Of a DNA stretch of 45,515 nucleotides, positions 1 to 45,515 are shown one piece after another. How positions within the stretch are numbered: the first letter of the stretch is position 1; each line of letters starts with the position of its first letter. The notes under the pieces are model-generated. The model saw only the letters and a program-made list of their open reading frames with translations, searched no databases and was not told where the DNA came from. The translations under genes and the position numbers were made by a program. The stretch comes from a virus: the IMG/VR virus record IMGVR_UViG_3300045988_006734; one strand, 5' to 3'.

Positions 1-73
1 AATCTCTGATTCCGCTTCCAATTTCGCCAATGTCAACAACAACGGTAATGCGAACTACAACAACGCTTCCAAT
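1..73. repeat. Terminal direct repeat, identical to 45443-45515 (assembly overlap of a circular or circularly permuted genome)
   Basis: aatctctgattccgcttccaatttcgccaatgtcaacaacaacggtaatgcgaactacaacaacgcttccaat is read at both ends of the window. Confidence 0.95.
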
Positions 74-115
74 GCTAACGGTGTCCGCCCCGATTTCGAT
101 TCCGCAGTTAAATAG
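2..115 (+). CDS. avd: 3' end of the avd-like ORF that starts at 44928 and wraps the junction; this part is encoded by the DGR template repeat (..ISDSASNFANVNNNGNANYNNASNANGVRPDFDSAVK*)
   Basis: The frame continues from 44928 through the 73-bp overlap to TAG at 113-115. Confidence 0.6.
   Translation: MSDSASNFANVNNNGNANYNNASNANGVRPDFDSAVK
10..97 (+). repeat. DGR template repeat (TR), 88 bp, 24 adenines, 11 AAY codons; its first 64 bp are also seen at 45452-45515 because of the terminal overlap
   Basis: Aligns base for base with 44782-44869 and 17305-17392. Mismatches fall almost only at TR adenines. It lies immediately upstream of the RT. Confidence 0.9.
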
Positions 116-135
116 CCTTTTGAGCGTTCTGCGGA
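101..135 (+). promoter_or_regulatory. Hairpin in the TR-RT spacer (TCCGCAG N21 CTGCGGA), a candidate structured part of the DGR RNA
   Basis: 7-bp perfect inverted repeat at 101-107 / 129-135. Confidence 0.4.
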
Positions 136-150
136 CAGAGAAAGGAGAGA

Positions 151-1362
151 TTGTCCTTCCTTATGGTAAATGCTAAACACGACACCACCTCTTACGAGAG
201 CTGTGGTTATAAGCGTGAAATATTTGATGGTAATGCACTGTATGACGCTTTTGTGAGGGCAAAACAAGGAAGTGACTGGAAACCACAGGTACAGCAATTT
301 GAAATGACCTATCTACTGAGTCTTTCCAAAATGCAAAAGGAGCTTGAAAGTAAAACTTACAAATTCCTTCCCTCACAGGAGTTCGTACTGAACGAAAGAG
401 GTAAAACGAGGTATATCAGCGGTGAGCAGATACCCGATAGGGTTGTAAAACACAGTCTTTGTGATGAAGTCTTGTCTCCCGAAATTCGCAAGTATCTGAT
501 TTACGATAACGGAGCGAGTCTCAAGGGTAAAGGGATTGACTTCACGAGACGTAGGCTACTGGTTCACCTTCGGAAGTATTACGCACAACACAAGTCCAAC
601 GATGGTTATATCCTGTTGATTGACTTCTCGAAATACTACGACAATATCCGGCATGACAAGCTCATGGAGTTGTTTGAGAAGTACATTCACGATGAAACCG
701 CACTGTGGCTTCTGCGTGTGATCGTAGACCGCTCGAAGGTAGATGTTTCGTACATGAGTGACGAGGAGTACGAGAACTGCATGGACGCACTCTTTAACTC
801 CCTTGAGCATTCGCAGATGGATAGGAGTCTTCTTACAGGCGAAAAGTTCATGGCGAAGCACTTGAACATCGGAGACCAAGTGGCACAGGTAGCCGGGATA
901 GCCTACCCGATACCCATTGACAATTATATAAAGATTGTCCGTGGTGTGAAATTCTACGGTAGGTATATGGACGATAGTTATGTGATTCATGAAAGCAAGG
1001 AGTATTTGGAAGAACTTCTGCAAGATATTATCCGCATTGCGGCGAGTATCGGTATCACAGTCAACACCCGAAAGACCCGGATATGCAAACTGTCTGAGTA
1101 TTGGAGATTCTTACAGACCCAATACTCCCTCACCGACACTGGACGAGTCATTCAGAAAATCAATCCGAAGCGTATCACCTGTATGCGCCGGAAAATGAAG
1201 AAGCTCGCCTATATCCTTCCTCCGAAGGAATTTGAGGACTGGTATCAGTCGTGGTTTCAAAACCACTACAAGATCATGAGCAAACAGCAAAGGCTCAATA
1301 TGAACACGTTATTCAATGAATTGAAGGAGGTAAACGCAAATGTACACAATCACACTGGCTGA
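151..1362 (+). CDS. DGR-type reverse transcriptase (alternative ATG start at 163)
   Basis: RT motifs LLIDFSKYYDNI, YGRYMDDSYV (YxDD box) and NIGDQVAQ (similar to the DGR-RT IGxxxSQ motif). Adjacent to the TR. Confidence 0.9.
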   Translation: MSFLMVNAKHDTTSYESCGYKREIFDGNALYDAFVRAKQGSDWKPQVQQFEMTYLLSLSKMQKELESKTYKFLPSQEFVLNERGKTRYISGEQIPDRVVKHSLCDEVLSPEIRKYLIYDNGASLKGKGIDFTRRRLLVHLRKYYAQHKSNDGYILLIDFSKYYDNIRHDKLMELFEKYIHDETALWLLRVIVDRSKVDVSYMSDEEYENCMDALFNSLEHSQMDRSLLTGEKFMAKHLNIGDQVAQVAGIAYPIPIDNYIKIVRGVKFYGRYMDDSYVIHESKEYLEELLQDIIRIAASIGITVNTRKTRICKLSEYWRFLQTQYSLTDTGRVIQKINPKRITCMRRKMKKLAYILPPKEFEDWYQSWFQNHYKIMSKQQRLNMNTLFNELKEVNANVHNHTG

Positions 1363-1648
1363 CGGTACTAAGCTGGAAAATCTCGAATTGAACGGCAATA
1401 ACTACATTGCCGAAGGGGTCATTGAGGACTCCGTGTTCGAGGGTAATCTTGATACCGTCAAGATCACCGATGGTGAGACCACTGAAACCTTCACCGACAT
1501 GAGACTCATGAGCAATATCGTCCGTGATAATCGCTCTTGGTTCGTGCTTGGTGAGAAATCCGCACAGCAGAAGAAAGAAGAAGCTATGGAAAAGCAGATG
1601 GCAGAAATGCAGAAAGCTATGTCCGTACTTCTGACAGGGGAGGAATAA
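1340..1648 (+). CDS. Hypothetical phage protein
   Basis: SD GGAGG 9 nt upstream of ATG; overlaps the RT 3' end by 23 nt. Confidence 0.6.
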   Translation: MYTITLADGTKLENLELNGNNYIAEGVIEDSVFEGNLDTVKITDGETTETFTDMRLMSNIVRDNRSWFVLGEKSAQQKKEEAMEKQMAEMQKAMSVLLTGEE

Positions 1649-1651
1649 GAA

Positions 1652-2092
1652 ATGAGCAATCTGACACAACTCGCTTTGGAAATGAGAACTGCTTTGCAGT
1701 ATTTCGTAGGGACGCTGGACGCTGAGACCCAGCTTGAAATGATGTTGGAGATTCCCTCCGTCTATCCGGCTTATGCCGTAGGCAAGGCTTACAAGACGAA
1801 GGACGTGTTCTCCTATGGCACGAATGCCGTTGGAGACCCCCAGCTCTATCAAGTTCTGCAAGATCACACCAGTGCCGCAGAATGGACTCCCGACACCGCC
1901 GTAAGTCTGTACAAGGCTATCGGTGTGACGGAAGATGGCTACCCGGAATGGGTTCAGCCTTTGGGTTCTACGGACGCTTACAATACTGGTGATATTGTCA
2001 GCTACAACGGTACGCTGTATATCTCCACTATTGACGCAAACGTGTGGAGTCCCGAAGCATATCCGGCTGGCTGGGAAGTCTACACACCCTAA
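1652..2092 (+). CDS. Protein with two CBM5/12-like carbohydrate-binding repeats
   Basis: YKTKDVFSYG..LYQVLQDHTSAAEWTPDTAVSLY and YNTGDIVSYNGTLYIS..WSPEAYPAGWEVY resemble the CBM5/12 pattern (Y..GD.V.Y.G..Y...H.....W.P). Confidence 0.6.
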   Translation: MSNLTQLALEMRTALQYFVGTLDAETQLEMMLEIPSVYPAYAVGKAYKTKDVFSYGTNAVGDPQLYQVLQDHTSAAEWTPDTAVSLYKAIGVTEDGYPEWVQPLGSTDAYNTGDIVSYNGTLYISTIDANVWSPEAYPAGWEVYTP

Positions 2093-2165
2093 GTAACCAA
2101 CCTAATTTCGAGAGGTGAGGGGGAACAATCCTCTCCCTCTCACCCTACGAAAAGGAGAACCGCCT

Positions 2166-2474
2166 ATGGAAGATTTCATCACACGACACGAGCATGAAGA
2201 ATATGTGAAGCGCATGGAGCAAGAACACAAAGGTATGAATGCTCGTATCAAGGACTTGGAAACGGAGGTCAAGGAAATCACCGACCTCACGATTTCCATT
2301 AACAACCTCGCCTTGAGCGTAGACGCTATGGCGAAGGAACAGAAGAAACAGGGGGAACAGCTTGAATCCCTCAAAGCAAAAGACGGTGAGCGGTGGCGAA
2401 GTGTCACAGGCTATGTAATCACCGCTATCATCGGTATCATCGTTGGCTTCATCTTCAAACAGATGGGGTTCTAA
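2166..2474 (+). CDS. XhlA-like lysis-associated protein (coiled coil plus C-terminal TM helix)
   Basis: SD AAAGGAG upstream of ATG 2166; C-terminal TM segment VTGYVITAIIGIIVGFIF; sits just upstream of the endolysin and holin genes. Confidence 0.5.
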   Translation: MEDFITRHEHEEYVKRMEQEHKGMNARIKDLETEVKEITDLTISINNLALSVDAMAKEQKKQGEQLESLKAKDGERWRSVTGYVITAIIGIIVGFIFKQMGF

Positions 2475-2491
2475 GAGAGGAGGAATAAACG

Positions 2492-3439
2492 ATGGCTTAC
2501 ACAAACAGTCCGTTGGTAACGTACAAGAGAATTACCAACAATAAGACCAGTCCTCGTAACCATGTCATTGACACGATCACAATTCATTGTATCGTAGGTC
2601 AGTGGACTGCAAAACAGGGCTGTGACTATTTCGCTACTACTGACCGTGAGTGTTCCGCCAACTACGTTGTTGGCAAGGACGGTTCTATCGGTCTGAGTGT
2701 TGAGGAGAAAGACCGTTCTTGGTGTTCTTCTTCCAGCTCTAACGATCACAGAGCTATCACAATCGAGGTGGCGAGCGATACTGCTCACCCTTATGCGGTT
2801 ACTGACGAAGCGTACAACGCACTCATTAAGTTGGTGGCTGACATTTGTAAGAGAAACGGTATCAAGAAGCTCCTGTGGAAAGCTGACAAGTCTCTGATTG
2901 GACAGGTCGATAAGCAGAACATGACGGTACACCGTTGGTTCGCCAATAAGTCTTGTCCGGGCGAATATCTGTACAGCAGACACAGTGACATTGCGGCGAA
3001 GGTAAATGCCCTGTTGGGTGACTCCGCCGGGGAGACTGCTCAGACTCCTACCACTCAGACTTTGTATCGTGTACAGGTCGGTGCTTATTCTAAGAAAGCA
3101 AATGCTGACGCTATGCTGGAAAAGATTAAGAAAGCTGGCTTCGACACCTACATGGTACAGGTGGACGGTCTGTACAAGGTACAGGTCGGTGCTTACAGCA
3201 AGAAGTCCAATGCAGACGCTATGGCGGCAAAGCTCAAAGCGTCCGGCTTCGATACCTATATCACCACAAAGTCCGGGACAGCGGTTTCCGCCGGAACGCA
3301 GAAAAAGTCTGTCACCGAACTCGCAAAAGAAGTCATTGCCGGAAAATGGGGTAACGGTAGTGATAGAAAGAATCGTCTGACACAGGCTGGTTACGACTAT
3401 GCCGCTGTACAGGCGAAAGTCAATGAACTCATGAAATAA
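2492..3439 (+). CDS. Endolysin: N-acetylmuramoyl-L-alanine amidase (Amidase_2/PGRP type) + 2 SPOR repeats + CW_7-like repeat
   Basis: IHCIVGQ..ANYVVGKDG..ITIEV amidase_2 pattern; duplicated YRVQVGAYSKKANADAM / YKVQVGAYSKKSNADAM (SPOR); GKWGNGSDRKNRLTQAGYDYAAVQAKVNEL (CW_7). Confidence 0.85.
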   Translation: MAYTNSPLVTYKRITNNKTSPRNHVIDTITIHCIVGQWTAKQGCDYFATTDRECSANYVVGKDGSIGLSVEEKDRSWCSSSSSNDHRAITIEVASDTAHPYAVTDEAYNALIKLVADICKRNGIKKLLWKADKSLIGQVDKQNMTVHRWFANKSCPGEYLYSRHSDIAAKVNALLGDSAGETAQTPTTQTLYRVQVGAYSKKANADAMLEKIKKAGFDTYMVQVDGLYKVQVGAYSKKSNADAMAAKLKASGFDTYITTKSGTAVSAGTQKKSVTELAKEVIAGKWGNGSDRKNRLTQAGYDYAAVQAKVNELMK

Positions 3440-3452
3440 GGAGGATAAGATC

Positions 3453-3722
3453 ATGAACATTAACTGGACTGTACGACTGAAAAACAAGACCTTTTGGCTG
3501 GCTCTGATTCCGGCTGTGCTGTTGCTGGTACAGGTGGTAGCCGCCGTGTTTGGTTACACCCTCGACCTCGGTGATTTGGGTAACAAACTGCTTGAAGTAG
3601 TCAATGCTCTGTTCGCAGTGCTGGCTATCCTCGGTATCGTCACTGACCCTACTACCGCTGGTGTGACCGATTCCAAACAGGCACTTACTTACACTGAACC
3701 CAAAAAGAAAGACGCAGACTAA
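3453..3722 (+). CDS. Holin (phi LC3 / Phage_holin_1-like)
   Basis: MNINWTVRLKNKTFWLALIPAVLLLVQ N-terminus, two TM segments and a charged C-terminus, adjacent to the endolysin. Confidence 0.8.
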   Translation: MNINWTVRLKNKTFWLALIPAVLLLVQVVAAVFGYTLDLGDLGNKLLEVVNALFAVLAILGIVTDPTTAGVTDSKQALTYTEPKKKDAD

Positions 3723-5272
3723 GCGTCTACGTCTTCCAGTATCAAAACAAACCCGAAACAATGTTTTACGATAAATAAGGTGTTCGGATTTGCACTATTT
3801 GGTGGAGCGGAACACGCAATATCCGAACACGAGATAGTAGCCGTGTTCTGCCCCGAAATGTTGAAGGTAAAGACAATCCGTCTGCCTTTGTCCCCATCAT
3901 CGTAAACATAAACGGAGTTGACAAGGGTGTCTACCACCCTACGTTGATACTCAAGGTCATTCACGTCACCGCTCTTGAACGAAAGTAGCCAAAACATTAT
4001 GCGCTCTTTCGTCAAGAGCGGTTTTTTCATTTCCTCTTTGGCTATCTGCCCCTCGATGTGGTTTTTCTCCGACTCAAGCTCCTCAAGACGTTCCTTCGTG
4101 GTCGAGGTAATGATACCTTGTTCGATGGCAGTCATGAGGTTCTTTATTTTCTTCTTCACCTCTTTGAGCTGATCTTGCAGACCAGTGAGGTAGGTGGTGT
4201 CGGCGGATTCCTTCTCGAAGACTTCCATTGCCCTCGTTGCAATCTTCTCTATATTCTCGTCCGTGAGGACGTGCTGGACTGTGAAGCGGACTACAAGCTC
4301 CTCTATCCAGTCCTTTTTCTCTACCTTCTTATTACACTGGTGCTTCCGCTTGCGGTCAATACACTTGTAATAATGGTGTACCTTCCCGGACTTCGATGTG
4401 CCACTCTCACCGACCATAGCCGACCCACAGTGACCGCAGAATAGCTTCGTGGTGAGTAAGTAGTCCTCATGGGCTTTTGTCCTTGCTCGTGCCTTTGCAT
4501 TGTGTGAGAGCATGGCTTGAACCTTCTCGAACAGAGCTTTATCGACAATCGCTGGCATACCGTTTGGCACAACTACGTCCATGAACTTGTATGTCCCGAT
4601 ATATTTTTCGTTCTTCAACAGGGTACGGAGACTGTTCTTATTGAAAGCGTTCCCTCGTGAGGTCTTGTACCCCTTCTCATTGCAGTAGTTTATGATCTGA
4701 GTTGCCGACATACCATCGGCATACATTTGGAAAATCTCTTGTACGATCTTCGCCCCTACAGGGTCAATTTGATATTTTCTGTCTTCCCCTACAGTGTAGC
4801 CCAATGCCAAACCAGCTCCCCCGGTGGCAATGCACTGTAGGGCATTTTCTTTCATGCCACGTTTGATGTTCCGGGATAGGTTCTCCGAGTAATACTCAGC
4901 GTAACCCTCAAGGACTGACTCAAGGATAATGCCCTCCGGGGTGTCCGGCATGGGCTGTTTTGCATAGAAGACACGGACACCGTTCTTCTTGAGCTTGGCT
5001 TTGTAGATGGCGGAGTCATATCTGTTACGAGCAAAGCGGTCAAGGGTGTACATAATAACCGCTTCAAACTGTCCCTTCTCGCTGTCCTTAATAAGCCGCT
5101 GGAAGCTGGGACGGTTGTCGGTCTTACCCGAAATCGCTCTGTCGCAATATTCATTTATGATCGTGAACCCATTCTTCAAGGCGAAGTCGTGACACTCACG
5201 GAGCTGACCTTCGATGGATTCTTCTCTCTGACTGTGGCTCGAATATCGAGCGTAAATTACCGCTTTCGTAAT
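3719..5272 (-). CDS. int: Large serine recombinase (phage integrase); start assigned to ATT 5272-5270 because the catalytic N-terminus lies upstream of the first canonical start (TTG 5179)
   Basis: Reverse translation of 5272-5180 gives ITKAVIYARYSSHSQREESIEGQLRECHDFA (resolvase catalytic Ser motif). Recombinase and zinc-ribbon regions (CGHCG..YYKC) and a coiled coil lie downstream. Confidence 0.8.
   Translation of the reverse strand: MTKAVIYARYSSHSQREESIEGQLRECHDFALKNGFTIINEYCDRAISGKTDNRPSFQRLIKDSEKGQFEAVIMYTLDRFARNRYDSAIYKAKLKKNGVRVFYAKQPMPDTPEGIILESVLEGYAEYYSENLSRNIKRGMKENALQCIATGGAGLALGYTVGEDRKYQIDPVGAKIVQEIFQMYADGMSATQIINYCNEKGYKTSRGNAFNKNSLRTLLKNEKYIGTYKFMDVVVPNGMPAIVDKALFEKVQAMLSHNAKARARTKAHEDYLLTTKLFCGHCGSAMVGESGTSKSGKVHHYYKCIDRKRKHQCNKKVEKKDWIEELVVRFTVQHVLTDENIEKIATRAMEVFEKESADTTYLTGLQDQLKEVKKKIKNLMTAIEQGIITSTTKERLEELESEKNHIEGQIAKEEMKKPLLTKERIMFWLLSFKSGDVNDLEYQRRVVDTLVNSVYVYDDGDKGRRIVFTFNISGQNTATISCSDIACSAPPNSANPNTLFIVKHCFGFVLILEDVDA
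3782..3828. other. Candidate attP: imperfect 12/13-bp inverted repeat GTTCGGATTTGC N22 GCAATATCCGAAC
   Basis: 47-bp dyad inside the 3' tail of int, at the lysis/int junction where attP is expected. No non-coding gap exists there. Confidence 0.3.
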
Positions 5273-5320
5273 CTCACCTCCAATAGCTTTTTACGTCTCA
5301 GCAGTTCTATGGGAATGATC

Positions 5321-5680
5321 TTAGACTGCCGCAGTATTGTCTTTATCCCCCTCTAACTCCTCTCGGTTTTCAAAGTCATAGACCATGCTCATGAACTCAT
5401 GCTTCGCTCTCCGGGACAGGGAACGGTAGACTCTGAGAATGTCCTGTTCGTCCTCGTCCTTCGGCTGTACCTCCGGGGAGAGGTCTTCTGCGTCAGCAAA
5501 GAAATCCATTACGGAGCAGTTCAGCTTTTCAGCGAACAGCACCATTTCGGTTTCCTTTGGAAGCGAACCGTTGTTGATAGCAGTTACCTTTGATGTAGAC
5601 ATACCCAAACTCTTGATAAAGGCGGTGAGTGTGACTCCTCTTGCTTTGCAAATGCGGTTGATGTTCTCTGCGAATGTCAT
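5321..5680 (-). CDS. CI-like XRE-family HTH repressor
   Basis: MTFAENINRICKARGVTLTAFIKSLGMSTSKVTAINNG HTH; SD GAGGAGG upstream of ATG 5680; divergent from the cro-like gene. Confidence 0.8.
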   Translation of the reverse strand: MTFAENINRICKARGVTLTAFIKSLGMSTSKVTAINNGSLPKETEMVLFAEKLNCSVMDFFADAEDLSPEVQPKDEDEQDILRVYRSLSRRAKHEFMSMVYDFENREELEGDKDNTAAV

Positions 5681-5729
5681 GGTAATTCCTCCTCGCAAAA
5701 ATAAAATTCGTAATTTTAGAATTTCCCTA

Positions 5730-5758
5730 TTGACAATTCGCAAAATAAGAATTATAAT
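5730..5758 (+). promoter_or_regulatory. Consensus sigma-A promoter (TTGACA N17 TATAAT) reading toward the cro-like gene
   Basis: TTGACA 5730-5735, TATAAT 5753-5758. AATTCG/CGAATT half-sites nearby, e.g. AATTCGgaaatcaCGAATT at 5769-5787. Confidence 0.75.
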
Positions 5759-5928
5759 AAGAACAAGAAATTCGGAAATCACGAATTGGCAATAAGAAAC
5801 CGACCTCTCAGAATTGGCAGTTCCGAGAAGTTGAAGTTGTTGTATAGTCCTATAACAATAATAACAATAATTCGCCTTTTTGTCAATAGTGATTCCGATT
5901 TTCAGAACTGCGAAAGGAGGAAAATTCT

Positions 5929-6135
5929 ATGAGTCAGATTCAAGAGCGAATGAAGAAGCTCGGTATCAAACAGGTGGATATGATCTTGGAGCTGAGAGAG
6001 CGAGGTATCACAGTCCAGCCGCCCGAAATGTCGAGTATCATTCGTGGAGTCTACACCTACCCCAAAGCGAAGGTAGTCCTCGATGAATGTGACAAGATTC
6101 TCACCGAACGTGAACGTAAGCGTGAGTCTCAGTGA
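5929..6135 (+). CDS. Cro/Xis-like small HTH regulator
   Basis: SD AAAGGAGG; 68 aa; first rightward gene of the switch. Confidence 0.65.
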   Translation: MSQIQERMKKLGIKQVDMILELRERGITVQPPEMSSIIRGVYTYPKAKVVLDECDKILTERERKRESQ

Positions 6136-6280
6136 TTCACAGATTAACGACCTCGCACGACCATTGATGGGGATTTTGGAAGCGTTCTACCAAGACCCGA
6201 AGAATGAGGAGGACTTTCAAAAATGGCTACTGAGTGTAGAAGAACAAAAAGCAAAAGAATCAATAGAAACAAGCTCATGA
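6122..6280 (+). CDS. Possible small hypothetical protein (GTG start uncertain)
   Basis: Open frame with no clear SD; overlaps the next gene by 58 nt. Confidence 0.2.
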   Translation: MSLSDSQINDLARPLMGILEAFYQDPKNEEDFQKWLLSVEEQKAKESIETSS

Positions 6281-6894
6281 AGGTGTATGCCTATGGCATT
6301 CTCCTGTTGCTGGTAGTAATCGGCGGTGTCATGGGGCTTCTGATTGGTAGAACAACCGCCCCGGTCAACACTGAGATCGTAACCGAGACAGTGACAGTGG
6401 AAGTACCTGTCTACGAAGCAGACAAGCTCCCGGAACTTGGGGAAGTGTTCTACTATGACATACCTCTCTCCGACAGCCTACAGCGATACATCTACGAGGT
6501 GTGCGCCGATGAAGGTGTCCCGGTGACACTGGTGCTGGCAATGATCGAGCATGAAAGCCGATTCAATCCCGAAGTGGTTTCCTCCACTGACGATTACGGT
6601 CTCATGCAGATCAACGAAGTAAACCATGAATGGCTTGAGGAAGATTTTCGCTGTGCCGATATGCTGAATCCTTATCAGAACGTGTTCTGTGGGATAAAGA
6701 TTATCGCCAAGTACATTGAAAAGTACGAGGACGATTACGGCAAAGCTCTGATGGCTTACAACATGGGTGACTACGGAGCGAGAAAAGCATGGCAGAACGG
6801 TGTGACAAGCACTAACTACTCCACCAGCATTCTTGAGCTTATGCAAAAGTATGAGGAGGTGTCGCACAGTGCCAACAGTAATGCAACTGAGTAA
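6223..6894 (+). CDS. Membrane-anchored lytic transglycosylase (SLT domain)
   Basis: N-terminal basic stretch plus TM helix (YAYGILLLLVVIGGVMGLLIG); catalytic MIEHESRFNP, DYGLMQIN, AYNMG motifs; SD GAGGAGGA 9 nt upstream. Confidence 0.8.
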   Translation: MATECRRTKSKRINRNKLMKVYAYGILLLLVVIGGVMGLLIGRTTAPVNTEIVTETVTVEVPVYEADKLPELGEVFYYDIPLSDSLQRYIYEVCADEGVPVTLVLAMIEHESRFNPEVVSSTDDYGLMQINEVNHEWLEEDFRCADMLNPYQNVFCGIKIIAKYIEKYEDDYGKALMAYNMGDYGARKAWQNGVTSTNYSTSILELMQKYEEVSHSANSNATE

Positions 6895-7039
6895 CGGTAA
6901 GGTCGAGACACTTCTGACAGAACGAGACTTCGCTTACCTCATTGAACAGCACATGGGGTATGAAGCGGCTGATTACTTCCGCAGTCTCATGGAAGAACTT
7001 GAACACTACCGGGAGGAGGACGCAGACTATGACAAATAA
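6869..7039 (+). CDS. Hypothetical protein
   Basis: SD AGGAGG 9 nt upstream of GTG 6869. Confidence 0.45.
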   Translation: MPTVMQLSNGKVETLLTERDFAYLIEQHMGYEAADYFRSLMEELEHYREEDADYDK

Positions 7040-7424
7040 GAAAATTGGCAACGATTTTGAGTCTGACTTCTGCGAAATCCTTTTCAACGAAGGGTTTTGG
7101 GTACATAACATGGCTCAAAACGCAAGCGGTCAACCAGCAGATGTGATCGCCGCCCGGAACGGCAAAACGTACCTTATCGACTGCAAGGTATGTTCCGTCC
7201 GAGGGTTCGCACTCTCTCGAATGGAGGAAAACCAAGACCTCTCGATGGAGCTGTGGAAAGCCTGTGGCAATGGTGAAGGTTGGTTCGCTGTACTTATCGG
7301 AGAGCAGATCGCTATGATTCCGCACTTCACCGTAAAGGCTCTGAGAAATCAGCAGTCCTACATGAATGAGCTGGAAATCAGAGAATACGGCACTCCGCTT
7401 GAGAAGTGGTTAAAGAAGAAATGA
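7029..7424 (+). CDS. Hjc/RecU-like Holliday-junction resolvase (PD-(D/E)xK nuclease)
   Basis: GNDFESDFCEILFNEGFWV..GQPADVIAARNGKTYLIDCK matches the Hjc-type G..FE...D.IA...G....I.CK pattern. Confidence 0.6.
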   Translation: MTNKKIGNDFESDFCEILFNEGFWVHNMAQNASGQPADVIAARNGKTYLIDCKVCSVRGFALSRMEENQDLSMELWKACGNGEGWFAVLIGEQIAMIPHFTVKALRNQQSYMNELEIREYGTPLEKWLKKK

Positions 7425-8812
7425 AAGTAACCGTCTCAAACACACTGGCAGTCGAAAACCCTACCGCAGAAGTAATGATGTGGTGCAAGAAGAATCTCAC
7501 GATTGCGAACCCGGAATATGCCAAGAAAGCTCGTATGAATTTTTGGCTCGGTGACACCCCGGCGAAGCTCAGTCTGTACGAGCAAGATGGGGACACGCTG
7601 ATTCTTCCGTTTGGTACGCTCCGCACACTGCCGGACTGTATCACCAACGAAGCATACTTTGTCAGCTCGTTTGCTGACGCTGTGGACGTGTTTTACGGTG
7701 AGGGCGATATTCCGCTCTATGACTACCAAAAAACCGCTGTGGAAGCCGTGTGCAAGGCACAGTACGGTATTCTGCAAAGCCCAGCCGGAAGCGGTAAAAC
7801 GCAGATGGGTATTGCACTGGTGAAGAAATACGGCAAACGTGCATTATGGCTTACGCACACTCTCGACCTTCTCCGACAGAGTAAAGCTCGTGCAGAAATG
7901 TACATGGACGCAAAGCTCATGGGGACGATTACCGAGGGTAAGGTCAATATCGGCAAGGGTATCACCTTCGCCACGATTCAGACCATGTGCAAGCTCGACC
8001 TGTCCCGGTACAAGGATTTTTGGGACGTGATTATCGTGGACGAATGTCACAGATGTTCCGGCACTCCTACTGCTATGACGCAGTTCTACAAGGTGCTGAA
8101 CAGCTTGGCGGCACGTCACAAAATCGGTCTCTCCGCAACGGTACACAGGTCAGATGGAATGATCGAAGCTACCTACGCTCTCCTCGGTCATGTGGTTTAC
8201 ACAGTACCCGATGAAGCTGTCGGAGACAAGATCATGAAGGTAGGTATTCTCCCGGTTGGAACTGGTGTAGAGATTGACCGAAAGTGTCTCAACACGGACG
8301 GTACTCTCAATTATGCCAAGCTCATTACCTACCTCACAGAAAACCTCTACCGGGAGGAAGTCATTGTCAACACCATAAAGCTCAACGAGGGTAAGAGCTG
8401 TCTGATTCTCTCCGACAGGCTCGGTCACTTGGAACACCTTATGAACTGGCTACCAGCTCACATGAGGAAGGACGCTGTGATGGTAAGCGGCAAAATGACT
8501 ACCAAAAAAGGCAAGGCAGAACGAGAACAGGCTATCGAGGATATGCGAACCGGGAAGAAAAAGTACCTGTTTGCGACCTACGCACTGGCAAAGGAAGGTC
8601 TCGATATTCCATGCTTGGAGCGTTTGTTCCTCACGACCCCTCAGAAGGATTACGCAGTGGTGACGCAGAGTATCGGCAGAATCGCTCGTGTCTGCGAGGG
8701 TAAGGCAGAACCTATCGCTTATGACTTCGTAGACAATATCGCCTATCTCGTGAAGTCCTACAAGAAACGCTGTACGACCTATCGCAAGAACGGTTGTTAC
8801 TTCGTGGAATAG
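7421..8812 (+). CDS. Superfamily-2 DEAD/DEAH-box DNA helicase
   Basis: YDYQKTAV, Walker A SPAGSGKT, Walker B IIVDECH, SATVHR; ATGA overlap with the previous stop. Confidence 0.85.
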   Translation: MKVTVSNTLAVENPTAEVMMWCKKNLTIANPEYAKKARMNFWLGDTPAKLSLYEQDGDTLILPFGTLRTLPDCITNEAYFVSSFADAVDVFYGEGDIPLYDYQKTAVEAVCKAQYGILQSPAGSGKTQMGIALVKKYGKRALWLTHTLDLLRQSKARAEMYMDAKLMGTITEGKVNIGKGITFATIQTMCKLDLSRYKDFWDVIIVDECHRCSGTPTAMTQFYKVLNSLAARHKIGLSATVHRSDGMIEATYALLGHVVYTVPDEAVGDKIMKVGILPVGTGVEIDRKCLNTDGTLNYAKLITYLTENLYREEVIVNTIKLNEGKSCLILSDRLGHLEHLMNWLPAHMRKDAVMVSGKMTTKKGKAEREQAIEDMRTGKKKYLFATYALAKEGLDIPCLERLFLTTPQKDYAVVTQSIGRIARVCEGKAEPIAYDFVDNIAYLVKSYKKRCTTYRKNGCYFVE

Positions 8813-8823
8813 GAGGTGGCGAA

Positions 8824-9675
8824 ATGCGATTGATTGTTTATGACTGCGAGGTGTTCTGCGAAGACTGGCTTGTGATCTTCAAGGACATTGAGACAGGTCA
8901 GTACACAGTTATTCACAACGACACCGAAGAAATGAAGCAGTGTATCTCTGAGGACTGTATTTATGTAGGTTTCAACTCGAAGCACTACGACCAGTTCATT
9001 ATCAAGGCGATATGCTGTGGGTTCACACCACAGGAAGTGAAACAGGTCAATGACTTCATTATTGGCGGCGGTCAAGGTTGGGAGTGTCCTATGCTCCGAG
9101 ATCAATACTTCCGTTTCAACAATGTAGACATTAAAGACGATATGCAGATGGGCTTGTCCCTCAAGGCAATCGAAGGGCATTTGGGTATGTCCGTAGAGGA
9201 AACCTCCGTATCGTTCGACATTGACCGTCCTCTAACTGAGGAAGAACTGAAAGAAACGGTGTTCTACTGTAAACACGATGTTGACACCACGGAAAAGCTC
9301 GTGGAGCTTCGCCGGGATTATCTGAAATCCAAAATCAACATCGGTAGGCTCGCCGGAATTGATGAAGTCAAGGCAATGGGTATGACGAATGCCAAGCTGA
9401 CTGCGGCTCTGCTTCAAGGCTCTAAGAAACCGCACGATGATGAACGGCAGTACCAGTACCCTCCGAACCTCAAGCGAGAACTGATTCCGCCGGAAGTGTT
9501 CGAGTTCTTTGACCGAATGAAAGACCCGGAACTGAGCGATAAGGAGATATTCTCCTCCAAAATCGAGATCAAGATTGGTGACTGCCCGGTGACAATCGGT
9601 TACGGCGGCATTCACGGTGCTATCCCGAACTACTTGTGGAAGGAGGGTGACTCATGCGAAAGCGAAAACGAATAA
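8824..9675 (+). CDS. Family-B DNA polymerase, N-terminal 3'-5' exonuclease part (separate ORF)
   Basis: Exo I YDCEVF, Exo II NSKHYDQF, Exo III YCKHDVD; ends 22 nt inside the next ORF. Confidence 0.8.
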   Translation: MRLIVYDCEVFCEDWLVIFKDIETGQYTVIHNDTEEMKQCISEDCIYVGFNSKHYDQFIIKAICCGFTPQEVKQVNDFIIGGGQGWECPMLRDQYFRFNNVDIKDDMQMGLSLKAIEGHLGMSVEETSVSFDIDRPLTEEELKETVFYCKHDVDTTEKLVELRRDYLKSKINIGRLAGIDEVKAMGMTNAKLTAALLQGSKKPHDDERQYQYPPNLKRELIPPEVFEFFDRMKDPELSDKEIFSSKIEIKIGDCPVTIGYGGIHGAIPNYLWKEGDSCESENE

Positions 9676-11351
9676 TCCGAAACTTTGACGTAGCGAGTTA
9701 CTATCCTCACCTCATGACGATTTGTGGGTACACCTCTCGAAACATTCCGTCCCCGGAGGTCTTTGAAAACGTACTCGAACAGCGTATGAAAGCCAAAGCC
9801 GCCGGAGACAAGGCTACAGCAAATGCACTCAAGCTCGTTGTGAACACGACCTACGGCGCAATGCTGAACCAGTACAACGACCTCTTTGACCCTCTGATGG
9901 GACGTTCCGTGTGTATCACAGGTCAGCTTTTCCTCTTGGAAATGGCTCAGAACCTTTATCAGAACGTGGAGGATTTGGTAATCGTCCAGCTCAACACCGA
10001 TGGTGTCATGATCGAGTTCTACGAAGACCAGTACGAGGAAGTGCTGGCAATCGTGAACGAGTGGCAGTCCCGAACAGGCTTTGAGCTTGAGGAAGACTCC
10101 GTTGCTCTGATCGCACAGAAAGACGTGAACAACTACGTTGAGGTTCAGCCGAATGGTTCTGTAAAGACCAAAGGCGGTTACTTGGTTCGTGGTATCGCCC
10201 CGGCTGGTGCATTCAACGTGAACAACAATGCTTGCATTGTAGCAACCGCCCTCAAGGAGTATTTCGTCAACGGAACTCCTGTGGAGGAAACCATAAATGG
10301 GTGTAACGATATTTTCCAGTTTCAGATCATTGCGAAAGCTGGTGCGAAGTATCGTGAAGCCTATCACCTTGTCGATGGTGAGCAAGTCCCGGTACAGAAG
10401 GTAAACCGTGTCTATGCCACAAAGGACGAGCGTTACGGAAAGCTGTTCAAGGTCAAGGCGGAGAATGACGCTACTGCCAAGATCGAAATGCTCCCGGAAC
10501 ACTGCATTATCGACAACGATAACCAACTCAGCATTGACGATGTAGATAAGACCTTCTACATCGAAATGGCAAAGAAACGAATCAATGATTTTTTGGGTAT
10601 CAAGCCCGAAAAGAAACCAAGAGGAGGACGAAAAAAGATGGCTACTACAGCTAAAGAAACCAAAACCGCAAACCTCAACGTATATCAGAAGTTGCTCGCC
10701 GCAAGAGCGAAGTTCCTTGAGTCTGATGTACAGAAGACAGGTAAGAATATGCACCTGTCATTCAAATACTTCGAGTTGGACGATATTGTTCCTACTGCAA
10801 CTCGCATTTTCAGTGAGGTCGGTCTGATTCCCATTGTGAACTTCACTTCCGATGTGGCTACCATGACCGTTGTCAACACTGATAACCCCGAAGAAGTCAT
10901 TCCTTTTGTAGCTCCGTTCAATCAGATCGCTCCTATCGTGAGCAATGCTGGTAAACAGGCTACCAACGAAATGCAAGCCCTCGGTTCTTCCATCACATAT
11001 ATGCGCCGTTACCTGTACATGATCGCACTGGATATTTGCGAGAGTGACAGCTTTGACGCAAATGTCGGAAAGCCTGTGACTGCTCCTCAGTCCGCTCCTA
11101 CTCCTCCGGCTACTCCCGAACAGAGACAGGAAGTGAAACAGGAGTTGACTGCTCCCGAAGATAACGCAACCGCTTTGCAGATCAAGGGTCTGAAAAACGT
11201 GTTGAAGAAGCTCAAGGACGCTGACCCTTCTAAGGAAGAAATGATCGCTCAGATTGCGGTTCAGACACAGGGCTTTACCGTTATCAGCAAGTCCGACTGT
11301 GAGACTCTTATCACTCGTATCACCGCTATGCTGGAAGGAGGAAATGAGTAA
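9654..11351 (+). CDS. Family-B DNA polymerase catalytic part, fused in frame to an ERF-family single-strand annealing protein (internal SD + ATG at 10638)
   Basis: Pol motifs A DVASYYP, B KLVVNTTYGA, C NTDGVM. ERF-like KNMHLSFKYFELDDI ... GSSITYMRRYLY in the C-terminal 237 aa. No stop codon separates the two parts. Confidence 0.75.
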   Translation: MRKRKRIIRNFDVASYYPHLMTICGYTSRNIPSPEVFENVLEQRMKAKAAGDKATANALKLVVNTTYGAMLNQYNDLFDPLMGRSVCITGQLFLLEMAQNLYQNVEDLVIVQLNTDGVMIEFYEDQYEEVLAIVNEWQSRTGFELEEDSVALIAQKDVNNYVEVQPNGSVKTKGGYLVRGIAPAGAFNVNNNACIVATALKEYFVNGTPVEETINGCNDIFQFQIIAKAGAKYREAYHLVDGEQVPVQKVNRVYATKDERYGKLFKVKAENDATAKIEMLPEHCIIDNDNQLSIDDVDKTFYIEMAKKRINDFLGIKPEKKPRGGRKKMATTAKETKTANLNVYQKLLAARAKFLESDVQKTGKNMHLSFKYFELDDIVPTATRIFSEVGLIPIVNFTSDVATMTVVNTDNPEEVIPFVAPFNQIAPIVSNAGKQATNEMQALGSSITYMRRYLYMIALDICESDSFDANVGKPVTAPQSAPTPPATPEQRQEVKQELTAPEDNATALQIKGLKNVLKKLKDADPSKEEMIAQIAVQTQGFTVISKSDCETLITRITAMLEGGNE

Positions 11352-12382
11352 TGGCTGACATTAAATGGCTTGAGGGTAATCGCTTGCAGATTGACCCTCC
11401 CAAGCGTACCAAGAAAATCACTGGTACTCGCTTTGCTACTATCCTCGGTCTGAATCCGTGGTCTACCGCATTTGAAATGTGGTGTGCAATCACAAAGACC
11501 TTCGAGCTTCCCTTCGAGGACACGATCTACACGGTTGCTGGTAAGACCATCGAACCTAAACAGGCAGAGTACATGAAGAAGTCCTACGGCATGGACTTGA
11601 TTACTCCTACTGACCGCTACGGAGCTGACTACTTCAACAAGACGTGGGGTGACTTCTTCCCCGATAGTAAGCACCTCGGCGGTATGTGGGACTTCCTCGG
11701 TGTGGACGAGAACGGTGTCGTTGACACGGTGCTTGAAATGAAGACCACCAAGCGTATCGAGGATTGGCAGAATGACGCTCCCGAATACTACGCTCTACAG
11801 GCGGCTCTCTACGCTTATCTGCTCGGTGTGGATAACGTAGTCATGGTAGCTTCCTTCCTTGAGGAGAAAGACTACGCTGACCCTTCCAAGTATGTGCCTA
11901 ACGTCAAGAACACTATCACGGTGGAGTTCAAGGTATCTGAGCGTTACCCCGACTTCGCTGAGAAGGTGGCACAGGTCGAACAGTGGTGGGCAGATTACGT
12001 TGACACTGGTATCTCTCCTGTGTTTGACGAGAAGAAGGACGCTGAGATTTTGAAAGCTCTCCGCACTCACAATCTCGCCCCGGACACCGACATTGACGCT
12101 CTGATCGCAGAAGCCGAAGGTCTCAAGACCGAAGTCGATAAGGCTACTGCCGCAATCGCTGATAAGGAAAAGCGTCTCAAGGAGATCAACGACATTATCA
12201 AGGAACACGCTATGAAGCAGTTCCGTCCCGGCGATAAGAAGGTTGAGGTCAAGGGTGCTACCTACACATGGGCTATCTCTCGTTCCGAAACCACTACCAT
12301 CGACAAGAAAGCACTGGAAGCTGACGGTCTGCTCGACAAGTATCAGAAGAAGACTGAACAGTTCCGTATGACTGTGAAATAA
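11351..12382 (+). CDS. YqaJ-like viral recombinase exonuclease
   Basis: ITGTRFATILGLNPWSTAFEMW and LEMKTT..YYALQAALYAYLLG motifs; directly downstream of ERF. Confidence 0.8.
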   Translation: MADIKWLEGNRLQIDPPKRTKKITGTRFATILGLNPWSTAFEMWCAITKTFELPFEDTIYTVAGKTIEPKQAEYMKKSYGMDLITPTDRYGADYFNKTWGDFFPDSKHLGGMWDFLGVDENGVVDTVLEMKTTKRIEDWQNDAPEYYALQAALYAYLLGVDNVVMVASFLEEKDYADPSKYVPNVKNTITVEFKVSERYPDFAEKVAQVEQWWADYVDTGISPVFDEKKDAEILKALRTHNLAPDTDIDALIAEAEGLKTEVDKATAAIADKEKRLKEINDIIKEHAMKQFRPGDKKVEVKGATYTWAISRSETTTIDKKALEADGLLDKYQKKTEQFRMTVK

Positions 12383-12396
12383 GGGGGAAAATCACA

Positions 12397-12498
12397 ATGT
12401 ATGTAAACCCTTTTGTAGCCGGAGTTATCGCTACCATTATGGTAGAGCTGGTAATCGTAATCGGTATTGCCCTGTACATGGGTAATAAGAAGAATTAA
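12397..12498 (+). CDS. 33-aa hydrophobic mini-protein
   Basis: MYVNPFVAGVIATIMVELVIVIGIALYMGNKKN; SD AAGGGGGA 8 nt upstream; below the ORF-track cutoff. Confidence 0.35.
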   Translation: MYVNPFVAGVIATIMVELVIVIGIALYMGNKKN

Positions 12499-12512
12499 GG
12501 AGGATTTCAGAT

Positions 12513-12746
12513 ATGGCAAAGACAAAAGCAGAGCTGGAACAGGAAATCCAGTGTAAGAACGAAGAAATCAAGGCTCTCAAGTGTGAGGTCGAAAAAGCGA
12601 ACCGTGTTGAGAGTAAGAACGAGTCTGCCGCCGAACTGTACGAAATGTACCAGTCCTATGTAACCGCTGGTTTCACTGAGGAACAGGCTTGGGAGCTGAC
12701 AAAGATTCTCATTAACAATGCTACCACCAAACGTGGTCTTTTCTAA
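12513..12746 (+). CDS. Hypothetical coiled-coil protein
   Basis: SD AAGGAGG; fits the intergenic gap. Confidence 0.6.
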   Translation: MAKTKAELEQEIQCKNEEIKALKCEVEKANRVESKNESAAELYEMYQSYVTAGFTEEQAWELTKILINNATTKRGLF

Positions 12747-12760
12747 GGAGGGTATGAAAA

Positions 12761-13201
12761 ATGAAGTTCAAGAAATTTGTAAAATCTCTCGGCGCAGACG
12801 GTGTTCTGTATGTCCGCAACAACGGTGATCGCTGGTTGTCTTCCGGCTCTATCTTCATGAAAGTACCCGAAGACATTCGTACTGTCACTGCCTGTGACAG
12901 CGCAGATATGCCCTCTATGATTGAGGACATTATCAATTATGACACCTTCTCTCAGCCTTGTGAGCTGGTCGAAGCAATCATGCCTGTGGCTGACGGTGTT
13001 ATCAAAGACTGTGTGCGTATCTTCGCCACTGAGAACGGCATTGACAAGACTGCCATTGCCAACGATGGCTATATCCTTATCGAGCGTGGTGACATGGTGG
13101 AAATGTACGTCACCGACAAGATTTCCGCACTGGTTATCAAGAGACCTGTTGATCTTGTAGACGAAGAAGTAGTCGGAGTAATTCTCCGTACTGAATATTA
13201 A
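12761..13201 (+). CDS. Hypothetical protein
   Basis: SD AAGGAGGG upstream; tight spacing with neighbouring genes. Confidence 0.6.
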   Translation: MKFKKFVKSLGADGVLYVRNNGDRWLSSGSIFMKVPEDIRTVTACDSADMPSMIEDIINYDTFSQPCELVEAIMPVADGVIKDCVRIFATENGIDKTAIANDGYILIERGDMVEMYVTDKISALVIKRPVDLVDEEVVGVILRTEY

Positions 13202-13215
13202 GGAGGAAAACGACA

Positions 13216-13749
13216 ATGGCAAGAATCCCTATGACGAGCGGTTTCGCTCTTATTCCCGAAGGAACTTATGTGTTCCGTATCTATGACGCAAAGTATGACG
13301 AGGAGTTCGGTAAGATCGAGGTCAAGCTGGTGAATGCCGCTGGTATGACCCACACTGAACGCTTCTCCATCAAGGACAAGAACGATGAAATGAACGAGAA
13401 AGCTCTGAATGCGTTCTCCTACTTTGCGAAGACCGCAATGGGCGATTTCTCCCTTGAGGACATTGACCCCGAAGAACTGATCGACCACTTCATTTGTGCA
13501 GAGGTCGTTCATACCAAGCTCCCTTCCAACAAAGACCCTAACAAGATGGTTACTTTCGCCAACCTCGGTGACAAGTCTCCGGCTGAGTATTTCGATACTG
13601 AACCTGTTGCTCGTGCGTTGAGTCTCAGCAGAGAAAACGGCGGTGCTAAGAACACTGCCGCCGCTCCTAAGACTGCCGCCCCTGTTCAGCAGACCGCTCC
13701 GGCGGCACAGCCTAAGAAGGGGCTCGACCTTGACGCACTGTTGGGATAA
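13216..13749 (+). CDS. DUF669-like putative ssDNA-binding protein
   Basis: ALIPEGTYVFRI N-terminus, low-complexity A/P/Q linker and acidic tail GLDLDALLG; lies in the recombination module. Confidence 0.4.
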   Translation: MARIPMTSGFALIPEGTYVFRIYDAKYDEEFGKIEVKLVNAAGMTHTERFSIKDKNDEMNEKALNAFSYFAKTAMGDFSLEDIDPEELIDHFICAEVVHTKLPSNKDPNKMVTFANLGDKSPAEYFDTEPVARALSLSRENGGAKNTAAAPKTAAPVQQTAPAAQPKKGLDLDALLG

Positions 13750-13794
13750 AGGTGTGGGGAGCATAGCTCCCCCTCCTCTAAGGAGGGAACGATT

Positions 13795-14277
13795 ATGGAA
13801 ATCAAAGACAGCGGAAACCGCAGAGAGTTTTCCTCCGGGGCAGTCAGAGACATAAACGAAGGTAAAGGTCGATGTGACCTCCTTCCTCTTGGTGTGATCG
13901 GAGAAATCTGTGACAACACAGTTTTCTCCAACATCAATGAGTATATCCGAACTGGCGATAAAATGCTCCTCGTGGAAGCAATCAAGGAGTTTTCCAATAT
14001 CCGTTACGGAGACTTGAACACCGCAATGCTCGAAGTCTCCAAACATTATGAGGACGGTTGCAATAAGTACGGCGAACGTAATTGGGAGAAGGGTATTCCT
14101 CTCCACTGCTACATCGACAGCGGTGTGCGCCACTATTTCAAATGGCTCAGAGGTGATACCGATGAACCCCACGATAGAGCGTTCCTGTGGAATTTGCTCG
14201 GCGCACTGTGGACGCACAATTACAAGCCGGAGTTCTGCGACCTTCCGTTTAAGAAGGAGGACACGCACAATGACTGA
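13795..14277 (+). CDS. DUF5664-type dATP/dGTP pyrophosphohydrolase-like protein
   Basis: DSGNRREFSSGAVRDINEGKGRCDLLP ... KYGERNWEKGIP ... SGVRHYFKW ... EPHDRAFLWNL pattern. Confidence 0.6.
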   Translation: MEIKDSGNRREFSSGAVRDINEGKGRCDLLPLGVIGEICDNTVFSNINEYIRTGDKMLLVEAIKEFSNIRYGDLNTAMLEVSKHYEDGCNKYGERNWEKGIPLHCYIDSGVRHYFKWLRGDTDEPHDRAFLWNLLGALWTHNYKPEFCDLPFKKEDTHND

Positions 14278-14833
14278 GAAAGACAGACTCGACCTGTTCA
14301 TGAAGACACCACTCGCAGACTTCATTTCCGAGGACTTCAAGACCTATCTGCTCGCAGAAGGATTCTTCCGCTCCCCGGCAAGCACCAAGTATCACGGAGC
14401 TTATGAAGGTGGTCTGTTCGACCATTCCTTTGCAGTGATGAATTTCCTCGTGGAGTTGTCCGCAAAGAACGGTCTGCGCTGGAAACGTGCTGAGAGTCCC
14501 TTCATCGTAGGTATGTTCCATGACCTCTGCAAGATCGACAACTACCGTCACCCGGTAGCGGCGGAAACGCTGGACGGTCAGAAGGTCTATGATGAATCCA
14601 AGTGGGAGTACAACCCCGACACCACCTTCAAAGGTCATGGCGATAAGTCTATTATCCTTCTCTCTCAGTTCATGACTCTGACTGAGGAAGAAATCATGTG
14701 CATTCGCTACCACATGGGTGCTTTCGTTGAGAAGGAAGAATGGAGAGATTACACAGGTGCGGTACATAGATACGCAAATGTCCTGTGGACGCACCAAGCA
14801 GATATGCTCGCTTCTCATGTCGTAGGTATCTGA
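14270..14833 (+). CDS. HD-domain phosphohydrolase
   Basis: KYHGAYEGGLFDHS, GMFHDLCK, KGHGDKS, IRYHMG motifs; SD AAGGAGG 9 nt upstream of ATG 14270. Confidence 0.7.
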   Translation: MTEKDRLDLFMKTPLADFISEDFKTYLLAEGFFRSPASTKYHGAYEGGLFDHSFAVMNFLVELSAKNGLRWKRAESPFIVGMFHDLCKIDNYRHPVAAETLDGQKVYDESKWEYNPDTTFKGHGDKSIILLSQFMTLTEEEIMCIRYHMGAFVEKEEWRDYTGAVHRYANVLWTHQADMLASHVVGI

Positions 14834-14834
14834 C

Positions 14835-15176
14835 ATGAACAGAGCTGAAAGACGGAGAAGACAGAAACAGGGACTTCCCATTGTCAAAGAACCTGTGCTG
14901 AATATCAAGGCGAGCGATATTCAGCAGATCAAAAAGGACGCTACCCACACTGCCGCCGACACAGCTTTTTTCCTCATGCTGGCTATCCCGGTCATGGTGA
15001 TTCATGACAAATATCCGCAGATCATGAGGAGAGTCGTGGACGGTAAATCGAGGGAGGAACGCTTCGCTGACCTCTGTCTCGACCTGTACGACAGTTTCAA
15101 CAAAGGGTATGTGACCCTTGATGATTTGGCTCAGTGTCTTTGGGAAGAAGCTGGTATCAAACTCGAAAAGAAATAA
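14835..15176 (+). CDS. Hypothetical protein
   Basis: ORF starts 2 nt after the previous stop. Confidence 0.55.
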   Translation: MNRAERRRRQKQGLPIVKEPVLNIKASDIQQIKKDATHTAADTAFFLMLAIPVMVIHDKYPQIMRRVVDGKSREERFADLCLDLYDSFNKGYVTLDDLAQCLWEEAGIKLEKK

Positions 15177-15189
15177 GGAGGTACAATCC

Positions 15190-15420
15190 ATGAACTATAA
15201 GCTCAAGAACGTGAACGGTAAGGTCACTTTTCTGCTCCGCACTGGCAAGGATTTGGTGAAAAATCAGATGGCTATTGCTTCGGCACAGCACATTATCGAC
15301 CACGGCAAGATCAAGAAGTCCGATGTGAAGGGCTACCCTATCAACGTGGACGATAAGTGGTATTTCGAGGGTGAGGTCTATAAGAAGACCACTCCTCAGA
15401 AGACGGAGGTAGAAGCCTAA
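15190..15420 (+). CDS. Hypothetical protein
   Basis: SD AAGGAGG upstream of ATG 15190. Confidence 0.55.
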   Translation: MNYKLKNVNGKVTFLLRTGKDLVKNQMAIASAQHIIDHGKIKKSDVKGYPINVDDKWYFEGEVYKKTTPQKTEVEA

Positions 15421-15713
15421 TGAGAACTTTCTATTCCGAATATGTACAGCACTGCATGAGATTTTATGCGAGACACCCTCGCCCTAAGTTCCGCAGTGAC
15501 GCAGACAAGCAGAACTGGAACGCTTGTGACAGTGCTATGAAGGGTTTCACCGATAAGGAACAGGACATTCTCATGACTGTCTACCGTGAAGGTGACACCA
15601 TTCCCGACAACGTGTATAAGGTGTCTGTTGATCGCAACATCAAACAGGACACCATTTGGAAGCTCATTAACGAGCTGGAACGCAAGGTTGCAAAGAGGAG
15701 GAACTTGATTTGA
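15420..15713 (+). CDS. Putative sigma-70 region-4-like / late transcription regulator
   Basis: 97 aa; LTDKEQDILMTVY-type segment and a basic C-terminal helix. Assignment is weak. Confidence 0.3.
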   Translation: MRTFYSEYVQHCMRFYARHPRPKFRSDADKQNWNACDSAMKGFTDKEQDILMTVYREGDTIPDNVYKVSVDRNIKQDTIWKLINELERKVAKRRNLI

Positions 15714-16498
15714 CACACTACGAGAACATACCCGGCGAGCTGAAAGAACTGAATCAATGGGTCTGTACTCGTAGTGACAGTAAAGTTCCGATGAAAGCAT
15801 TCGAGAATGAAGCCGCTTCCTCCACCAACCCTCAGACATGGGCTACCTTCGACATGGCGAATGACGCTGTGTCGAAGGGGTTCTATGACTACTGCGGCTT
15901 TGTCTTTGCTGACAACGGTTTTGTCGGCATTGACATTGACACCGGGTATGACGAGGAAGGTTTCATGACACCGCTTGCCGCAGACATTATCGGCAAGTGT
16001 GCGAGCTACACGGAGAAATCCAAAAGCGGCAGAGGTTTTCACATTCTCCTCAGAGGTACGCTTCCCTTCAAGGGCAAGAACAACCTCGCCGGAGTTGAGA
16101 TATACAAGTCCGCCCGGTACTTCATCATGACAGGCGATACGCTCCTCTATCGTAATATCGAGGAGAACCAAGAAGCGATTGATTATGTGGTGGAAAAATA
16201 CTTCCCGGAGACACGGCAAGAGAAAGAGACCTCCGAGTACGGTGGTCGAATCTACTCCCCGATATGGGAACTGCCGGAGAACAATCGTATCAAGCTCCGC
16301 CCTGTCTACCCTCGAATCCCGGACGGAAGCCGTAATATCTGTCTGACCTCTCTCGCTGGTATGCTTCACAATCAAGGGTACAGCAAACAGCAGATATACG
16401 ATGAACTTATTTACTGTAACACGGTTGCCTGTGAACCTCCGCTCGACAGGAACGAGCTGAGAACGATCTGCAACAGTGTTACCCGGTACAAACGATGA
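15710..16498 (+). CDS. Bifunctional primase-polymerase (prim-pol) with PriCT-like C-terminus; TTG start
   Basis: GFVGIDIDTGYDEEG, KSGRGFHILL, YFIMTGD motifs; C-terminal PLDRNELRTICNSVTRY. Confidence 0.7.
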   Translation: MTHYENIPGELKELNQWVCTRSDSKVPMKAFENEAASSTNPQTWATFDMANDAVSKGFYDYCGFVFADNGFVGIDIDTGYDEEGFMTPLAADIIGKCASYTEKSKSGRGFHILLRGTLPFKGKNNLAGVEIYKSARYFIMTGDTLLYRNIEENQEAIDYVVEKYFPETRQEKETSEYGGRIYSPIWELPENNRIKLRPVYPRIPDGSRNICLTSLAGMLHNQGYSKQQIYDELIYCNTVACEPPLDRNELRTICNSVTRYKR

Positions 16499-16716
16499 TT
16501 GAACTCACACCACTACAGAATCTAAGCAATGCAATTATCTTGCAAGCGGTCAAGGACTACCGTACCGCTCTCGGTGGTAGCGGCATAGGCAAGAGACCGC
16601 CGGGAAGCGTCATTGTCGAGGTCGAGCGGTTCTTCCGCTCTGAGTGGTTCGACATACTGACAAATGTTGACGGTGAAGTTCTGATCGAGAAAATCCGCAA
16701 GGAATTTGCAAGATAA
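16495..16716 (+). CDS. Hypothetical protein
   Basis: ATGA overlap with the prim-pol stop. Confidence 0.55.
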   Translation: MIELTPLQNLSNAIILQAVKDYRTALGGSGIGKRPPGSVIVEVERFFRSEWFDILTNVDGEVLIEKIRKEFAR

Positions 16717-16755
16717 AAACTAACACAAAAAAGATAAAAAGTTGCAGAAAAAGTA

Positions 16756-16789
16756 TTGACAACTAATCCGATTTGTGTTATATTATAAT
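16756..16789 (+). promoter_or_regulatory. Strong promoter: TTGACA N17 TGtTATATT (extended -10) with an overlapping TATAAT
   Basis: TTGACA 16756-16761, TG 16776-16777, TATATT 16779-16784, TATAAT 16784-16789; 50 nt upstream of the VR2 target gene. Confidence 0.7.
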
Positions 16790-16840
16790 CACAACAGGAC
16801 AAGAAACAATCTTGTTCAGATTATTAAGGAGGACAGACCT

Positions 16841-17410
16841 ATGATGGTTAAGAGAAGTGAAATGGTGGAAACCACCAACTACAACGTAGAGGACATTATC
16901 TCCTTCGAGCTGGCTGACGGTGAGAAGGTAGAAGCAATGGCTATGAAACAGGAAGCAGACGGTATGATCTTCATGCTGGTGGACTGCTTGAAGGACGAGG
17001 AGTGCATGAACGAGGAAGACTCCAACCGTGGCGGCTGGGACGCAAGCGATTTGCGTGTGAAGCTGAATGGTGAAATTCTCGAACGCTTCCCGGCTGAAAT
17101 CCGTGAGCAGATGGTCGCATTCGCCAACGGCGATATGCTGAGACTGCCTACCGAGAAGGAAATCTTCGGTGTCAATGAGTACGGCGAGACTGAGGACGAA
17201 TCCGTTGAGCAGTTCGCTCCTATGAAGCTCCGCAGAAACCGTATCGCATTTCAAGGTCACAACGGTAATTGGGAATGGTACTGGCTGGCAAACAAGCATA
17301 AGCGTTCCGCTTCCATTTTCGCCGGTGTCGCCGACACCGGTATTGCGGCCTGCGGCAACGCTTCCCTTGCTCGCGGTGTCCGCCCCGCTTTCAAAATCAA
17401 GAATCTGTAA
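16841..17410 (+). CDS. DGR target protein 2: 189-aa DUF6273-like (C-type-lectin/FGE-fold) protein with VR2 at its C-terminus; no signal peptide or TM helix
   Basis: WDASDLRVKLNGEILERFP..LRLPTEKEIFG..WYWLANK..GVRPAFKI; SD AAGGAGG 7 nt upstream of ATG 16841. Confidence 0.85.
   Translation: MMVKRSEMVETTNYNVEDIISFELADGEKVEAMAMKQEADGMIFMLVDCLKDEECMNEEDSNRGGWDASDLRVKLNGEILERFPAEIREQMVAFANGDMLRLPTEKEIFGVNEYGETEDESVEQFAPMKLRRNRIAFQGHNGNWEWYWLANKHKRSASIFAGVADTGIAACGNASLARGVRPAFKIKNL
17305..17392 (+). repeat. DGR variable repeat VR2
   Basis: 88/88 positions align with the TR; 18 differences, all at TR adenines. Confidence 0.9.
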
Positions 17411-17412
17411 TC

Positions 17413-17433
17413 TGCGCCCCCTTGTGGGGCGCA
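17413..17433 (+). promoter_or_regulatory. GC hairpin downstream of VR2 (TGCGCCCC cttgt GGGGCGCA)
   Basis: 8-bp stem and 5-nt loop. The 25-nt block 17409-17433 is identical to 44884-44908, downstream of VR1. Confidence 0.85.
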
Positions 17434-17461
17434 CTCAACCCACACGAAGGAGGATATAATC

Positions 17462-17983
17462 GTGGCTTACTATATGAATAACAACAGAGACATTGAGTGC
17501 TACAGAGGTGACATTTTCTATATCGCCAACAGCGGTCATGTGGTCGGCTCTGAGCAGAGATCGGGAAGACCCGGTATCATCGTCTCGAATGATTTGGCGA
17601 ACAAGCACTCACCCAACGTGTCAGTCGTATATCTGACTTCACAGGAGAAGAAACCTCTGCCGACTCACGTTGATGTGATCTGCAAAGTCCCTTCTACTGC
17701 TCTGTGCGAGAACATTCAGACCGTATCGAAGGAACGTCTCGGTGACTTCGTGAAGTCCTGTACTACCTCCGAAATGGAAAGAGTCGATAAGGCTATCTGT
17801 CATGCCCTCGGTCTCACCGTTCCGGCGGAAGAACCTACTATCACAGAGGAAGATTTGAAAGCTCTCAAGGAAGCACCTGTTCAGCTCATGCCTGTCGAAC
17901 CTACGGCGGCTGAGATTGAGCGTAACCTGTACAAGAACCTGTACGAGCAGTTGCTTGACCGACTGACAGGTAAGTCCGCATGA
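17462..17983 (+). CDS. MazF/PemK-family endoribonuclease toxin with a ~55-aa C-terminal extension (GTG start)
   Basis: RGDIFYI..VVGSEQRSGRPGIIVSND..NKHSPNVSVVYLTS..LPTHVDV..ALCENIQTVSKERL closely parallels the Bacillus EndoA/MazF pattern. Confidence 0.85.
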   Translation: MAYYMNNNRDIECYRGDIFYIANSGHVVGSEQRSGRPGIIVSNDLANKHSPNVSVVYLTSQEKKPLPTHVDVICKVPSTALCENIQTVSKERLGDFVKSCTTSEMERVDKAICHALGLTVPAEEPTITEEDLKALKEAPVQLMPVEPTAAEIERNLYKNLYEQLLDRLTGKSA

Positions 17984-18153
17984 GAGATTCAGTAAAATGT
18001 AGTTCGTGTCGGAAGCGGTGTCTCTGCCGCTCCTGTCCGAACAATCAGACGTGCAAGATCGCCCTCCGGCGATATTGTAAGGCAGTCTGTTATTGCAGTA
18101 TCAATAGAAAACTCAAGGAGAACGAGAATGAACACAGACGTAATGTTCAGTAG
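17980..18153 (+). CDS. 57-aa basic, cysteine-rich (10 Cys) mini-protein, translationally coupled (ATGA) to the MazF-like gene
   Basis: MRDSVKCSSCRKRCLCRSCPNNQTCKIALRRYCKAVCYCSINRKLKENENEHRRNVQ read by hand; below the ORF-track cutoff. Confidence 0.4.
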   Translation: MRDSVKCSSCRKRCLCRSCPNNQTCKIALRRYCKAVCYCSINRKLKENENEHRRNVQ

Positions 18154-18598
18154 CAAAACGGACGATTGGGCTACTCCACAGGACTTCTTCGATGAACTGA
18201 ACCGGGAGTTCGGTTTCACCCTTGACCCTTGTGCAGATCATGTCAATCACAAGTGCGCTACTTATTATACAAAAGAACAAGACGGTCTCGTTCATGATTG
18301 GGGGGGGGAACGAGTATTTTGTAACCCTCCCTATGGGAAAGAGATTGGCAAGTGGGTTCAGAAATCTCTTGAGGAGAGTCGCAAGCCCAATACCCTTGTC
18401 GTAATGCTCATTCCGGCGAGAACCGATACAAGATACTTCCACGACTTCATTTACGGAAAAGCGGAAATCAGATTCATTCGAGGACGATTGAAGTTCGGCA
18501 ACTCGAAAACCGCCGCTCCCTTCCCCTCTATGGTCGTAATATTCAAAAACAAGGAGGAAAAATCCAATGAAGGTAACACTCATACAGGCAACCCCTAA
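18128..18598 (+). CDS. Phage Dam-type N6-adenine DNA methyltransferase (contains a G9 tract at 18300-18308)
   Basis: DDWATPQDFFDELNREFGFTLDPCA and NPPYG motifs. Confidence 0.85.
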   Translation: MNTDVMFSSKTDDWATPQDFFDELNREFGFTLDPCADHVNHKCATYYTKEQDGLVHDWGGERVFCNPPYGKEIGKWVQKSLEESRKPNTLVVMLIPARTDTRYFHDFIYGKAEIRFIRGRLKFGNSKTAAPFPSMVVIFKNKEEKSNEGNTHTGNP

Positions 18599-19181
18599 CC
18601 CCATTGAGACTATCGCTCAGATCGCAAGTATCTGTTACGACAGTGACCCCAAGAATCCTCTCGGACTGGTGAAGCACCTGTACCGCAACGGACACCACAG
18701 TGTCTTCGAGCATATCTACTTCACGTTCAAGATCGAGGGTATCTCTCGTGCTTGCTCTCACCAGCTTGTGAGACATAGACACTGTAGCTTCACTCAGCGC
18801 AGTCAGCGTTATTGCTCCGAGGACGGTTTCGGTGTTGTTGAACCCGGTACGATTTGCAAGGTCGATGAAAAGGGCGGCTTTGGTAATCTGATCGAGGAAA
18901 TCAGCAGACATTATGAGGAGCTACAGGCAATCGGTATTCCCAACGAGGACGCACGATACGTTCTGCCGAATGCGTGTGAAACCTCTCTCTACCTCTCCTG
19001 TAATCTGAGAGAACTCATTCACATGAGCAACGAGCGTTTGTGCCGTAAGGCTCAGTGGGAAATCCGAGAGCTGGTACAGCAGATGGTCTACTGCGTGAAC
19101 GCTGACCTGTGGTTCATGCTCGTACCTAAGTGCAAGAGCGGCAGAATCATTTGTAATTCCCCTTGCGGTAAGGAGGATTAA
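18567..19181 (+). CDS. thyX: FAD-dependent thymidylate synthase ThyX
   Basis: HHSVFEH and the ThyX signature RHRHCSFTQRSQRY. Confidence 0.9.
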   Translation: MKVTLIQATPNPIETIAQIASICYDSDPKNPLGLVKHLYRNGHHSVFEHIYFTFKIEGISRACSHQLVRHRHCSFTQRSQRYCSEDGFGVVEPGTICKVDEKGGFGNLIEEISRHYEELQAIGIPNEDARYVLPNACETSLYLSCNLRELIHMSNERLCRKAQWEIRELVQQMVYCVNADLWFMLVPKCKSGRIICNSPCGKED

Positions 19182-19184
19182 GTC

Positions 19185-19508
19185 GTGAAGGTCAACATTC
19201 TCGGTGTTCCCTACACCATTCAATATAAGTCCCCGGCGGAGGACAAATTCTTGCGAGAGTGTGACGGTTACTGTGACAAAAGCTCTCATAAGATCGTAGT
19301 CAATACCGAGAATGGAGACCTCGAAGATTTCCCTCGGTATCAGAAACAGTGTTTGCGGCATGAGATTATCCATGCGTTTATGTTCGAGTCCGGCTTGGGC
19401 GCAAATTGGGAACATAAACCCATCGGACATGAGGAGACAACTATCGACTGGATAGCCGCTCAGTTCCCGAAGCTCCTCGAAGTATTTGAGAAAGTAGGTG
19501 CTTTGTGA
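19185..19508 (+). CDS. HExxH-motif metallopeptidase-like protein (GTG start)
   Basis: LRHEIIHAFMFESG; SD AAGGAGG. Confidence 0.45.
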   Translation: MKVNILGVPYTIQYKSPAEDKFLRECDGYCDKSSHKIVVNTENGDLEDFPRYQKQCLRHEIIHAFMFESGLGANWEHKPIGHEETTIDWIAAQFPKLLEVFEKVGAL

Positions 19509-19684
19509 TGAACGAAATTATCTGCCCTCTCCTCACTACCAACACGGTAGTTGAGGAAGACGGAACAGTCAAAATAGGTACTCAGCCTGTGTACTGCATT
19601 GAATGTCAGTGTGCATGGTGGGTCGAAGATAAACAGAAATGTGCGGTAGCGGCGATTGGAGGTGAGCGTCATGGTAAGCGATAG
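19508..19684 (+). CDS. 58-aa Cys-containing mini-protein
   Basis: MNEIICPLL..VYCIECQCAWWVEDKQKC; TGATG overlap with the previous gene. Confidence 0.35.
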   Translation: MNEIICPLLTTNTVVEEDGTVKIGTQPVYCIECQCAWWVEDKQKCAVAAIGGERHGKR

Positions 19685-21158
19685 AGAATTGTTCGAGCTT
19701 CGTAATGGTCGAGTAATCATGGACGAAGACCTCTCCGAGAAAATGTACATCATCAAGGAGTACCACCCGGAGAGAGCGGACGAGACCAGCTCTGGCTTTG
19801 AATGGTCGGAAATGGGTATGGCTAACCTGTTCGGTATGCTCTACAACAGAGAGGTTCGCTACTGTACCGAGCATAAGAGCTGGTACACCTACCATGAAGG
19901 TGCGTGGCGCAAGGACGAGGGTGCAATCCTCGTGTCCGAGAAGATCAAGGACTTTGTTCGTCTCATGATTCTCTACTGCGGTGAGATTGTAGACGATGAT
20001 CTCCGCAAGAGCTACACTGCATTCGTCAATAAGATGGGTGACAGACGTATGCGAGACCGAATCCTCAAGGACGCTACAGGTGAGCTTCGTATCTCCGCTG
20101 TGGAGTTTGACGCTAACCCCTACCTCATTAACTGTCTGAATGGTACATACTCTCTCGAAGACTTCTCCTTCCGGGAAGCTCGCTGGGACGATTTTCTCAC
20201 CATGCAGACCAACTTCCGACACACTATTCGCAGAGACATTAAGTGTAAGCGTTGGGAGAAGTTCATTGACGAGGTTACACAGGGAGACAAGGACAAGGCG
20301 GATTTCCTTCAACGTGCGCTCGGCTACTCCATGCTCGGCATGAGCAACGAGGAGTGTATGTTCATTCTCCACGGCAAGACTACCCGAAACGGTAAGTCCA
20401 CTCTGCTCAACACCATCGAATTTATGCTCGGTGACTATGCGAAGGTTGCCCCGGTAGGTATGATCTGCCGTGGTGACAGGCAGAAGGACGCAGAAGCCGC
20501 TTCTCCTACTCTCGCCGGACTCAAGGGCAAACGCTTTGTCACCATGTCCGAGTCGAACGAGTATGGCAAGCTGGACGAGGAGAAAATCAAACAGCTCACA
20601 GGTGGCGAGGAAATCTCGGCTCGTGCGCTGTACCAGTCAGCGATTACCTACAAGCCGCAGTTCACCCTTTGGCTCTCCTGTAATGACCTTCCGATGGTTA
20701 CAGACAAGTCCCTGTTTGCTTCCCAGCGTATCAAAGTGATCGAGTTCAACCGCCACTTCAAGCCGGAAGAACAGGACACTCACCTCAAGGACGAGCTGAC
20801 TTCTACGGAAGCAATGAGCGGCATTTTCATGTGGCTGGTTCGTGGCTACATTAAGTATAAGGAAAACGGACTCAAGATGGCGGACTCTCTGACTGAGGTA
20901 GTCACAAAGTATGAGCGTGACAACGACCTCGTGTTGCAGTTCCTTGAGAACCGCTGTGTCCGCAATGAGGACGTGAACATCAAGGCGAAAGACCTTTACA
21001 ATGCTTTCAAGCTGTGGGCGAAATCCGAAGGAGCTTACGTCCTCTCTGCTCGAAAGTTCAACTCCGAAATGGAACGACACCCGGAATGGTTCGACAGAAA
21101 ATCGACTTCCAGCGGTTTCATGATCTATTGGGGACTCAAGCTCAAGGAGGTGGTGTAA
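19671..21158 (+). CDS. D5-N / P4-family primase-helicase (SF3 NTPase)
   Basis: ANPYLINCLNGTYSL, Walker A HGKTTRNGKST and FVTMSESNE patterns typical of phage/plasmid primase P4 C-terminal domains. Confidence 0.8.
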   Translation: MVSDRELFELRNGRVIMDEDLSEKMYIIKEYHPERADETSSGFEWSEMGMANLFGMLYNREVRYCTEHKSWYTYHEGAWRKDEGAILVSEKIKDFVRLMILYCGEIVDDDLRKSYTAFVNKMGDRRMRDRILKDATGELRISAVEFDANPYLINCLNGTYSLEDFSFREARWDDFLTMQTNFRHTIRRDIKCKRWEKFIDEVTQGDKDKADFLQRALGYSMLGMSNEECMFILHGKTTRNGKSTLLNTIEFMLGDYAKVAPVGMICRGDRQKDAEAASPTLAGLKGKRFVTMSESNEYGKLDEEKIKQLTGGEEISARALYQSAITYKPQFTLWLSCNDLPMVTDKSLFASQRIKVIEFNRHFKPEEQDTHLKDELTSTEAMSGIFMWLVRGYIKYKENGLKMADSLTEVVTKYERDNDLVLQFLENRCVRNEDVNIKAKDLYNAFKLWAKSEGAYVLSARKFNSEMERHPEWFDRKSTSSGFMIYWGLKLKEVV

Positions 21159-21355
21159 TGTCTACCTACAAAGAGCAACCTGTGACATTTCATCACGTCA
21201 CTGAGTACGGTAACGATACTGGCTACTTCGAGAATAAATGGTTCGAGGTGCGAATCGATGAGACCGTAATTGGTCGAGGAGATACACTCGAAGACGCTAT
21301 TCACTTCTGCGAGTCTGCGGACACCATCGACAAAGACATTGTGGAGGATTGTTGA
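21158..21355 (+). CDS. Hypothetical protein
   Basis: TAATG overlap with the previous stop. Confidence 0.5.
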   Translation: MSTYKEQPVTFHHVTEYGNDTGYFENKWFEVRIDETVIGRGDTLEDAIHFCESADTIDKDIVEDC

Positions 21356-21356
21356 A

Positions 21357-21551
21357 ATGGCTCGTAATCGTTACCCCGGCTACTGCTATTGTTGCGGTGC
21401 ATACGTTCCAGCCGGGTTCGGACACTTCGAGCGCAGATGGGGTCAGCCGGGTAACAAATGGCAGATCAAATGCGTGAAGTGTGCGTCCGGCAGAACGGTA
21501 AAAGAAACGGACAAAGAAGTCCAGCGAGTAAGGAGGAAAAACAATGAGTGA
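21357..21551 (+). CDS. Hypothetical Cys-rich (zinc-ribbon-like) protein
   Basis: CYCCGAYV ... CVKCASG. Confidence 0.45.
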   Translation: MARNRYPGYCYCCGAYVPAGFGHFERRWGQPGNKWQIKCVKCASGRTVKETDKEVQRVRRKNNE

Positions 21552-22737
21552 TCTTAAAATCTTCACTGAAAATATCGAACCCGAAGCTCTGAATCAGATT
21601 TACACTCTCGTGAAGCAACCAGCGTTCGCAGACTGCAAAGTGCGTATCATGCCGGACGTTCATGCTGGTGCTGGCTGTGTGATCGGATTCACCGCAGACC
21701 TCGGAGACAAGGTTATCCCGAACATCGTGGGTGTGGATATTGGCTGTGGTATGCTGACCGTGGAGCTTGGCAATATCGAAATCGACTTCGCCGCTCTCGA
21801 CTCTGCTATCCGCAAGCGCATTCCGAGTGGACGCAACGTGCATGAGGGACGCTGTGTCTGCTTCGATGAACTCCAACAGCTTCGTTGCTTCCGGGAACTC
21901 AAGGACACCAAACGACTTGAGCGCAGTATCGGTACTCTCGGCGGCGGTAATCATTTCATCGAAATCGACACCGACTCCGAAGGTACGAAATATCTGATTA
22001 TCCACACTGGTAGCCGCAACCTCGGTAAACAGGTGGCGGAACATTATCAGCACCTTGCTATCGAGATCATGCAAGGTAAGGACGAACTCTACGCTATGCA
22101 AGAAAAACTGATTGCCGACTATAAAGCACAGGGACGCAAGGCGGAGATTCAGAAAGCCATTGCAGAGCTTCACCGCAAGTTCCACCCTAACCCTCTCGGC
22201 ATTCCGAAGGAGCTTTGCTACCTCACCGGGAAATACCGTGAAGACTACCTTCATGACATGGAGATCTGTCAGCGTTTCGCAGTCCTCAACCGAAATGCTA
22301 TCGCTTCCGCCCTCATTGATGAAATGGGCTGGCACTCTCTTGGTGCATTCGAGACGATTCACAACTACATTGAGTTTGGCTCGAACATGGTACGCAAGGG
22401 TGCTATCTCTGCAAAAGCCGGAGAAAAGCTCCTCATTCCTATTAACATGAGAGACGGTTGCATTATCGGTGTCGGCAAGGGCAACGAGGACTGGAACTGC
22501 TCTGCTCCTCATGGTGCTGGACGTATCATGAGCAGAAGCAAGGCGAAGGAGCTGGTCTCTCTTGAGGAGTTCGAGGACTCTATGAAGGGTATCTTCACTA
22601 CCTCCGTCAATCAGTCTACGATTGATGAAAGCCCGATGGTTTATAAGCCGATGGCTGAGATCGTGGAGAATATCGCAGATACCGTTGACATTCTGAAAAT
22701 CATCAAGCCTGTGTACAACTACAAGGCGAGTGAGTAA
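21544..22737 (+). CDS. rtcB: RtcB-family RNA 3'-phosphate ligase
   Basis: MPDVHAGAGCVIG, VGVDIGCGM, GTLGGGNHFIE, HTGSRNLG, SAPHGAGR motifs. Confidence 0.9.
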   Translation: MSDLKIFTENIEPEALNQIYTLVKQPAFADCKVRIMPDVHAGAGCVIGFTADLGDKVIPNIVGVDIGCGMLTVELGNIEIDFAALDSAIRKRIPSGRNVHEGRCVCFDELQQLRCFRELKDTKRLERSIGTLGGGNHFIEIDTDSEGTKYLIIHTGSRNLGKQVAEHYQHLAIEIMQGKDELYAMQEKLIADYKAQGRKAEIQKAIAELHRKFHPNPLGIPKELCYLTGKYREDYLHDMEICQRFAVLNRNAIASALIDEMGWHSLGAFETIHNYIEFGSNMVRKGAISAKAGEKLLIPINMRDGCIIGVGKGNEDWNCSAPHGAGRIMSRSKAKELVSLEEFEDSMKGIFTTSVNQSTIDESPMVYKPMAEIVENIADTVDILKIIKPVYNYKASE

Positions 22738-22749
22738 GGCGGTGCAACT

Positions 22750-22899
22750 ATGGCGGAGATTTTAGGTCTGATCGCAGACGTGAACCCGAATGAAATTGCG
22801 GCGCACATTGCTGACGGTACTCTCGCTGACTGGTGCGAGCTGTGGAGACAGCAAGCAACGGTGGCGGCAGAAAACCTCAGATTATCCGAAAAGGATTGA
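22750..22899 (+). CDS. Possible 49-aa hypothetical protein
   Basis: Same-strand ORF MAEILGLIADVNPNE..; weak SD. Confidence 0.3.
   Translation: MAEILGLIADVNPNEIAAHIADGTLADWCELWRQQATVAAENLRLSEKD
22884..22896. promoter_or_regulatory. ATCC-N5-GGAT palindromic operator-like site (ATCCGAAAAGGAT)
   Basis: Same motif as the three sites at 24092, 24135 and 24178. Confidence 0.35.
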
Positions 22900-22974
22900 A
22901 AAATAATCAAAAACGACATTTGCGAAATAACACGAATCGGATTGAAAAACAATCTTTTCACCTTTTTGGGTATG

Positions 22975-23082
22975 AAGTAGTAAAAGTAGTTGTTTTTTAG
23001 TTTTTGCGTATAAGTTCTCTTATAAGGGGTCTATATAGTAAAAGTTACCGTAAAAATTGATTTTCAACTACTTTGACTACCG
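22975..23082. repeat. Palindromic element A: 17-bp site AAGTAGTAAAAGTAGTT (22975-22991), 74-bp spacer, inverted imperfect copy (23066-23082)
   Basis: Same architecture and length as element B at 26792-26899. It aligns better to the reverse complement of B, including a 22/22 match of 22973-22994 with 26880-26901. Confidence 0.8.
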
Positions 23083-23176
23083 CAAGAAGAATAAGAACAA
23101 AGAGGACTCTCGACTATGAAAGAGGACTCTCCGTGGTTGTGGAGGACAGACTACGACTATAGGAGGTAAAGGAAAA

Positions 23177-23785
23177 ATGGCAAACAAGAAGCCTACTGGT
23201 ACGGAAGACGTACAGGTGATTAAGAAGAAACCTCGTGGCGGCAACTCTCCTGTCATTGGTATGAATGGGTATGACCTTGAACCGGGAGACAACACGAAGT
23301 TTCTGTCATTGAACATTGAGCTATTCAATATGCCGAGTATTGATATGCACGATGAAGAAGCTGTTGCAAAGAGGTTGGAGGAGTATTTTGCATTGTACGC
23401 AAAGCATGATATGAAACCGACTGTTGCTGGAATGGCTATGGCACTCAACGGTATGAACAGAAAAACTTTATGGGGTATTACACATGACGCTCCTATCGGT
23501 GGACGTGGTAACTACTCCACGTTGCCGCAGAACGTGACCCGCATTATAAAAAAGGCATACTTTTTGCTTGAAAATTTGTGGGAAAGCTACGCTACCAGCG
23601 GCAAAATTAATCCGGTCACAGCGATCTTCCTTGCGAAGAACAACTTTGGCTACCAAGACAAGACCGAGTACGTTCTGACACCGAACACCCAGCAAGACAA
23701 CAACTATGACGCTGACGATATTCGCTCTCGCTATCTGATCGACTCTGCCGACTCCGGCTCAGACTCCGACTCTGACGGTGAGTAA
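23177..23785 (+). CDS. terS: Terminase small subunit
   Basis: HTH KPTVAGMAMALNGMNRKTLWG and NPVTAIFLAKNNFGYQDKTE, typical of Firmicutes-phage TerS; acidic Ser/Asp tail. Confidence 0.75.
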   Translation: MANKKPTGTEDVQVIKKKPRGGNSPVIGMNGYDLEPGDNTKFLSLNIELFNMPSIDMHDEEAVAKRLEEYFALYAKHDMKPTVAGMAMALNGMNRKTLWGITHDAPIGGRGNYSTLPQNVTRIIKKAYFLLENLWESYATSGKINPVTAIFLAKNNFGYQDKTEYVLTPNTQQDNNYDADDIRSRYLIDSADSGSDSDSDGE

Positions 23786-23824
23786 CGACTATCGACTCTC
23801 AAACGACTATCGACTATCGACTAT
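23786..23824 (+). repeat. Heptamer array CGACTAT/CGACTCT (5 copies)
   Basis: cgactat cgactct caaa cgactat cgactat cgactat, immediately after the terS stop. Related CGACTATGAAA and AAGAGGACTCTC repeats lie upstream at 23098-23130. Confidence 0.7.
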
Positions 23825-23832
23825 GAAATCGA

Positions 23833-23886
23833 AAACCGCCCTCACGCTCCGGGTCTTCCCGGCGGTGTGATGGGCGGTCTTTTTGT
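23833..23886 (+). terminator. Rho-independent terminator after terS
   Basis: ACCGCCC..(inner CCGGG/CCCGG hairpin)..GGGCGGT followed by CTTTTTGTG. Confidence 0.65.
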
Positions 23887-23980
23887 GCGGATTTTTGGAC
23901 GATTTTTGCTGATCTGACCCCGGTGGTATTAACAATTTAGCGTGCTAAAGCGCCCGAGGGTGTCCGGGCGGCTGGCGCAC

Positions 23981-24021
23981 CTCCGGCGGCGGAGCTGGTG
24001 AAGCTGTCCGGGCTGATCGTG
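23981..24021. repeat. GC-rich imperfect inverted-repeat arm R1 (CTCCGGCGG N10 GAAGCTGTC N5 TGATCGTG)
   Basis: The same three blocks occur in the same order, reverse-complemented, at 25787-25835. Confidence 0.45.
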
Positions 24022-24090
24022 TCGGAGCTGGTAACGATCTGCGGCGGCTGTCCGGGTTTCTTCCTTATTTTATAGGAACGAGAAAAAAAT

Positions 24091-24192
24091 AATCCGAAAA
24101 AGATAATTTTTTATCTGAAACCTATTGACAAACAATCCGAAAAAGATTATAATGTAATCAAGATAAGACAAGAACCAATCCGAAACGGATAA
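24091..24192. promoter_or_regulatory. Three phased ATCCGAAA(A/C)(A/G)GAT operator-like sites at 24092, 24135 and 24178 (43-bp spacing) bracketing a promoter
   Basis: Read directly; the middle site occupies the -35/-10 spacer. Confidence 0.55.
24125..24153 (+). promoter_or_regulatory. Consensus promoter TTGACA N17 TATAAT for the 24213-25443 cassette
   Basis: TTGACA 24125-24130, TATAAT 24148-24153. Confidence 0.75.
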
Positions 24193-24212
24193 TTTCAAAG
24201 GAGGATCACCCC

Positions 24213-25175
24213 ATGAAAAAATATTTTGCTGTATCGTTCAAGTATTCCGAAAGCGTGTATTGCTCCAACATTGCACACGCTGAAACCGCCGAAGCTGTAG
24301 AAGCTCATTATTCTAAATATGAGTGGGTCAGCGTCAGAGAGTGCGAAGATCACGAAGTCGAAACCGCTCGCCGCAAGGGTATGCCGATTGTAGAAATCGA
24401 AACCCCGGAAGCGATCACCGAAGAAGCCGAAACCATCACAGAGGAGGAAACCGAAATGAAAGAATTTGCAATGATTGAAAAGAGAATCACCGAAGAAGCC
24501 GAGCGAAACACCGCCGACACAGTTTTCTATATTGAAAATGGATATTTCCCGACATGGGCGGAAGAACACCGCACAGACCCCGACAGGGGCTTGAAAGCCA
24601 ACAGCACCGAAACCCGATGGAATCAGTACAAAGCCGGAACAATCAGCCGTGAAAAGGCTGTCGAGCTTGCCACAAAGCGAGCAATGAAGCAGATCGAGAA
24701 AAAGACCGCCGCAAAGCTGGCACAGCTTGACCGGGTAGCCAATGCGCCCGACCTCACCTTCATTTCTGTTTCCGTGGATTGGGTGCGCTCCTCCACTTGG
24801 GGCTACAATCCCCATGTTGAGATCAGAACCAACACCGGGACATATTACGGAACGGCGAGCGGTTGCGGCTATGACAAAGAATCCGCCGCCATTGCGGAAG
24901 CGTTCAACAAGTGCAACAGCATTTTGAAAGCCCTTTATCAGCTCAAAGAAAACGGCTTGAGAGCTGGCAAGACGGACGCAAGCAAAACAGCGTGTACAGG
25001 TGTAGACAATCGCAATATTTGCGGCTATGGTTCGGGTTATTCCGTATTACCGTATTTTGAAGGTGGTGTCGGTGCTTCTTGCTTTTGGTCTATTCTGAAA
25101 GATTGCGGATATAAGACCAGCGGACACCACGGCAAACACAGCGATTTTTACAGCGTAGAAAAGGAGGTCGCATAA
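24213..25175 (+). CDS. Hypothetical 320-aa protein (acidic linker; C-terminal SGCGYDKESAA / GYGSGYSVLPYFEGGVG motifs); function unknown
   Basis: SD AAAGGAGG; own promoter. Confidence 0.7.
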   Translation: MKKYFAVSFKYSESVYCSNIAHAETAEAVEAHYSKYEWVSVRECEDHEVETARRKGMPIVEIETPEAITEEAETITEEETEMKEFAMIEKRITEEAERNTADTVFYIENGYFPTWAEEHRTDPDRGLKANSTETRWNQYKAGTISREKAVELATKRAMKQIEKKTAAKLAQLDRVANAPDLTFISVSVDWVRSSTWGYNPHVEIRTNTGTYYGTASGCGYDKESAAIAEAFNKCNSILKALYQLKENGLRAGKTDASKTACTGVDNRNICGYGSGYSVLPYFEGGVGASCFWSILKDCGYKTSGHHGKHSDFYSVEKEVA

Positions 25176-25176
25176 T

Positions 25177-25443
25177 ATGAACATCAACGAGACAATGAAA
25201 GAGCTTGCACAATGGCAGAGAATGCAAGAGGAAGCCGCCGCAATGGTGGAAGCCCTCAAAGATCAGATCAAAGAACACATGACCGCCGCCGGGCTTGAAG
25301 TCCTCACAGGGGACGAACACAAAGCCACATTCAAGACGGTTTCCAGCTCTCGCATTGATACCGCCGCATTGAAGAAGGGACACCCGGACATTGCGGCACA
25401 GTACACCAAGACAACCGAAACGAAGCGTTTCACATTCGCATAA
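25177..25443 (+). CDS. Hypothetical 88-aa coiled-coil protein
   Basis: SD AAGGAGG; starts 1 nt after the previous stop. Confidence 0.65.
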   Translation: MNINETMKELAQWQRMQEEAAAMVEALKDQIKEHMTAAGLEVLTGDEHKATFKTVSSSRIDTAALKKGHPDIAAQYTKTTETKRFTFA

Positions 25444-25459
25444 GAAGGGAGGGTCGGCA

Positions 25460-25531
25460 ATGTTCGTTATTATCTGCATTATTCTTTTTCCGTTCGTTCT
25501 GCTCGGTGAAATCCTCAAGCAGTCCAATTAA
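25460..25531 (+). CDS. Possible 23-aa hydrophobic peptide (MFVIICIILFPFVLLGEILKQSN)
   Basis: SD GGGAGGG 6 nt upstream of ATG; followed by a terminator. Confidence 0.25.
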   Translation: MFVIICIILFPFVLLGEILKQSN

Positions 25532-25544
25532 ATATTTACATCAT

Positions 25545-25575
25545 GCGCCCCGGTTCGCCGGGGTGCTTTTCTTTT
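25545..25575 (+). terminator. Rho-independent terminator (GCGCCCCGG ttcg CCGGGGTGC + TTTTCTTTT)
   Basis: 9-bp stem with one G-T pair, followed by a T-run. Confidence 0.7.
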
Positions 25576-25786
25576 GCTCTTATCCGGGGGAGGGTGTCCC
25601 GATCTCGTACACGTCCACCGCTGGCGGCTCTGCCGCTGGTGGTTTCTTTCTGCCGGGGGTGGGCTGGTGTCGTTGCTTTCTTTGGGGTATATTCAAACGA
25701 TAGCGGCGGCGGTTGCTGTCTTTGGGGTTGTTTTCGGGGTTGTGATAGTGCTATCACGTTTAGAATAATGCTATTGACAGCGGCGG

Positions 25787-25835
25787 CACGATCAACGGCG
25801 GAGGGTTGACAGCTTCCCGGACACGTCCGCCGGAG
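25787..25835. repeat. GC-rich imperfect inverted-repeat arm R2 (CACGATCA .. GACAGCTTC .. CCGCCGGAG)
   Basis: Reverse complement of the R1 blocks; embedded in a GC-rich non-coding stretch with three extra (A/G)TTGACA boxes at 25774, 25806 and 25854. Confidence 0.45.
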
Positions 25836-25943
25836 CTATCCCCCGGAGGGGGATTGACACCGCCCCGAACGTGGGGAGGGAGTCGTTTGAGTACCCGAAA
25901 ATTTCAAAAAGAACAAAAAGGACTAAAACTTATCTTATTTGTA

Positions 25944-25972
25944 TTGACATTTATCCTCCCTCGTGCTATACT
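25944..25972 (+). promoter_or_regulatory. Promoter TTGACA N17 (TGc)TATACT for the HTH-invertase operon
   Basis: TTGACA 25944-25949, TATACT 25967-25972, TG at 25964-25965. Confidence 0.7.
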
Positions 25973-26000
25973 AATCTCAAACAACACAAGGAGGTACACT

Positions 26001-26213
26001 ATGGTACGCAATAACATAGAGCTGGACGTTAAGGTCAAGTGCCTTGAGACCAGCACAACCCAGCAATCCCTCGCTGAAAAAATCGGTACGACAGGTCAGT
26101 ATGTGAACAGAATCGTCAAAAAGAAGGACGGTCTCGTGAATAAGACCTTCGTTGAAATGATGGAAGCTCTTGGTTATGACATTGAGCTGACCTACGTCAA
26201 GAGGGACGAATAA
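26001..26213 (+). CDS. XRE-family HTH regulator (70 aa)
   Basis: TTQQSLAEKIGTTGQYVNRIVKKK HTH; SD AAGGAGG. Confidence 0.75.
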   Translation: MVRNNIELDVKVKCLETSTTQQSLAEKIGTTGQYVNRIVKKKDGLVNKTFVEMMEALGYDIELTYVKRDE

Positions 26214-26228
26214 TTTGGAGGTGAGTAC

Positions 26229-26810
26229 ATGAAGGTCGGTTATGTACGAGTAAGCACCTTAGACCAAAATCCGGCGAGACAAATGGAGCTGATGAAATCT
26301 CTTGGTGTGGAGAAAATCTTCCTCGATAAGATCAGCGGCAAGGACACCAATAGACCACAGTTTAATGAAATGCTCTCCTTCCTTCGGGAAGGTGACACGT
26401 TATACATTGAATCCTTCTCCCGGTTATCACGAAGCACCAAAGACCTCCTGTCTACGGTTGCTTTGCTGACGGAACGAGGTGTGAATCTTGTCTCAGACAA
26501 GGAAAAAGTCGATACCACCACACCACAGGGGCGGTTTATGCTGACGGTTTTTGCCGCCCTCTCGGAGCTGGAACGAGAAAATATCCTCGAAAGACAGCGT
26601 GAAGGTATCGAAATTGCCAAAACCGAAGGAAAATACAAAGGTCGGAAGCCTGTTGAGACCACGGATAAGTTCTTTTTCGTGGCAAAGGCATGGTCGGAAG
26701 GAAATCTCGCCCTCAAGGACGCTATTGAGGAGTCGGGTATGTCCTCCTCCACCTTCTTCCGTAGGTGCAAACAGTATAATATTCACAAGGAAAGTAGTAA
26801 AAGTAGTTAA
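26229..26810 (+). CDS. Small serine recombinase (resolvase/DNA-invertase family, Hin/Gin/Pin-like)
   Basis: MKVGYVRVSTLDQNPARQ catalytic Ser motif, GDTLYIESFSRLSRS, LERENILERQREGI, C-terminal HTH. Its last codons and stop lie inside the 17-bp site at 26792-26808. Confidence 0.9.
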   Translation: MKVGYVRVSTLDQNPARQMELMKSLGVEKIFLDKISGKDTNRPQFNEMLSFLREGDTLYIESFSRLSRSTKDLLSTVALLTERGVNLVSDKEKVDTTTPQGRFMLTVFAALSELERENILERQREGIEIAKTEGKYKGRKPVETTDKFFFVAKAWSEGNLALKDAIEESGMSSSTFFRRCKQYNIHKESSKSS

Positions 26811-26899
26811 AAATCAGTTTTTGCGTAAACTTTCACCTTATGGGTGTCCTATAGGAAGAATTATACGAAAAATCAGAAGAACAACTACTTTTACTACTT
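26792..26899. repeat. Palindromic element B: perfect 17-bp inverted repeats AAGTAGTAAAAGTAGTT (26792-26808 / 26883-26899) flanking a 74-bp spacer; candidate invertible switch
   Basis: Read directly. The spacer carries TAGTTG N16 TATAAT on the minus strand, pointing away from the downstream ORF. Confidence 0.85.
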
Positions 26900-26917
26900 C
26901 ACATGGAGGATTTGGGT

Positions 26918-27508
26918 ATGACTTATGTATTCAAAACACCGTTTTCACACGCTGAGACGGTTTCGATGGTGGAAAAGACCATCACAGCCATAGGAGGTAA
27001 GTTCAAAAACGATGTTGGTGACTGGCGAGCGAAGGGATTTGCTACCGTCCTCTCCGCCACGGCGCAGTTTTTCTTCCATGAAAAGGAAAATGAATGCAGT
27101 GTCCGGGTGGTTTTCCGCAGACACCACACCGACAGCCGAAGATTTTGGAGAACCTTCGTTGAAAAATTGAATGAGCTTTACCCGGACGTAGATTTCGGTA
27201 TCAATGCGAAGACACCGTATGAGCTGGTGGCGGTTCTGAACCTCACTGGCGATACCGAGCAAGTCCATTTCTCTCGAACTTCCGGCGGAACATCGTTGGG
27301 CGGATTCCTCCTCGGAGGGCTGGCTTTCGGCGCACCGGGAGCGATTGTCGGCGGAATGTCCGGCACTCAGAAAACAGTCGGCACGACCCGAACGGTGTAT
27401 TCCGATAAGGTCAACGTCCGAATGCTGTGGAGTGACGGTCTCCTACAGGAACGACAGGTCGATAAGCGAGAGAACCTATATCATGAGATCATGAACATGA
27501 TTTCATAA
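26918..27508 (+). CDS. Hypothetical 196-aa protein with a central glycine-zipper membrane segment
   Basis: SLGGFLLGGLAFGAPGAIVGGMSG; SD GGAGGA 7 nt upstream of ATG 26918. Confidence 0.65.
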   Translation: MTYVFKTPFSHAETVSMVEKTITAIGGKFKNDVGDWRAKGFATVLSATAQFFFHEKENECSVRVVFRRHHTDSRRFWRTFVEKLNELYPDVDFGINAKTPYELVAVLNLTGDTEQVHFSRTSGGTSLGGFLLGGLAFGAPGAIVGGMSGTQKTVGTTRTVYSDKVNVRMLWSDGLLQERQVDKRENLYHEIMNMIS

Positions 27509-27522
27509 CGTAACAGATACAC

Positions 27523-27575
27523 GGCGCATGATTGCGAGAGCTTTTGGCTCAAACAGTCATGCGCTTTTTCTTTTT
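27523..27575 (+). terminator. Terminator-like hairpin T1 (GCGCATGA .. inner GAGC/GCTC .. TCATGCGC + TTTTTCTTTTT)
   Basis: Shares GGCGCATGATTGCGA and GTCATGCGC with T2 at 29342-29401. Confidence 0.65.
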
Positions 27576-27584
27576 GGAGGTATT

Positions 27585-29228
27585 ATGAAGAAATTACTGA
27601 AAACAATCCTTGAGAGAGTCCGAAAGAAGCCATTCTCTTTTCAGACCTTTGAGGACTTGTACTATATGTGCAAGGAAGCAATGAAGGAAGACACCGACCT
27701 CGGTGTGAAATATCTGAAACTGCTCTCCGCTGAAATTGAAAAGGCATTTCGCAGTCCCGGACTGTCGGAAGCGGACGTACACAAGCTGTACGATCTGCAT
27801 AAGCGAGTGTGCTATGCCGCCGCAAAGTATGACTTTGACTCCTACCTTCTGTATGTCGAATGGAACAGAGACCCGGAGAAGAAGTTCTACCCTCCTCGCC
27901 GCAAGGTGCTGAAACAGGTGGTGGACGCTCTACAGGAGCTTGCCGATGATAAACTGGATTTGCTGGCGGTCTCCCTTCCTCCCGGTAGCGGTAAGACCAC
28001 TCTCGCTATCTTCTATCTGACATGGCTCGGCGGCAAGATTCCCAATGACCCTATGCTGACAGGTAGCCACTCGAACTCCTTCGTCCGTGGTGTCTATGAC
28101 GAATGTCTGAGAATCATGGATAAGAACGGCGATTACCTGTGGCATGAAGTGTTCCCGGATATACAGGTCACGAACACCAACGCAAAGGATTGTCGTATCG
28201 ACCTCGACAAGCGTCAGCGTTTTGAGACGTTGGAGTTCACCTCTATCGGTACTGGTAACGCTGGTCTGTATCGTGCGGCAACCCTCCTCTACTGTGATGA
28301 CTTGGTGTCGGGTATCGAGGTTGCTCTGTCGAAGGAACGACTCGACAAGCTGTGGGAAACCTACACCACCGACCTTCGTCAGCGTAAGATCGGAGACCAC
28401 TGCAAGGAGCTTCACATTGCTACACGCTGGTCGGTTCATGATGTAATCGGTAGACTTGAGCGTGAGTACGGCGATAATGAGCGAGCGAAGTTCATCGTTG
28501 TTCCGGCTCTCGATGAAAATGACGAGTCCAACTTCGACTACGCTTATGGTGTCGGATTCACCACGAGATTCTACCACGAGCAGAGAAATATCATGGACGA
28601 TGTGAGCTGGCGAGCATTGTATATGAATGAACCTATCGAACGTGAAGGTCTCGTTTATGCACAGGACGAGCTTCGCCGCTACTTCGAGCTTCCGAGTGAA
28701 GACCCGGACGCTATTATCGGTATTTGCGATACGAAGGACAAAGGTGCTGACTACGCTTTCCTCCCTGTGGCTTACGTCTACGGACAGGACTACTATATTC
28801 ACGATTGTGTCTGCGACAATGGTCTGCCGAACATCGTTGACGCTCGATTGACTGAAATCCTTGTCCGGGATAAGGTCAAGTCCTGTAGGTTCGAGTCCAA
28901 CTCCGCCGGAAGACGTGTGGCTGAGAAAATTCAAGAGGAGGTCAAGAAAAAGGGCGGCATTACCCATATCACGACCAAGTTCACCACTGCCAATAAGGAA
29001 ACGAAGATCATCGTCAACAGTGCATGGGTTAAGGAGCATTGTCTGTTCAAGGACGCTTCCCTCTATCAGAAGAAGTCGGACTACGGCAAAATGATGGATA
29101 TGCTCTGCTCTTACACTGTTGCTGGTAAGAACAAGCACGATGATGTTCCCGATGGCATGGCTATGTTGGCGGAATATGCACAGTCCTTGAGCGGTCAGAA
29201 GGTCGAGGTCTTCAAAAGACCGTGGTAA
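27585..29228 (+). CDS. terL: Terminase large subunit
   Basis: Walker A SLPPGSGKTT, Walker B LLYCDD and a C-terminal nuclease region with HDD; lies upstream of the portal gene. Confidence 0.85.
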   Translation: MKKLLKTILERVRKKPFSFQTFEDLYYMCKEAMKEDTDLGVKYLKLLSAEIEKAFRSPGLSEADVHKLYDLHKRVCYAAAKYDFDSYLLYVEWNRDPEKKFYPPRRKVLKQVVDALQELADDKLDLLAVSLPPGSGKTTLAIFYLTWLGGKIPNDPMLTGSHSNSFVRGVYDECLRIMDKNGDYLWHEVFPDIQVTNTNAKDCRIDLDKRQRFETLEFTSIGTGNAGLYRAATLLYCDDLVSGIEVALSKERLDKLWETYTTDLRQRKIGDHCKELHIATRWSVHDVIGRLEREYGDNERAKFIVVPALDENDESNFDYAYGVGFTTRFYHEQRNIMDDVSWRALYMNEPIEREGLVYAQDELRRYFELPSEDPDAIIGICDTKDKGADYAFLPVAYVYGQDYYIHDCVCDNGLPNIVDARLTEILVRDKVKSCRFESNSAGRRVAEKIQEEVKKKGGITHITTKFTTANKETKIIVNSAWVKEHCLFKDASLYQKKSDYGKMMDMLCSYTVAGKNKHDDVPDGMAMLAEYAQSLSGQKVEVFKRPW

Positions 29229-29282
29229 TTCACAATTTCCACATAGTTTTCCACAGAAAATTCTAAAAAGAAGAATTAGAAC

Positions 29283-29311
29283 TTGATTTTTACGAATTGA
29301 TGTGGTATAAT
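29283..29311 (+). promoter_or_regulatory. Promoter TTGATT N17 (TGg)TATAAT upstream of the portal/head genes
   Basis: TTGATT 29283-29288, TG 29303-29304, TATAAT 29306-29311. Confidence 0.65.
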
Positions 29312-29341
29312 GATAAAGGTAAAAGTGTATAGAGTTTTAAG

Positions 29342-29401
29342 TGGCGCATGATTGCGATTTGGAAACTTCGGTTTCTATCGGTCATGCGCCATTTTTATTT
29401 T
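29342..29401 (+). terminator. Terminator-like hairpin T2 (TGGCGCATGA .. inner GAAAC ttcg GTTTC .. TCATGCGCCA + TTTTTATTTT), promoter-proximal
   Basis: 10-bp outer stem plus T-run, about 30 nt downstream of the -10 at 29306. Confidence 0.65.
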
Positions 29402-29429
29402 CAATCATTCAAAGAAAGGAGGGGCAATC

Positions 29430-30866
29430 GTGGGAAATACCGTTGACACTTCAAAAGGTCTGTCTCAGACAAGGCAAATGAACGGCAGACGTGTTATCAA
29501 GACCAGCGTCCGTGAGATCACCAAAGATAACGTGGTCGATGTGTTGCAGAAAGCTCTTGGCACACACGAACTGAACCGCAGTGAGATTGATTACCTGTGG
29601 AACTACTACCGTGGTAAACAGCCTATTCTCCATAGAACCAAAGAAGTGCGCCCCGAAATCTGCAACAAGATTGTAGAAAACCGAGCGAACGAGATTGTCT
29701 CCTTCAAGGTCGGCTACTTGTGTGGTGAACCCATTCAGTATGTCGGCAGAAACGGTGAGGAAGCTACCGCAAAGGCTATCACCGCTTTGAATGAGCTTAT
29801 GTTCGCAGAGGATAAAGCCACTAAAGACCAAGAGATTGTCGAGTGGCAAATGATTTGCGGCACTGCATATCGTTTGGTTCTGCCGGACGAGAAGAATGAG
29901 GAAGACGAAGCTCCCTTCGAGCTTCACACTCTCGACCCTCGTGATACCTTCGTTGTTTATTCCAGTGAGATCGGCAACAAGCCGCTCATGGGTGTGAAGT
30001 ATTACAAGGACGATGAAGAAGTGCTTCGCTTCTCTGTCTACACCGAGAACCGCTACTACCTTATCGAAGGTGACATTCTGAAAGAGGAAAAGGCTCATGC
30101 CCTTGACATGATTCCTATTTTTGAGTACCCGGCGAACAATGCCCGACTCGGCTCTTTCGAGATTGTCCTTCCTCTGCTCGACACGATCAACAATATCGAG
30201 TCGAACCGTATGGACGGTATGGAGCAGACCATACAGGCTTTCATTAAGTTTGTGAACTGCGACATTACCGCTGATGATTTCAAGGAGCTGAAAGAGCTTG
30301 GCGCAATCAAGGTCAAGTCCGTGGACGGTGCGAACGCTGACGTGGACGTTGTTACCAACGATCTGAACCAAGACCAGTCTCAGACTCTTAAAGAGGACTG
30401 CTACTCCGCTATCCTCACTATCTGCGGCATTCCGAACCGTAACGGTGGTTCTTCCACCTCTGACACAGGAGCGGCGGTACTGCTTCGTGACGGCTGGTCT
30501 CTTGCAGAAGCGAGGGCAAAGGACAGTGAGCATATGTTCAAGAAGTCCGAGAAGAAAATGCTCAAGCTGGTGCTTCGTATCTGCCGTGACCTCGGTGACA
30601 TTAACCTTCGCTTGAAGGATATTGACATGAAGTTCACTCGTAGGAACTACGAAGCAATTCAGAGCAAGTCTCAAGTGCTTGTCTCTATGCTACAGCAACC
30701 CAAGATTCACCCGATGTTGGCTTTCTCTCACTGTGGTATGTTCACAGACCCCGAAAATGCTTACGCAATGAGCATGAAGCATTATGAGGAGGAACAGGAA
30801 AAGCTCGCACAGCAGAATCCAAACCCCAACCCACCTACAGACCCGGACGATAAGTCCAAGAAGTGA
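29430..30866 (+). CDS. Portal protein (SPP1 Gp6-like); GTG start
   Basis: Position after terL; IDYLWNYYRGKQPIL and ENRANEIVSFKVGYL patterns; SD AAAGGAGGGG. Confidence 0.8.
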   Translation: MGNTVDTSKGLSQTRQMNGRRVIKTSVREITKDNVVDVLQKALGTHELNRSEIDYLWNYYRGKQPILHRTKEVRPEICNKIVENRANEIVSFKVGYLCGEPIQYVGRNGEEATAKAITALNELMFAEDKATKDQEIVEWQMICGTAYRLVLPDEKNEEDEAPFELHTLDPRDTFVVYSSEIGNKPLMGVKYYKDDEEVLRFSVYTENRYYLIEGDILKEEKAHALDMIPIFEYPANNARLGSFEIVLPLLDTINNIESNRMDGMEQTIQAFIKFVNCDITADDFKELKELGAIKVKSVDGANADVDVVTNDLNQDQSQTLKEDCYSAILTICGIPNRNGGSSTSDTGAAVLLRDGWSLAEARAKDSEHMFKKSEKKMLKLVLRICRDLGDINLRLKDIDMKFTRRNYEAIQSKSQVLVSMLQQPKIHPMLAFSHCGMFTDPENAYAMSMKHYEEEQEKLAQQNPNPNPPTDPDDKSKK

Positions 30867-30984
30867 TGTTTGAGCGGTTCGCCGCTTCTAATATCGTCAG
30901 AGAAGACGTTAATCGCAAAAGGTAGAGAAACCTTAAATCGCAAAATAAGACAGAGAAGTCTACAAACGCAAGGAGGAATATCAA

Positions 30985-31554
30985 ATGGCAAAGATTGATG
31001 TAACACAGATCGAGGGTTACGCAGAAATGTCCGCAGAGGACAAGTTGAAAGCCCTTGAGGGATTCGACATTCCCGACCCGGATTACAGCGGCTATGTGAA
31101 GAAGGACGTTTTCGATAAGACCGCTTCCGAGCTGGCTGGTGTCAAGAAACAGCTCAAGGACAAAATGACCGATGATGAAGCGGCAAAGCAGAAGGAACAG
31201 GAGGAACGTGAGGAGTTGCAGTCCAAGTACGACAAGCTCTTGCGTGAATCTGAGATTTCCAAGCATAAGGCGAAGTTGCTGGGTCTCGGTTACGATGAAA
31301 AGCTGGCTGATGAAACCGCAGAAGCTATGGCTGATGGGGATATGGAGAAGGTGTTCGCCAATCAGAAGAAGCACCTCGATTCCGTAGAGAAGCGAGTTCG
31401 TGCTGACGCTCTCAAAGATACTCCTAAACCTACTCCCGATGGAGATTCCAAGACAATGACACTCGAAAAATTCCGTAAGTTGTCCCCGGCGGAGCGTGCC
31501 GCTTTCTTCGAGGAACACCCGGAAGAATACAAAGAACTATATGGAGGTAATTAA
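30985..31554 (+). CDS. Scaffolding protein
   Basis: Highly charged coiled coil immediately upstream of the major capsid gene. Confidence 0.7.
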   Translation: MAKIDVTQIEGYAEMSAEDKLKALEGFDIPDPDYSGYVKKDVFDKTASELAGVKKQLKDKMTDDEAAKQKEQEEREELQSKYDKLLRESEISKHKAKLLGLGYDEKLADETAEAMADGDMEKVFANQKKHLDSVEKRVRADALKDTPKPTPDGDSKTMTLEKFRKLSPAERAAFFEEHPEEYKELYGGN

Positions 31555-31556
31555 CA

Positions 31557-32369
31557 ATGGCTCATAAGATTTATGACAATTTCTTCCTCTCCAATGAGGT
31601 TGAAGACCAGTTCAATTCCCACTTGAATCTACAGCAGTTCTGCACTGTTGATAATTCTCTCGTGGGCGAAGCTGGTATGAAGCGCAAGATCAACGTCTAC
31701 ACCGCTACTGACGGTACTCAGAAGTTGGGTATGGGCGAGGGTAATACCAAGTCTATCGAAGTTTCCTACGCTGAGAAGGAGTACGAAATTCTGCTCGCTC
31801 AGAACCGTTTTGAATACTTCGATGAACAGGCTATGACTGACCCTATGCTCGTTCCTGTCGGTGTCCGCCACATGGGTACTGATATGTTCAACACGGTCAA
31901 TGCGGACATTTTCGCAGAGTTCAACAAGGCTACTCTGACTCACGAAGCTACTTCCTACGGTTTCGGCACTTTCGCTGACGCTGTTGCGAAGCTGAACCTT
32001 GAGGAGATCGAGGGTGTGAACATCTTCGGTTTCGTGAATCCGGCTGACATGGCTGAGATTCGTAAGGCTCTGAACGAAGACCTCAAGTACGTTGAGTCCT
32101 TCGCTCGTAATGGCTATGTGGGTACTGTTGCTGGTGTGAACATCTACACCAAGAAGGACGCTGTGTCCGGCACTATCATCATTGCCACTAAGGAAGCAGT
32201 TACCATCTTCAACAAGAAGGGTACTGAAATCGAGCAGATCACCAAGAATGCTCGTTCCGAGACTGCGGCTAATACTCGTCTGAACACTATCTTCTCTCGT
32301 AAGTATTACCTTGCCGCTCTGACTGACGCAACTAAGGCAGTGAAGATCACTGTTGCTGAGAGCGTCTAA
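31557..32369 (+). CDS. Major capsid protein
   Basis: Position after the scaffold gene; 270 aa; strong SD. Confidence 0.75.
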   Translation: MAHKIYDNFFLSNEVEDQFNSHLNLQQFCTVDNSLVGEAGMKRKINVYTATDGTQKLGMGEGNTKSIEVSYAEKEYEILLAQNRFEYFDEQAMTDPMLVPVGVRHMGTDMFNTVNADIFAEFNKATLTHEATSYGFGTFADAVAKLNLEEIEGVNIFGFVNPADMAEIRKALNEDLKYVESFARNGYVGTVAGVNIYTKKDAVSGTIIIATKEAVTIFNKKGTEIEQITKNARSETAANTRLNTIFSRKYYLAALTDATKAVKITVAESV

Positions 32370-32393
32370 TCTAAGAACAGGAGGACAGGAAGT

Positions 32394-32645
32394 ATGTACG
32401 AAGTTGTAAGAGCGTTCAGAGACGCTAAGAACGAAGATCACTACTACGGTGTAGGTGATACCTATCCTGTGTCCGGCTACAAGCCTACTAAGGCTCGTAT
32501 CGAGGAGCTTGAGAAGGGCAAGAACAAGCACGGCAAGGTCTATATCAAGAAGGTTGCGGAGGACGAAACTCCCGACAACGGTTCTGAGCAGACCGATGGT
32601 GCTGACACTGCCGATCAGACTCCCGACAACGGTTCTGAGGAATAA
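32394..32645 (+). CDS. Hypothetical head-associated protein with a duplicated TPDNGSE tail
   Basis: 21-bp perfect direct repeat at 32568-32588 / 32619-32639. Confidence 0.55.
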   Translation: MYEVVRAFRDAKNEDHYYGVGDTYPVSGYKPTKARIEELEKGKNKHGKVYIKKVAEDETPDNGSEQTDGADTADQTPDNGSEE

Positions 32646-32664
32646 GTAAAGGAGGTCGGATAAC

Positions 32665-32982
32665 ATGACGCACGATGAAAAGCTGACTGCGCTCAAGGCT
32701 ATGGTCGGCGGCTCTGACACTGACGAAGTGTTATCCGCCTATCTGAACCTCGCCGGAGGTAAGATTATCGCTAAAGCATATCCGTACAAAAGCGAAGTGA
32801 CCGAAGTTCCGGCTCAGTACCACTACCTACAGGTAGAGATAGCCGCCTATATGCTGAACAAGCGTGGTGCGGAAGGTCAGACTTCTCATACCGAGAACGG
32901 TATCACGAGACAGTATGAAAATGCCGATGTACCAGCTTCCATGCTGAAAGCGATTACTCCCTATTGTGGGGTGATTAAATGA
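32665..32982 (+). CDS. Head-tail connector (gp6-like)
   Basis: Size, position and the YLNLAGGKIIAKAYPY..YHYLQVEIAAYMLNKRGAEGQTSHTENG pattern. Confidence 0.6.
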   Translation: MTHDEKLTALKAMVGGSDTDEVLSAYLNLAGGKIIAKAYPYKSEVTEVPAQYHYLQVEIAAYMLNKRGAEGQTSHTENGITRQYENADVPASMLKAITPYCGVIK

Positions 32983-33386
32983 GGTGCATGAACAGAAACA
33001 AGGTAAAGTTCTTCTACTCTCTGTATGAAGGACGAGAACCTATCACAGACGAGTACGGTAATGTGACAGGCGAATATGACGTAAAACACGGTAATCCGAC
33101 TGAGGGCTATGCCAATATCTCTGCCGCAAAGGGTGAAACTCAGACACGGCAGTTCGGTGAGTCCGAGACCTATGACAAGGTAATTGTCATGGATAACGAA
33201 GCTCCTCCGATTGACGAATACTCAGTGCTTTGGGTCGATACCGTTCCCCAGCTCAATGAGGACGGTTCGTTGGCGGTGGACGAGGAAGGTAACGTGCTTA
33301 CCCCTCATGACTACATCGTCAAGAAGGTTGCAAAGAGCTTGAACAACGTGTCGATTGCGATAAGCAAGGTGAACGTCAGTGGCTAA
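32979..33386 (+). CDS. Head-tail adaptor / head closure protein
   Basis: Synteny; ATGA overlap with the previous gene. Confidence 0.5.
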   Translation: MRCMNRNKVKFFYSLYEGREPITDEYGNVTGEYDVKHGNPTEGYANISAAKGETQTRQFGESETYDKVIVMDNEAPPIDEYSVLWVDTVPQLNEDGSLAVDEEGNVLTPHDYIVKKVAKSLNNVSIAISKVNVSG

Positions 33387-33900
33387 GAAGGTTATCAAGT
33401 TCGGATTATCGGAGCGTGAGATCGACAGGGCTTTGAAGGAACTGGAACAGTACAAGCAAGACCTCATTCGTAAGACAGAAATTCTCCGTGAGAGGATTGC
33501 TGAGAGGATTGCAGACCAGTCCCGGAGCGGTTTTGCCGGAGCGATTGTAGACGATCTGTTGAAGGGCGGTCAGAGAACCGCCGAGGTCAACGTATCAGTC
33601 GAAGTCCGGGATAGTATCTCGGTGATAATCGCAAGCGGCGAGGACGCAATTTGGGCTGAGTTTGGTGCTGGTGTGTATCACAACGGTTCAGTCGGAAGCT
33701 CCCCACACCCCAAAGGTGCGGAACTCGGTTTCACAATCGGCGGTTACGGCAAAGGCATGGGTAAAAAGGAGACTTGGGGCTTCTATGAAGACGGTGAGTT
33801 GCGCTTGACGCATGGCGCACCAGCGGTAATGCCTATGTACAATGCCGTGAAGACCGTATGTGCGGAAATCGCTGATATTGCAAGGGAGGTGTTCAAATGA
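33379..33900 (+). CDS. Tail-completion / HK97 gp10-like protein (GTG start)
   Basis: Synteny only. Confidence 0.45.
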   Translation: MAKKVIKFGLSEREIDRALKELEQYKQDLIRKTEILRERIAERIADQSRSGFAGAIVDDLLKGGQRTAEVNVSVEVRDSISVIIASGEDAIWAEFGAGVYHNGSVGSSPHPKGAELGFTIGGYGKGMGKKETWGFYEDGELRLTHGAPAVMPMYNAVKTVCAEIADIAREVFK

Positions 33901-34301
33901 TTGACATGGAAAACGAGATTTTCAACGAAGTGTCTGAGAGAGTCCGGGCAAAGTACCCGAACATTTTCATGACAGGTGAGTATGTGAAGTCTCCCTCCTC
34001 TTTCCCTTGTGTATCACTTGTTGAAGCGGACAATGCGACATTCCGAAACTCGCAGACTTCCGATGGTAAAGAAAACCATGCGGCGGTCATGTACGAGCTG
34101 AATGTCTACTCCAACAAGACCAAAGGTAAAAAGGCAGAGTGTAAAGAGATCGTGGCTTTCATTGATGAAATACTCATGGAGCTGAACTTCACTCGACTTA
34201 TGCTCGAACCTGTACCTAACCAAGACGAAGCAACCATTTATCGAATGCTCGGACGCTACCGGGCAGTCATTTCAAAAAACAAAACGATTTATAGGAGGTA
34301 A
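33897..34301 (+). CDS. Tail terminator-like protein
   Basis: Synteny; ATGA overlap with the previous gene. Confidence 0.45.
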   Translation: MIDMENEIFNEVSERVRAKYPNIFMTGEYVKSPSSFPCVSLVEADNATFRNSQTSDGKENHAAVMYELNVYSNKTKGKKAECKEIVAFIDEILMELNFTRLMLEPVPNQDEATIYRMLGRYRAVISKNKTIYRR

Positions 34302-34307
34302 ACCGAA

Positions 34308-34733
34308 ATGGCAATTTCTACCTACAAGGTTTTTCTTATGAAGAAGACCGAAAATGCTTATGAAAAGCTCGTTGACATTAAGGACTTCCCCGATTTGGGT
34401 GGTGCGCCGGAAATGTTGGAGACAACTACTCTTTCCGACAAAATGCAGACCTATATTCCGGGTATTCAGTCCCTTGACGCTCTCGCTTTCACTGCGAACT
34501 ACACTAAGGAGGATTACACCAAGCTCAAGGCTCTTGAGGGTGTAGAGAACGACTACGCTGTGTGGTTCGGCGGCACTGAGGAAGCTGGTGTCGTGACTCC
34601 TACTGGCACTGATGGCAAGTTCGAGTTCAAGGGTCGGCTTTCTGCTTATCCTGTGGGCGGCGGTGTGAATGAGGTAGTTGATATGAACATCACTATCGCT
34701 CCTTCCACTCCTATCACTATGGCAGAAGCGTAA
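34308..34733 (+). CDS. Major tail protein
   Basis: Position upstream of the chaperone pair and tape measure gene; 141 aa. Confidence 0.7.
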   Translation: MAISTYKVFLMKKTENAYEKLVDIKDFPDLGGAPEMLETTTLSDKMQTYIPGIQSLDALAFTANYTKEDYTKLKALEGVENDYAVWFGGTEEAGVVTPTGTDGKFEFKGRLSAYPVGGGVNEVVDMNITIAPSTPITMAEA

Positions 34734-34759
34734 TCAAGAAATAACAGGAGGACAGACAA

Positions 34760-35089
34760 ATGGCTAAACAGCTTATTTTTACTTTTGAAGACAAGGAGTA
34801 CACGCTTGAGTTCAATCGCAGAACTGTGGCGGAAATGGAGAAGAAGGGGTTCATTGCTTCCGAGATCACGGATAAGCCCATGAGTACCCTTCCGGCTCTG
34901 TTCGCCGGAGCGTTCCTTGCACATCACAGATTTGTGAAACAGGACGTAATCGACAAAATTTATTCCAAACTTACCAAGAAAGAGGACTTGATCGGCAAGC
35001 TGGCTGAAATGTACAACGAACCGATCATGGCTCTCGTAGAGGAACCCGAAGAAGACAAGGGAAACGTGAACTGGACAGCAACTTGGTAA
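34760..35089 (+). CDS. Tail assembly chaperone (gpG-like)
   Basis: Immediately precedes the frameshift site and the tape measure gene. Confidence 0.7.
   Translation: MAKQLIFTFEDKEYTLEFNRRTVAEMEKKGFIASEITDKPMSTLPALFAGAFLAHHRFVKQDVIDKIYSKLTKKEDLIGKLAEMYNEPIMALVEEPEEDKGNVNWTATW
35059..35065 (+). promoter_or_regulatory. -1 programmed frameshift slippery heptamer G GGA AAC
   Basis: In the zero frame of 34760-35089. The -1 frame is open from 35008 to 35526. Confidence 0.65.
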
Positions 35090-35526
35090 GTGACTTGCTG
35101 TCCTCCACTGAGGGGAGTGGTGGTGTAACTGCCACTGCTCCCCTCAAAACTTACACAGAGAAATTCCATGAGCTTTTTCCGTACTATCTGTCAATCGGTA
35201 TGACCGAGGAGCAGTATTGGGACAGAGACAGCACACTTGTGGTGGCATACCGCAAGGCGGAAGAACTCAAAACCAACAGGAAAAATCAAGAAATGTGGCT
35301 ACAGGGTGCGTATGTGTACGAAGCTCTGTGCCGGGTATCTCCTCTCCTTCATGCGTTCGCCAAGAAGGGAACAAAACCTGTACCTTATATCGCTGAACCG
35401 TTTGCTATCACTGAGAAACAGGCGGAATACAGACAGGAGGAAAAGGAAAAGAAGAACTTCGATAAGGGCAAAACGATGATGGAAGGATTCATGATACGAC
35501 ACAACAAAAAGTTTGAAGGGAAGTGA
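35065..35526 (+). CDS. gpT-like extension of the tail chaperone (expressed as a G-T fusion by -1 frameshift; the ORF track starts it at TTG 35083)
   Basis: No SD before 35083; -1 frame relative to the gpG-like ORF. Confidence 0.6.
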   Translation, partial: RELDSNLVSDLLSSTEGSGGVTATAPLKTYTEKFHELFPYYLSIGMTEEQYWDRDSTLVVAYRKAEELKTNRKNQEMWLQGAYVYEALCRVSPLLHAFAKKGTKPVPYIAEPFAITEKQAEYRQEEKEKKNFDKGKTMMEGFMIRHNKKFEGK

Positions 35527-35531
35527 GAACC

Positions 35532-38500
35532 ATGTCTACTACAATCGAACAGTTAGAGGTTGAGGTACAATCCAGTGCCACGTCAGCCGTAAGTGGTATA
35601 GACGCTCTTGCTTCTTCTCTTGGTAAGTTGAAGACCGCTGTCAAAGGCGGTGTCGGCTTGACTTCTGTTGCGAAACAGCTCACCACACTGAACACTGCTT
35701 TGAGCAGTGTCAGTGCTGGTAATGCCGAAAATCTGAATAAACTTGCCAACGGATTAAAGACGCTTTCTTCCTGTGGAAGTCTCAAGCTGTCTTCCTCTGT
35801 GGCAACGCAGATCACGAACATCGGCTCTGCGATTCAGTCCTTAAATGGCACAAATTTTGGTGCGCTCAATTCCCTTGCCAATGCTCTCACTCCTTTGGCG
35901 AACATCGGTAAGTCGAATTTGAACAGTTTTATCTCTCAGTTGCAGAGATTACCGCAAGCGGTACAAGCTCTCAACTCCGTGAACATCGGTAGTTTGGGTA
36001 CTCAGATTTCCCAGCTCGTGTCGGCATTGACACCGCTCACACAGATGGGTAAGAACAACCTCACTTCCTTTATTACGCAGTTGCAGAAGTTACCACAGGT
36101 AATGACCGCTCTCAGATCGGTTGACATGGGTGCGCTGGCTTCTCAGATTCAGCAGTTGGCGAATGCCCTTGCTCCTCTCGCAACGCAAATGCAGTCTATC
36201 GCAAACGGCTTCTCCGCTTTCCCGGCGAGAATCCAGCGATTGATTAGAAGCACTAACAACCTCACCACTGCCAACAACGGTGCGTCCATGAGTTATGCGA
36301 ACCTTGCGGCGAAAATCGGTATTGCCGTAGTCGCAATGAAGCGTATCGCAAGCGTTATCGCTGGCTGGATTACTGAATCCAACAAGTACATCGAGAACTT
36401 GAACCTGTTCACGGTGTCTATGGGCGAGTATGCGAACGAAGCTCAGAAGTACGCTGAGACCGTTGCTGAGATCATGGGTATCGACCCCGGCGAGTGGTTG
36501 AGAAATCAAGGTATTTTCATGACGCTTGCGACTGGTTTTGGTGTTGTGAGTGACAGAGCGTACACCATGAGTCAGAACTTGACTCAGCTTGGTTACGACC
36601 TCTCCTCCTTCTTCAATATCAGTTACGAAGACGCTTTCCAAAAGCTACAGTCGGGTATCTCCGGCGAGCTTGAACCTCTCCGTAGGCTTGGTTTCGACCT
36701 GTCTGTGGCGAGACTGCAACAGGAAGCTCTTAACCTCGGCATTCAGAAAAATGTCAACCTCATGACACAGGCTGAGAAAGCGGAACTGAGATACTACGCT
36801 ATCATGACACAGGTCACTACCGCTCAAGGCGATATGGCTCGTACACTGGAAGCTCCGGCTAACCAGCTTCGTGTCTTGAAAGCACAGGTTACACAGTGCG
36901 CTCGTTCTTTGGGTAATATCTTTATCCCTGTTCTGAACGCTGTGTTGCCTTATGCGATTGCTCTCGCAAAGGCTATCCGTTTGGTGGCTGACGCAATCGC
37001 AAGCCTTTTCGGATTTGCTCTGCCGGAGGTCGATTACAGCGGTATTAGTAGTGCCGCTGGCGGTGTCGGTGACATTGCAGACGGTCTCGGTGACGCAACC
37101 GATAAAGCGAAGGAGCTGAAAAATGCACTCCTCGGCATTGACGAGCTGAACATCATTTCTCCGCCCGAAGATTCGTCCGGCGGCGGTGCTGGTGGTCTCG
37201 GCGGCGGTGCTGGTGGTCTCGGCTTCGAGCTTCCTACTTATGACTTCCTCGGTGACGCTGTAAACAGCAAGGTCGAAGAAATCCTCACTAAAATGAAGGA
37301 ATGGCTCGGTCTTACTGAGGACATTGACACATGGAGCGAGTTCTTCCATACGAGACTCGGCAGAATCCTTACTACCGTGGGTGCTATTGCTCTCGGTCTC
37401 GCAACGTGGAAAATTTCTCAGAGCGTTCTCACTGGCATTCAAGGTCTGTTGGCTTTGAAGAAAGCCGGATTGGGTAATGGTTTGACACTCTCCATCGGTC
37501 TGAGCTTTTCCATTGCTGGTATCGCACTGGAAGCGGTTGGTATCATTGACGCTATTCAGAACGAACTCAACGGAATGAACTTCGCTCAGATTCTTGGCGG
37601 CGGTAGTTTCATCACAATCGGCGGTGCTTTCATCGGCAAGGCGGTTGCTGGCTGGATTACCTCTGCTTTCAGCGGAAGTGCTGTTGCTACAGCTCTCTCC
37701 ACGGCGGCAACAAACTTGGGTCTCGGTACTGCAACGGCGGCTGGTGCGGCTTTGGGTGCTGGTATCGGCGGTATTATCGCTGGTATTCCGGCATACATCA
37801 CTGGCATTTATGACGCTATCAAAAACGGTATTGACTGGCTGAGTTCTGCGCTTATCGGTGCTGGTGCTACGGCGGCTGGTGCTGGTATCGGTGCTATCAT
37901 CGGTGCTTGTGGAGGTCCGATAGGAGCTGGTATCGGTGCATTGATCGGTCTCGCAGTCGGCTTGGTGACTGACGGTATCATTCTCGTAGTTCAGAAATGG
38001 GACGTAATTGTCGAGTTCCTTGACAATTTCTTTACGAAGACCATTCCGGGACTGTGGAGTGACTTCACCACTTGGCTCGGCAAGATTCCGAAACAGCTCG
38101 AAAAATTCTTCAAGTCGTTGCCCGGAAAAATCGAAGACTGGTTCGATGATCTGTGGCAACCGATTAAAGATTATGACTGGAACTCTCTCGGCTATAACAT
38201 CGGACAGTGGTTCGGTAATGCTTGGAAGACCGCAGTCAACTTCGTAACCGTAACGATTCCGACATGGTTCACTAATATGTGGAACAGTATCAAGTCTGCT
38301 TTCAAGCAGTTCTTCACTGTGACGCTTCCTACCTTCTTCACACAGACGATTCCGTCCGTGGTATCGAAGATCGGTGAGTTTTTCAAGGCTCTGCCCGGAA
38401 AAATCTACAATGCGTTCATTTCCGCAAAACAGTCCATTGTCGATATTGGCTCGGCTATCATTGATGGTATTTGGGAAGGTCTACAGTCCATTTGGAAAGC

Positions 38501-40307
38501 TATCACGGATTTCGTAGATGGTTTTGTACAGGGCTTCAAGGACGCACTCGGTATTCATTCTCCTTCCACCGTCTTCAAGGCGATTGGCGAGGACATTGTA
38601 GCCGGACTGTTACAGGGTATCGAAGGTTTCACCAATATGATGAACACCGTTAAGGAATGGGGCGCAAGTGTCATTGAGTGGTTCACTAAGGGTGAAGACG
38701 GTAAGAACATCGTAGATCATTTCAAAGAAATCGGCGGTAACATCATCGGCGGTTTCAAGGATAAGATCAGCACGACCTACACCAACGTGAAGACCAGTGT
38801 TACCACTTGGGCTTCCAAAGTGAAGGAGTGGTTCACGAACAGCTCCTTCGGCGGTATCAATCGTGAGTCTTTCGCAACCTTCGCAAACAACACCATCGAA
38901 GGATTCAAGACGAAGGTAAGCACCGCTTACACCAACGTCAAGACTTCTATCACTACATGGGCGAGCAAGGTTAAGGAATGGTTCACGAACAGCTCCTTCG
39001 GCGGTATCAATCGTGAGTCTTTCGCAACCTTCGCAAACAACACCATCGAAGGATTCAAGACGAAGGTAAGCACCGCTTACACCAACGTCAAGACTTCTAT
39101 CACTACATGGGCGAGCAAGGTTAAGGAATGGTTCACAAGCAGTTCCTTTGGTGGAGTGAACTTCTCGAACTTCTCCACATTTGCGAACAACACTATCGAG
39201 GGCTTCAAGAGCAAAATCAGCTCTGCCTATACGAACGTGAAAAGTAGCATTACGACTTGGGCTTCTAAGGTCAAGGAGTGGTTTACAAGCGGCTCGTTTG
39301 GCGGTGTGAATGCTACCTCCTTCGGTACTTACGCAAGCAATGTGATTACAGGGTTCAAGGATAAGATTTCTTCCACCTACAGTACGGTCAAGTCCTCGAT
39401 TACCACTTGGGCGAGCAACGTAAAAACGTGGTTCACCAGCGGTTCTTTCGGAGGTGTGAACAGCACTTCGTTTGCTACCTACGCAAGTAACGTAATCAAT
39501 GGGTTCAAGGACAAGATCAGTTCTGCGTACACCAACACTAAGTCCTCGATTACAACGTGGGCTTCCAACGTCAAGAGCTGGTTCAGCGGTACGGCTTCTT
39601 CCACTGCCTTTGCTGGCTATGCGAATGACATTATCAACGGCTTTAAGAACAAGATCGGTGAAGCGTACACCAATGCGAAGTCTAATATGCAGACCTTCGC
39701 TTCCAACGTGAAGTCGTGGTTCACAGGTACGGTTTCCTACAGCTCTTTCTACTCGATTGCGTCTGACGTAATCAGTGGTTTCAAGAACGGTATCGGCAAT
39801 CTGTACTCCACCTGTAAGAACACGATCAAGAGTTGGGGTTCTGACATTATCGACTGGTTCAAGGGAGTTCTCGGTATCAATTCTCCTTCTAAGGTCTTCT
39901 ACGAAATGGCTGGTTTCTCCGTTGAAGGTTTCAACAACGGTTTCAGCTTCCTCGGAAAGTCTACGAAGGGTGTGGTAAGTAGCTGGGCTGACTCCTTCAC
40001 TGCCGTGACACCTACAATGAGCTTCGCAGTAGATACCTCTGCGCTCAAGTATTATGACTCCGGCTCTTTCGCTAAGTCCGTGTCCGCAAACGTGACAAGC
40101 AACACCTCTGTCACTGCGACAGGCTTCATGGAGGGTATGGAGGAGTTCTACAGAGAGTATGTAGAACCTACGATGGCTCAGATGGCGGCTGATATGCGCC
40201 GACAGGCTGATAAGAGCGAACAGACCATCGTTCAGATCGGCAACCGAACTGTCTCTGACGCTGTAACCACTCAGCAGAAAGCAAACGGTTTCGTATTCGC
40301 TAAGTAA
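35532..40307 (+). CDS. Tail tape measure protein (GTG 35523 is an alternative start)
   Basis: About 1590 aa, with alpha-helical repeats, glycine-rich TM region, GIHSPSTVF / GINSPSKVF motifs and 50-aa tandem repeats. Confidence 0.9.
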   Translation: MSTTIEQLEVEVQSSATSAVSGIDALASSLGKLKTAVKGGVGLTSVAKQLTTLNTALSSVSAGNAENLNKLANGLKTLSSCGSLKLSSSVATQITNIGSAIQSLNGTNFGALNSLANALTPLANIGKSNLNSFISQLQRLPQAVQALNSVNIGSLGTQISQLVSALTPLTQMGKNNLTSFITQLQKLPQVMTALRSVDMGALASQIQQLANALAPLATQMQSIANGFSAFPARIQRLIRSTNNLTTANNGASMSYANLAAKIGIAVVAMKRIASVIAGWITESNKYIENLNLFTVSMGEYANEAQKYAETVAEIMGIDPGEWLRNQGIFMTLATGFGVVSDRAYTMSQNLTQLGYDLSSFFNISYEDAFQKLQSGISGELEPLRRLGFDLSVARLQQEALNLGIQKNVNLMTQAEKAELRYYAIMTQVTTAQGDMARTLEAPANQLRVLKAQVTQCARSLGNIFIPVLNAVLPYAIALAKAIRLVADAIASLFGFALPEVDYSGISSAAGGVGDIADGLGDATDKAKELKNALLGIDELNIISPPEDSSGGGAGGLGGGAGGLGFELPTYDFLGDAVNSKVEEILTKMKEWLGLTEDIDTWSEFFHTRLGRILTTVGAIALGLATWKISQSVLTGIQGLLALKKAGLGNGLTLSIGLSFSIAGIALEAVGIIDAIQNELNGMNFAQILGGGSFITIGGAFIGKAVAGWITSAFSGSAVATALSTAATNLGLGTATAAGAALGAGIGGIIAGIPAYITGIYDAIKNGIDWLSSALIGAGATAAGAGIGAIIGACGGPIGAGIGALIGLAVGLVTDGIILVVQKWDVIVEFLDNFFTKTIPGLWSDFTTWLGKIPKQLEKFFKSLPGKIEDWFDDLWQPIKDYDWNSLGYNIGQWFGNAWKTAVNFVTVTIPTWFTNMWNSIKSAFKQFFTVTLPTFFTQTIPSVVSKIGEFFKALPGKIYNAFISAKQSIVDIGSAIIDGIWEGLQSIWKAITDFVDGFVQGFKDALGIHSPSTVFKAIGEDIVAGLLQGIEGFTNMMNTVKEWGASVIEWFTKGEDGKNIVDHFKEIGGNIIGGFKDKISTTYTNVKTSVTTWASKVKEWFTNSSFGGINRESFATFANNTIEGFKTKVSTAYTNVKTSITTWASKVKEWFTNSSFGGINRESFATFANNTIEGFKTKVSTAYTNVKTSITTWASKVKEWFTSSSFGGVNFSNFSTFANNTIEGFKSKISSAYTNVKSSITTWASKVKEWFTSGSFGGVNATSFGTYASNVITGFKDKISSTYSTVKSSITTWASNVKTWFTSGSFGGVNSTSFATYASNVINGFKDKISSAYTNTKSSITTWASNVKSWFSGTASSTAFAGYANDIINGFKNKIGEAYTNAKSNMQTFASNVKSWFTGTVSYSSFYSIASDVISGFKNGIGNLYSTCKNTIKSWGSDIIDWFKGVLGINSPSKVFYEMAGFSVEGFNNGFSFLGKSTKGVVSSWADSFTAVTPTMSFAVDTSALKYYDSGSFAKSVSANVTSNTSVTATGFMEGMEEFYREYVEPTMAQMAADMRRQADKSEQTIVQIGNRTVSDAVTTQQKANGFVFAK
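38831..39136 (+). repeat. Perfect 150-bp tandem duplication inside the tape measure gene (part of ~9 diverged 50-aa units, ~38640-39870)
   Basis: 38831-38986 is identical to 38981-39136. Confidence 0.9.
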
Positions 40308-40319
40308 GGAGGGACGGTA

Positions 40320-40691
40320 ATGTCTTATATCAAGGTCAACGGATATGAATTGCCCCCTCCAAAGCGAGGGGTACACCCCATTGTCACTACAGTTGTTGAC
40401 GCTGGCAGAAATGCAAACGGAGCGGTAGTTGGTCAGCGTGTGGGTCGAGACCAGTACAAGCTCGATGGGCTTGAATGGTCTTGGCTCACCGCAGATCAAT
40501 GGAGTCGCATTCTGAGTTCGCTCAGTCCGTTCTTTGTGTACGTCAGCTTCATCGACCCGGTGAAGAATAAAGAGGTCACAATCAAGATGTACTGTGGCGA
40601 TAGAACAGGCGAACCCTATTGGGTGGACGAGAACGGACACCCAACACACTACAGAAATTGTAAGGTGAATCTTATCGACACAGGCGAGTAA
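40320..40691 (+). CDS. Putative distal tail protein-like component
   Basis: Synteny (first gene after the tape measure gene). Confidence 0.4.
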   Translation: MSYIKVNGYELPPPKRGVHPIVTTVVDAGRNANGAVVGQRVGRDQYKLDGLEWSWLTADQWSRILSSLSPFFVYVSFIDPVKNKEVTIKMYCGDRTGEPYWVDENGHPTHYRNCKVNLIDTGE

Positions 40692-40703
40692 AGGAGCGAT
40701 TTT

Positions 40704-42926
40704 ATGCAGAAGGTATCGAAAGCATATAAAGAAAGCATGAAATCTTCCCTCCGGGAGAGAGCATATATCATGCTCTCTTTCGGACTCGTAAACCAAGAAG
40801 CACAGGCAAAGGCAAGAATCGCTCCGGGCGATTTCGCTTACTTCTCCAATGCGGCGAACCTGTTCTCGGAGAAATCCGCTGAAATGGTCTATGCAACGCT
40901 TGAGGAAGATTTCACTAAGGTAGATGGTTCGATGTTGTTCCTCCCTCGAAGGAATAGCTCGGACACTTACTACGACACTGGCTTGGTCGGCGGCACACTG
41001 CTTTCCGAAGCACTGTATGAGCTTACGATCAACCTTAACACTGGTGCTACTGATTTCAAGGGTATCACAATCAATTTTGGTGAAAACTACCCTGTCGATT
41101 TCGACATGGTGAGCAGTAGCGGACAGACAATAGAAATTCGAGATAACACACTGGCTGAGTTTACTTCCGAGGAGGTTCTTGAGAACACGACCTACGTCAA
41201 GCTGGTCTTCTACAGAATGAAGAACCCTCAGAGCAGACTTCGTATCTACTCTATCCGCTTCGGTTACGGTCTCGTGTACTACAACGATTCTGTCATGAGT
41301 TCGTCTCTCGATAGTTACATTTCGCCCATCGGTGCGGACGTACCTCAGATTGACTTCTCTGTACAGCTCAAGAACTACGACCACTACTTCAACGTGGATA
41401 ACCCGAAATCCGCTATTAACTTCCTTGAAACAGGACAGGAAATGGAAATCTTCTATGGCTACCAGCTCCCGGACTCTGAGGAAATCGAGTGGGTTCGAGG
41501 AAACCACCTGTTGTGTTCTGAGTGGGAGTCGGACGATTACACGGCTACAATCCGTTGCCAAGACATTTTCCGTAATATGGACTCGGAATACTACAAAGGT
41601 ACATACACCAGTGCCGGAAGAAGTTATTTCGATTTGGCAAAGGAAATTCTTACTGACGCTGGTCTCAGTGATTACTATATTGACCCTCGTCTCAAGAAGC
41701 TGTACACGAAGAACCCTCTGCCGAGAGTCCAGCACAAAGAAGCATTGCAGATTATCGCAAATGCCTGTCGATGTGTCCTCTCTCAGACGAGATTTGGTTC
41801 TGTTCAGATCAAGTCTTCCTTCAACCCGGAAGCGGCGGCTTCCTCCAACGGTGAGACCGCTTATTCACAGGTTGGGAACATTCTGAATGACAGCGTGAAG
41901 GACGAGTACGCTTCCCTCGCTGGGAATTATACGGTGGCAAACGGCGGAATGCACTTCCTTCCTCGTAACGTCAGCGGTAACGTCCTCAACACTGGCTATG
42001 TGTCGAGTGCGATTTCCGATGAAAACGGCGAGTTTGGTACGAACCCTGTTGTTACCATCGTACAGGAAGCGGCTTGTATGTACTACGGTGTGAAGTTTGT
42101 CTTCGGACACGCTCTCCCGGCGGCAATCACAATCCGCACCTACAACAACGGCTCACTCGTAGAGGAATACGAGGTTGAGGACGAGATCACGAAGACGTTG
42201 GTTATCCTCCATGACTTTGATGATTTCGACACGATGAAAATTGAGTTCACGAAGACCGCTGAACCTCATAACCGCATTGTGCTGAATCATTTCAGTTTCG
42301 GTGACGTAACGGACTTCACTATGACTCGTACCGACATGACCTCCTCTCCGAAAGCAATCAAACAGGAGCTTATCAAGGAAGTCATTGTTCCTTGCTACAG
42401 CTATCAGAACGGTACGCTGGAAGAAAGCCTTGTGAGTGAGGAAATCGAGGTTGTGAACGGACAGGTGGAAACCTTCTTCATCGGTGAACCTTCCTACAAT
42501 TTCAGAGCTACGCTCGATGAAGGAAGCTCCGGGGTCTCCATCGTGGCAAGCGGCAATTACTATGTGACGCTGAAATTTTCTAAGACTGGTACGTTCCGTT
42601 TGGAGGTCTTCGGCTATCGCTACAAAATCGTTGAGCGGTATGCAATCAAGACCCTTCACAGTCGAGGTAAGACAATCAAATGGGAGAATCCTCTGATCTC
42701 CGATATGACGATGGCTACCGACCTTGCTGAATGGCTGGGCGAGTATTACACCGCTGGTATCGAGTATGAGTACAACACGAGGGGCAACCCGGAGATTGAC
42801 GCAAACGACATTGTGTACCAAGAGAATGAGTTCCACAAGGATATGAAGGTTACGATCTACCGTCAGACCTTGAATTTCAATCAGAGCTTTTCGGGCAAGG
42901 TTACAGCTCGAAGAATAGGAGGTTAA
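40704..42926 (+). CDS. Tail-associated / baseplate hub-like protein (740 aa)
   Basis: Synteny and size. Confidence 0.55.
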   Translation: MQKVSKAYKESMKSSLRERAYIMLSFGLVNQEAQAKARIAPGDFAYFSNAANLFSEKSAEMVYATLEEDFTKVDGSMLFLPRRNSSDTYYDTGLVGGTLLSEALYELTINLNTGATDFKGITINFGENYPVDFDMVSSSGQTIEIRDNTLAEFTSEEVLENTTYVKLVFYRMKNPQSRLRIYSIRFGYGLVYYNDSVMSSSLDSYISPIGADVPQIDFSVQLKNYDHYFNVDNPKSAINFLETGQEMEIFYGYQLPDSEEIEWVRGNHLLCSEWESDDYTATIRCQDIFRNMDSEYYKGTYTSAGRSYFDLAKEILTDAGLSDYYIDPRLKKLYTKNPLPRVQHKEALQIIANACRCVLSQTRFGSVQIKSSFNPEAAASSNGETAYSQVGNILNDSVKDEYASLAGNYTVANGGMHFLPRNVSGNVLNTGYVSSAISDENGEFGTNPVVTIVQEAACMYYGVKFVFGHALPAAITIRTYNNGSLVEEYEVEDEITKTLVILHDFDDFDTMKIEFTKTAEPHNRIVLNHFSFGDVTDFTMTRTDMTSSPKAIKQELIKEVIVPCYSYQNGTLEESLVSEEIEVVNGQVETFFIGEPSYNFRATLDEGSSGVSIVASGNYYVTLKFSKTGTFRLEVFGYRYKIVERYAIKTLHSRGKTIKWENPLISDMTMATDLAEWLGEYYTAGIEYEYNTRGNPEIDANDIVYQENEFHKDMKVTIYRQTLNFNQSFSGKVTARRIGG

Positions 42927-42928
42927 GC

Positions 42929-43360
42929 ATGGCATGGGTAACACCTAAAACCGATTGGAACGGTGAAACTGCCGCAGACGGTACTTATATCGGGGACAGG
43001 TTCAATGCTGTTGACTTCAACCGCATTAAGAATAACCTCGATTACCTCCGAGAGCTGGCAATCAAGCTCTATGACGAATTTGCTATCAATGCTCTCGGCT
43101 CTGACCGTACTCCGGCAGACTACTTCTACGCTGATGAAATCAATCGGCTGGAAGAAAATCTGACTACCATAAACAACAAAACTCTGAGAAGGTCTTATGG
43201 CACTGCGCCAACTTATGTAGATAACGGAAGGACGATGGACTTTACGGAACTGAACAGGCTGGAAAGTGCTATGCTCGACCTTTATGACAGACTCAGCAAT
43301 GAGTCGGAAGGGAGGAGAATGTTCACATGGAATTTCGGAATGAAGGGAGGTGGCTTGTAA
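42929..43360 (+). CDS. Tail fibre-associated protein
   Basis: MAWVTPKTDWN..FNAVDFNRIKNNLDYL N-terminus, typical of Firmicutes-phage fibre proteins. Confidence 0.5.
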   Translation: MAWVTPKTDWNGETAADGTYIGDRFNAVDFNRIKNNLDYLRELAIKLYDEFAINALGSDRTPADYFYADEINRLEENLTTINNKTLRRSYGTAPTYVDNGRTMDFTELNRLESAMLDLYDRLSNESEGRRMFTWNFGMKGGGL

Positions 43361-43990
43361 ATGGCATGGGAACGCTTACCTGTTAATTATACGGACGCTG
43401 TTTGGAGCGGACTGAAACGCTATTCGATGGTAAACAACGAAGACGGTACAGTCTCCTTCCAAGACGTGACGGTCTATAGCCACAAGGAAAACTCTTTCTT
43501 TGGTGCGAAGGACGCAAACCGTATGAACGAAGCATTGAACACCATCATGTCAATGCTGGAAAACGGTACAGACTTGTACACTGCATTTCAAGACTACTTC
43601 GCTACACAGAAGACTTTGTTCGAGCAGACCGCTACGGCTACTCAGACTGGTTTCGAGGAGTATGTTGCTGACTTGAAAGCCGAAGGTGATGAAATCATCG
43701 AGACGATCAAGACGGACTACCGGGACGAAATCACGGAGTTTGAAGCGGCACAGGAACAGGTTTTCAACACATGGTTCGAGCTTATCAAGGGGCAGTTGTC
43801 TACCGACATTGCCGGAAATCTGCAAAATCAGATTACTTACAATGGCGATAGAATCACTCTGCTTGAGTATATGGCTCAGAACAATGACTACGTTGCTCCT
43901 ATCACTACGGACGATGGCGATAAGACCGCAATCCTCGTTGATGATTTGGGTAACGCACTGATCGCAAACTGGAAATACAAGGAGGTATAA
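43361..43990 (+). CDS. Tail fibre-associated protein
   Basis: Synteny; AKDANRMNEAL motif. Confidence 0.45.
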   Translation: MAWERLPVNYTDAVWSGLKRYSMVNNEDGTVSFQDVTVYSHKENSFFGAKDANRMNEALNTIMSMLENGTDLYTAFQDYFATQKTLFEQTATATQTGFEEYVADLKAEGDEIIETIKTDYRDEITEFEAAQEQVFNTWFELIKGQLSTDIAGNLQNQITYNGDRITLLEYMAQNNDYVAPITTDDGDKTAILVDDLGNALIANWKYKEV

Positions 43991-43993
43991 CAA

Positions 43994-44884
43994 ATGTCTA
44001 CTCTACCCATTGAAAATGCAAAGAAGTTTACGGACTTGTCCGTAATCACCGAAGCTCCCGACAATGCGGTACTGCTCATTCACGATGGCAACGGAGTCAA
44101 GCAGATTTCCGCCGCCAATCTGAAAAAGGACGTGAAGGGTCTTATCGACACCGCACAGGCAATGATTAACGCAATCGCTACTACTGGTGCTGGCGCACAC
44201 AACGCTATCTACCGTGGTAAGTCTCTCGGTTCTGCCGTAACCGAAGCTCAGTGGGCGGCAATCAAGGCTGGCACGTTCGATGATATGTATATCGGTGACT
44301 ACTGGACTATCGGTGGTGTCGTTTACCGCATTGCGGCATTCGATTACTACTACAAGACTGGTGACACTTCCTGTGAGACTCACCACATCACTCTTGTGCC
44401 GGACGGTAATATGTACACTCACGTCATGAACGATACGAACATCACCACTGGTGCGTATGTCGGTTCTAAGATGTACACCGAAGGTCTGACACAGGCAAAG
44501 ACTACGATCAACAGTGCGTTTGGCGAAGCGCACGTTCTGAACCATCGTCAGTATTTGAAGAATGCTACGACTGATGGTTACGAGTCCGGCGGTAGCTGGT
44601 ATGACTCCACTGTGGAACTCATGACCGAGCAGAATGTGTACGGCGGTAAGATTTTCGGTAACAGTTTGAACGGCACTGCGCTTGCGGCGAACTATACCGT
44701 AGATAAGAGTCAGTACCCTCTGTTCGCTTTCCGCCCCGACATGATTTCCAATAGAGCGTGGTTTTGGCTGAGAGACGTAGTTTCCGCTTCCCGTTTCGCC
44801 GATGTCGACGGCGACGGTAATGCGCACTGCTACCACGCTTACCTTGCTGGCGGTGTCCGCCCCGCTTTCTCCATTAAATCTTAA
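43994..44884 (+). CDS. DGR target protein 1: tail fibre / receptor-binding protein with a C-terminal CLec-fold VR1
   Basis: Last tail gene; C-terminus WFWLRDVVSASRFADVDGDGNAHCYHAYLAGGVRPAFSIKS. Confidence 0.85.
   Translation: MSTLPIENAKKFTDLSVITEAPDNAVLLIHDGNGVKQISAANLKKDVKGLIDTAQAMINAIATTGAGAHNAIYRGKSLGSAVTEAQWAAIKAGTFDDMYIGDYWTIGGVVYRIAAFDYYYKTGDTSCETHHITLVPDGNMYTHVMNDTNITTGAYVGSKMYTEGLTQAKTTINSAFGEAHVLNHRQYLKNATTDGYESGGSWYDSTVELMTEQNVYGGKIFGNSLNGTALAANYTVDKSQYPLFAFRPDMISNRAWFWLRDVVSASRFADVDGDGNAHCYHAYLAGGVRPAFSIKS
44782..44869 (+). repeat. DGR variable repeat VR1
   Basis: 88 positions align with the TR: 16 differences at TR adenines plus one non-adenine difference (TR C69 vs A44841). Confidence 0.9.
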
Positions 44885-44887
44885 ATC

Positions 44888-44908
44888 TGCGCCCCCTTGT
44901 GGGGCGCA
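44888..44908 (+). promoter_or_regulatory. GC hairpin downstream of VR1 (TGCGCCCC cttgt GGGGCGCA)
   Basis: Identical to 17413-17433. Confidence 0.85.
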
Positions 44909-44927
44909 TGAACGGAGGTAATGACTT

Positions 44928-45515
44928 ATGTCTGTATTGAAACGAAATCGGAAAGCGTCTCAGTTCGAGGTTTTCCACCATCTAAATAAACTGAGACGAG
45001 ATATTACCGATTTGCTCCTCCGTGACTTCGGTTACAGCTTCGAGAAAGCCGAGAAACGGCTTGAGAGAAGATTCAGCGGACGCAGTTACGAGGAACTTAC
45101 CGAAATGGAAAAAGGAGTCTACGACAGGCTCAAGAAAAGGTGGGAAGCGTTTGACGAGTGGTTCATCGAAGACCAGCGGAAGATCATCGTGGACTGTCTG
45201 AGGGACATTACCAAAGAGGTGTATATTGCGAACAGCATTTACCCTACTTGCCGGGAAGAACTCATTCAGCGCAGACTCCACCAAGACGAAGCGTTAGGTC
45301 AGTGCTACAGGCTCACCCAAGAGCTACAGTATGCGATTGAAACTCTCCCTGTGAACACCTACACTCAGTTCGGTGACGCAATACAGACAGAAATCAACCT
45401 CATAAAAGGTTGGAGAAAGTCTGACAACAAATTTCATAGGGCAATCTCTGATTCCGCTTCCAATTTCGCCAATGTCAACAACAACGGTAATGCGAACTAC
45501 AACAACGCTTCCAAT
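44928..45515 (+). CDS. avd: Avd-like accessory variability determinant ORF (partial in the window; continues at base 74 to the stop at 113-115; 209 aa in total)
   Basis: SD GGAGGT 8 nt upstream. Helical, basic protein (..IANSIYPTCREELIQRRLHQDEALGQCYRLTQELQYAIE..INLIKGWRKS) located between VR1 and the TR. Confidence 0.6.
   Translation, partial: MSVLKRNRKASQFEVFHHLNKLRRDITDLLLRDFGYSFEKAEKRLERRFSGRSYEELTEMEKGVYDRLKKRWEAFDEWFIEDQRKIIVDCLRDITKEVYIANSIYPTCREELIQRRLHQDEALGQCYRLTQELQYAIETLPVNTYTQFGDAIQTEINLIKGWRKSDNKFHRAISDSASNFANVNNNGNANYNNASN

Follow-up and report, generated by a model that had tools for sequence, protein, structure and literature searches.

The viral contig IMGVR_UViG_3300045988_006734, all 45,515 nucleotides of which are referred to here as the window, raises the question of how a DGR operates when its template repeat (TR) is hemmed in by coding sequence on both sides. 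An avd-like ORF without a stop codon of its own runs in frame through the TR, and the RT gene starts shortly downstream. It has to be asked whether such a locus is a working DGR, where its cis-acting RNA elements lie, and whether the translation of the template serves any function. In our assessment the locus is quite probably an active canonical DGR, carried by a temperate tailed phage that infects gut Clostridia (Lachnospiraceae and relatives), with a DGR RNA of about 230 nt and an incidental tail on the Avd-like protein. What is new here is the covariation-backed, 232-nt fold of this RNA, the elements of which are listed in Table 1 with the genes of the cassette.

Table 1. Genes, repeats and RNA elements of the DGR in the window
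Feature	Position	Strand	Remarks
Target gene 2	16841..17410	+	189 aa, DUF6273; VR2 17305-17392
GC-rich hairpin after VR2	17412..17433	+	identical to hairpin after VR1
Target gene 1	43994..44884	+	296 aa, last gene of tail module; VR1 44782-44869, IMH GC block 44852-44864
GC-rich hairpin after VR1, CTGCGCCCCCTTGTGGGGCGCA	44887..44908	+	
avd-like ORF, first part	44928..45515	+	ATG 44928; SD GGAGG 8 nt upstream
avd-like ORF, end	1..115	+	stop TAG 113-115 in P2 loop; residues 178-209 predicted disordered
P1, 5' strand, GGGCAATCTCT	45439..45449 (= 45439-45442 + 1-7)	+	pairs with 146-156; ends 2 nt before TR
TR	10..97	+	88 nt, 24 A, 11 AAY codons; GC block GGTGTCCGCCCCG 80-92
P2 hairpin	101..135	+	7-bp stem 101-107/129-135, internal 2-bp mini-stem, conserved loop TTAAATAG; directly 3' of TR
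Candidate primer strand, GAGAAAGG	138..145	+	invariant; predicted pairing with TTTC 94-97 and CC 90-91; candidate priming adenosine 141-143
P1, 3' strand, AGAGATTGTCC	146..156	+	
Small stem-loop CC (159-160)/TTAT/GG (165-166) and A-rich single strand TAAAT GCTAAA (167-177)	159..177	+	contains RT start codon
RT ORF	163..1362	+	399 aa from ATG 163; motifs IGDQVAQ, YMDD; Pfam RVT_1 1e-12; phrog_1423 7e-60
P3 stem-loop	178..217	+	in RT ORF, codons 6-19; CACG/CGTG, ACCA/TGGT, CTCT/AGAG, UACG tetraloop

Identity and activity of the DGR

The window ends in a 73-bp terminal direct repeat (1-73 = 45443-45515); the contig is circular or terminally redundant and comes from a phage. Since 45443-45515 repeats 1-73, the avd-like ORF leaves the window at its end and resumes at position 74. 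Read over this junction, the cassette has the order target gene 1 with VR1, avd-like ORF, TR and RT gene, and target gene 2 with VR2 is remote. The TR aligns without gaps to VR1 with 17 mismatches, 16 of them at TR adenines and the other being C69>A, and to VR2 with 18 mismatches, all 18 at TR adenines. Hence, 34 of the 35 differences fall on adenines of the TR (hypergeometric P of 6e-24 for at least 34). The composition of the TR, its two gapless distant copies and the adenine bias had all been described in the original prediction and were confirmed; realignment, which had been put forward as a check that could overturn a DGR, left the mismatches adenine-specific, and the same pattern was seen in about 60 relatives. 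No further TR/VR copy was found on either strand of the window, and the idea of a third VR, on the plus or the minus strand, was therefore rejected.

When VR1 was compared with relatives whose flanks are 98-100% identical, 12-19 sites were found to differ, mostly at TR adenines. The relatives L049, L071 and L074 have one common TR, and relative to this TR their VRs show 9, 17 and 7 changes at A sites, respectively, and no non-A mismatch. Because near-identical relatives differ almost only at TR-A sites, the DGR is active, and diversification is ongoing in near-identical genomes.

Both VRs finish 15-18 nt upstream of the stop codon of their own ORF. DUF6273, which has been reported as a DGR target domain (PMC11792537), was recognized by Pfam in the small target with an E-value of 3.9e-9 and weakly in the large one (0.006). 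The product of target gene 1 is tail-fibre-like and that of target gene 2 is a small DUF6273 protein, both with DUF6273-type VRs at their ends.

The GC block GGTGTCCGCCCCG is common to the TR and the VRs, and the GATTTC at 92-97 of the TR is invariant among relatives. Position 93 is A in the TR and C in both VRs of the window, and it was suspected from the outset of being an IMH/IMH* discriminator. This suspicion is supported: in 64/64 TR-VR pairs of relatives, A stands in the TR and C in the VR, and since the difference is fixed it represents the IMH*/IMH difference, an ordinary mutagenised site being ruled out by the same pairs. The GC-rich hairpins after the two VRs have stems that vary among relatives with complementarity kept; a hairpin of this kind was sought 3' of the TR in the window, and none was found there.

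The RT frame is open over 151-1362 and holds the motifs YGRYMDDSYV and NIGDQVAQ, as had been predicted. The proposed start at TTG 151 did not stand, since this codon is missing or out of frame in relatives, in which ATGGTAAAT is conserved instead; the conserved start is ATG 163. The sole SD-like sequence upstream of the RT lies within 138..145, 16 nt before this ATG. Compared with the DGR-type motif 4, [ILV]GxxxSQ, the sequence IGDQVAQ keeps I, G and Q, with A in place of S. The best solved relative of the enzyme is the RT of the BPP-1 DGR (8ub7), with an E-value of 1e-10 from the single sequence and 3e-13 from a profile, and group II RTs follow at 7e-8; in similarity to solved RTs, a kinship with group II enzymes, named at the outset among the outcomes that would speak against a DGR, is thus outranked. 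No NCBIfam model passes for the RT (the group II model reaches 62.7 bits vs a cutoff of 300), and a blastn search of 50,697 phage records with 1-1400 as query returned nothing. The assignment of a DGR core is borne out by the adenine-specific mismatches, the ongoing change of the VRs, an RT nearest to the bRT of BPP-1, and DUF6273-type targets with their hairpins.

Fold of the DGR RNA

Across 45 distinct relatives, 98.7% of the cells in the 232-nt fold are paired, and 24 of the 40 pairs show compensatory changes. A control with slid partners gave 43-52% paired, and there were 177 doubly changed cells compared with 43 +/- 6 in shuffles, none of 500 shuffles reaching the observed value. RNAalifold predicted P1, P2 and P3 independently, and the MFE fold of the window's own sequence gives the same helices; the single-sequence fold has a z-score of -1.08, which is not significant. 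It is covariation, and not folding energy, that supports the structure. An Rfam search of 1-400 returned nothing meaningful (snoR07 at E 0.32). The RNA overlaps the avd ORF on its 5' side and the first 18 RT codons on its 3' side.

P1 has 11 pairs, six of them with compensatory changes, and is 99.4% paired; the nucleotides of its 5' strand are conserved whatever the frame of avd. By its place and length it appears to be the analogue of the BPP-1 'cPRT Stop' duplex, with the avd strand at 45439..45449. P2 corresponds to the 'hairpin spacer' noted originally, which proved to be real: compensatory changes are seen in 7/7 stem pairs and in 2/2 pairs of the mini-stem, and the hairpin appears to be the analogue of the Avd-binding stem-loop of BPP-1. 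The view that the 53 nt before the RT ORF make up the spacer had to be abandoned, the functional spacer being about 120 nt long (98-217) and extending into the RT ORF. As this ORF starts inside the spacer, its first ~18 codons are at the same time putative RT-binding RNA.

Between 94-97/90-91 and 138-145 six pairs are predicted, which are invariant or vary on one side, with no compensatory change. Both pairs of the stem at 159-166 are invariant, as is GGTAAAT, although the context of the start codon varies. Because the template:primer pairs and the 2-bp stem are without compensatory change, covariation is uninformative there. From its position, 159..177 may be the analogue of the cPRT-Stop stem-loop, the A-minor adenosines and the thumb ring of BPP-1. 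An alternative hairpin, GGAG (143-146)/TTCC (157-160), was rejected; it was predicted only when the alignment did not include the P1 5' strand, and it has no covariation support.

P3 shows compensatory changes in 9/12 pairs, and its pairing is maintained where the encoded amino acids change. In relatives, it carries in-frame insertions of 15 or 18 nt that form an extra hairpin. Its position suggests that it is the analogue of the bRT-binding stem-loop of BPP-1. For all of these elements, the Bordetella phage system is the model from which we infer the binding partners, the priming in cis and the stop function.

Read-through of avd into the template repeat

The claim that the avd-like ORF from 44928 reads through the TR in the codon phase of both VRs and ends at 113-115, giving a product of 209 aa, was confirmed. 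The peculiarity of the locus is its compaction, in that avd has lost its stop and continues in frame through the 5' strand of P1, the TR and half of P2. The most serious competing explanation holds that this read-through is functional: translation of avd would gate the use of the RNA as mRNA or as template, or would free Avd at its own hairpin for cis-preferential RNP assembly. The fused ORF is indeed widespread, being present in about 70/80 viral relatives and in 120/120 of the best 120 protein homologues (208-219 aa), with in-frame read-through in about 85% of close relatives. TR-encoded tails also occur, with different linkers, in 25/150 divergent representative clusters of the family; this frequency is below the 1/3 expected from random phase, so that fusion is not above chance. 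Indels at the junction are mostly multiples of three (five in frame vs three out of frame; binomial P about 0.09), and there may be weak selection for the avd/TR reading frame.

In favor of a function it can also be said that the stop codon of avd sits in the conserved loop of P2 and that the C-terminus of BPP-1 Avd faces the looped-out TR. However, the TAG of this loop is retained also in relatives that read avd in a different frame, and it is therefore a feature of the RNA. In distant relatives (48-49% Avd identity), avd stops before or exactly at the edge of the TR, and a separate avd stop looks like the ancestral state. Within the clade, three lineages have gone out of frame; in the L049-type (with a natural +13-nt junction) and L025 lineages avd stops at the TR edge and in L093 ~10 codons into the TR. 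Prophages of the clade are found in the cultured hosts Dorea ammoniilytica and Oribacterium sp. HCP28S3_H8. A-specific VR differences are seen in L049, L071, L074, L080 and L025, so lineages that have lost the frame and terminate at the TR edge are still diversifying. The residues encoded after the TR are not conserved, the length of the ORF ranges between 209 and 231 aa, and disorder is predicted for the tail. A functional read-through is therefore considered unlikely. Somewhat less likely still is its most elaborate form, in which ribosomes passing through the P1 5' strand, the TR and half of P2 would decide between mRNA and RT template, termination in the P2 loop would deliver nascent Avd with a LINE-1-like cis-preference, and five tails might touch the looped-out template. 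The read-through looks dispensable and incidental, and the Asn-rich residues that the TR adds to Avd are most likely tolerated as a by-product and not a functional element. No report of a TR that is translated to form the C-terminus of Avd was found in the literature text and DGR surveys, as far as literal full-text matching reaches.

The Avd-like protein

A second alternative is that the 209-aa ORF is not Avd at all. It would encode some accessory protein with no relation to Avd, or would have been called by mistake over non-coding RNA, and the DGR would use another helper. Searches of Pfam (including 23S_rRNA_IVP) and of the PDB, with the single sequence and with a 63-member profile, gave no match to Avd, S23 or the Avd chains. 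The core has a pI of 8.7, compared with a reported mean of about 9.5 for Avd, and is about 45 aa longer than the 128-aa Avd of BPP-1. Against this stand a PHROG match to phrog_3206, 'Avd protein of DGR' (E 6.5e-5 over residues 87-176), the canonical place of the gene between target and TR-RT, a proper SD and ATG, and a family of 768 homologous clusters with a strongly conserved core.

The structure prediction that had been suggested for comparison with the Avd four-helix bundle gave a helical bundle (AF2, pLDDT 74) with long helices at 59-102, 109-136 and 142-165. The best three BFVD fold matches are all named Avd-like (prob 0.98-1.0, TM 0.58-0.74 on target), and the PDB offers the S23-family structure 2rld (prob 0.99, TM 0.60 on target); the Foldseek E-values are weak, at 0.03-0.6. 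The designation 'avd-like' thus holds weakly through the PHROG and fold matches and finds no echo in Pfam or PDB sequence searches; as modelled, the accessory protein is consistent, if weakly, with an Avd-like helical bundle, and the idea that it is something else is regarded as improbable. The length that had been remarked upon as long for an Avd is explained by a core of about 173-176 aa followed by a TR-encoded tail of about 35 aa, which is predicted to be disordered (pLDDT below 50).

Finally, positions 10-97 lie in frame at the 3' end of an ORF, like the VRs, and two relatives show A-to-N changes there, but the notion that the segment is a third variable region, with the Avd-like protein as a DGR target, is hardly credible, given that it has A at every site that varies in the other two copies, is identical among relatives with differing VRs, carries the TR-specific A93 in all relatives and no GC hairpin of the sort that follows both VRs, and is flanked by the covarying P1, P2 and P3 and the RT; in the two odd relatives the TR copies their own VR, so that they look like gene conversion or assembly chimeras.

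Proposed mechanism

With 10-97 taken as the template, the following scheme can be proposed. The transcript of the 3' end of avd, the TR and the start of the RT gene would fold into a DGR RNA of ~230 nt. The long-range, 11-bp P1 would pair 146-156 with the 11 nt that come just ahead of the TR, thereby closing off the TR and marking the stop of the cDNA. P2, directly after the TR, would bind the pentamer of the Avd-like protein, and the small stem-loop, the A-rich single strand and the UACG-capped P3 would hold the RT. The 3' end of the TR (GATTTC) would pair with GAGAAAGG, an adenosine of which would prime the cDNA in cis. The RT-Avd complex would then copy the TR with misincorporation opposite adenines, and the cDNA would replace VR1 of the tail-fibre-like protein and VR2 of the small DUF6273 protein, probably guided by the common GC block and the GC hairpin after each VR. 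The TR itself may be shielded as a recipient by the fixed A93 (C in the VRs) and by the absence of a GC hairpin.

Implications

The analysis provides a covariation-backed map of all cis-acting RNA elements for a DGR that is far removed from the prototype in the Bordetella phage. Apparently, phages of gut Clostridia conserve the full RNP architecture of BPP-1 and not just the two elements covered by earlier surveys. DGR RNA elements can also lie hidden within coding sequence; over the first 18 RT codons, RNA pairing takes precedence over the conservation of amino acids. There are also consequences for annotation. Gene callers give an 'Avd' that is about 35 aa too long in a family of at least 1389 homologues, and a TR inside an ORF could make DGR finders call avd a target or overlook the spacer. 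The fused and unfused avd lineages amount to a natural experiment on translation through a template.

Comparison with known systems

The system is of a known kind in a compact variant, and its packing is a curiosity that involves no new mechanism. [quoted passage not shown] Both have the same gene order (mtd/VR, avd, TR, Sp, brt), the same adenine-specific transfer from TR to VR, a GC block with an IMH/IMH* difference, and a VR that is followed by a GC hairpin. The RNA elements also agree in size and follow in the same order: a stem-loop after the TR, pairing (only predicted in the window) of the TR 3' end with the spacer, an 11-bp avd:Sp duplex, a 2-bp stem with a tetraloop, adenosines, a single strand and a long stem-loop. 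The segment 138..145 may be likened to Sp47-56/A56 of BPP-1.

The two systems differ in several respects. Descriptions of BPP-1 treat the TR and the 140-nt spacer as non-coding, with an avd that ends ahead of the TR, whereas in the window avd continues through the TR and the RT ORF begins at nucleotide 66 of the spacer. The TR is 88 nt long in the window and 134 nt in BPP-1, motif 4 of the RT reads IGDQVAQ and IGSLTSQ, respectively, and the window has two targets, one of them 27 kb away. Its Avd-like protein is extended by about 85 aa at the N-terminus, and no similarity to the sequence of BPP-1 Avd could be detected.

Precedents for single features are found elsewhere. In the DiGReF survey, the TR of 'group 3' DGRs overlaps the annotated RT ORF, which is a precedent for cis-elements in coding sequence, though the overlap concerns the RT ORF rather than avd and was given as a cataloguing remark (PMC3521204). 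The Faecalibacterium prophages Lelie and CP11 resemble the present phage by description, being siphophages of gut Clostridia with a DGR and two VRs; their large and small target proteins both end in DUF6273, as in the window, and the text makes no mention of Avd, a TR inside an ORF or RNA structure (PMC11792537).

The sole match in the cultured-phage collection is Acutalibacter phage Fontainebleau (ON453893). It has the same synteny of target, avd homologue (32% identity), TR and RT and the same GATTTC (TR) vs GCTTTC (VR), and analogues of P1 and P2 and a UACG-type stem-loop are visible by eye. It differs in that avd ends right on the border between P1 and the TR, the frame homologous to the RT opens only downstream of the P3-like stem-loop, and the TR and spacer are annotated as a separate hypothetical protein.

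Repeats, targets and activity of the system

The last 73 bases of the window repeat its first 73 exactly. The contig, whose unique length is 45,442 bp, is therefore circular or has terminal redundancy, and the cassette of the DGR straddles artificial contig ends. The template repeat (TR) contains 24 adenines, 22 of which lie in 11 AAY codons, and aligns gaplessly with two variable repeats (VRs), with 17 mismatches to VR1 and 18 to VR2. The adenine specificity claimed for these differences in the original prediction was confirmed, 34 of the 35 mismatches falling on TR adenines (hypergeometric P = 6e-24). No further TR/VR copy was found on either strand of the window. Both VRs lie at the 3' ends of their ORFs and are followed by an identical GC hairpin, CTGCGCCCCCTTGTGGGGCGCA; in relatives, the stem of this hairpin is changed in sequence and its complementarity is retained. 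The same pair of a large and a small DUF6273 target has been reported for Faecalibacterium prophage DGRs (PMC11792537).

Features of the cassette and related regions (window coordinates)
Feature	Position	Length	Compensatory pairs	Remarks
Terminal direct repeat	1-73 = 45443-45515	73 bp		exact
TR	10-97	88 nt		
VR1	44782-44869			in target 1
VR2	17305-17392			in target 2
Target 1	43994-44884	296 aa		last tail-module gene
Target 2	16841-17410	189 aa		DUF6273 protein (3.9e-9)
avd-like ORF	44928 to 113-115	209 aa		ATG to TAG, across contig ends
RT ORF	163-1362			ATG start
P1	3' strand 146-156		6/11	long-range helix
P2			7/7	hairpin after TR
Mini-stem			2/2	
P3	178-217		9/12	stem-loop, UACG loop
RT insertion	730-870	~45 aa		RT residues about 190-235
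Primase ORF, first	15710-16498			phrog_1829 positions 2-190
Primase ORF, second	19656-21158			phrog_1829 positions 319-757
MazF-like ORF	17462-17983			E 2e-36

The YMDD and IGDQVAQ motifs were recovered in the ORF downstream of the TR. The reverse transcriptase (RT) matches RVT_1 in Pfam (1e-12) and the phage RT family phrog_1423 in PHROGs (7e-60). Among solved structures, 8ub7, the DGR RT of a Bordetella phage, is closest to it (E 1e-10 for a single-sequence search, 3e-13 for a 14-member profile), group II intron RTs giving a weaker match (7e-8). Relative to the RT of BPP-1 (bRT), it carries an insertion between the motif 3 region and motif 4 (VDVSYMSDEEYENCMDALFNSLEH...) that is well conserved among relatives. 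In relatives with 98-100% identical flanks, VR1 differs from that of the window at 12-19 of 88 positions, mostly at TR-A sites. Three related loci (L049, L071 and L074) have one TR in common and depart from it at A sites only (9, 17 and 7, respectively), without any non-A mismatch. The adenine-specific mismatches, the proximity of the RT to 8ub7 and this VR turnover support the DGR interpretation, and the system is a canonical and active DGR.

Isolates of Oribacterium, Moryella and Dorea (Lachnospiraceae) carry prophage copies, as do Clostridia MAGs, and the strong SD sequences fit a Bacillota host. The DNA primase (region 15710-21158) looks split into two ORFs, and the approximately 3.1 kb between the halves hold target 2, the MazF-like ORF and partial DNA-methyltransferase-like and thymidylate-synthase-like ORFs; this stretch looks like an insertion island.

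Fold of the DGR RNA

Across 80 related viral loci, GGGCAATCTCT, which lies just upstream of the TR, shows nucleotide-level conservation whatever the frame of avd, and it is complementary to AGAGATTGTCC, the P1 3' strand. RNAalifold returned P1 and P2 unprompted and, on a second alignment, P3, which lies within the RT ORF. For the combined structure in 45 distinct relatives, 98.7% of the cells were paired, compared with 43-52% when partners were slid, and compensatory changes were found at 24 of 40 pairs. Doubly changed cells numbered 177 versus 43 +/- 6 after shuffling, none of 500 shuffles reaching as high a value. In the same relatives, neither the predicted pairing of the TR 3' end (TTTC, CC) with GAGAAAGG nor the putative 2-bp stem at the RT start codon had a compensatory change, the variation being absent or one-sided.

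The Avd-like protein and its TR-encoded tail

The avd-like ORF is preceded by the SD GGAGG 8 nt upstream of its start. As had been proposed, it has no stop before the TR and reads through it in the codon phase of the VRs. It spans the P1 5' strand and the TR and extends over the 5' half of P2. The protein gave no match by sequence in Pfam or the PDB, even with a 63-sequence profile; in PHROGs, residues 87-176 matched 'Avd protein of DGR' (E 6.5e-5). In the AlphaFold2 model (pLDDT 74), long helices form a bundle as far as residue ~172, and residues 178-209 have pLDDT < 50. The best three predicted viral structures that it matched all bear the name Avd-like protein (prob 0.98-1.0), and among PDB folds it matched the S23-family four-helix protein 2rld (prob 0.99), though the fold-match E-values are weak. 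Because of these matches the product is treated as Avd-like, with a predicted core of about 173-176 aa, N-terminally extended relative to the 128-aa BPP-1 Avd, and a TR-encoded tail predicted to be disordered.

The read-through is kept in approximately 70 of 80 viral relatives and in all 120 best protein homologues; of 150 representative clusters from the wider family, 25 also show it, with linkers that vary. In the loci L096 and L097 (48-49% Avd identity), avd stops and 60-90 nt of non-coding sequence precede the P1 5' strand and TR, and in the Acutalibacter phage Fontainebleau the avd stop falls exactly at the P1/TR boundary; these separate stops argue that the avd-TR fusion is a derived state. 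Any TR must be free of stops in the VR phase; a stop-less upstream ORF will therefore fuse with it in one phase of three, and 25 of 150 clusters is not above this chance level. In two cases an insertion whose length is not divisible by three (the +13-nt type of L049/L079, and that of L025) makes avd terminate with TGA or TAA at the edge of the TR, and in L093 a frameshift within the TR stops it ~10 codons in. Clean A-specific diversification persists in the out-of-frame loci whose VRs were examined, L049, L071, L074, L080 and L025. Across relatives the ORF varies from 209 to 231 aa, as do its end and the post-TR residues, which track the covarying P2 stem without any peptide pattern; the TAG of the P2 loop is conserved also in relatives whose avd stops elsewhere. 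The read-through is probably not functional. Junction events (five in-frame versus three out-of-frame, P about 0.09) leave a small margin for weak selection for frame, and a functional read-through seems improbable.

Rearranged forms were also observed. In L010 (2030-2045), a 21-nt deletion takes the TR 3' end and the P2 5' strand and lengthens the avd ORF to 222 aa; this copy is probably inactive or misassembled. In the decayed cassettes of L076 and L088 (Moryella indoligenes DSM 19659 prophage), a deletion has removed the TR and the RT N-terminus, leaving the C-terminal third of the RT joined directly to the avd 3' end. In the protein P0121 (406 aa), Avd and the TR tail are fused in frame to the RT from residue ~200.

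Start of the RT within the spacer

TTG 151 was rejected as the RT start, being lost or out of frame in relatives. The start at ATG 163 is conserved, with ATGGTAAAT or an equivalent in-frame start in all relatives; no in-frame start lies between P3 and Met52 of the RT, and P3 indels come in multiples of three. These observations indicate that the RT ORF begins at spacer nt 66, its codons 6-19 forming P3. The amino acids encoded by P3 vary freely (TTSYESCG, TGGYDRSC, MTNYDCSH) with pairing retained. In Fontainebleau, by contrast, the RT-homologous frame begins only past a P3-like stem-loop.

A single SD-like sequence, AAAGGAG in the stretch 141-165, precedes the RT. It is invariant in relatives and ends 16 nt upstream of the ATG; the spacing of the window's other genes is 6-9 nt. 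Because this sequence has a predicted pairing with the TR 3' end as well, translation of the RT and folding of the RNA may be mutually exclusive. In Fontainebleau (ON453893), TR and spacer (3536-3830) are annotated as a hypothetical protein, and the RT N-terminal region seems frameshifted (MDNKLYDA... in one frame, the annotated RT in another); either a sequencing error or a pseudogene could explain this.

Variation of the TR

At position A93, the TR has A and the VR has C in every one of the 64 TR-VR pairs from relatives, and likewise in Fontainebleau; the GATTTC of the TR is invariant in relatives. The earlier suspicion of an IMH/IMH* discriminator was thus borne out: A93 is a fixed IMH*/IMH difference within the predicted template:primer region, and the same fixed split led to its rejection as a mutagenised site.

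The TRs of L019 (671-758) and L058 (3531-3618) carry A-to-N changes equal to the VR bases of their own locus, at 7/7 and 3/4 checkable sites, respectively. In L019, mutable adenines fall from 24 to 16 and the Avd tail is altered too. The pattern points to gene conversion from VR to TR over the TR 5' half, or to an assembly chimera.

Comparison with known systems

TR/RT-ORF overlaps have already been catalogued (PMC3521204), and no earlier description of an avd-TR fusion was found in the literature searched. Novelty is limited to the compact architecture, in which the TR is translated as an Avd tail and the RT ORF starts in the spacer RNA.

[quoted passage not shown] The window's RNA is predicted to have this series in matching order, and the Avd-binding stem-loop and avd:Sp duplex are predicted in 207 of 278 Avd-containing DGRs (bioRxiv 10.1101/2023.10.23.563531); by this analogy, it belongs to a known architecture. 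What is added beyond the BPP-1 study is covariation support for the combined structure, carried by P1, P2, the mini-stem and P3, in a lineage distant from BPP-1; this RNA map is the main added value.

Follow-up and report, generated by a model that had tools for sequence, protein, structure and literature searches.

The window, the whole 45,515-nt stretch of DNA that was analysed, was a circularly closed contig in which positions 1-73 were identical to positions 45443-45515, so that the unit is 45,442 bp long. The virus is a temperate siphovirus. It carried an amidase/SPOR endolysin gene (2492-3439), a serine integrase gene on the minus strand (3719-5179) and a rightward early block that encoded, in order, SLT, a DEAD helicase, Erf, YqaJ, a dATP/dGTP diphosphohydrolase domain protein and a PriCT_1 primase (15710-16498). 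The gene under study, the VR2 gene, was located on the plus strand at 16841..17410 (ATG at 16841, stop codon at 17408-17410), with a ribosome-binding site, AAGGAGG, 8 nt before the ATG; directly 5' of it were a 73-aa ORF and the PriCT_1 gene. On its 3' side were genes for a PemK/MazF-like protein, Dam, ThyX, a D5 helicase and RtcB, in that order, followed by the packaging, head and tail genes, with the VR1 gene last. The VR2 gene was part of the replication module; TerL lay 10 kb downstream of it, and the tail-fibre-like VR1 gene was 27 kb away. A preliminary description of the locus had placed it between the prim-pol and D5 helicase genes, which was loosely right, except that the PemK/MazF-like, Dam and ThyX genes intervene before D5. 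A megablast search with positions 15700-19200 against a phage collection found no near relative.

The neighbour 51 nt downstream of the VR2 gene was an orphan PemK/MazF-like gene that encoded 173 aa (17462..17983, plus strand; Pfam PemK_toxin, E=4.8e-21). The association of these two genes is one of context only.

The DGR cassette lay at the circular junction. Its reverse transcriptase gene (163..1362, plus strand) matched Pfam RVT_1 (E=1e-12), with YMDD at residue 272, and the product was 27% identical (E=5e-34) to the reverse transcriptase annotated beside the 'DGR target' gene of phage Taranis (MG711467). The 3' end of the template repeat (TR) was about 65 nt before the start of this gene. 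An Avd-like accessory gene of 209 aa ran on the plus strand from 44928 to 45515 and over the junction to 115. Its match to PHROG 3206 ('Avd protein of DGR') was weak (E=6.5e-5), and neither a Pfam match nor BLAST similarity to the Toutatis Avd was found; the position of the ORF was right for Avd, and the TR sat in its 3' end. The VR1 gene (43994..44884, plus strand), at the end of the tail module, encoded the canonical target, a 296-aa tail-fibre-like protein whose N-terminal part gave weak matches to virion and tail-fibre families.

The VR2 gene product was a leaderless protein of 189 aa with a pI of 4.8. It matched Pfam DUF6273 (PF19789) over profile positions 87-171 of 172, with a score of 37 bits against a cut-off of 23.5 bits (E=3.9e-9), and its homologues were already annotated as PF19789; both the length and the DUF6273-like assignment agreed with the preliminary description. 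PHROG 21980, of unassigned function, spanned residues 1-185 as a single domain. Resemblance to the VR1 protein was confined to the C-terminal 90 residues. The roughly 100-aa N-terminal part of the VR1 protein was missing, and no N-terminal virion-attachment domain was found, as judged by the PHROG coverage and the comparison with the VR1 protein. Hydropathy analysis of the VR2 protein and 237 homologues detected no hydrophobic N-terminal or membrane-like segment. These results bore out the earlier statements that the protein has no signal peptide, TM helix or tail-attachment domain. Bacterial DUF6273 domains are mostly extracellular. NCBIfam, which contains no DGR-specific model, gave no match to the VR2 protein, and PADLOC gave none to the VR2 protein, PemK or eight neighbours.

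An AlphaFold2 model of the VR2 protein that was built from a diverse alignment of 43 sequences had a pLDDT of 76.8 and a pTM of 0.79, with a poorly defined VR loop (residues 153-176, below 50); a shallow alignment of 31 sequences gave a pLDDT of 61. When the former model, with its poor VR loop, was compared to the PDB using Foldseek, there was nothing at E<=0.001 and no match to a C-type lectin, Mtd, TvpA or FGE. The best match was the IgA peptidase 9qa6 (E=0.2), the N-terminal domain of which is DUF6273, and a profile search of PDB sequences returned chance matches only. Among viral models (BFVD), the other DUF6273 proteins that Foldseek identified were of two sorts, small ones (about 190 aa) and tail-collar-fibre proteins (730-870 aa). 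A resemblance between DUF6273 and C-type lectins has been claimed (PMC10743442; bioRxiv 10.1101/2024.10.15.618418). The C-type lectin fold that had been expected for this protein was not recovered from the AlphaFold2 model by Foldseek against the PDB.

Variable repeats and their diversification

Repeat comparison identified a family of three members: the TR (10..97, plus strand, or equally 45452 through the wrap to 97), VR1 (44782-44869), which lies inside the tail-fibre-like gene, and VR2 (17305..17392, plus strand), which encodes residues 155-184 of the VR2 protein. The spacing was 27,477 nt between VR1 and VR2 and 17,295 nt between the TR and VR2, in accordance with the 27.5 kb and about 17 kb given previously. 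Mismatches between VR2 and the TR were present at 18 of 88 positions, and all 18 coincided with TR adenines, of which there are 24 (hypergeometric P=5.6e-14), exactly the count that the preliminary description had claimed. VR1 differed from the TR by 16 adenine mismatches and one C>A change, and the two VRs of this genome differed from each other at 16 positions. Translated in the frame of both VRs, the TR reads SASNFANVNNNGNANYNNASNANGVRPDF, in which 11 codons are AAY.

The GC-rich 3' end of VR2, GGTGTCCGCCCCGCTTTC (17375..17392, plus strand), was identical in VR1 and one base different from the TR; this single difference in the IMH region was a C in both VRs and an A in the TR. Such a one-base difference fits an IMH versus IMH* pair, as expected, and by analogy with the BPP-1 model GGTGTCCGCCCCGCTTTC may represent the start point of homing. 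Just 3' of the VR2-gene stop codon was a hairpin, TGCGCCCC-CTTGT-GGGGCGCA (17413..17433, plus strand), and an identical hairpin followed VR1 (44888-44908); the distance from VR to hairpin was about 20 nt at both sites. The VR2 hairpin, with an 8-bp GC stem, folded as single-stranded DNA at -10.9 kcal/mol (z=-4.5) and the VR1 hairpin at about -11 kcal/mol (z=-3.1). These structures are presumed to be the DGR target-recognition hairpin or cruciform. The adenine-only mismatches, together with an IMH and a hairpin that are common to VR1 and VR2, supported the proposal that VR2 is a second, remote target of the same DGR.

A scan of the family, anchored on the GVRP codons, located a GC-rich hairpin 29-40 nt past these codons in 69 of 92 loci; some of the hairpins fall inside C-terminal extensions. 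The stems in these 69 loci had many different sequences, with complementarity maintained. One subgroup of the family had no hairpin, and its VR-equivalent region was likewise invariant.

The Logan contig L008, which came from another sample, had 20 mismatches to positions 9852-17530 (7,679 nt), 19 of which were in VR2, and these 19 were all at adenine-templated positions. In the nine relatives that were compared (L008 and eight others), every VR2 was different, with 14-22 adenine-site differences. Differences at other VR2 positions numbered 0-2 in eight of the nine (1-2 in the seven of these besides L008) and seven in the most divergent, L013 (74% identity). Flank identity for the eight relatives besides L008 was 74-98%; one of them, L089, derived from a mouse-gut Eubacteriales MAG. 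In the pair L010 and L014 the flanks were nearly the same and VR2 differed in its 3' third only, a pattern that partial cDNA replacement from the IMH end would give.

The same signature was evident at the protein level. The VR2 protein was aligned with 29 full-length members of two 90%-identity clusters (76 and 342 sequences), and all 30 of these near-identical proteins had unique VRs. Eleven columns were variable, with 7-12 residue types in each, and these were exactly the AAY codons; elsewhere there were three residue types at most. These comparisons indicate that VR2 is actively diversified, as had been suggested; an invariant VR2, which the preliminary description had named as contrary evidence, was not seen in the L008 contrast, the nine relatives or the 30 proteins. 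For the homologous VR2 of phage Shimadzu, diversification has been shown experimentally by means of sequencing reads (bioRxiv 10.1101/575076).

Gene context and transcription across the family

The location of the target gene was consistent across lineages. The relative L001 had the same gene order as the window, and in L002 the target gene was flanked by a DEAD helicase gene and a C5 methylase gene. Acutalibacter phage Fontainebleau carried it between the genes for DNA polymerase I and a helicase; orf43 of Roseburia phage Shimadzu was between a methyltransferase gene and Erf, and Toutatis gp24 was in the early region. The genes directly flanking the target in 79 IMG/VR loci, 150 in all, matched 26 Pfam families, which included SF2 helicase (17), 3D (12), MT-A70 (9), C5 methylase (8), PemK (4), Hjc/RecU (4), MazG and D5. 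Among the 25 of these 26 families that were listed there was no capsid, tail, portal or terminase family, and in this genome too the gene was outside the tail and late structural genes. In the family loci, C5 methylases formed the largest neighbour cluster (48 members) when three genes to each side of the target were considered. The replication-region location that had been described for this genome, here within a replication and DNA-modification module, held across the family. PemK was adjacent in 4/79 of the IMG/VR loci and was absent from L002, Fontainebleau, Shimadzu and Toutatis, and the early modules of phages often contain an orphan MazF-like gene with no DUF6273 neighbour.

Upstream of the VR2 gene was a sigma-70-type promoter-like site, TTGACA-17-TATATT with the TG of an extended -10 (16756..16784, plus strand), which had a consensus score of 11/12 and ranked in the top three sigma-70-type matches over 15.6 kb. 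It was inside a 63-nt stretch (16749-16811) of which a second copy was present at 24118-24180, and it was retained in the close relatives L001, L008-L014 and L089. In the family as a whole, the target gene began less than 80 nt past the upstream gene in 67 of 93 loci, the median gap being 22 nt. With such short gaps, a separate promoter is not characteristic of the family, and co-transcription of the target with the replication genes is implied. The extended -10 promoter that had been attributed to the VR2 gene is therefore present and kept in the close clade, but it cannot be generalised. Since the VR2 hairpin is not followed by a T-run, transcription probably continues through it into the PemK gene.

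Possible roles of the VR2 protein

The explanation that is favoured, with modest confidence, is that one DGR acts in trans to diversify a soluble binding protein of a single domain, with early or middle expression, and that this protein acts on a variable ligand inside the infected or lysogenic cell. Of this, the diversification and its cis elements are shown, and the place of action and the kind of ligand are inferred. In this scheme a single cassette at the circular junction, consisting of the Avd-like gene, the TR and the reverse transcriptase gene, would serve two genes in trans. The cDNA made on the TR transcript, in which adenines are miscopied, would replace DNA that has a matching GC-rich IMH followed by a GC hairpin. 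Two sites would be replaceable in this way: VR1, beside the cassette, and, at a distance of 17.3 kb, VR2 in the 3' end of the 189-aa gene. In the VR2 protein, the randomised residues would be the 11 that are AAY-templated and one that is TAC-templated.

The VR2 protein would be made with the early or middle genes, and in this clade probably also from its own consensus promoter. It would then presumably remain soluble, as an adjustable binder inside the infected or lysogenic cell, and would not be part of the virion. The most plausible class of ligand would be a variable host or competing-phage factor, such as a defence component, a class that is favoured because anti-restriction methylases are persistent neighbours. 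The more specific proposal, that the protein is an early intracellular 'antibody', encoded among anti-restriction methylases and evolved by means of the DGR alongside the adsorption apparatus, with a randomised surface through which the phage or the lysogen tracks defence proteins or competing phages, must be regarded as doubtful. An intracellular role for the VR2 protein is suggested through guilt by association, from its gene context. The preliminary description had called the protein cytoplasmic and not receptor-binding; the placement of its gene among replication genes is consistent with that view, as is the protein having neither a leader nor an attachment domain, and the argument is one of context.

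The most serious alternative, although an unlikely one, is that the VR2 protein is a virion-associated or accessory receptor-binding lectin of the Mtd type, which would attach non-covalently to the tail or head and broaden adsorption, its gene having come to lie outside the late module by chance. The domain is common to the tail-fibre-like VR1 protein and the long tail-collar-fibre proteins in BFVD, tropism switching is the canonical purpose of phage DGRs, and a receptor-binding reading has been proposed for Toutatisvirus (bioRxiv 10.1101/2024.10.15.618418). Against this, in every lineage examined the gene was found in replication and methylase operons, often only 4-22 nt past the upstream gene, and the VR2 protein has none of the N-terminal attachment domain that such a function would use. 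Furthermore, VR1 and VR2 differ at 16 positions, and a common ligand is therefore not expected.

It is improbable that the VR2 protein is instead a soluble lectin, freed at lysis or by lysogens, that binds glycans of mucus, debris or neighbouring bacteria. A leaderless protein could act outside the cell after lysis, since it would escape when the amidase endolysin lyses the host. DUF6273 occurs in secreted bacterial proteins, such as in the N-terminal domain of IgA peptidase, and a prophage-encoded DGR target of phage Mushu is reported to occur in the Faecalibacterium secretome (bioRxiv 10.64898/2026.05.08.723808). The gene, however, is in an early/replication operon and not with the lysis or late genes.

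The proximity of the PemK/MazF-like gene raised the idea of a two-gene abortive-infection or exclusion module in which the VR2 protein would be the antitoxin, or an adjustable sensor, of the toxin. The order of the genes is antitoxin-like, the VR2 gene being directly upstream of PemK with a shared consensus promoter and no intrinsic terminator between them, and no other antitoxin candidate was evident beside PemK. This role was largely rejected and is very improbable: the adjacency is specific to this clade (4/79 IMG/VR loci), MazF-like orphans occur frequently in the early modules of phages, and neither an antitoxin domain nor a PADLOC match was found for the VR2 protein. Finally, that VR2 is a decayed or chance repeat which the DGR does not use has a virtually negligible probability, since distance from the cassette is all that favours it, whereas the mismatches are confined to adenines, the IMH and hairpin are intact, and a dead repeat was refuted by L008, by the nine relatives, in each of which VR2 was different on a near-identical background, and by the 30 unique VRs.

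Remote targets are missed by large DGR surveys, metagenome contigs being short (Roux et al. 2021, PMC8144416), and the class is consequently under-counted. When representative proteins (clustered at 50% identity) were searched with a profile, 7,400 representatives matched at E<=0.001 and 2,616 at E<=1e-10; the best 150 were mostly stand-alone proteins of about 190 aa, in keeping with a large family. Given that the target gene was placed with replication and DNA-modification genes in every lineage examined, the published receptor-binding default deserves testing. A remote DUF6273 target will not surprise the specialist, but what this very large and under-surveyed class does can be tested directly. 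If the VR2 protein does work intracellularly, phage DGRs would for the first time have a target whose role is not adsorption, and the protein would be a natural scaffold for intracellular binders. Should the 'antibody' proposal be true, phage DGR function would widen from tropism switching to counter-defence or host takeover. If, on the other hand, the protein is a virion or secreted lectin, it would represent an ordinary extra tropism determinant.

Comparison with published systems

Small remote targets of this kind have already been published for Shimadzu, Toutatisvirus, Lelie and CP11, and the VR2 gene is less novel than the preliminary description implied. In Shimadzu, orf43 carries the second VR of the phage DGR, and its diversification, both in culture and in mice, was shown by sequencing (Cornuault et al., bioRxiv 10.1101/575076 / ISME J 2020). 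Its product has 30.6% identity to the VR2 protein over 91% of the query and is likewise a small DUF6273 protein with a C-terminal VR. As here, one DGR has a tail gene as its first target and this distant gene as its second; orf43 is located among DNA methyltransferase, Erf and replication genes. The differences are that Shimadzu is a myovirus with a Lachnospiraceae host, that orf43 encodes 209 aa and overlaps the upstream gene, and so has no own promoter, and that it has no PemK neighbour.

The second DUF6273 target of Toutatisvirus is 17,480 nt from the TR and is a core gene, present in 98.8% of 173 phages (Egorov & Atkinson, bioRxiv 10.1101/2024.10.15.618418); a receptor-binding role was suggested for it by these authors. 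Like the VR2 protein, Toutatis gp24 is a small DUF6273 protein (215 aa) encoded about 17.5 kb from the TR, in the early region, 3' of DNA methyltransferase genes and a 3D-domain gene. Unlike the system described here, Toutatis is a myovirus in which the first target is the Hoc-like 'tentaclin', and gp24 has no BLASTP-detectable similarity to the VR2 protein.

The Faecalibacterium phages Lelie and CP11 encode 'small DGR target proteins' (Microbiol Spectr 2024, PMC11792537). Each has one large and one small DUF6273 target with C-terminal VRs, as in the present genome, and in CP11 hypervariation and adenine loss were observed at both VRs across cognate genomes (PMC11792537). These phages belong to other lineages, and cultures of Lelie showed no read-level variation. 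Which genomic module holds the small target is not discussed in that report (PMC11792537). Neither the consistent placement with replication and DNA-modification genes nor the missing leader and attachment domain is remarked on in the published accounts of Shimadzu, Toutatisvirus and Lelie/CP11; both features argue against the default guess of receptor binding.

The BPP-1 system resembles the present one in its adenine-specific transfer from TR to VR, its GC-rich IMH followed by a hairpin, its AAY-rich TR and its C-terminal VR. In BPP-1, however, there is one target, which adjoins the cassette and encodes the tail-fibre protein Mtd with its solved C-type lectin fold, whereas the VR2 target is remote, single-domain and outside the structural module, and its model had no fold match to Mtd.

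Cytoplasmic DGR targets have been described in multicellular bacteria, where proteins that combine a STAND NTPase with a C-type lectin domain are termed 'putative antigen sensors' (PNAS 2024, PMC10907252). These are large multidomain cellular proteins with effector/NTPase modules, in contrast to the VR2 protein, which is a stand-alone phage domain of 189 aa. They nevertheless provide a precedent for DGR targets that are not surface-exposed and that are thought to bind invader molecules intracellularly.

Variation of VR2 and its hairpin among related loci

The loop of the hairpin that follows the stop codon of the VR2 gene, which encodes the small DUF6273 target protein, was found in both orientations across relatives: CTTGT in the window, and ACAAG in the related locus L009 (10581-10585, equivalent to 17421-17425 in the window) and several others. 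The stems were the same whichever loop was present, as if the palindromic element had been flipped among these relatives.

Two contigs of one IMG/VR dataset (3300045988), L010 and L014, were each aligned against the window. Their VR2 sequences (VR2 region at locus coordinates ~10465-10552) were unlike only in the 3' third, and their flanks diverged from the window to a nearly equal extent; as judged from these alignments, the pattern is consistent with partial VR replacement beginning at the GC-rich IMH end. A further subgroup of the small-target family (L053-L066, IMG/VR contigs of 70-170 kb) had no downstream hairpin and a nearly invariant VR-equivalent region. These copies are probably uncoupled from any active DGR and therefore provide an internal control.

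Repeated sequences in the window

The 3' end of the Avd-like DGR accessory ORF (44928-45515, continuing to 115) contains the template repeat, TR, in the frame common to the VRs; the predicted Avd protein therefore has an Asn-rich tail encoded by TR. A 63-nt promoter-plus-leader sequence was present in two copies (73% identical), one upstream of the VR2 gene (16749-16811) and the other (24118-24180) upstream of an unknown 320-aa ORF (24213-25175). Each copy has a -35 and a -10 element of consensus type, with a common motif downstream, and this duplication suggests common regulation of the two genes.

Between RtcB and TerL, direct repeats of 43 nt (79% identical; 22975-23017 and 26792-26834) flank a segment of 3.8 kb. 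Within it are genes for a TerS-like protein, an HTH regulator and a small serine invertase/resolvase (26229-26810), together with unknown genes; the segment is possibly a cassette that was inserted or that can be excised. The tape-measure gene (1,594 aa) contains five or more tandem copies of a 150-nt repeat that are 65-83% identical (38739-39739).

Genes around the small target

Three nucleotide-metabolism or DNA-modification genes are grouped around the small target, namely a MazZ-like gene with a dATP/dGTP diphosphohydrolase N-terminal domain (13795-14277), Dam (18128-18598) and ThyX (18567-19181). MazG genes adjoin the small target in other phages, and one database protein, P0079, was called as a MazG-DUF6273 fusion.

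Early regions containing the small target also repeatedly hold murein hydrolase genes, far from the lysis module: an SLT gene in the window (6223-6894) and 3D-domain genes elsewhere, including locus L068 and other loci, gp16 of phage Toutatis and orf40 of phage Shimadzu. A murein hydrolase gene was the immediate neighbour of the small target in 12 of 79 loci.

Located 51 nt downstream of the VR2 gene is an orphan PemK/MazF-like endoribonuclease gene (17462-17983, plus strand; 173 aa), which matched Pfam PemK_toxin and whose product has a C-terminal extension of ~58 aa; no recognisable antitoxin for this gene was found. A gene for an RtcB RNA ligase (21544-22737) is also present in this phage. 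The two may form a cut-and-repair set by analogy with E. coli, since MazF-cleaved RNA can be re-ligated by RtcB in that organism.
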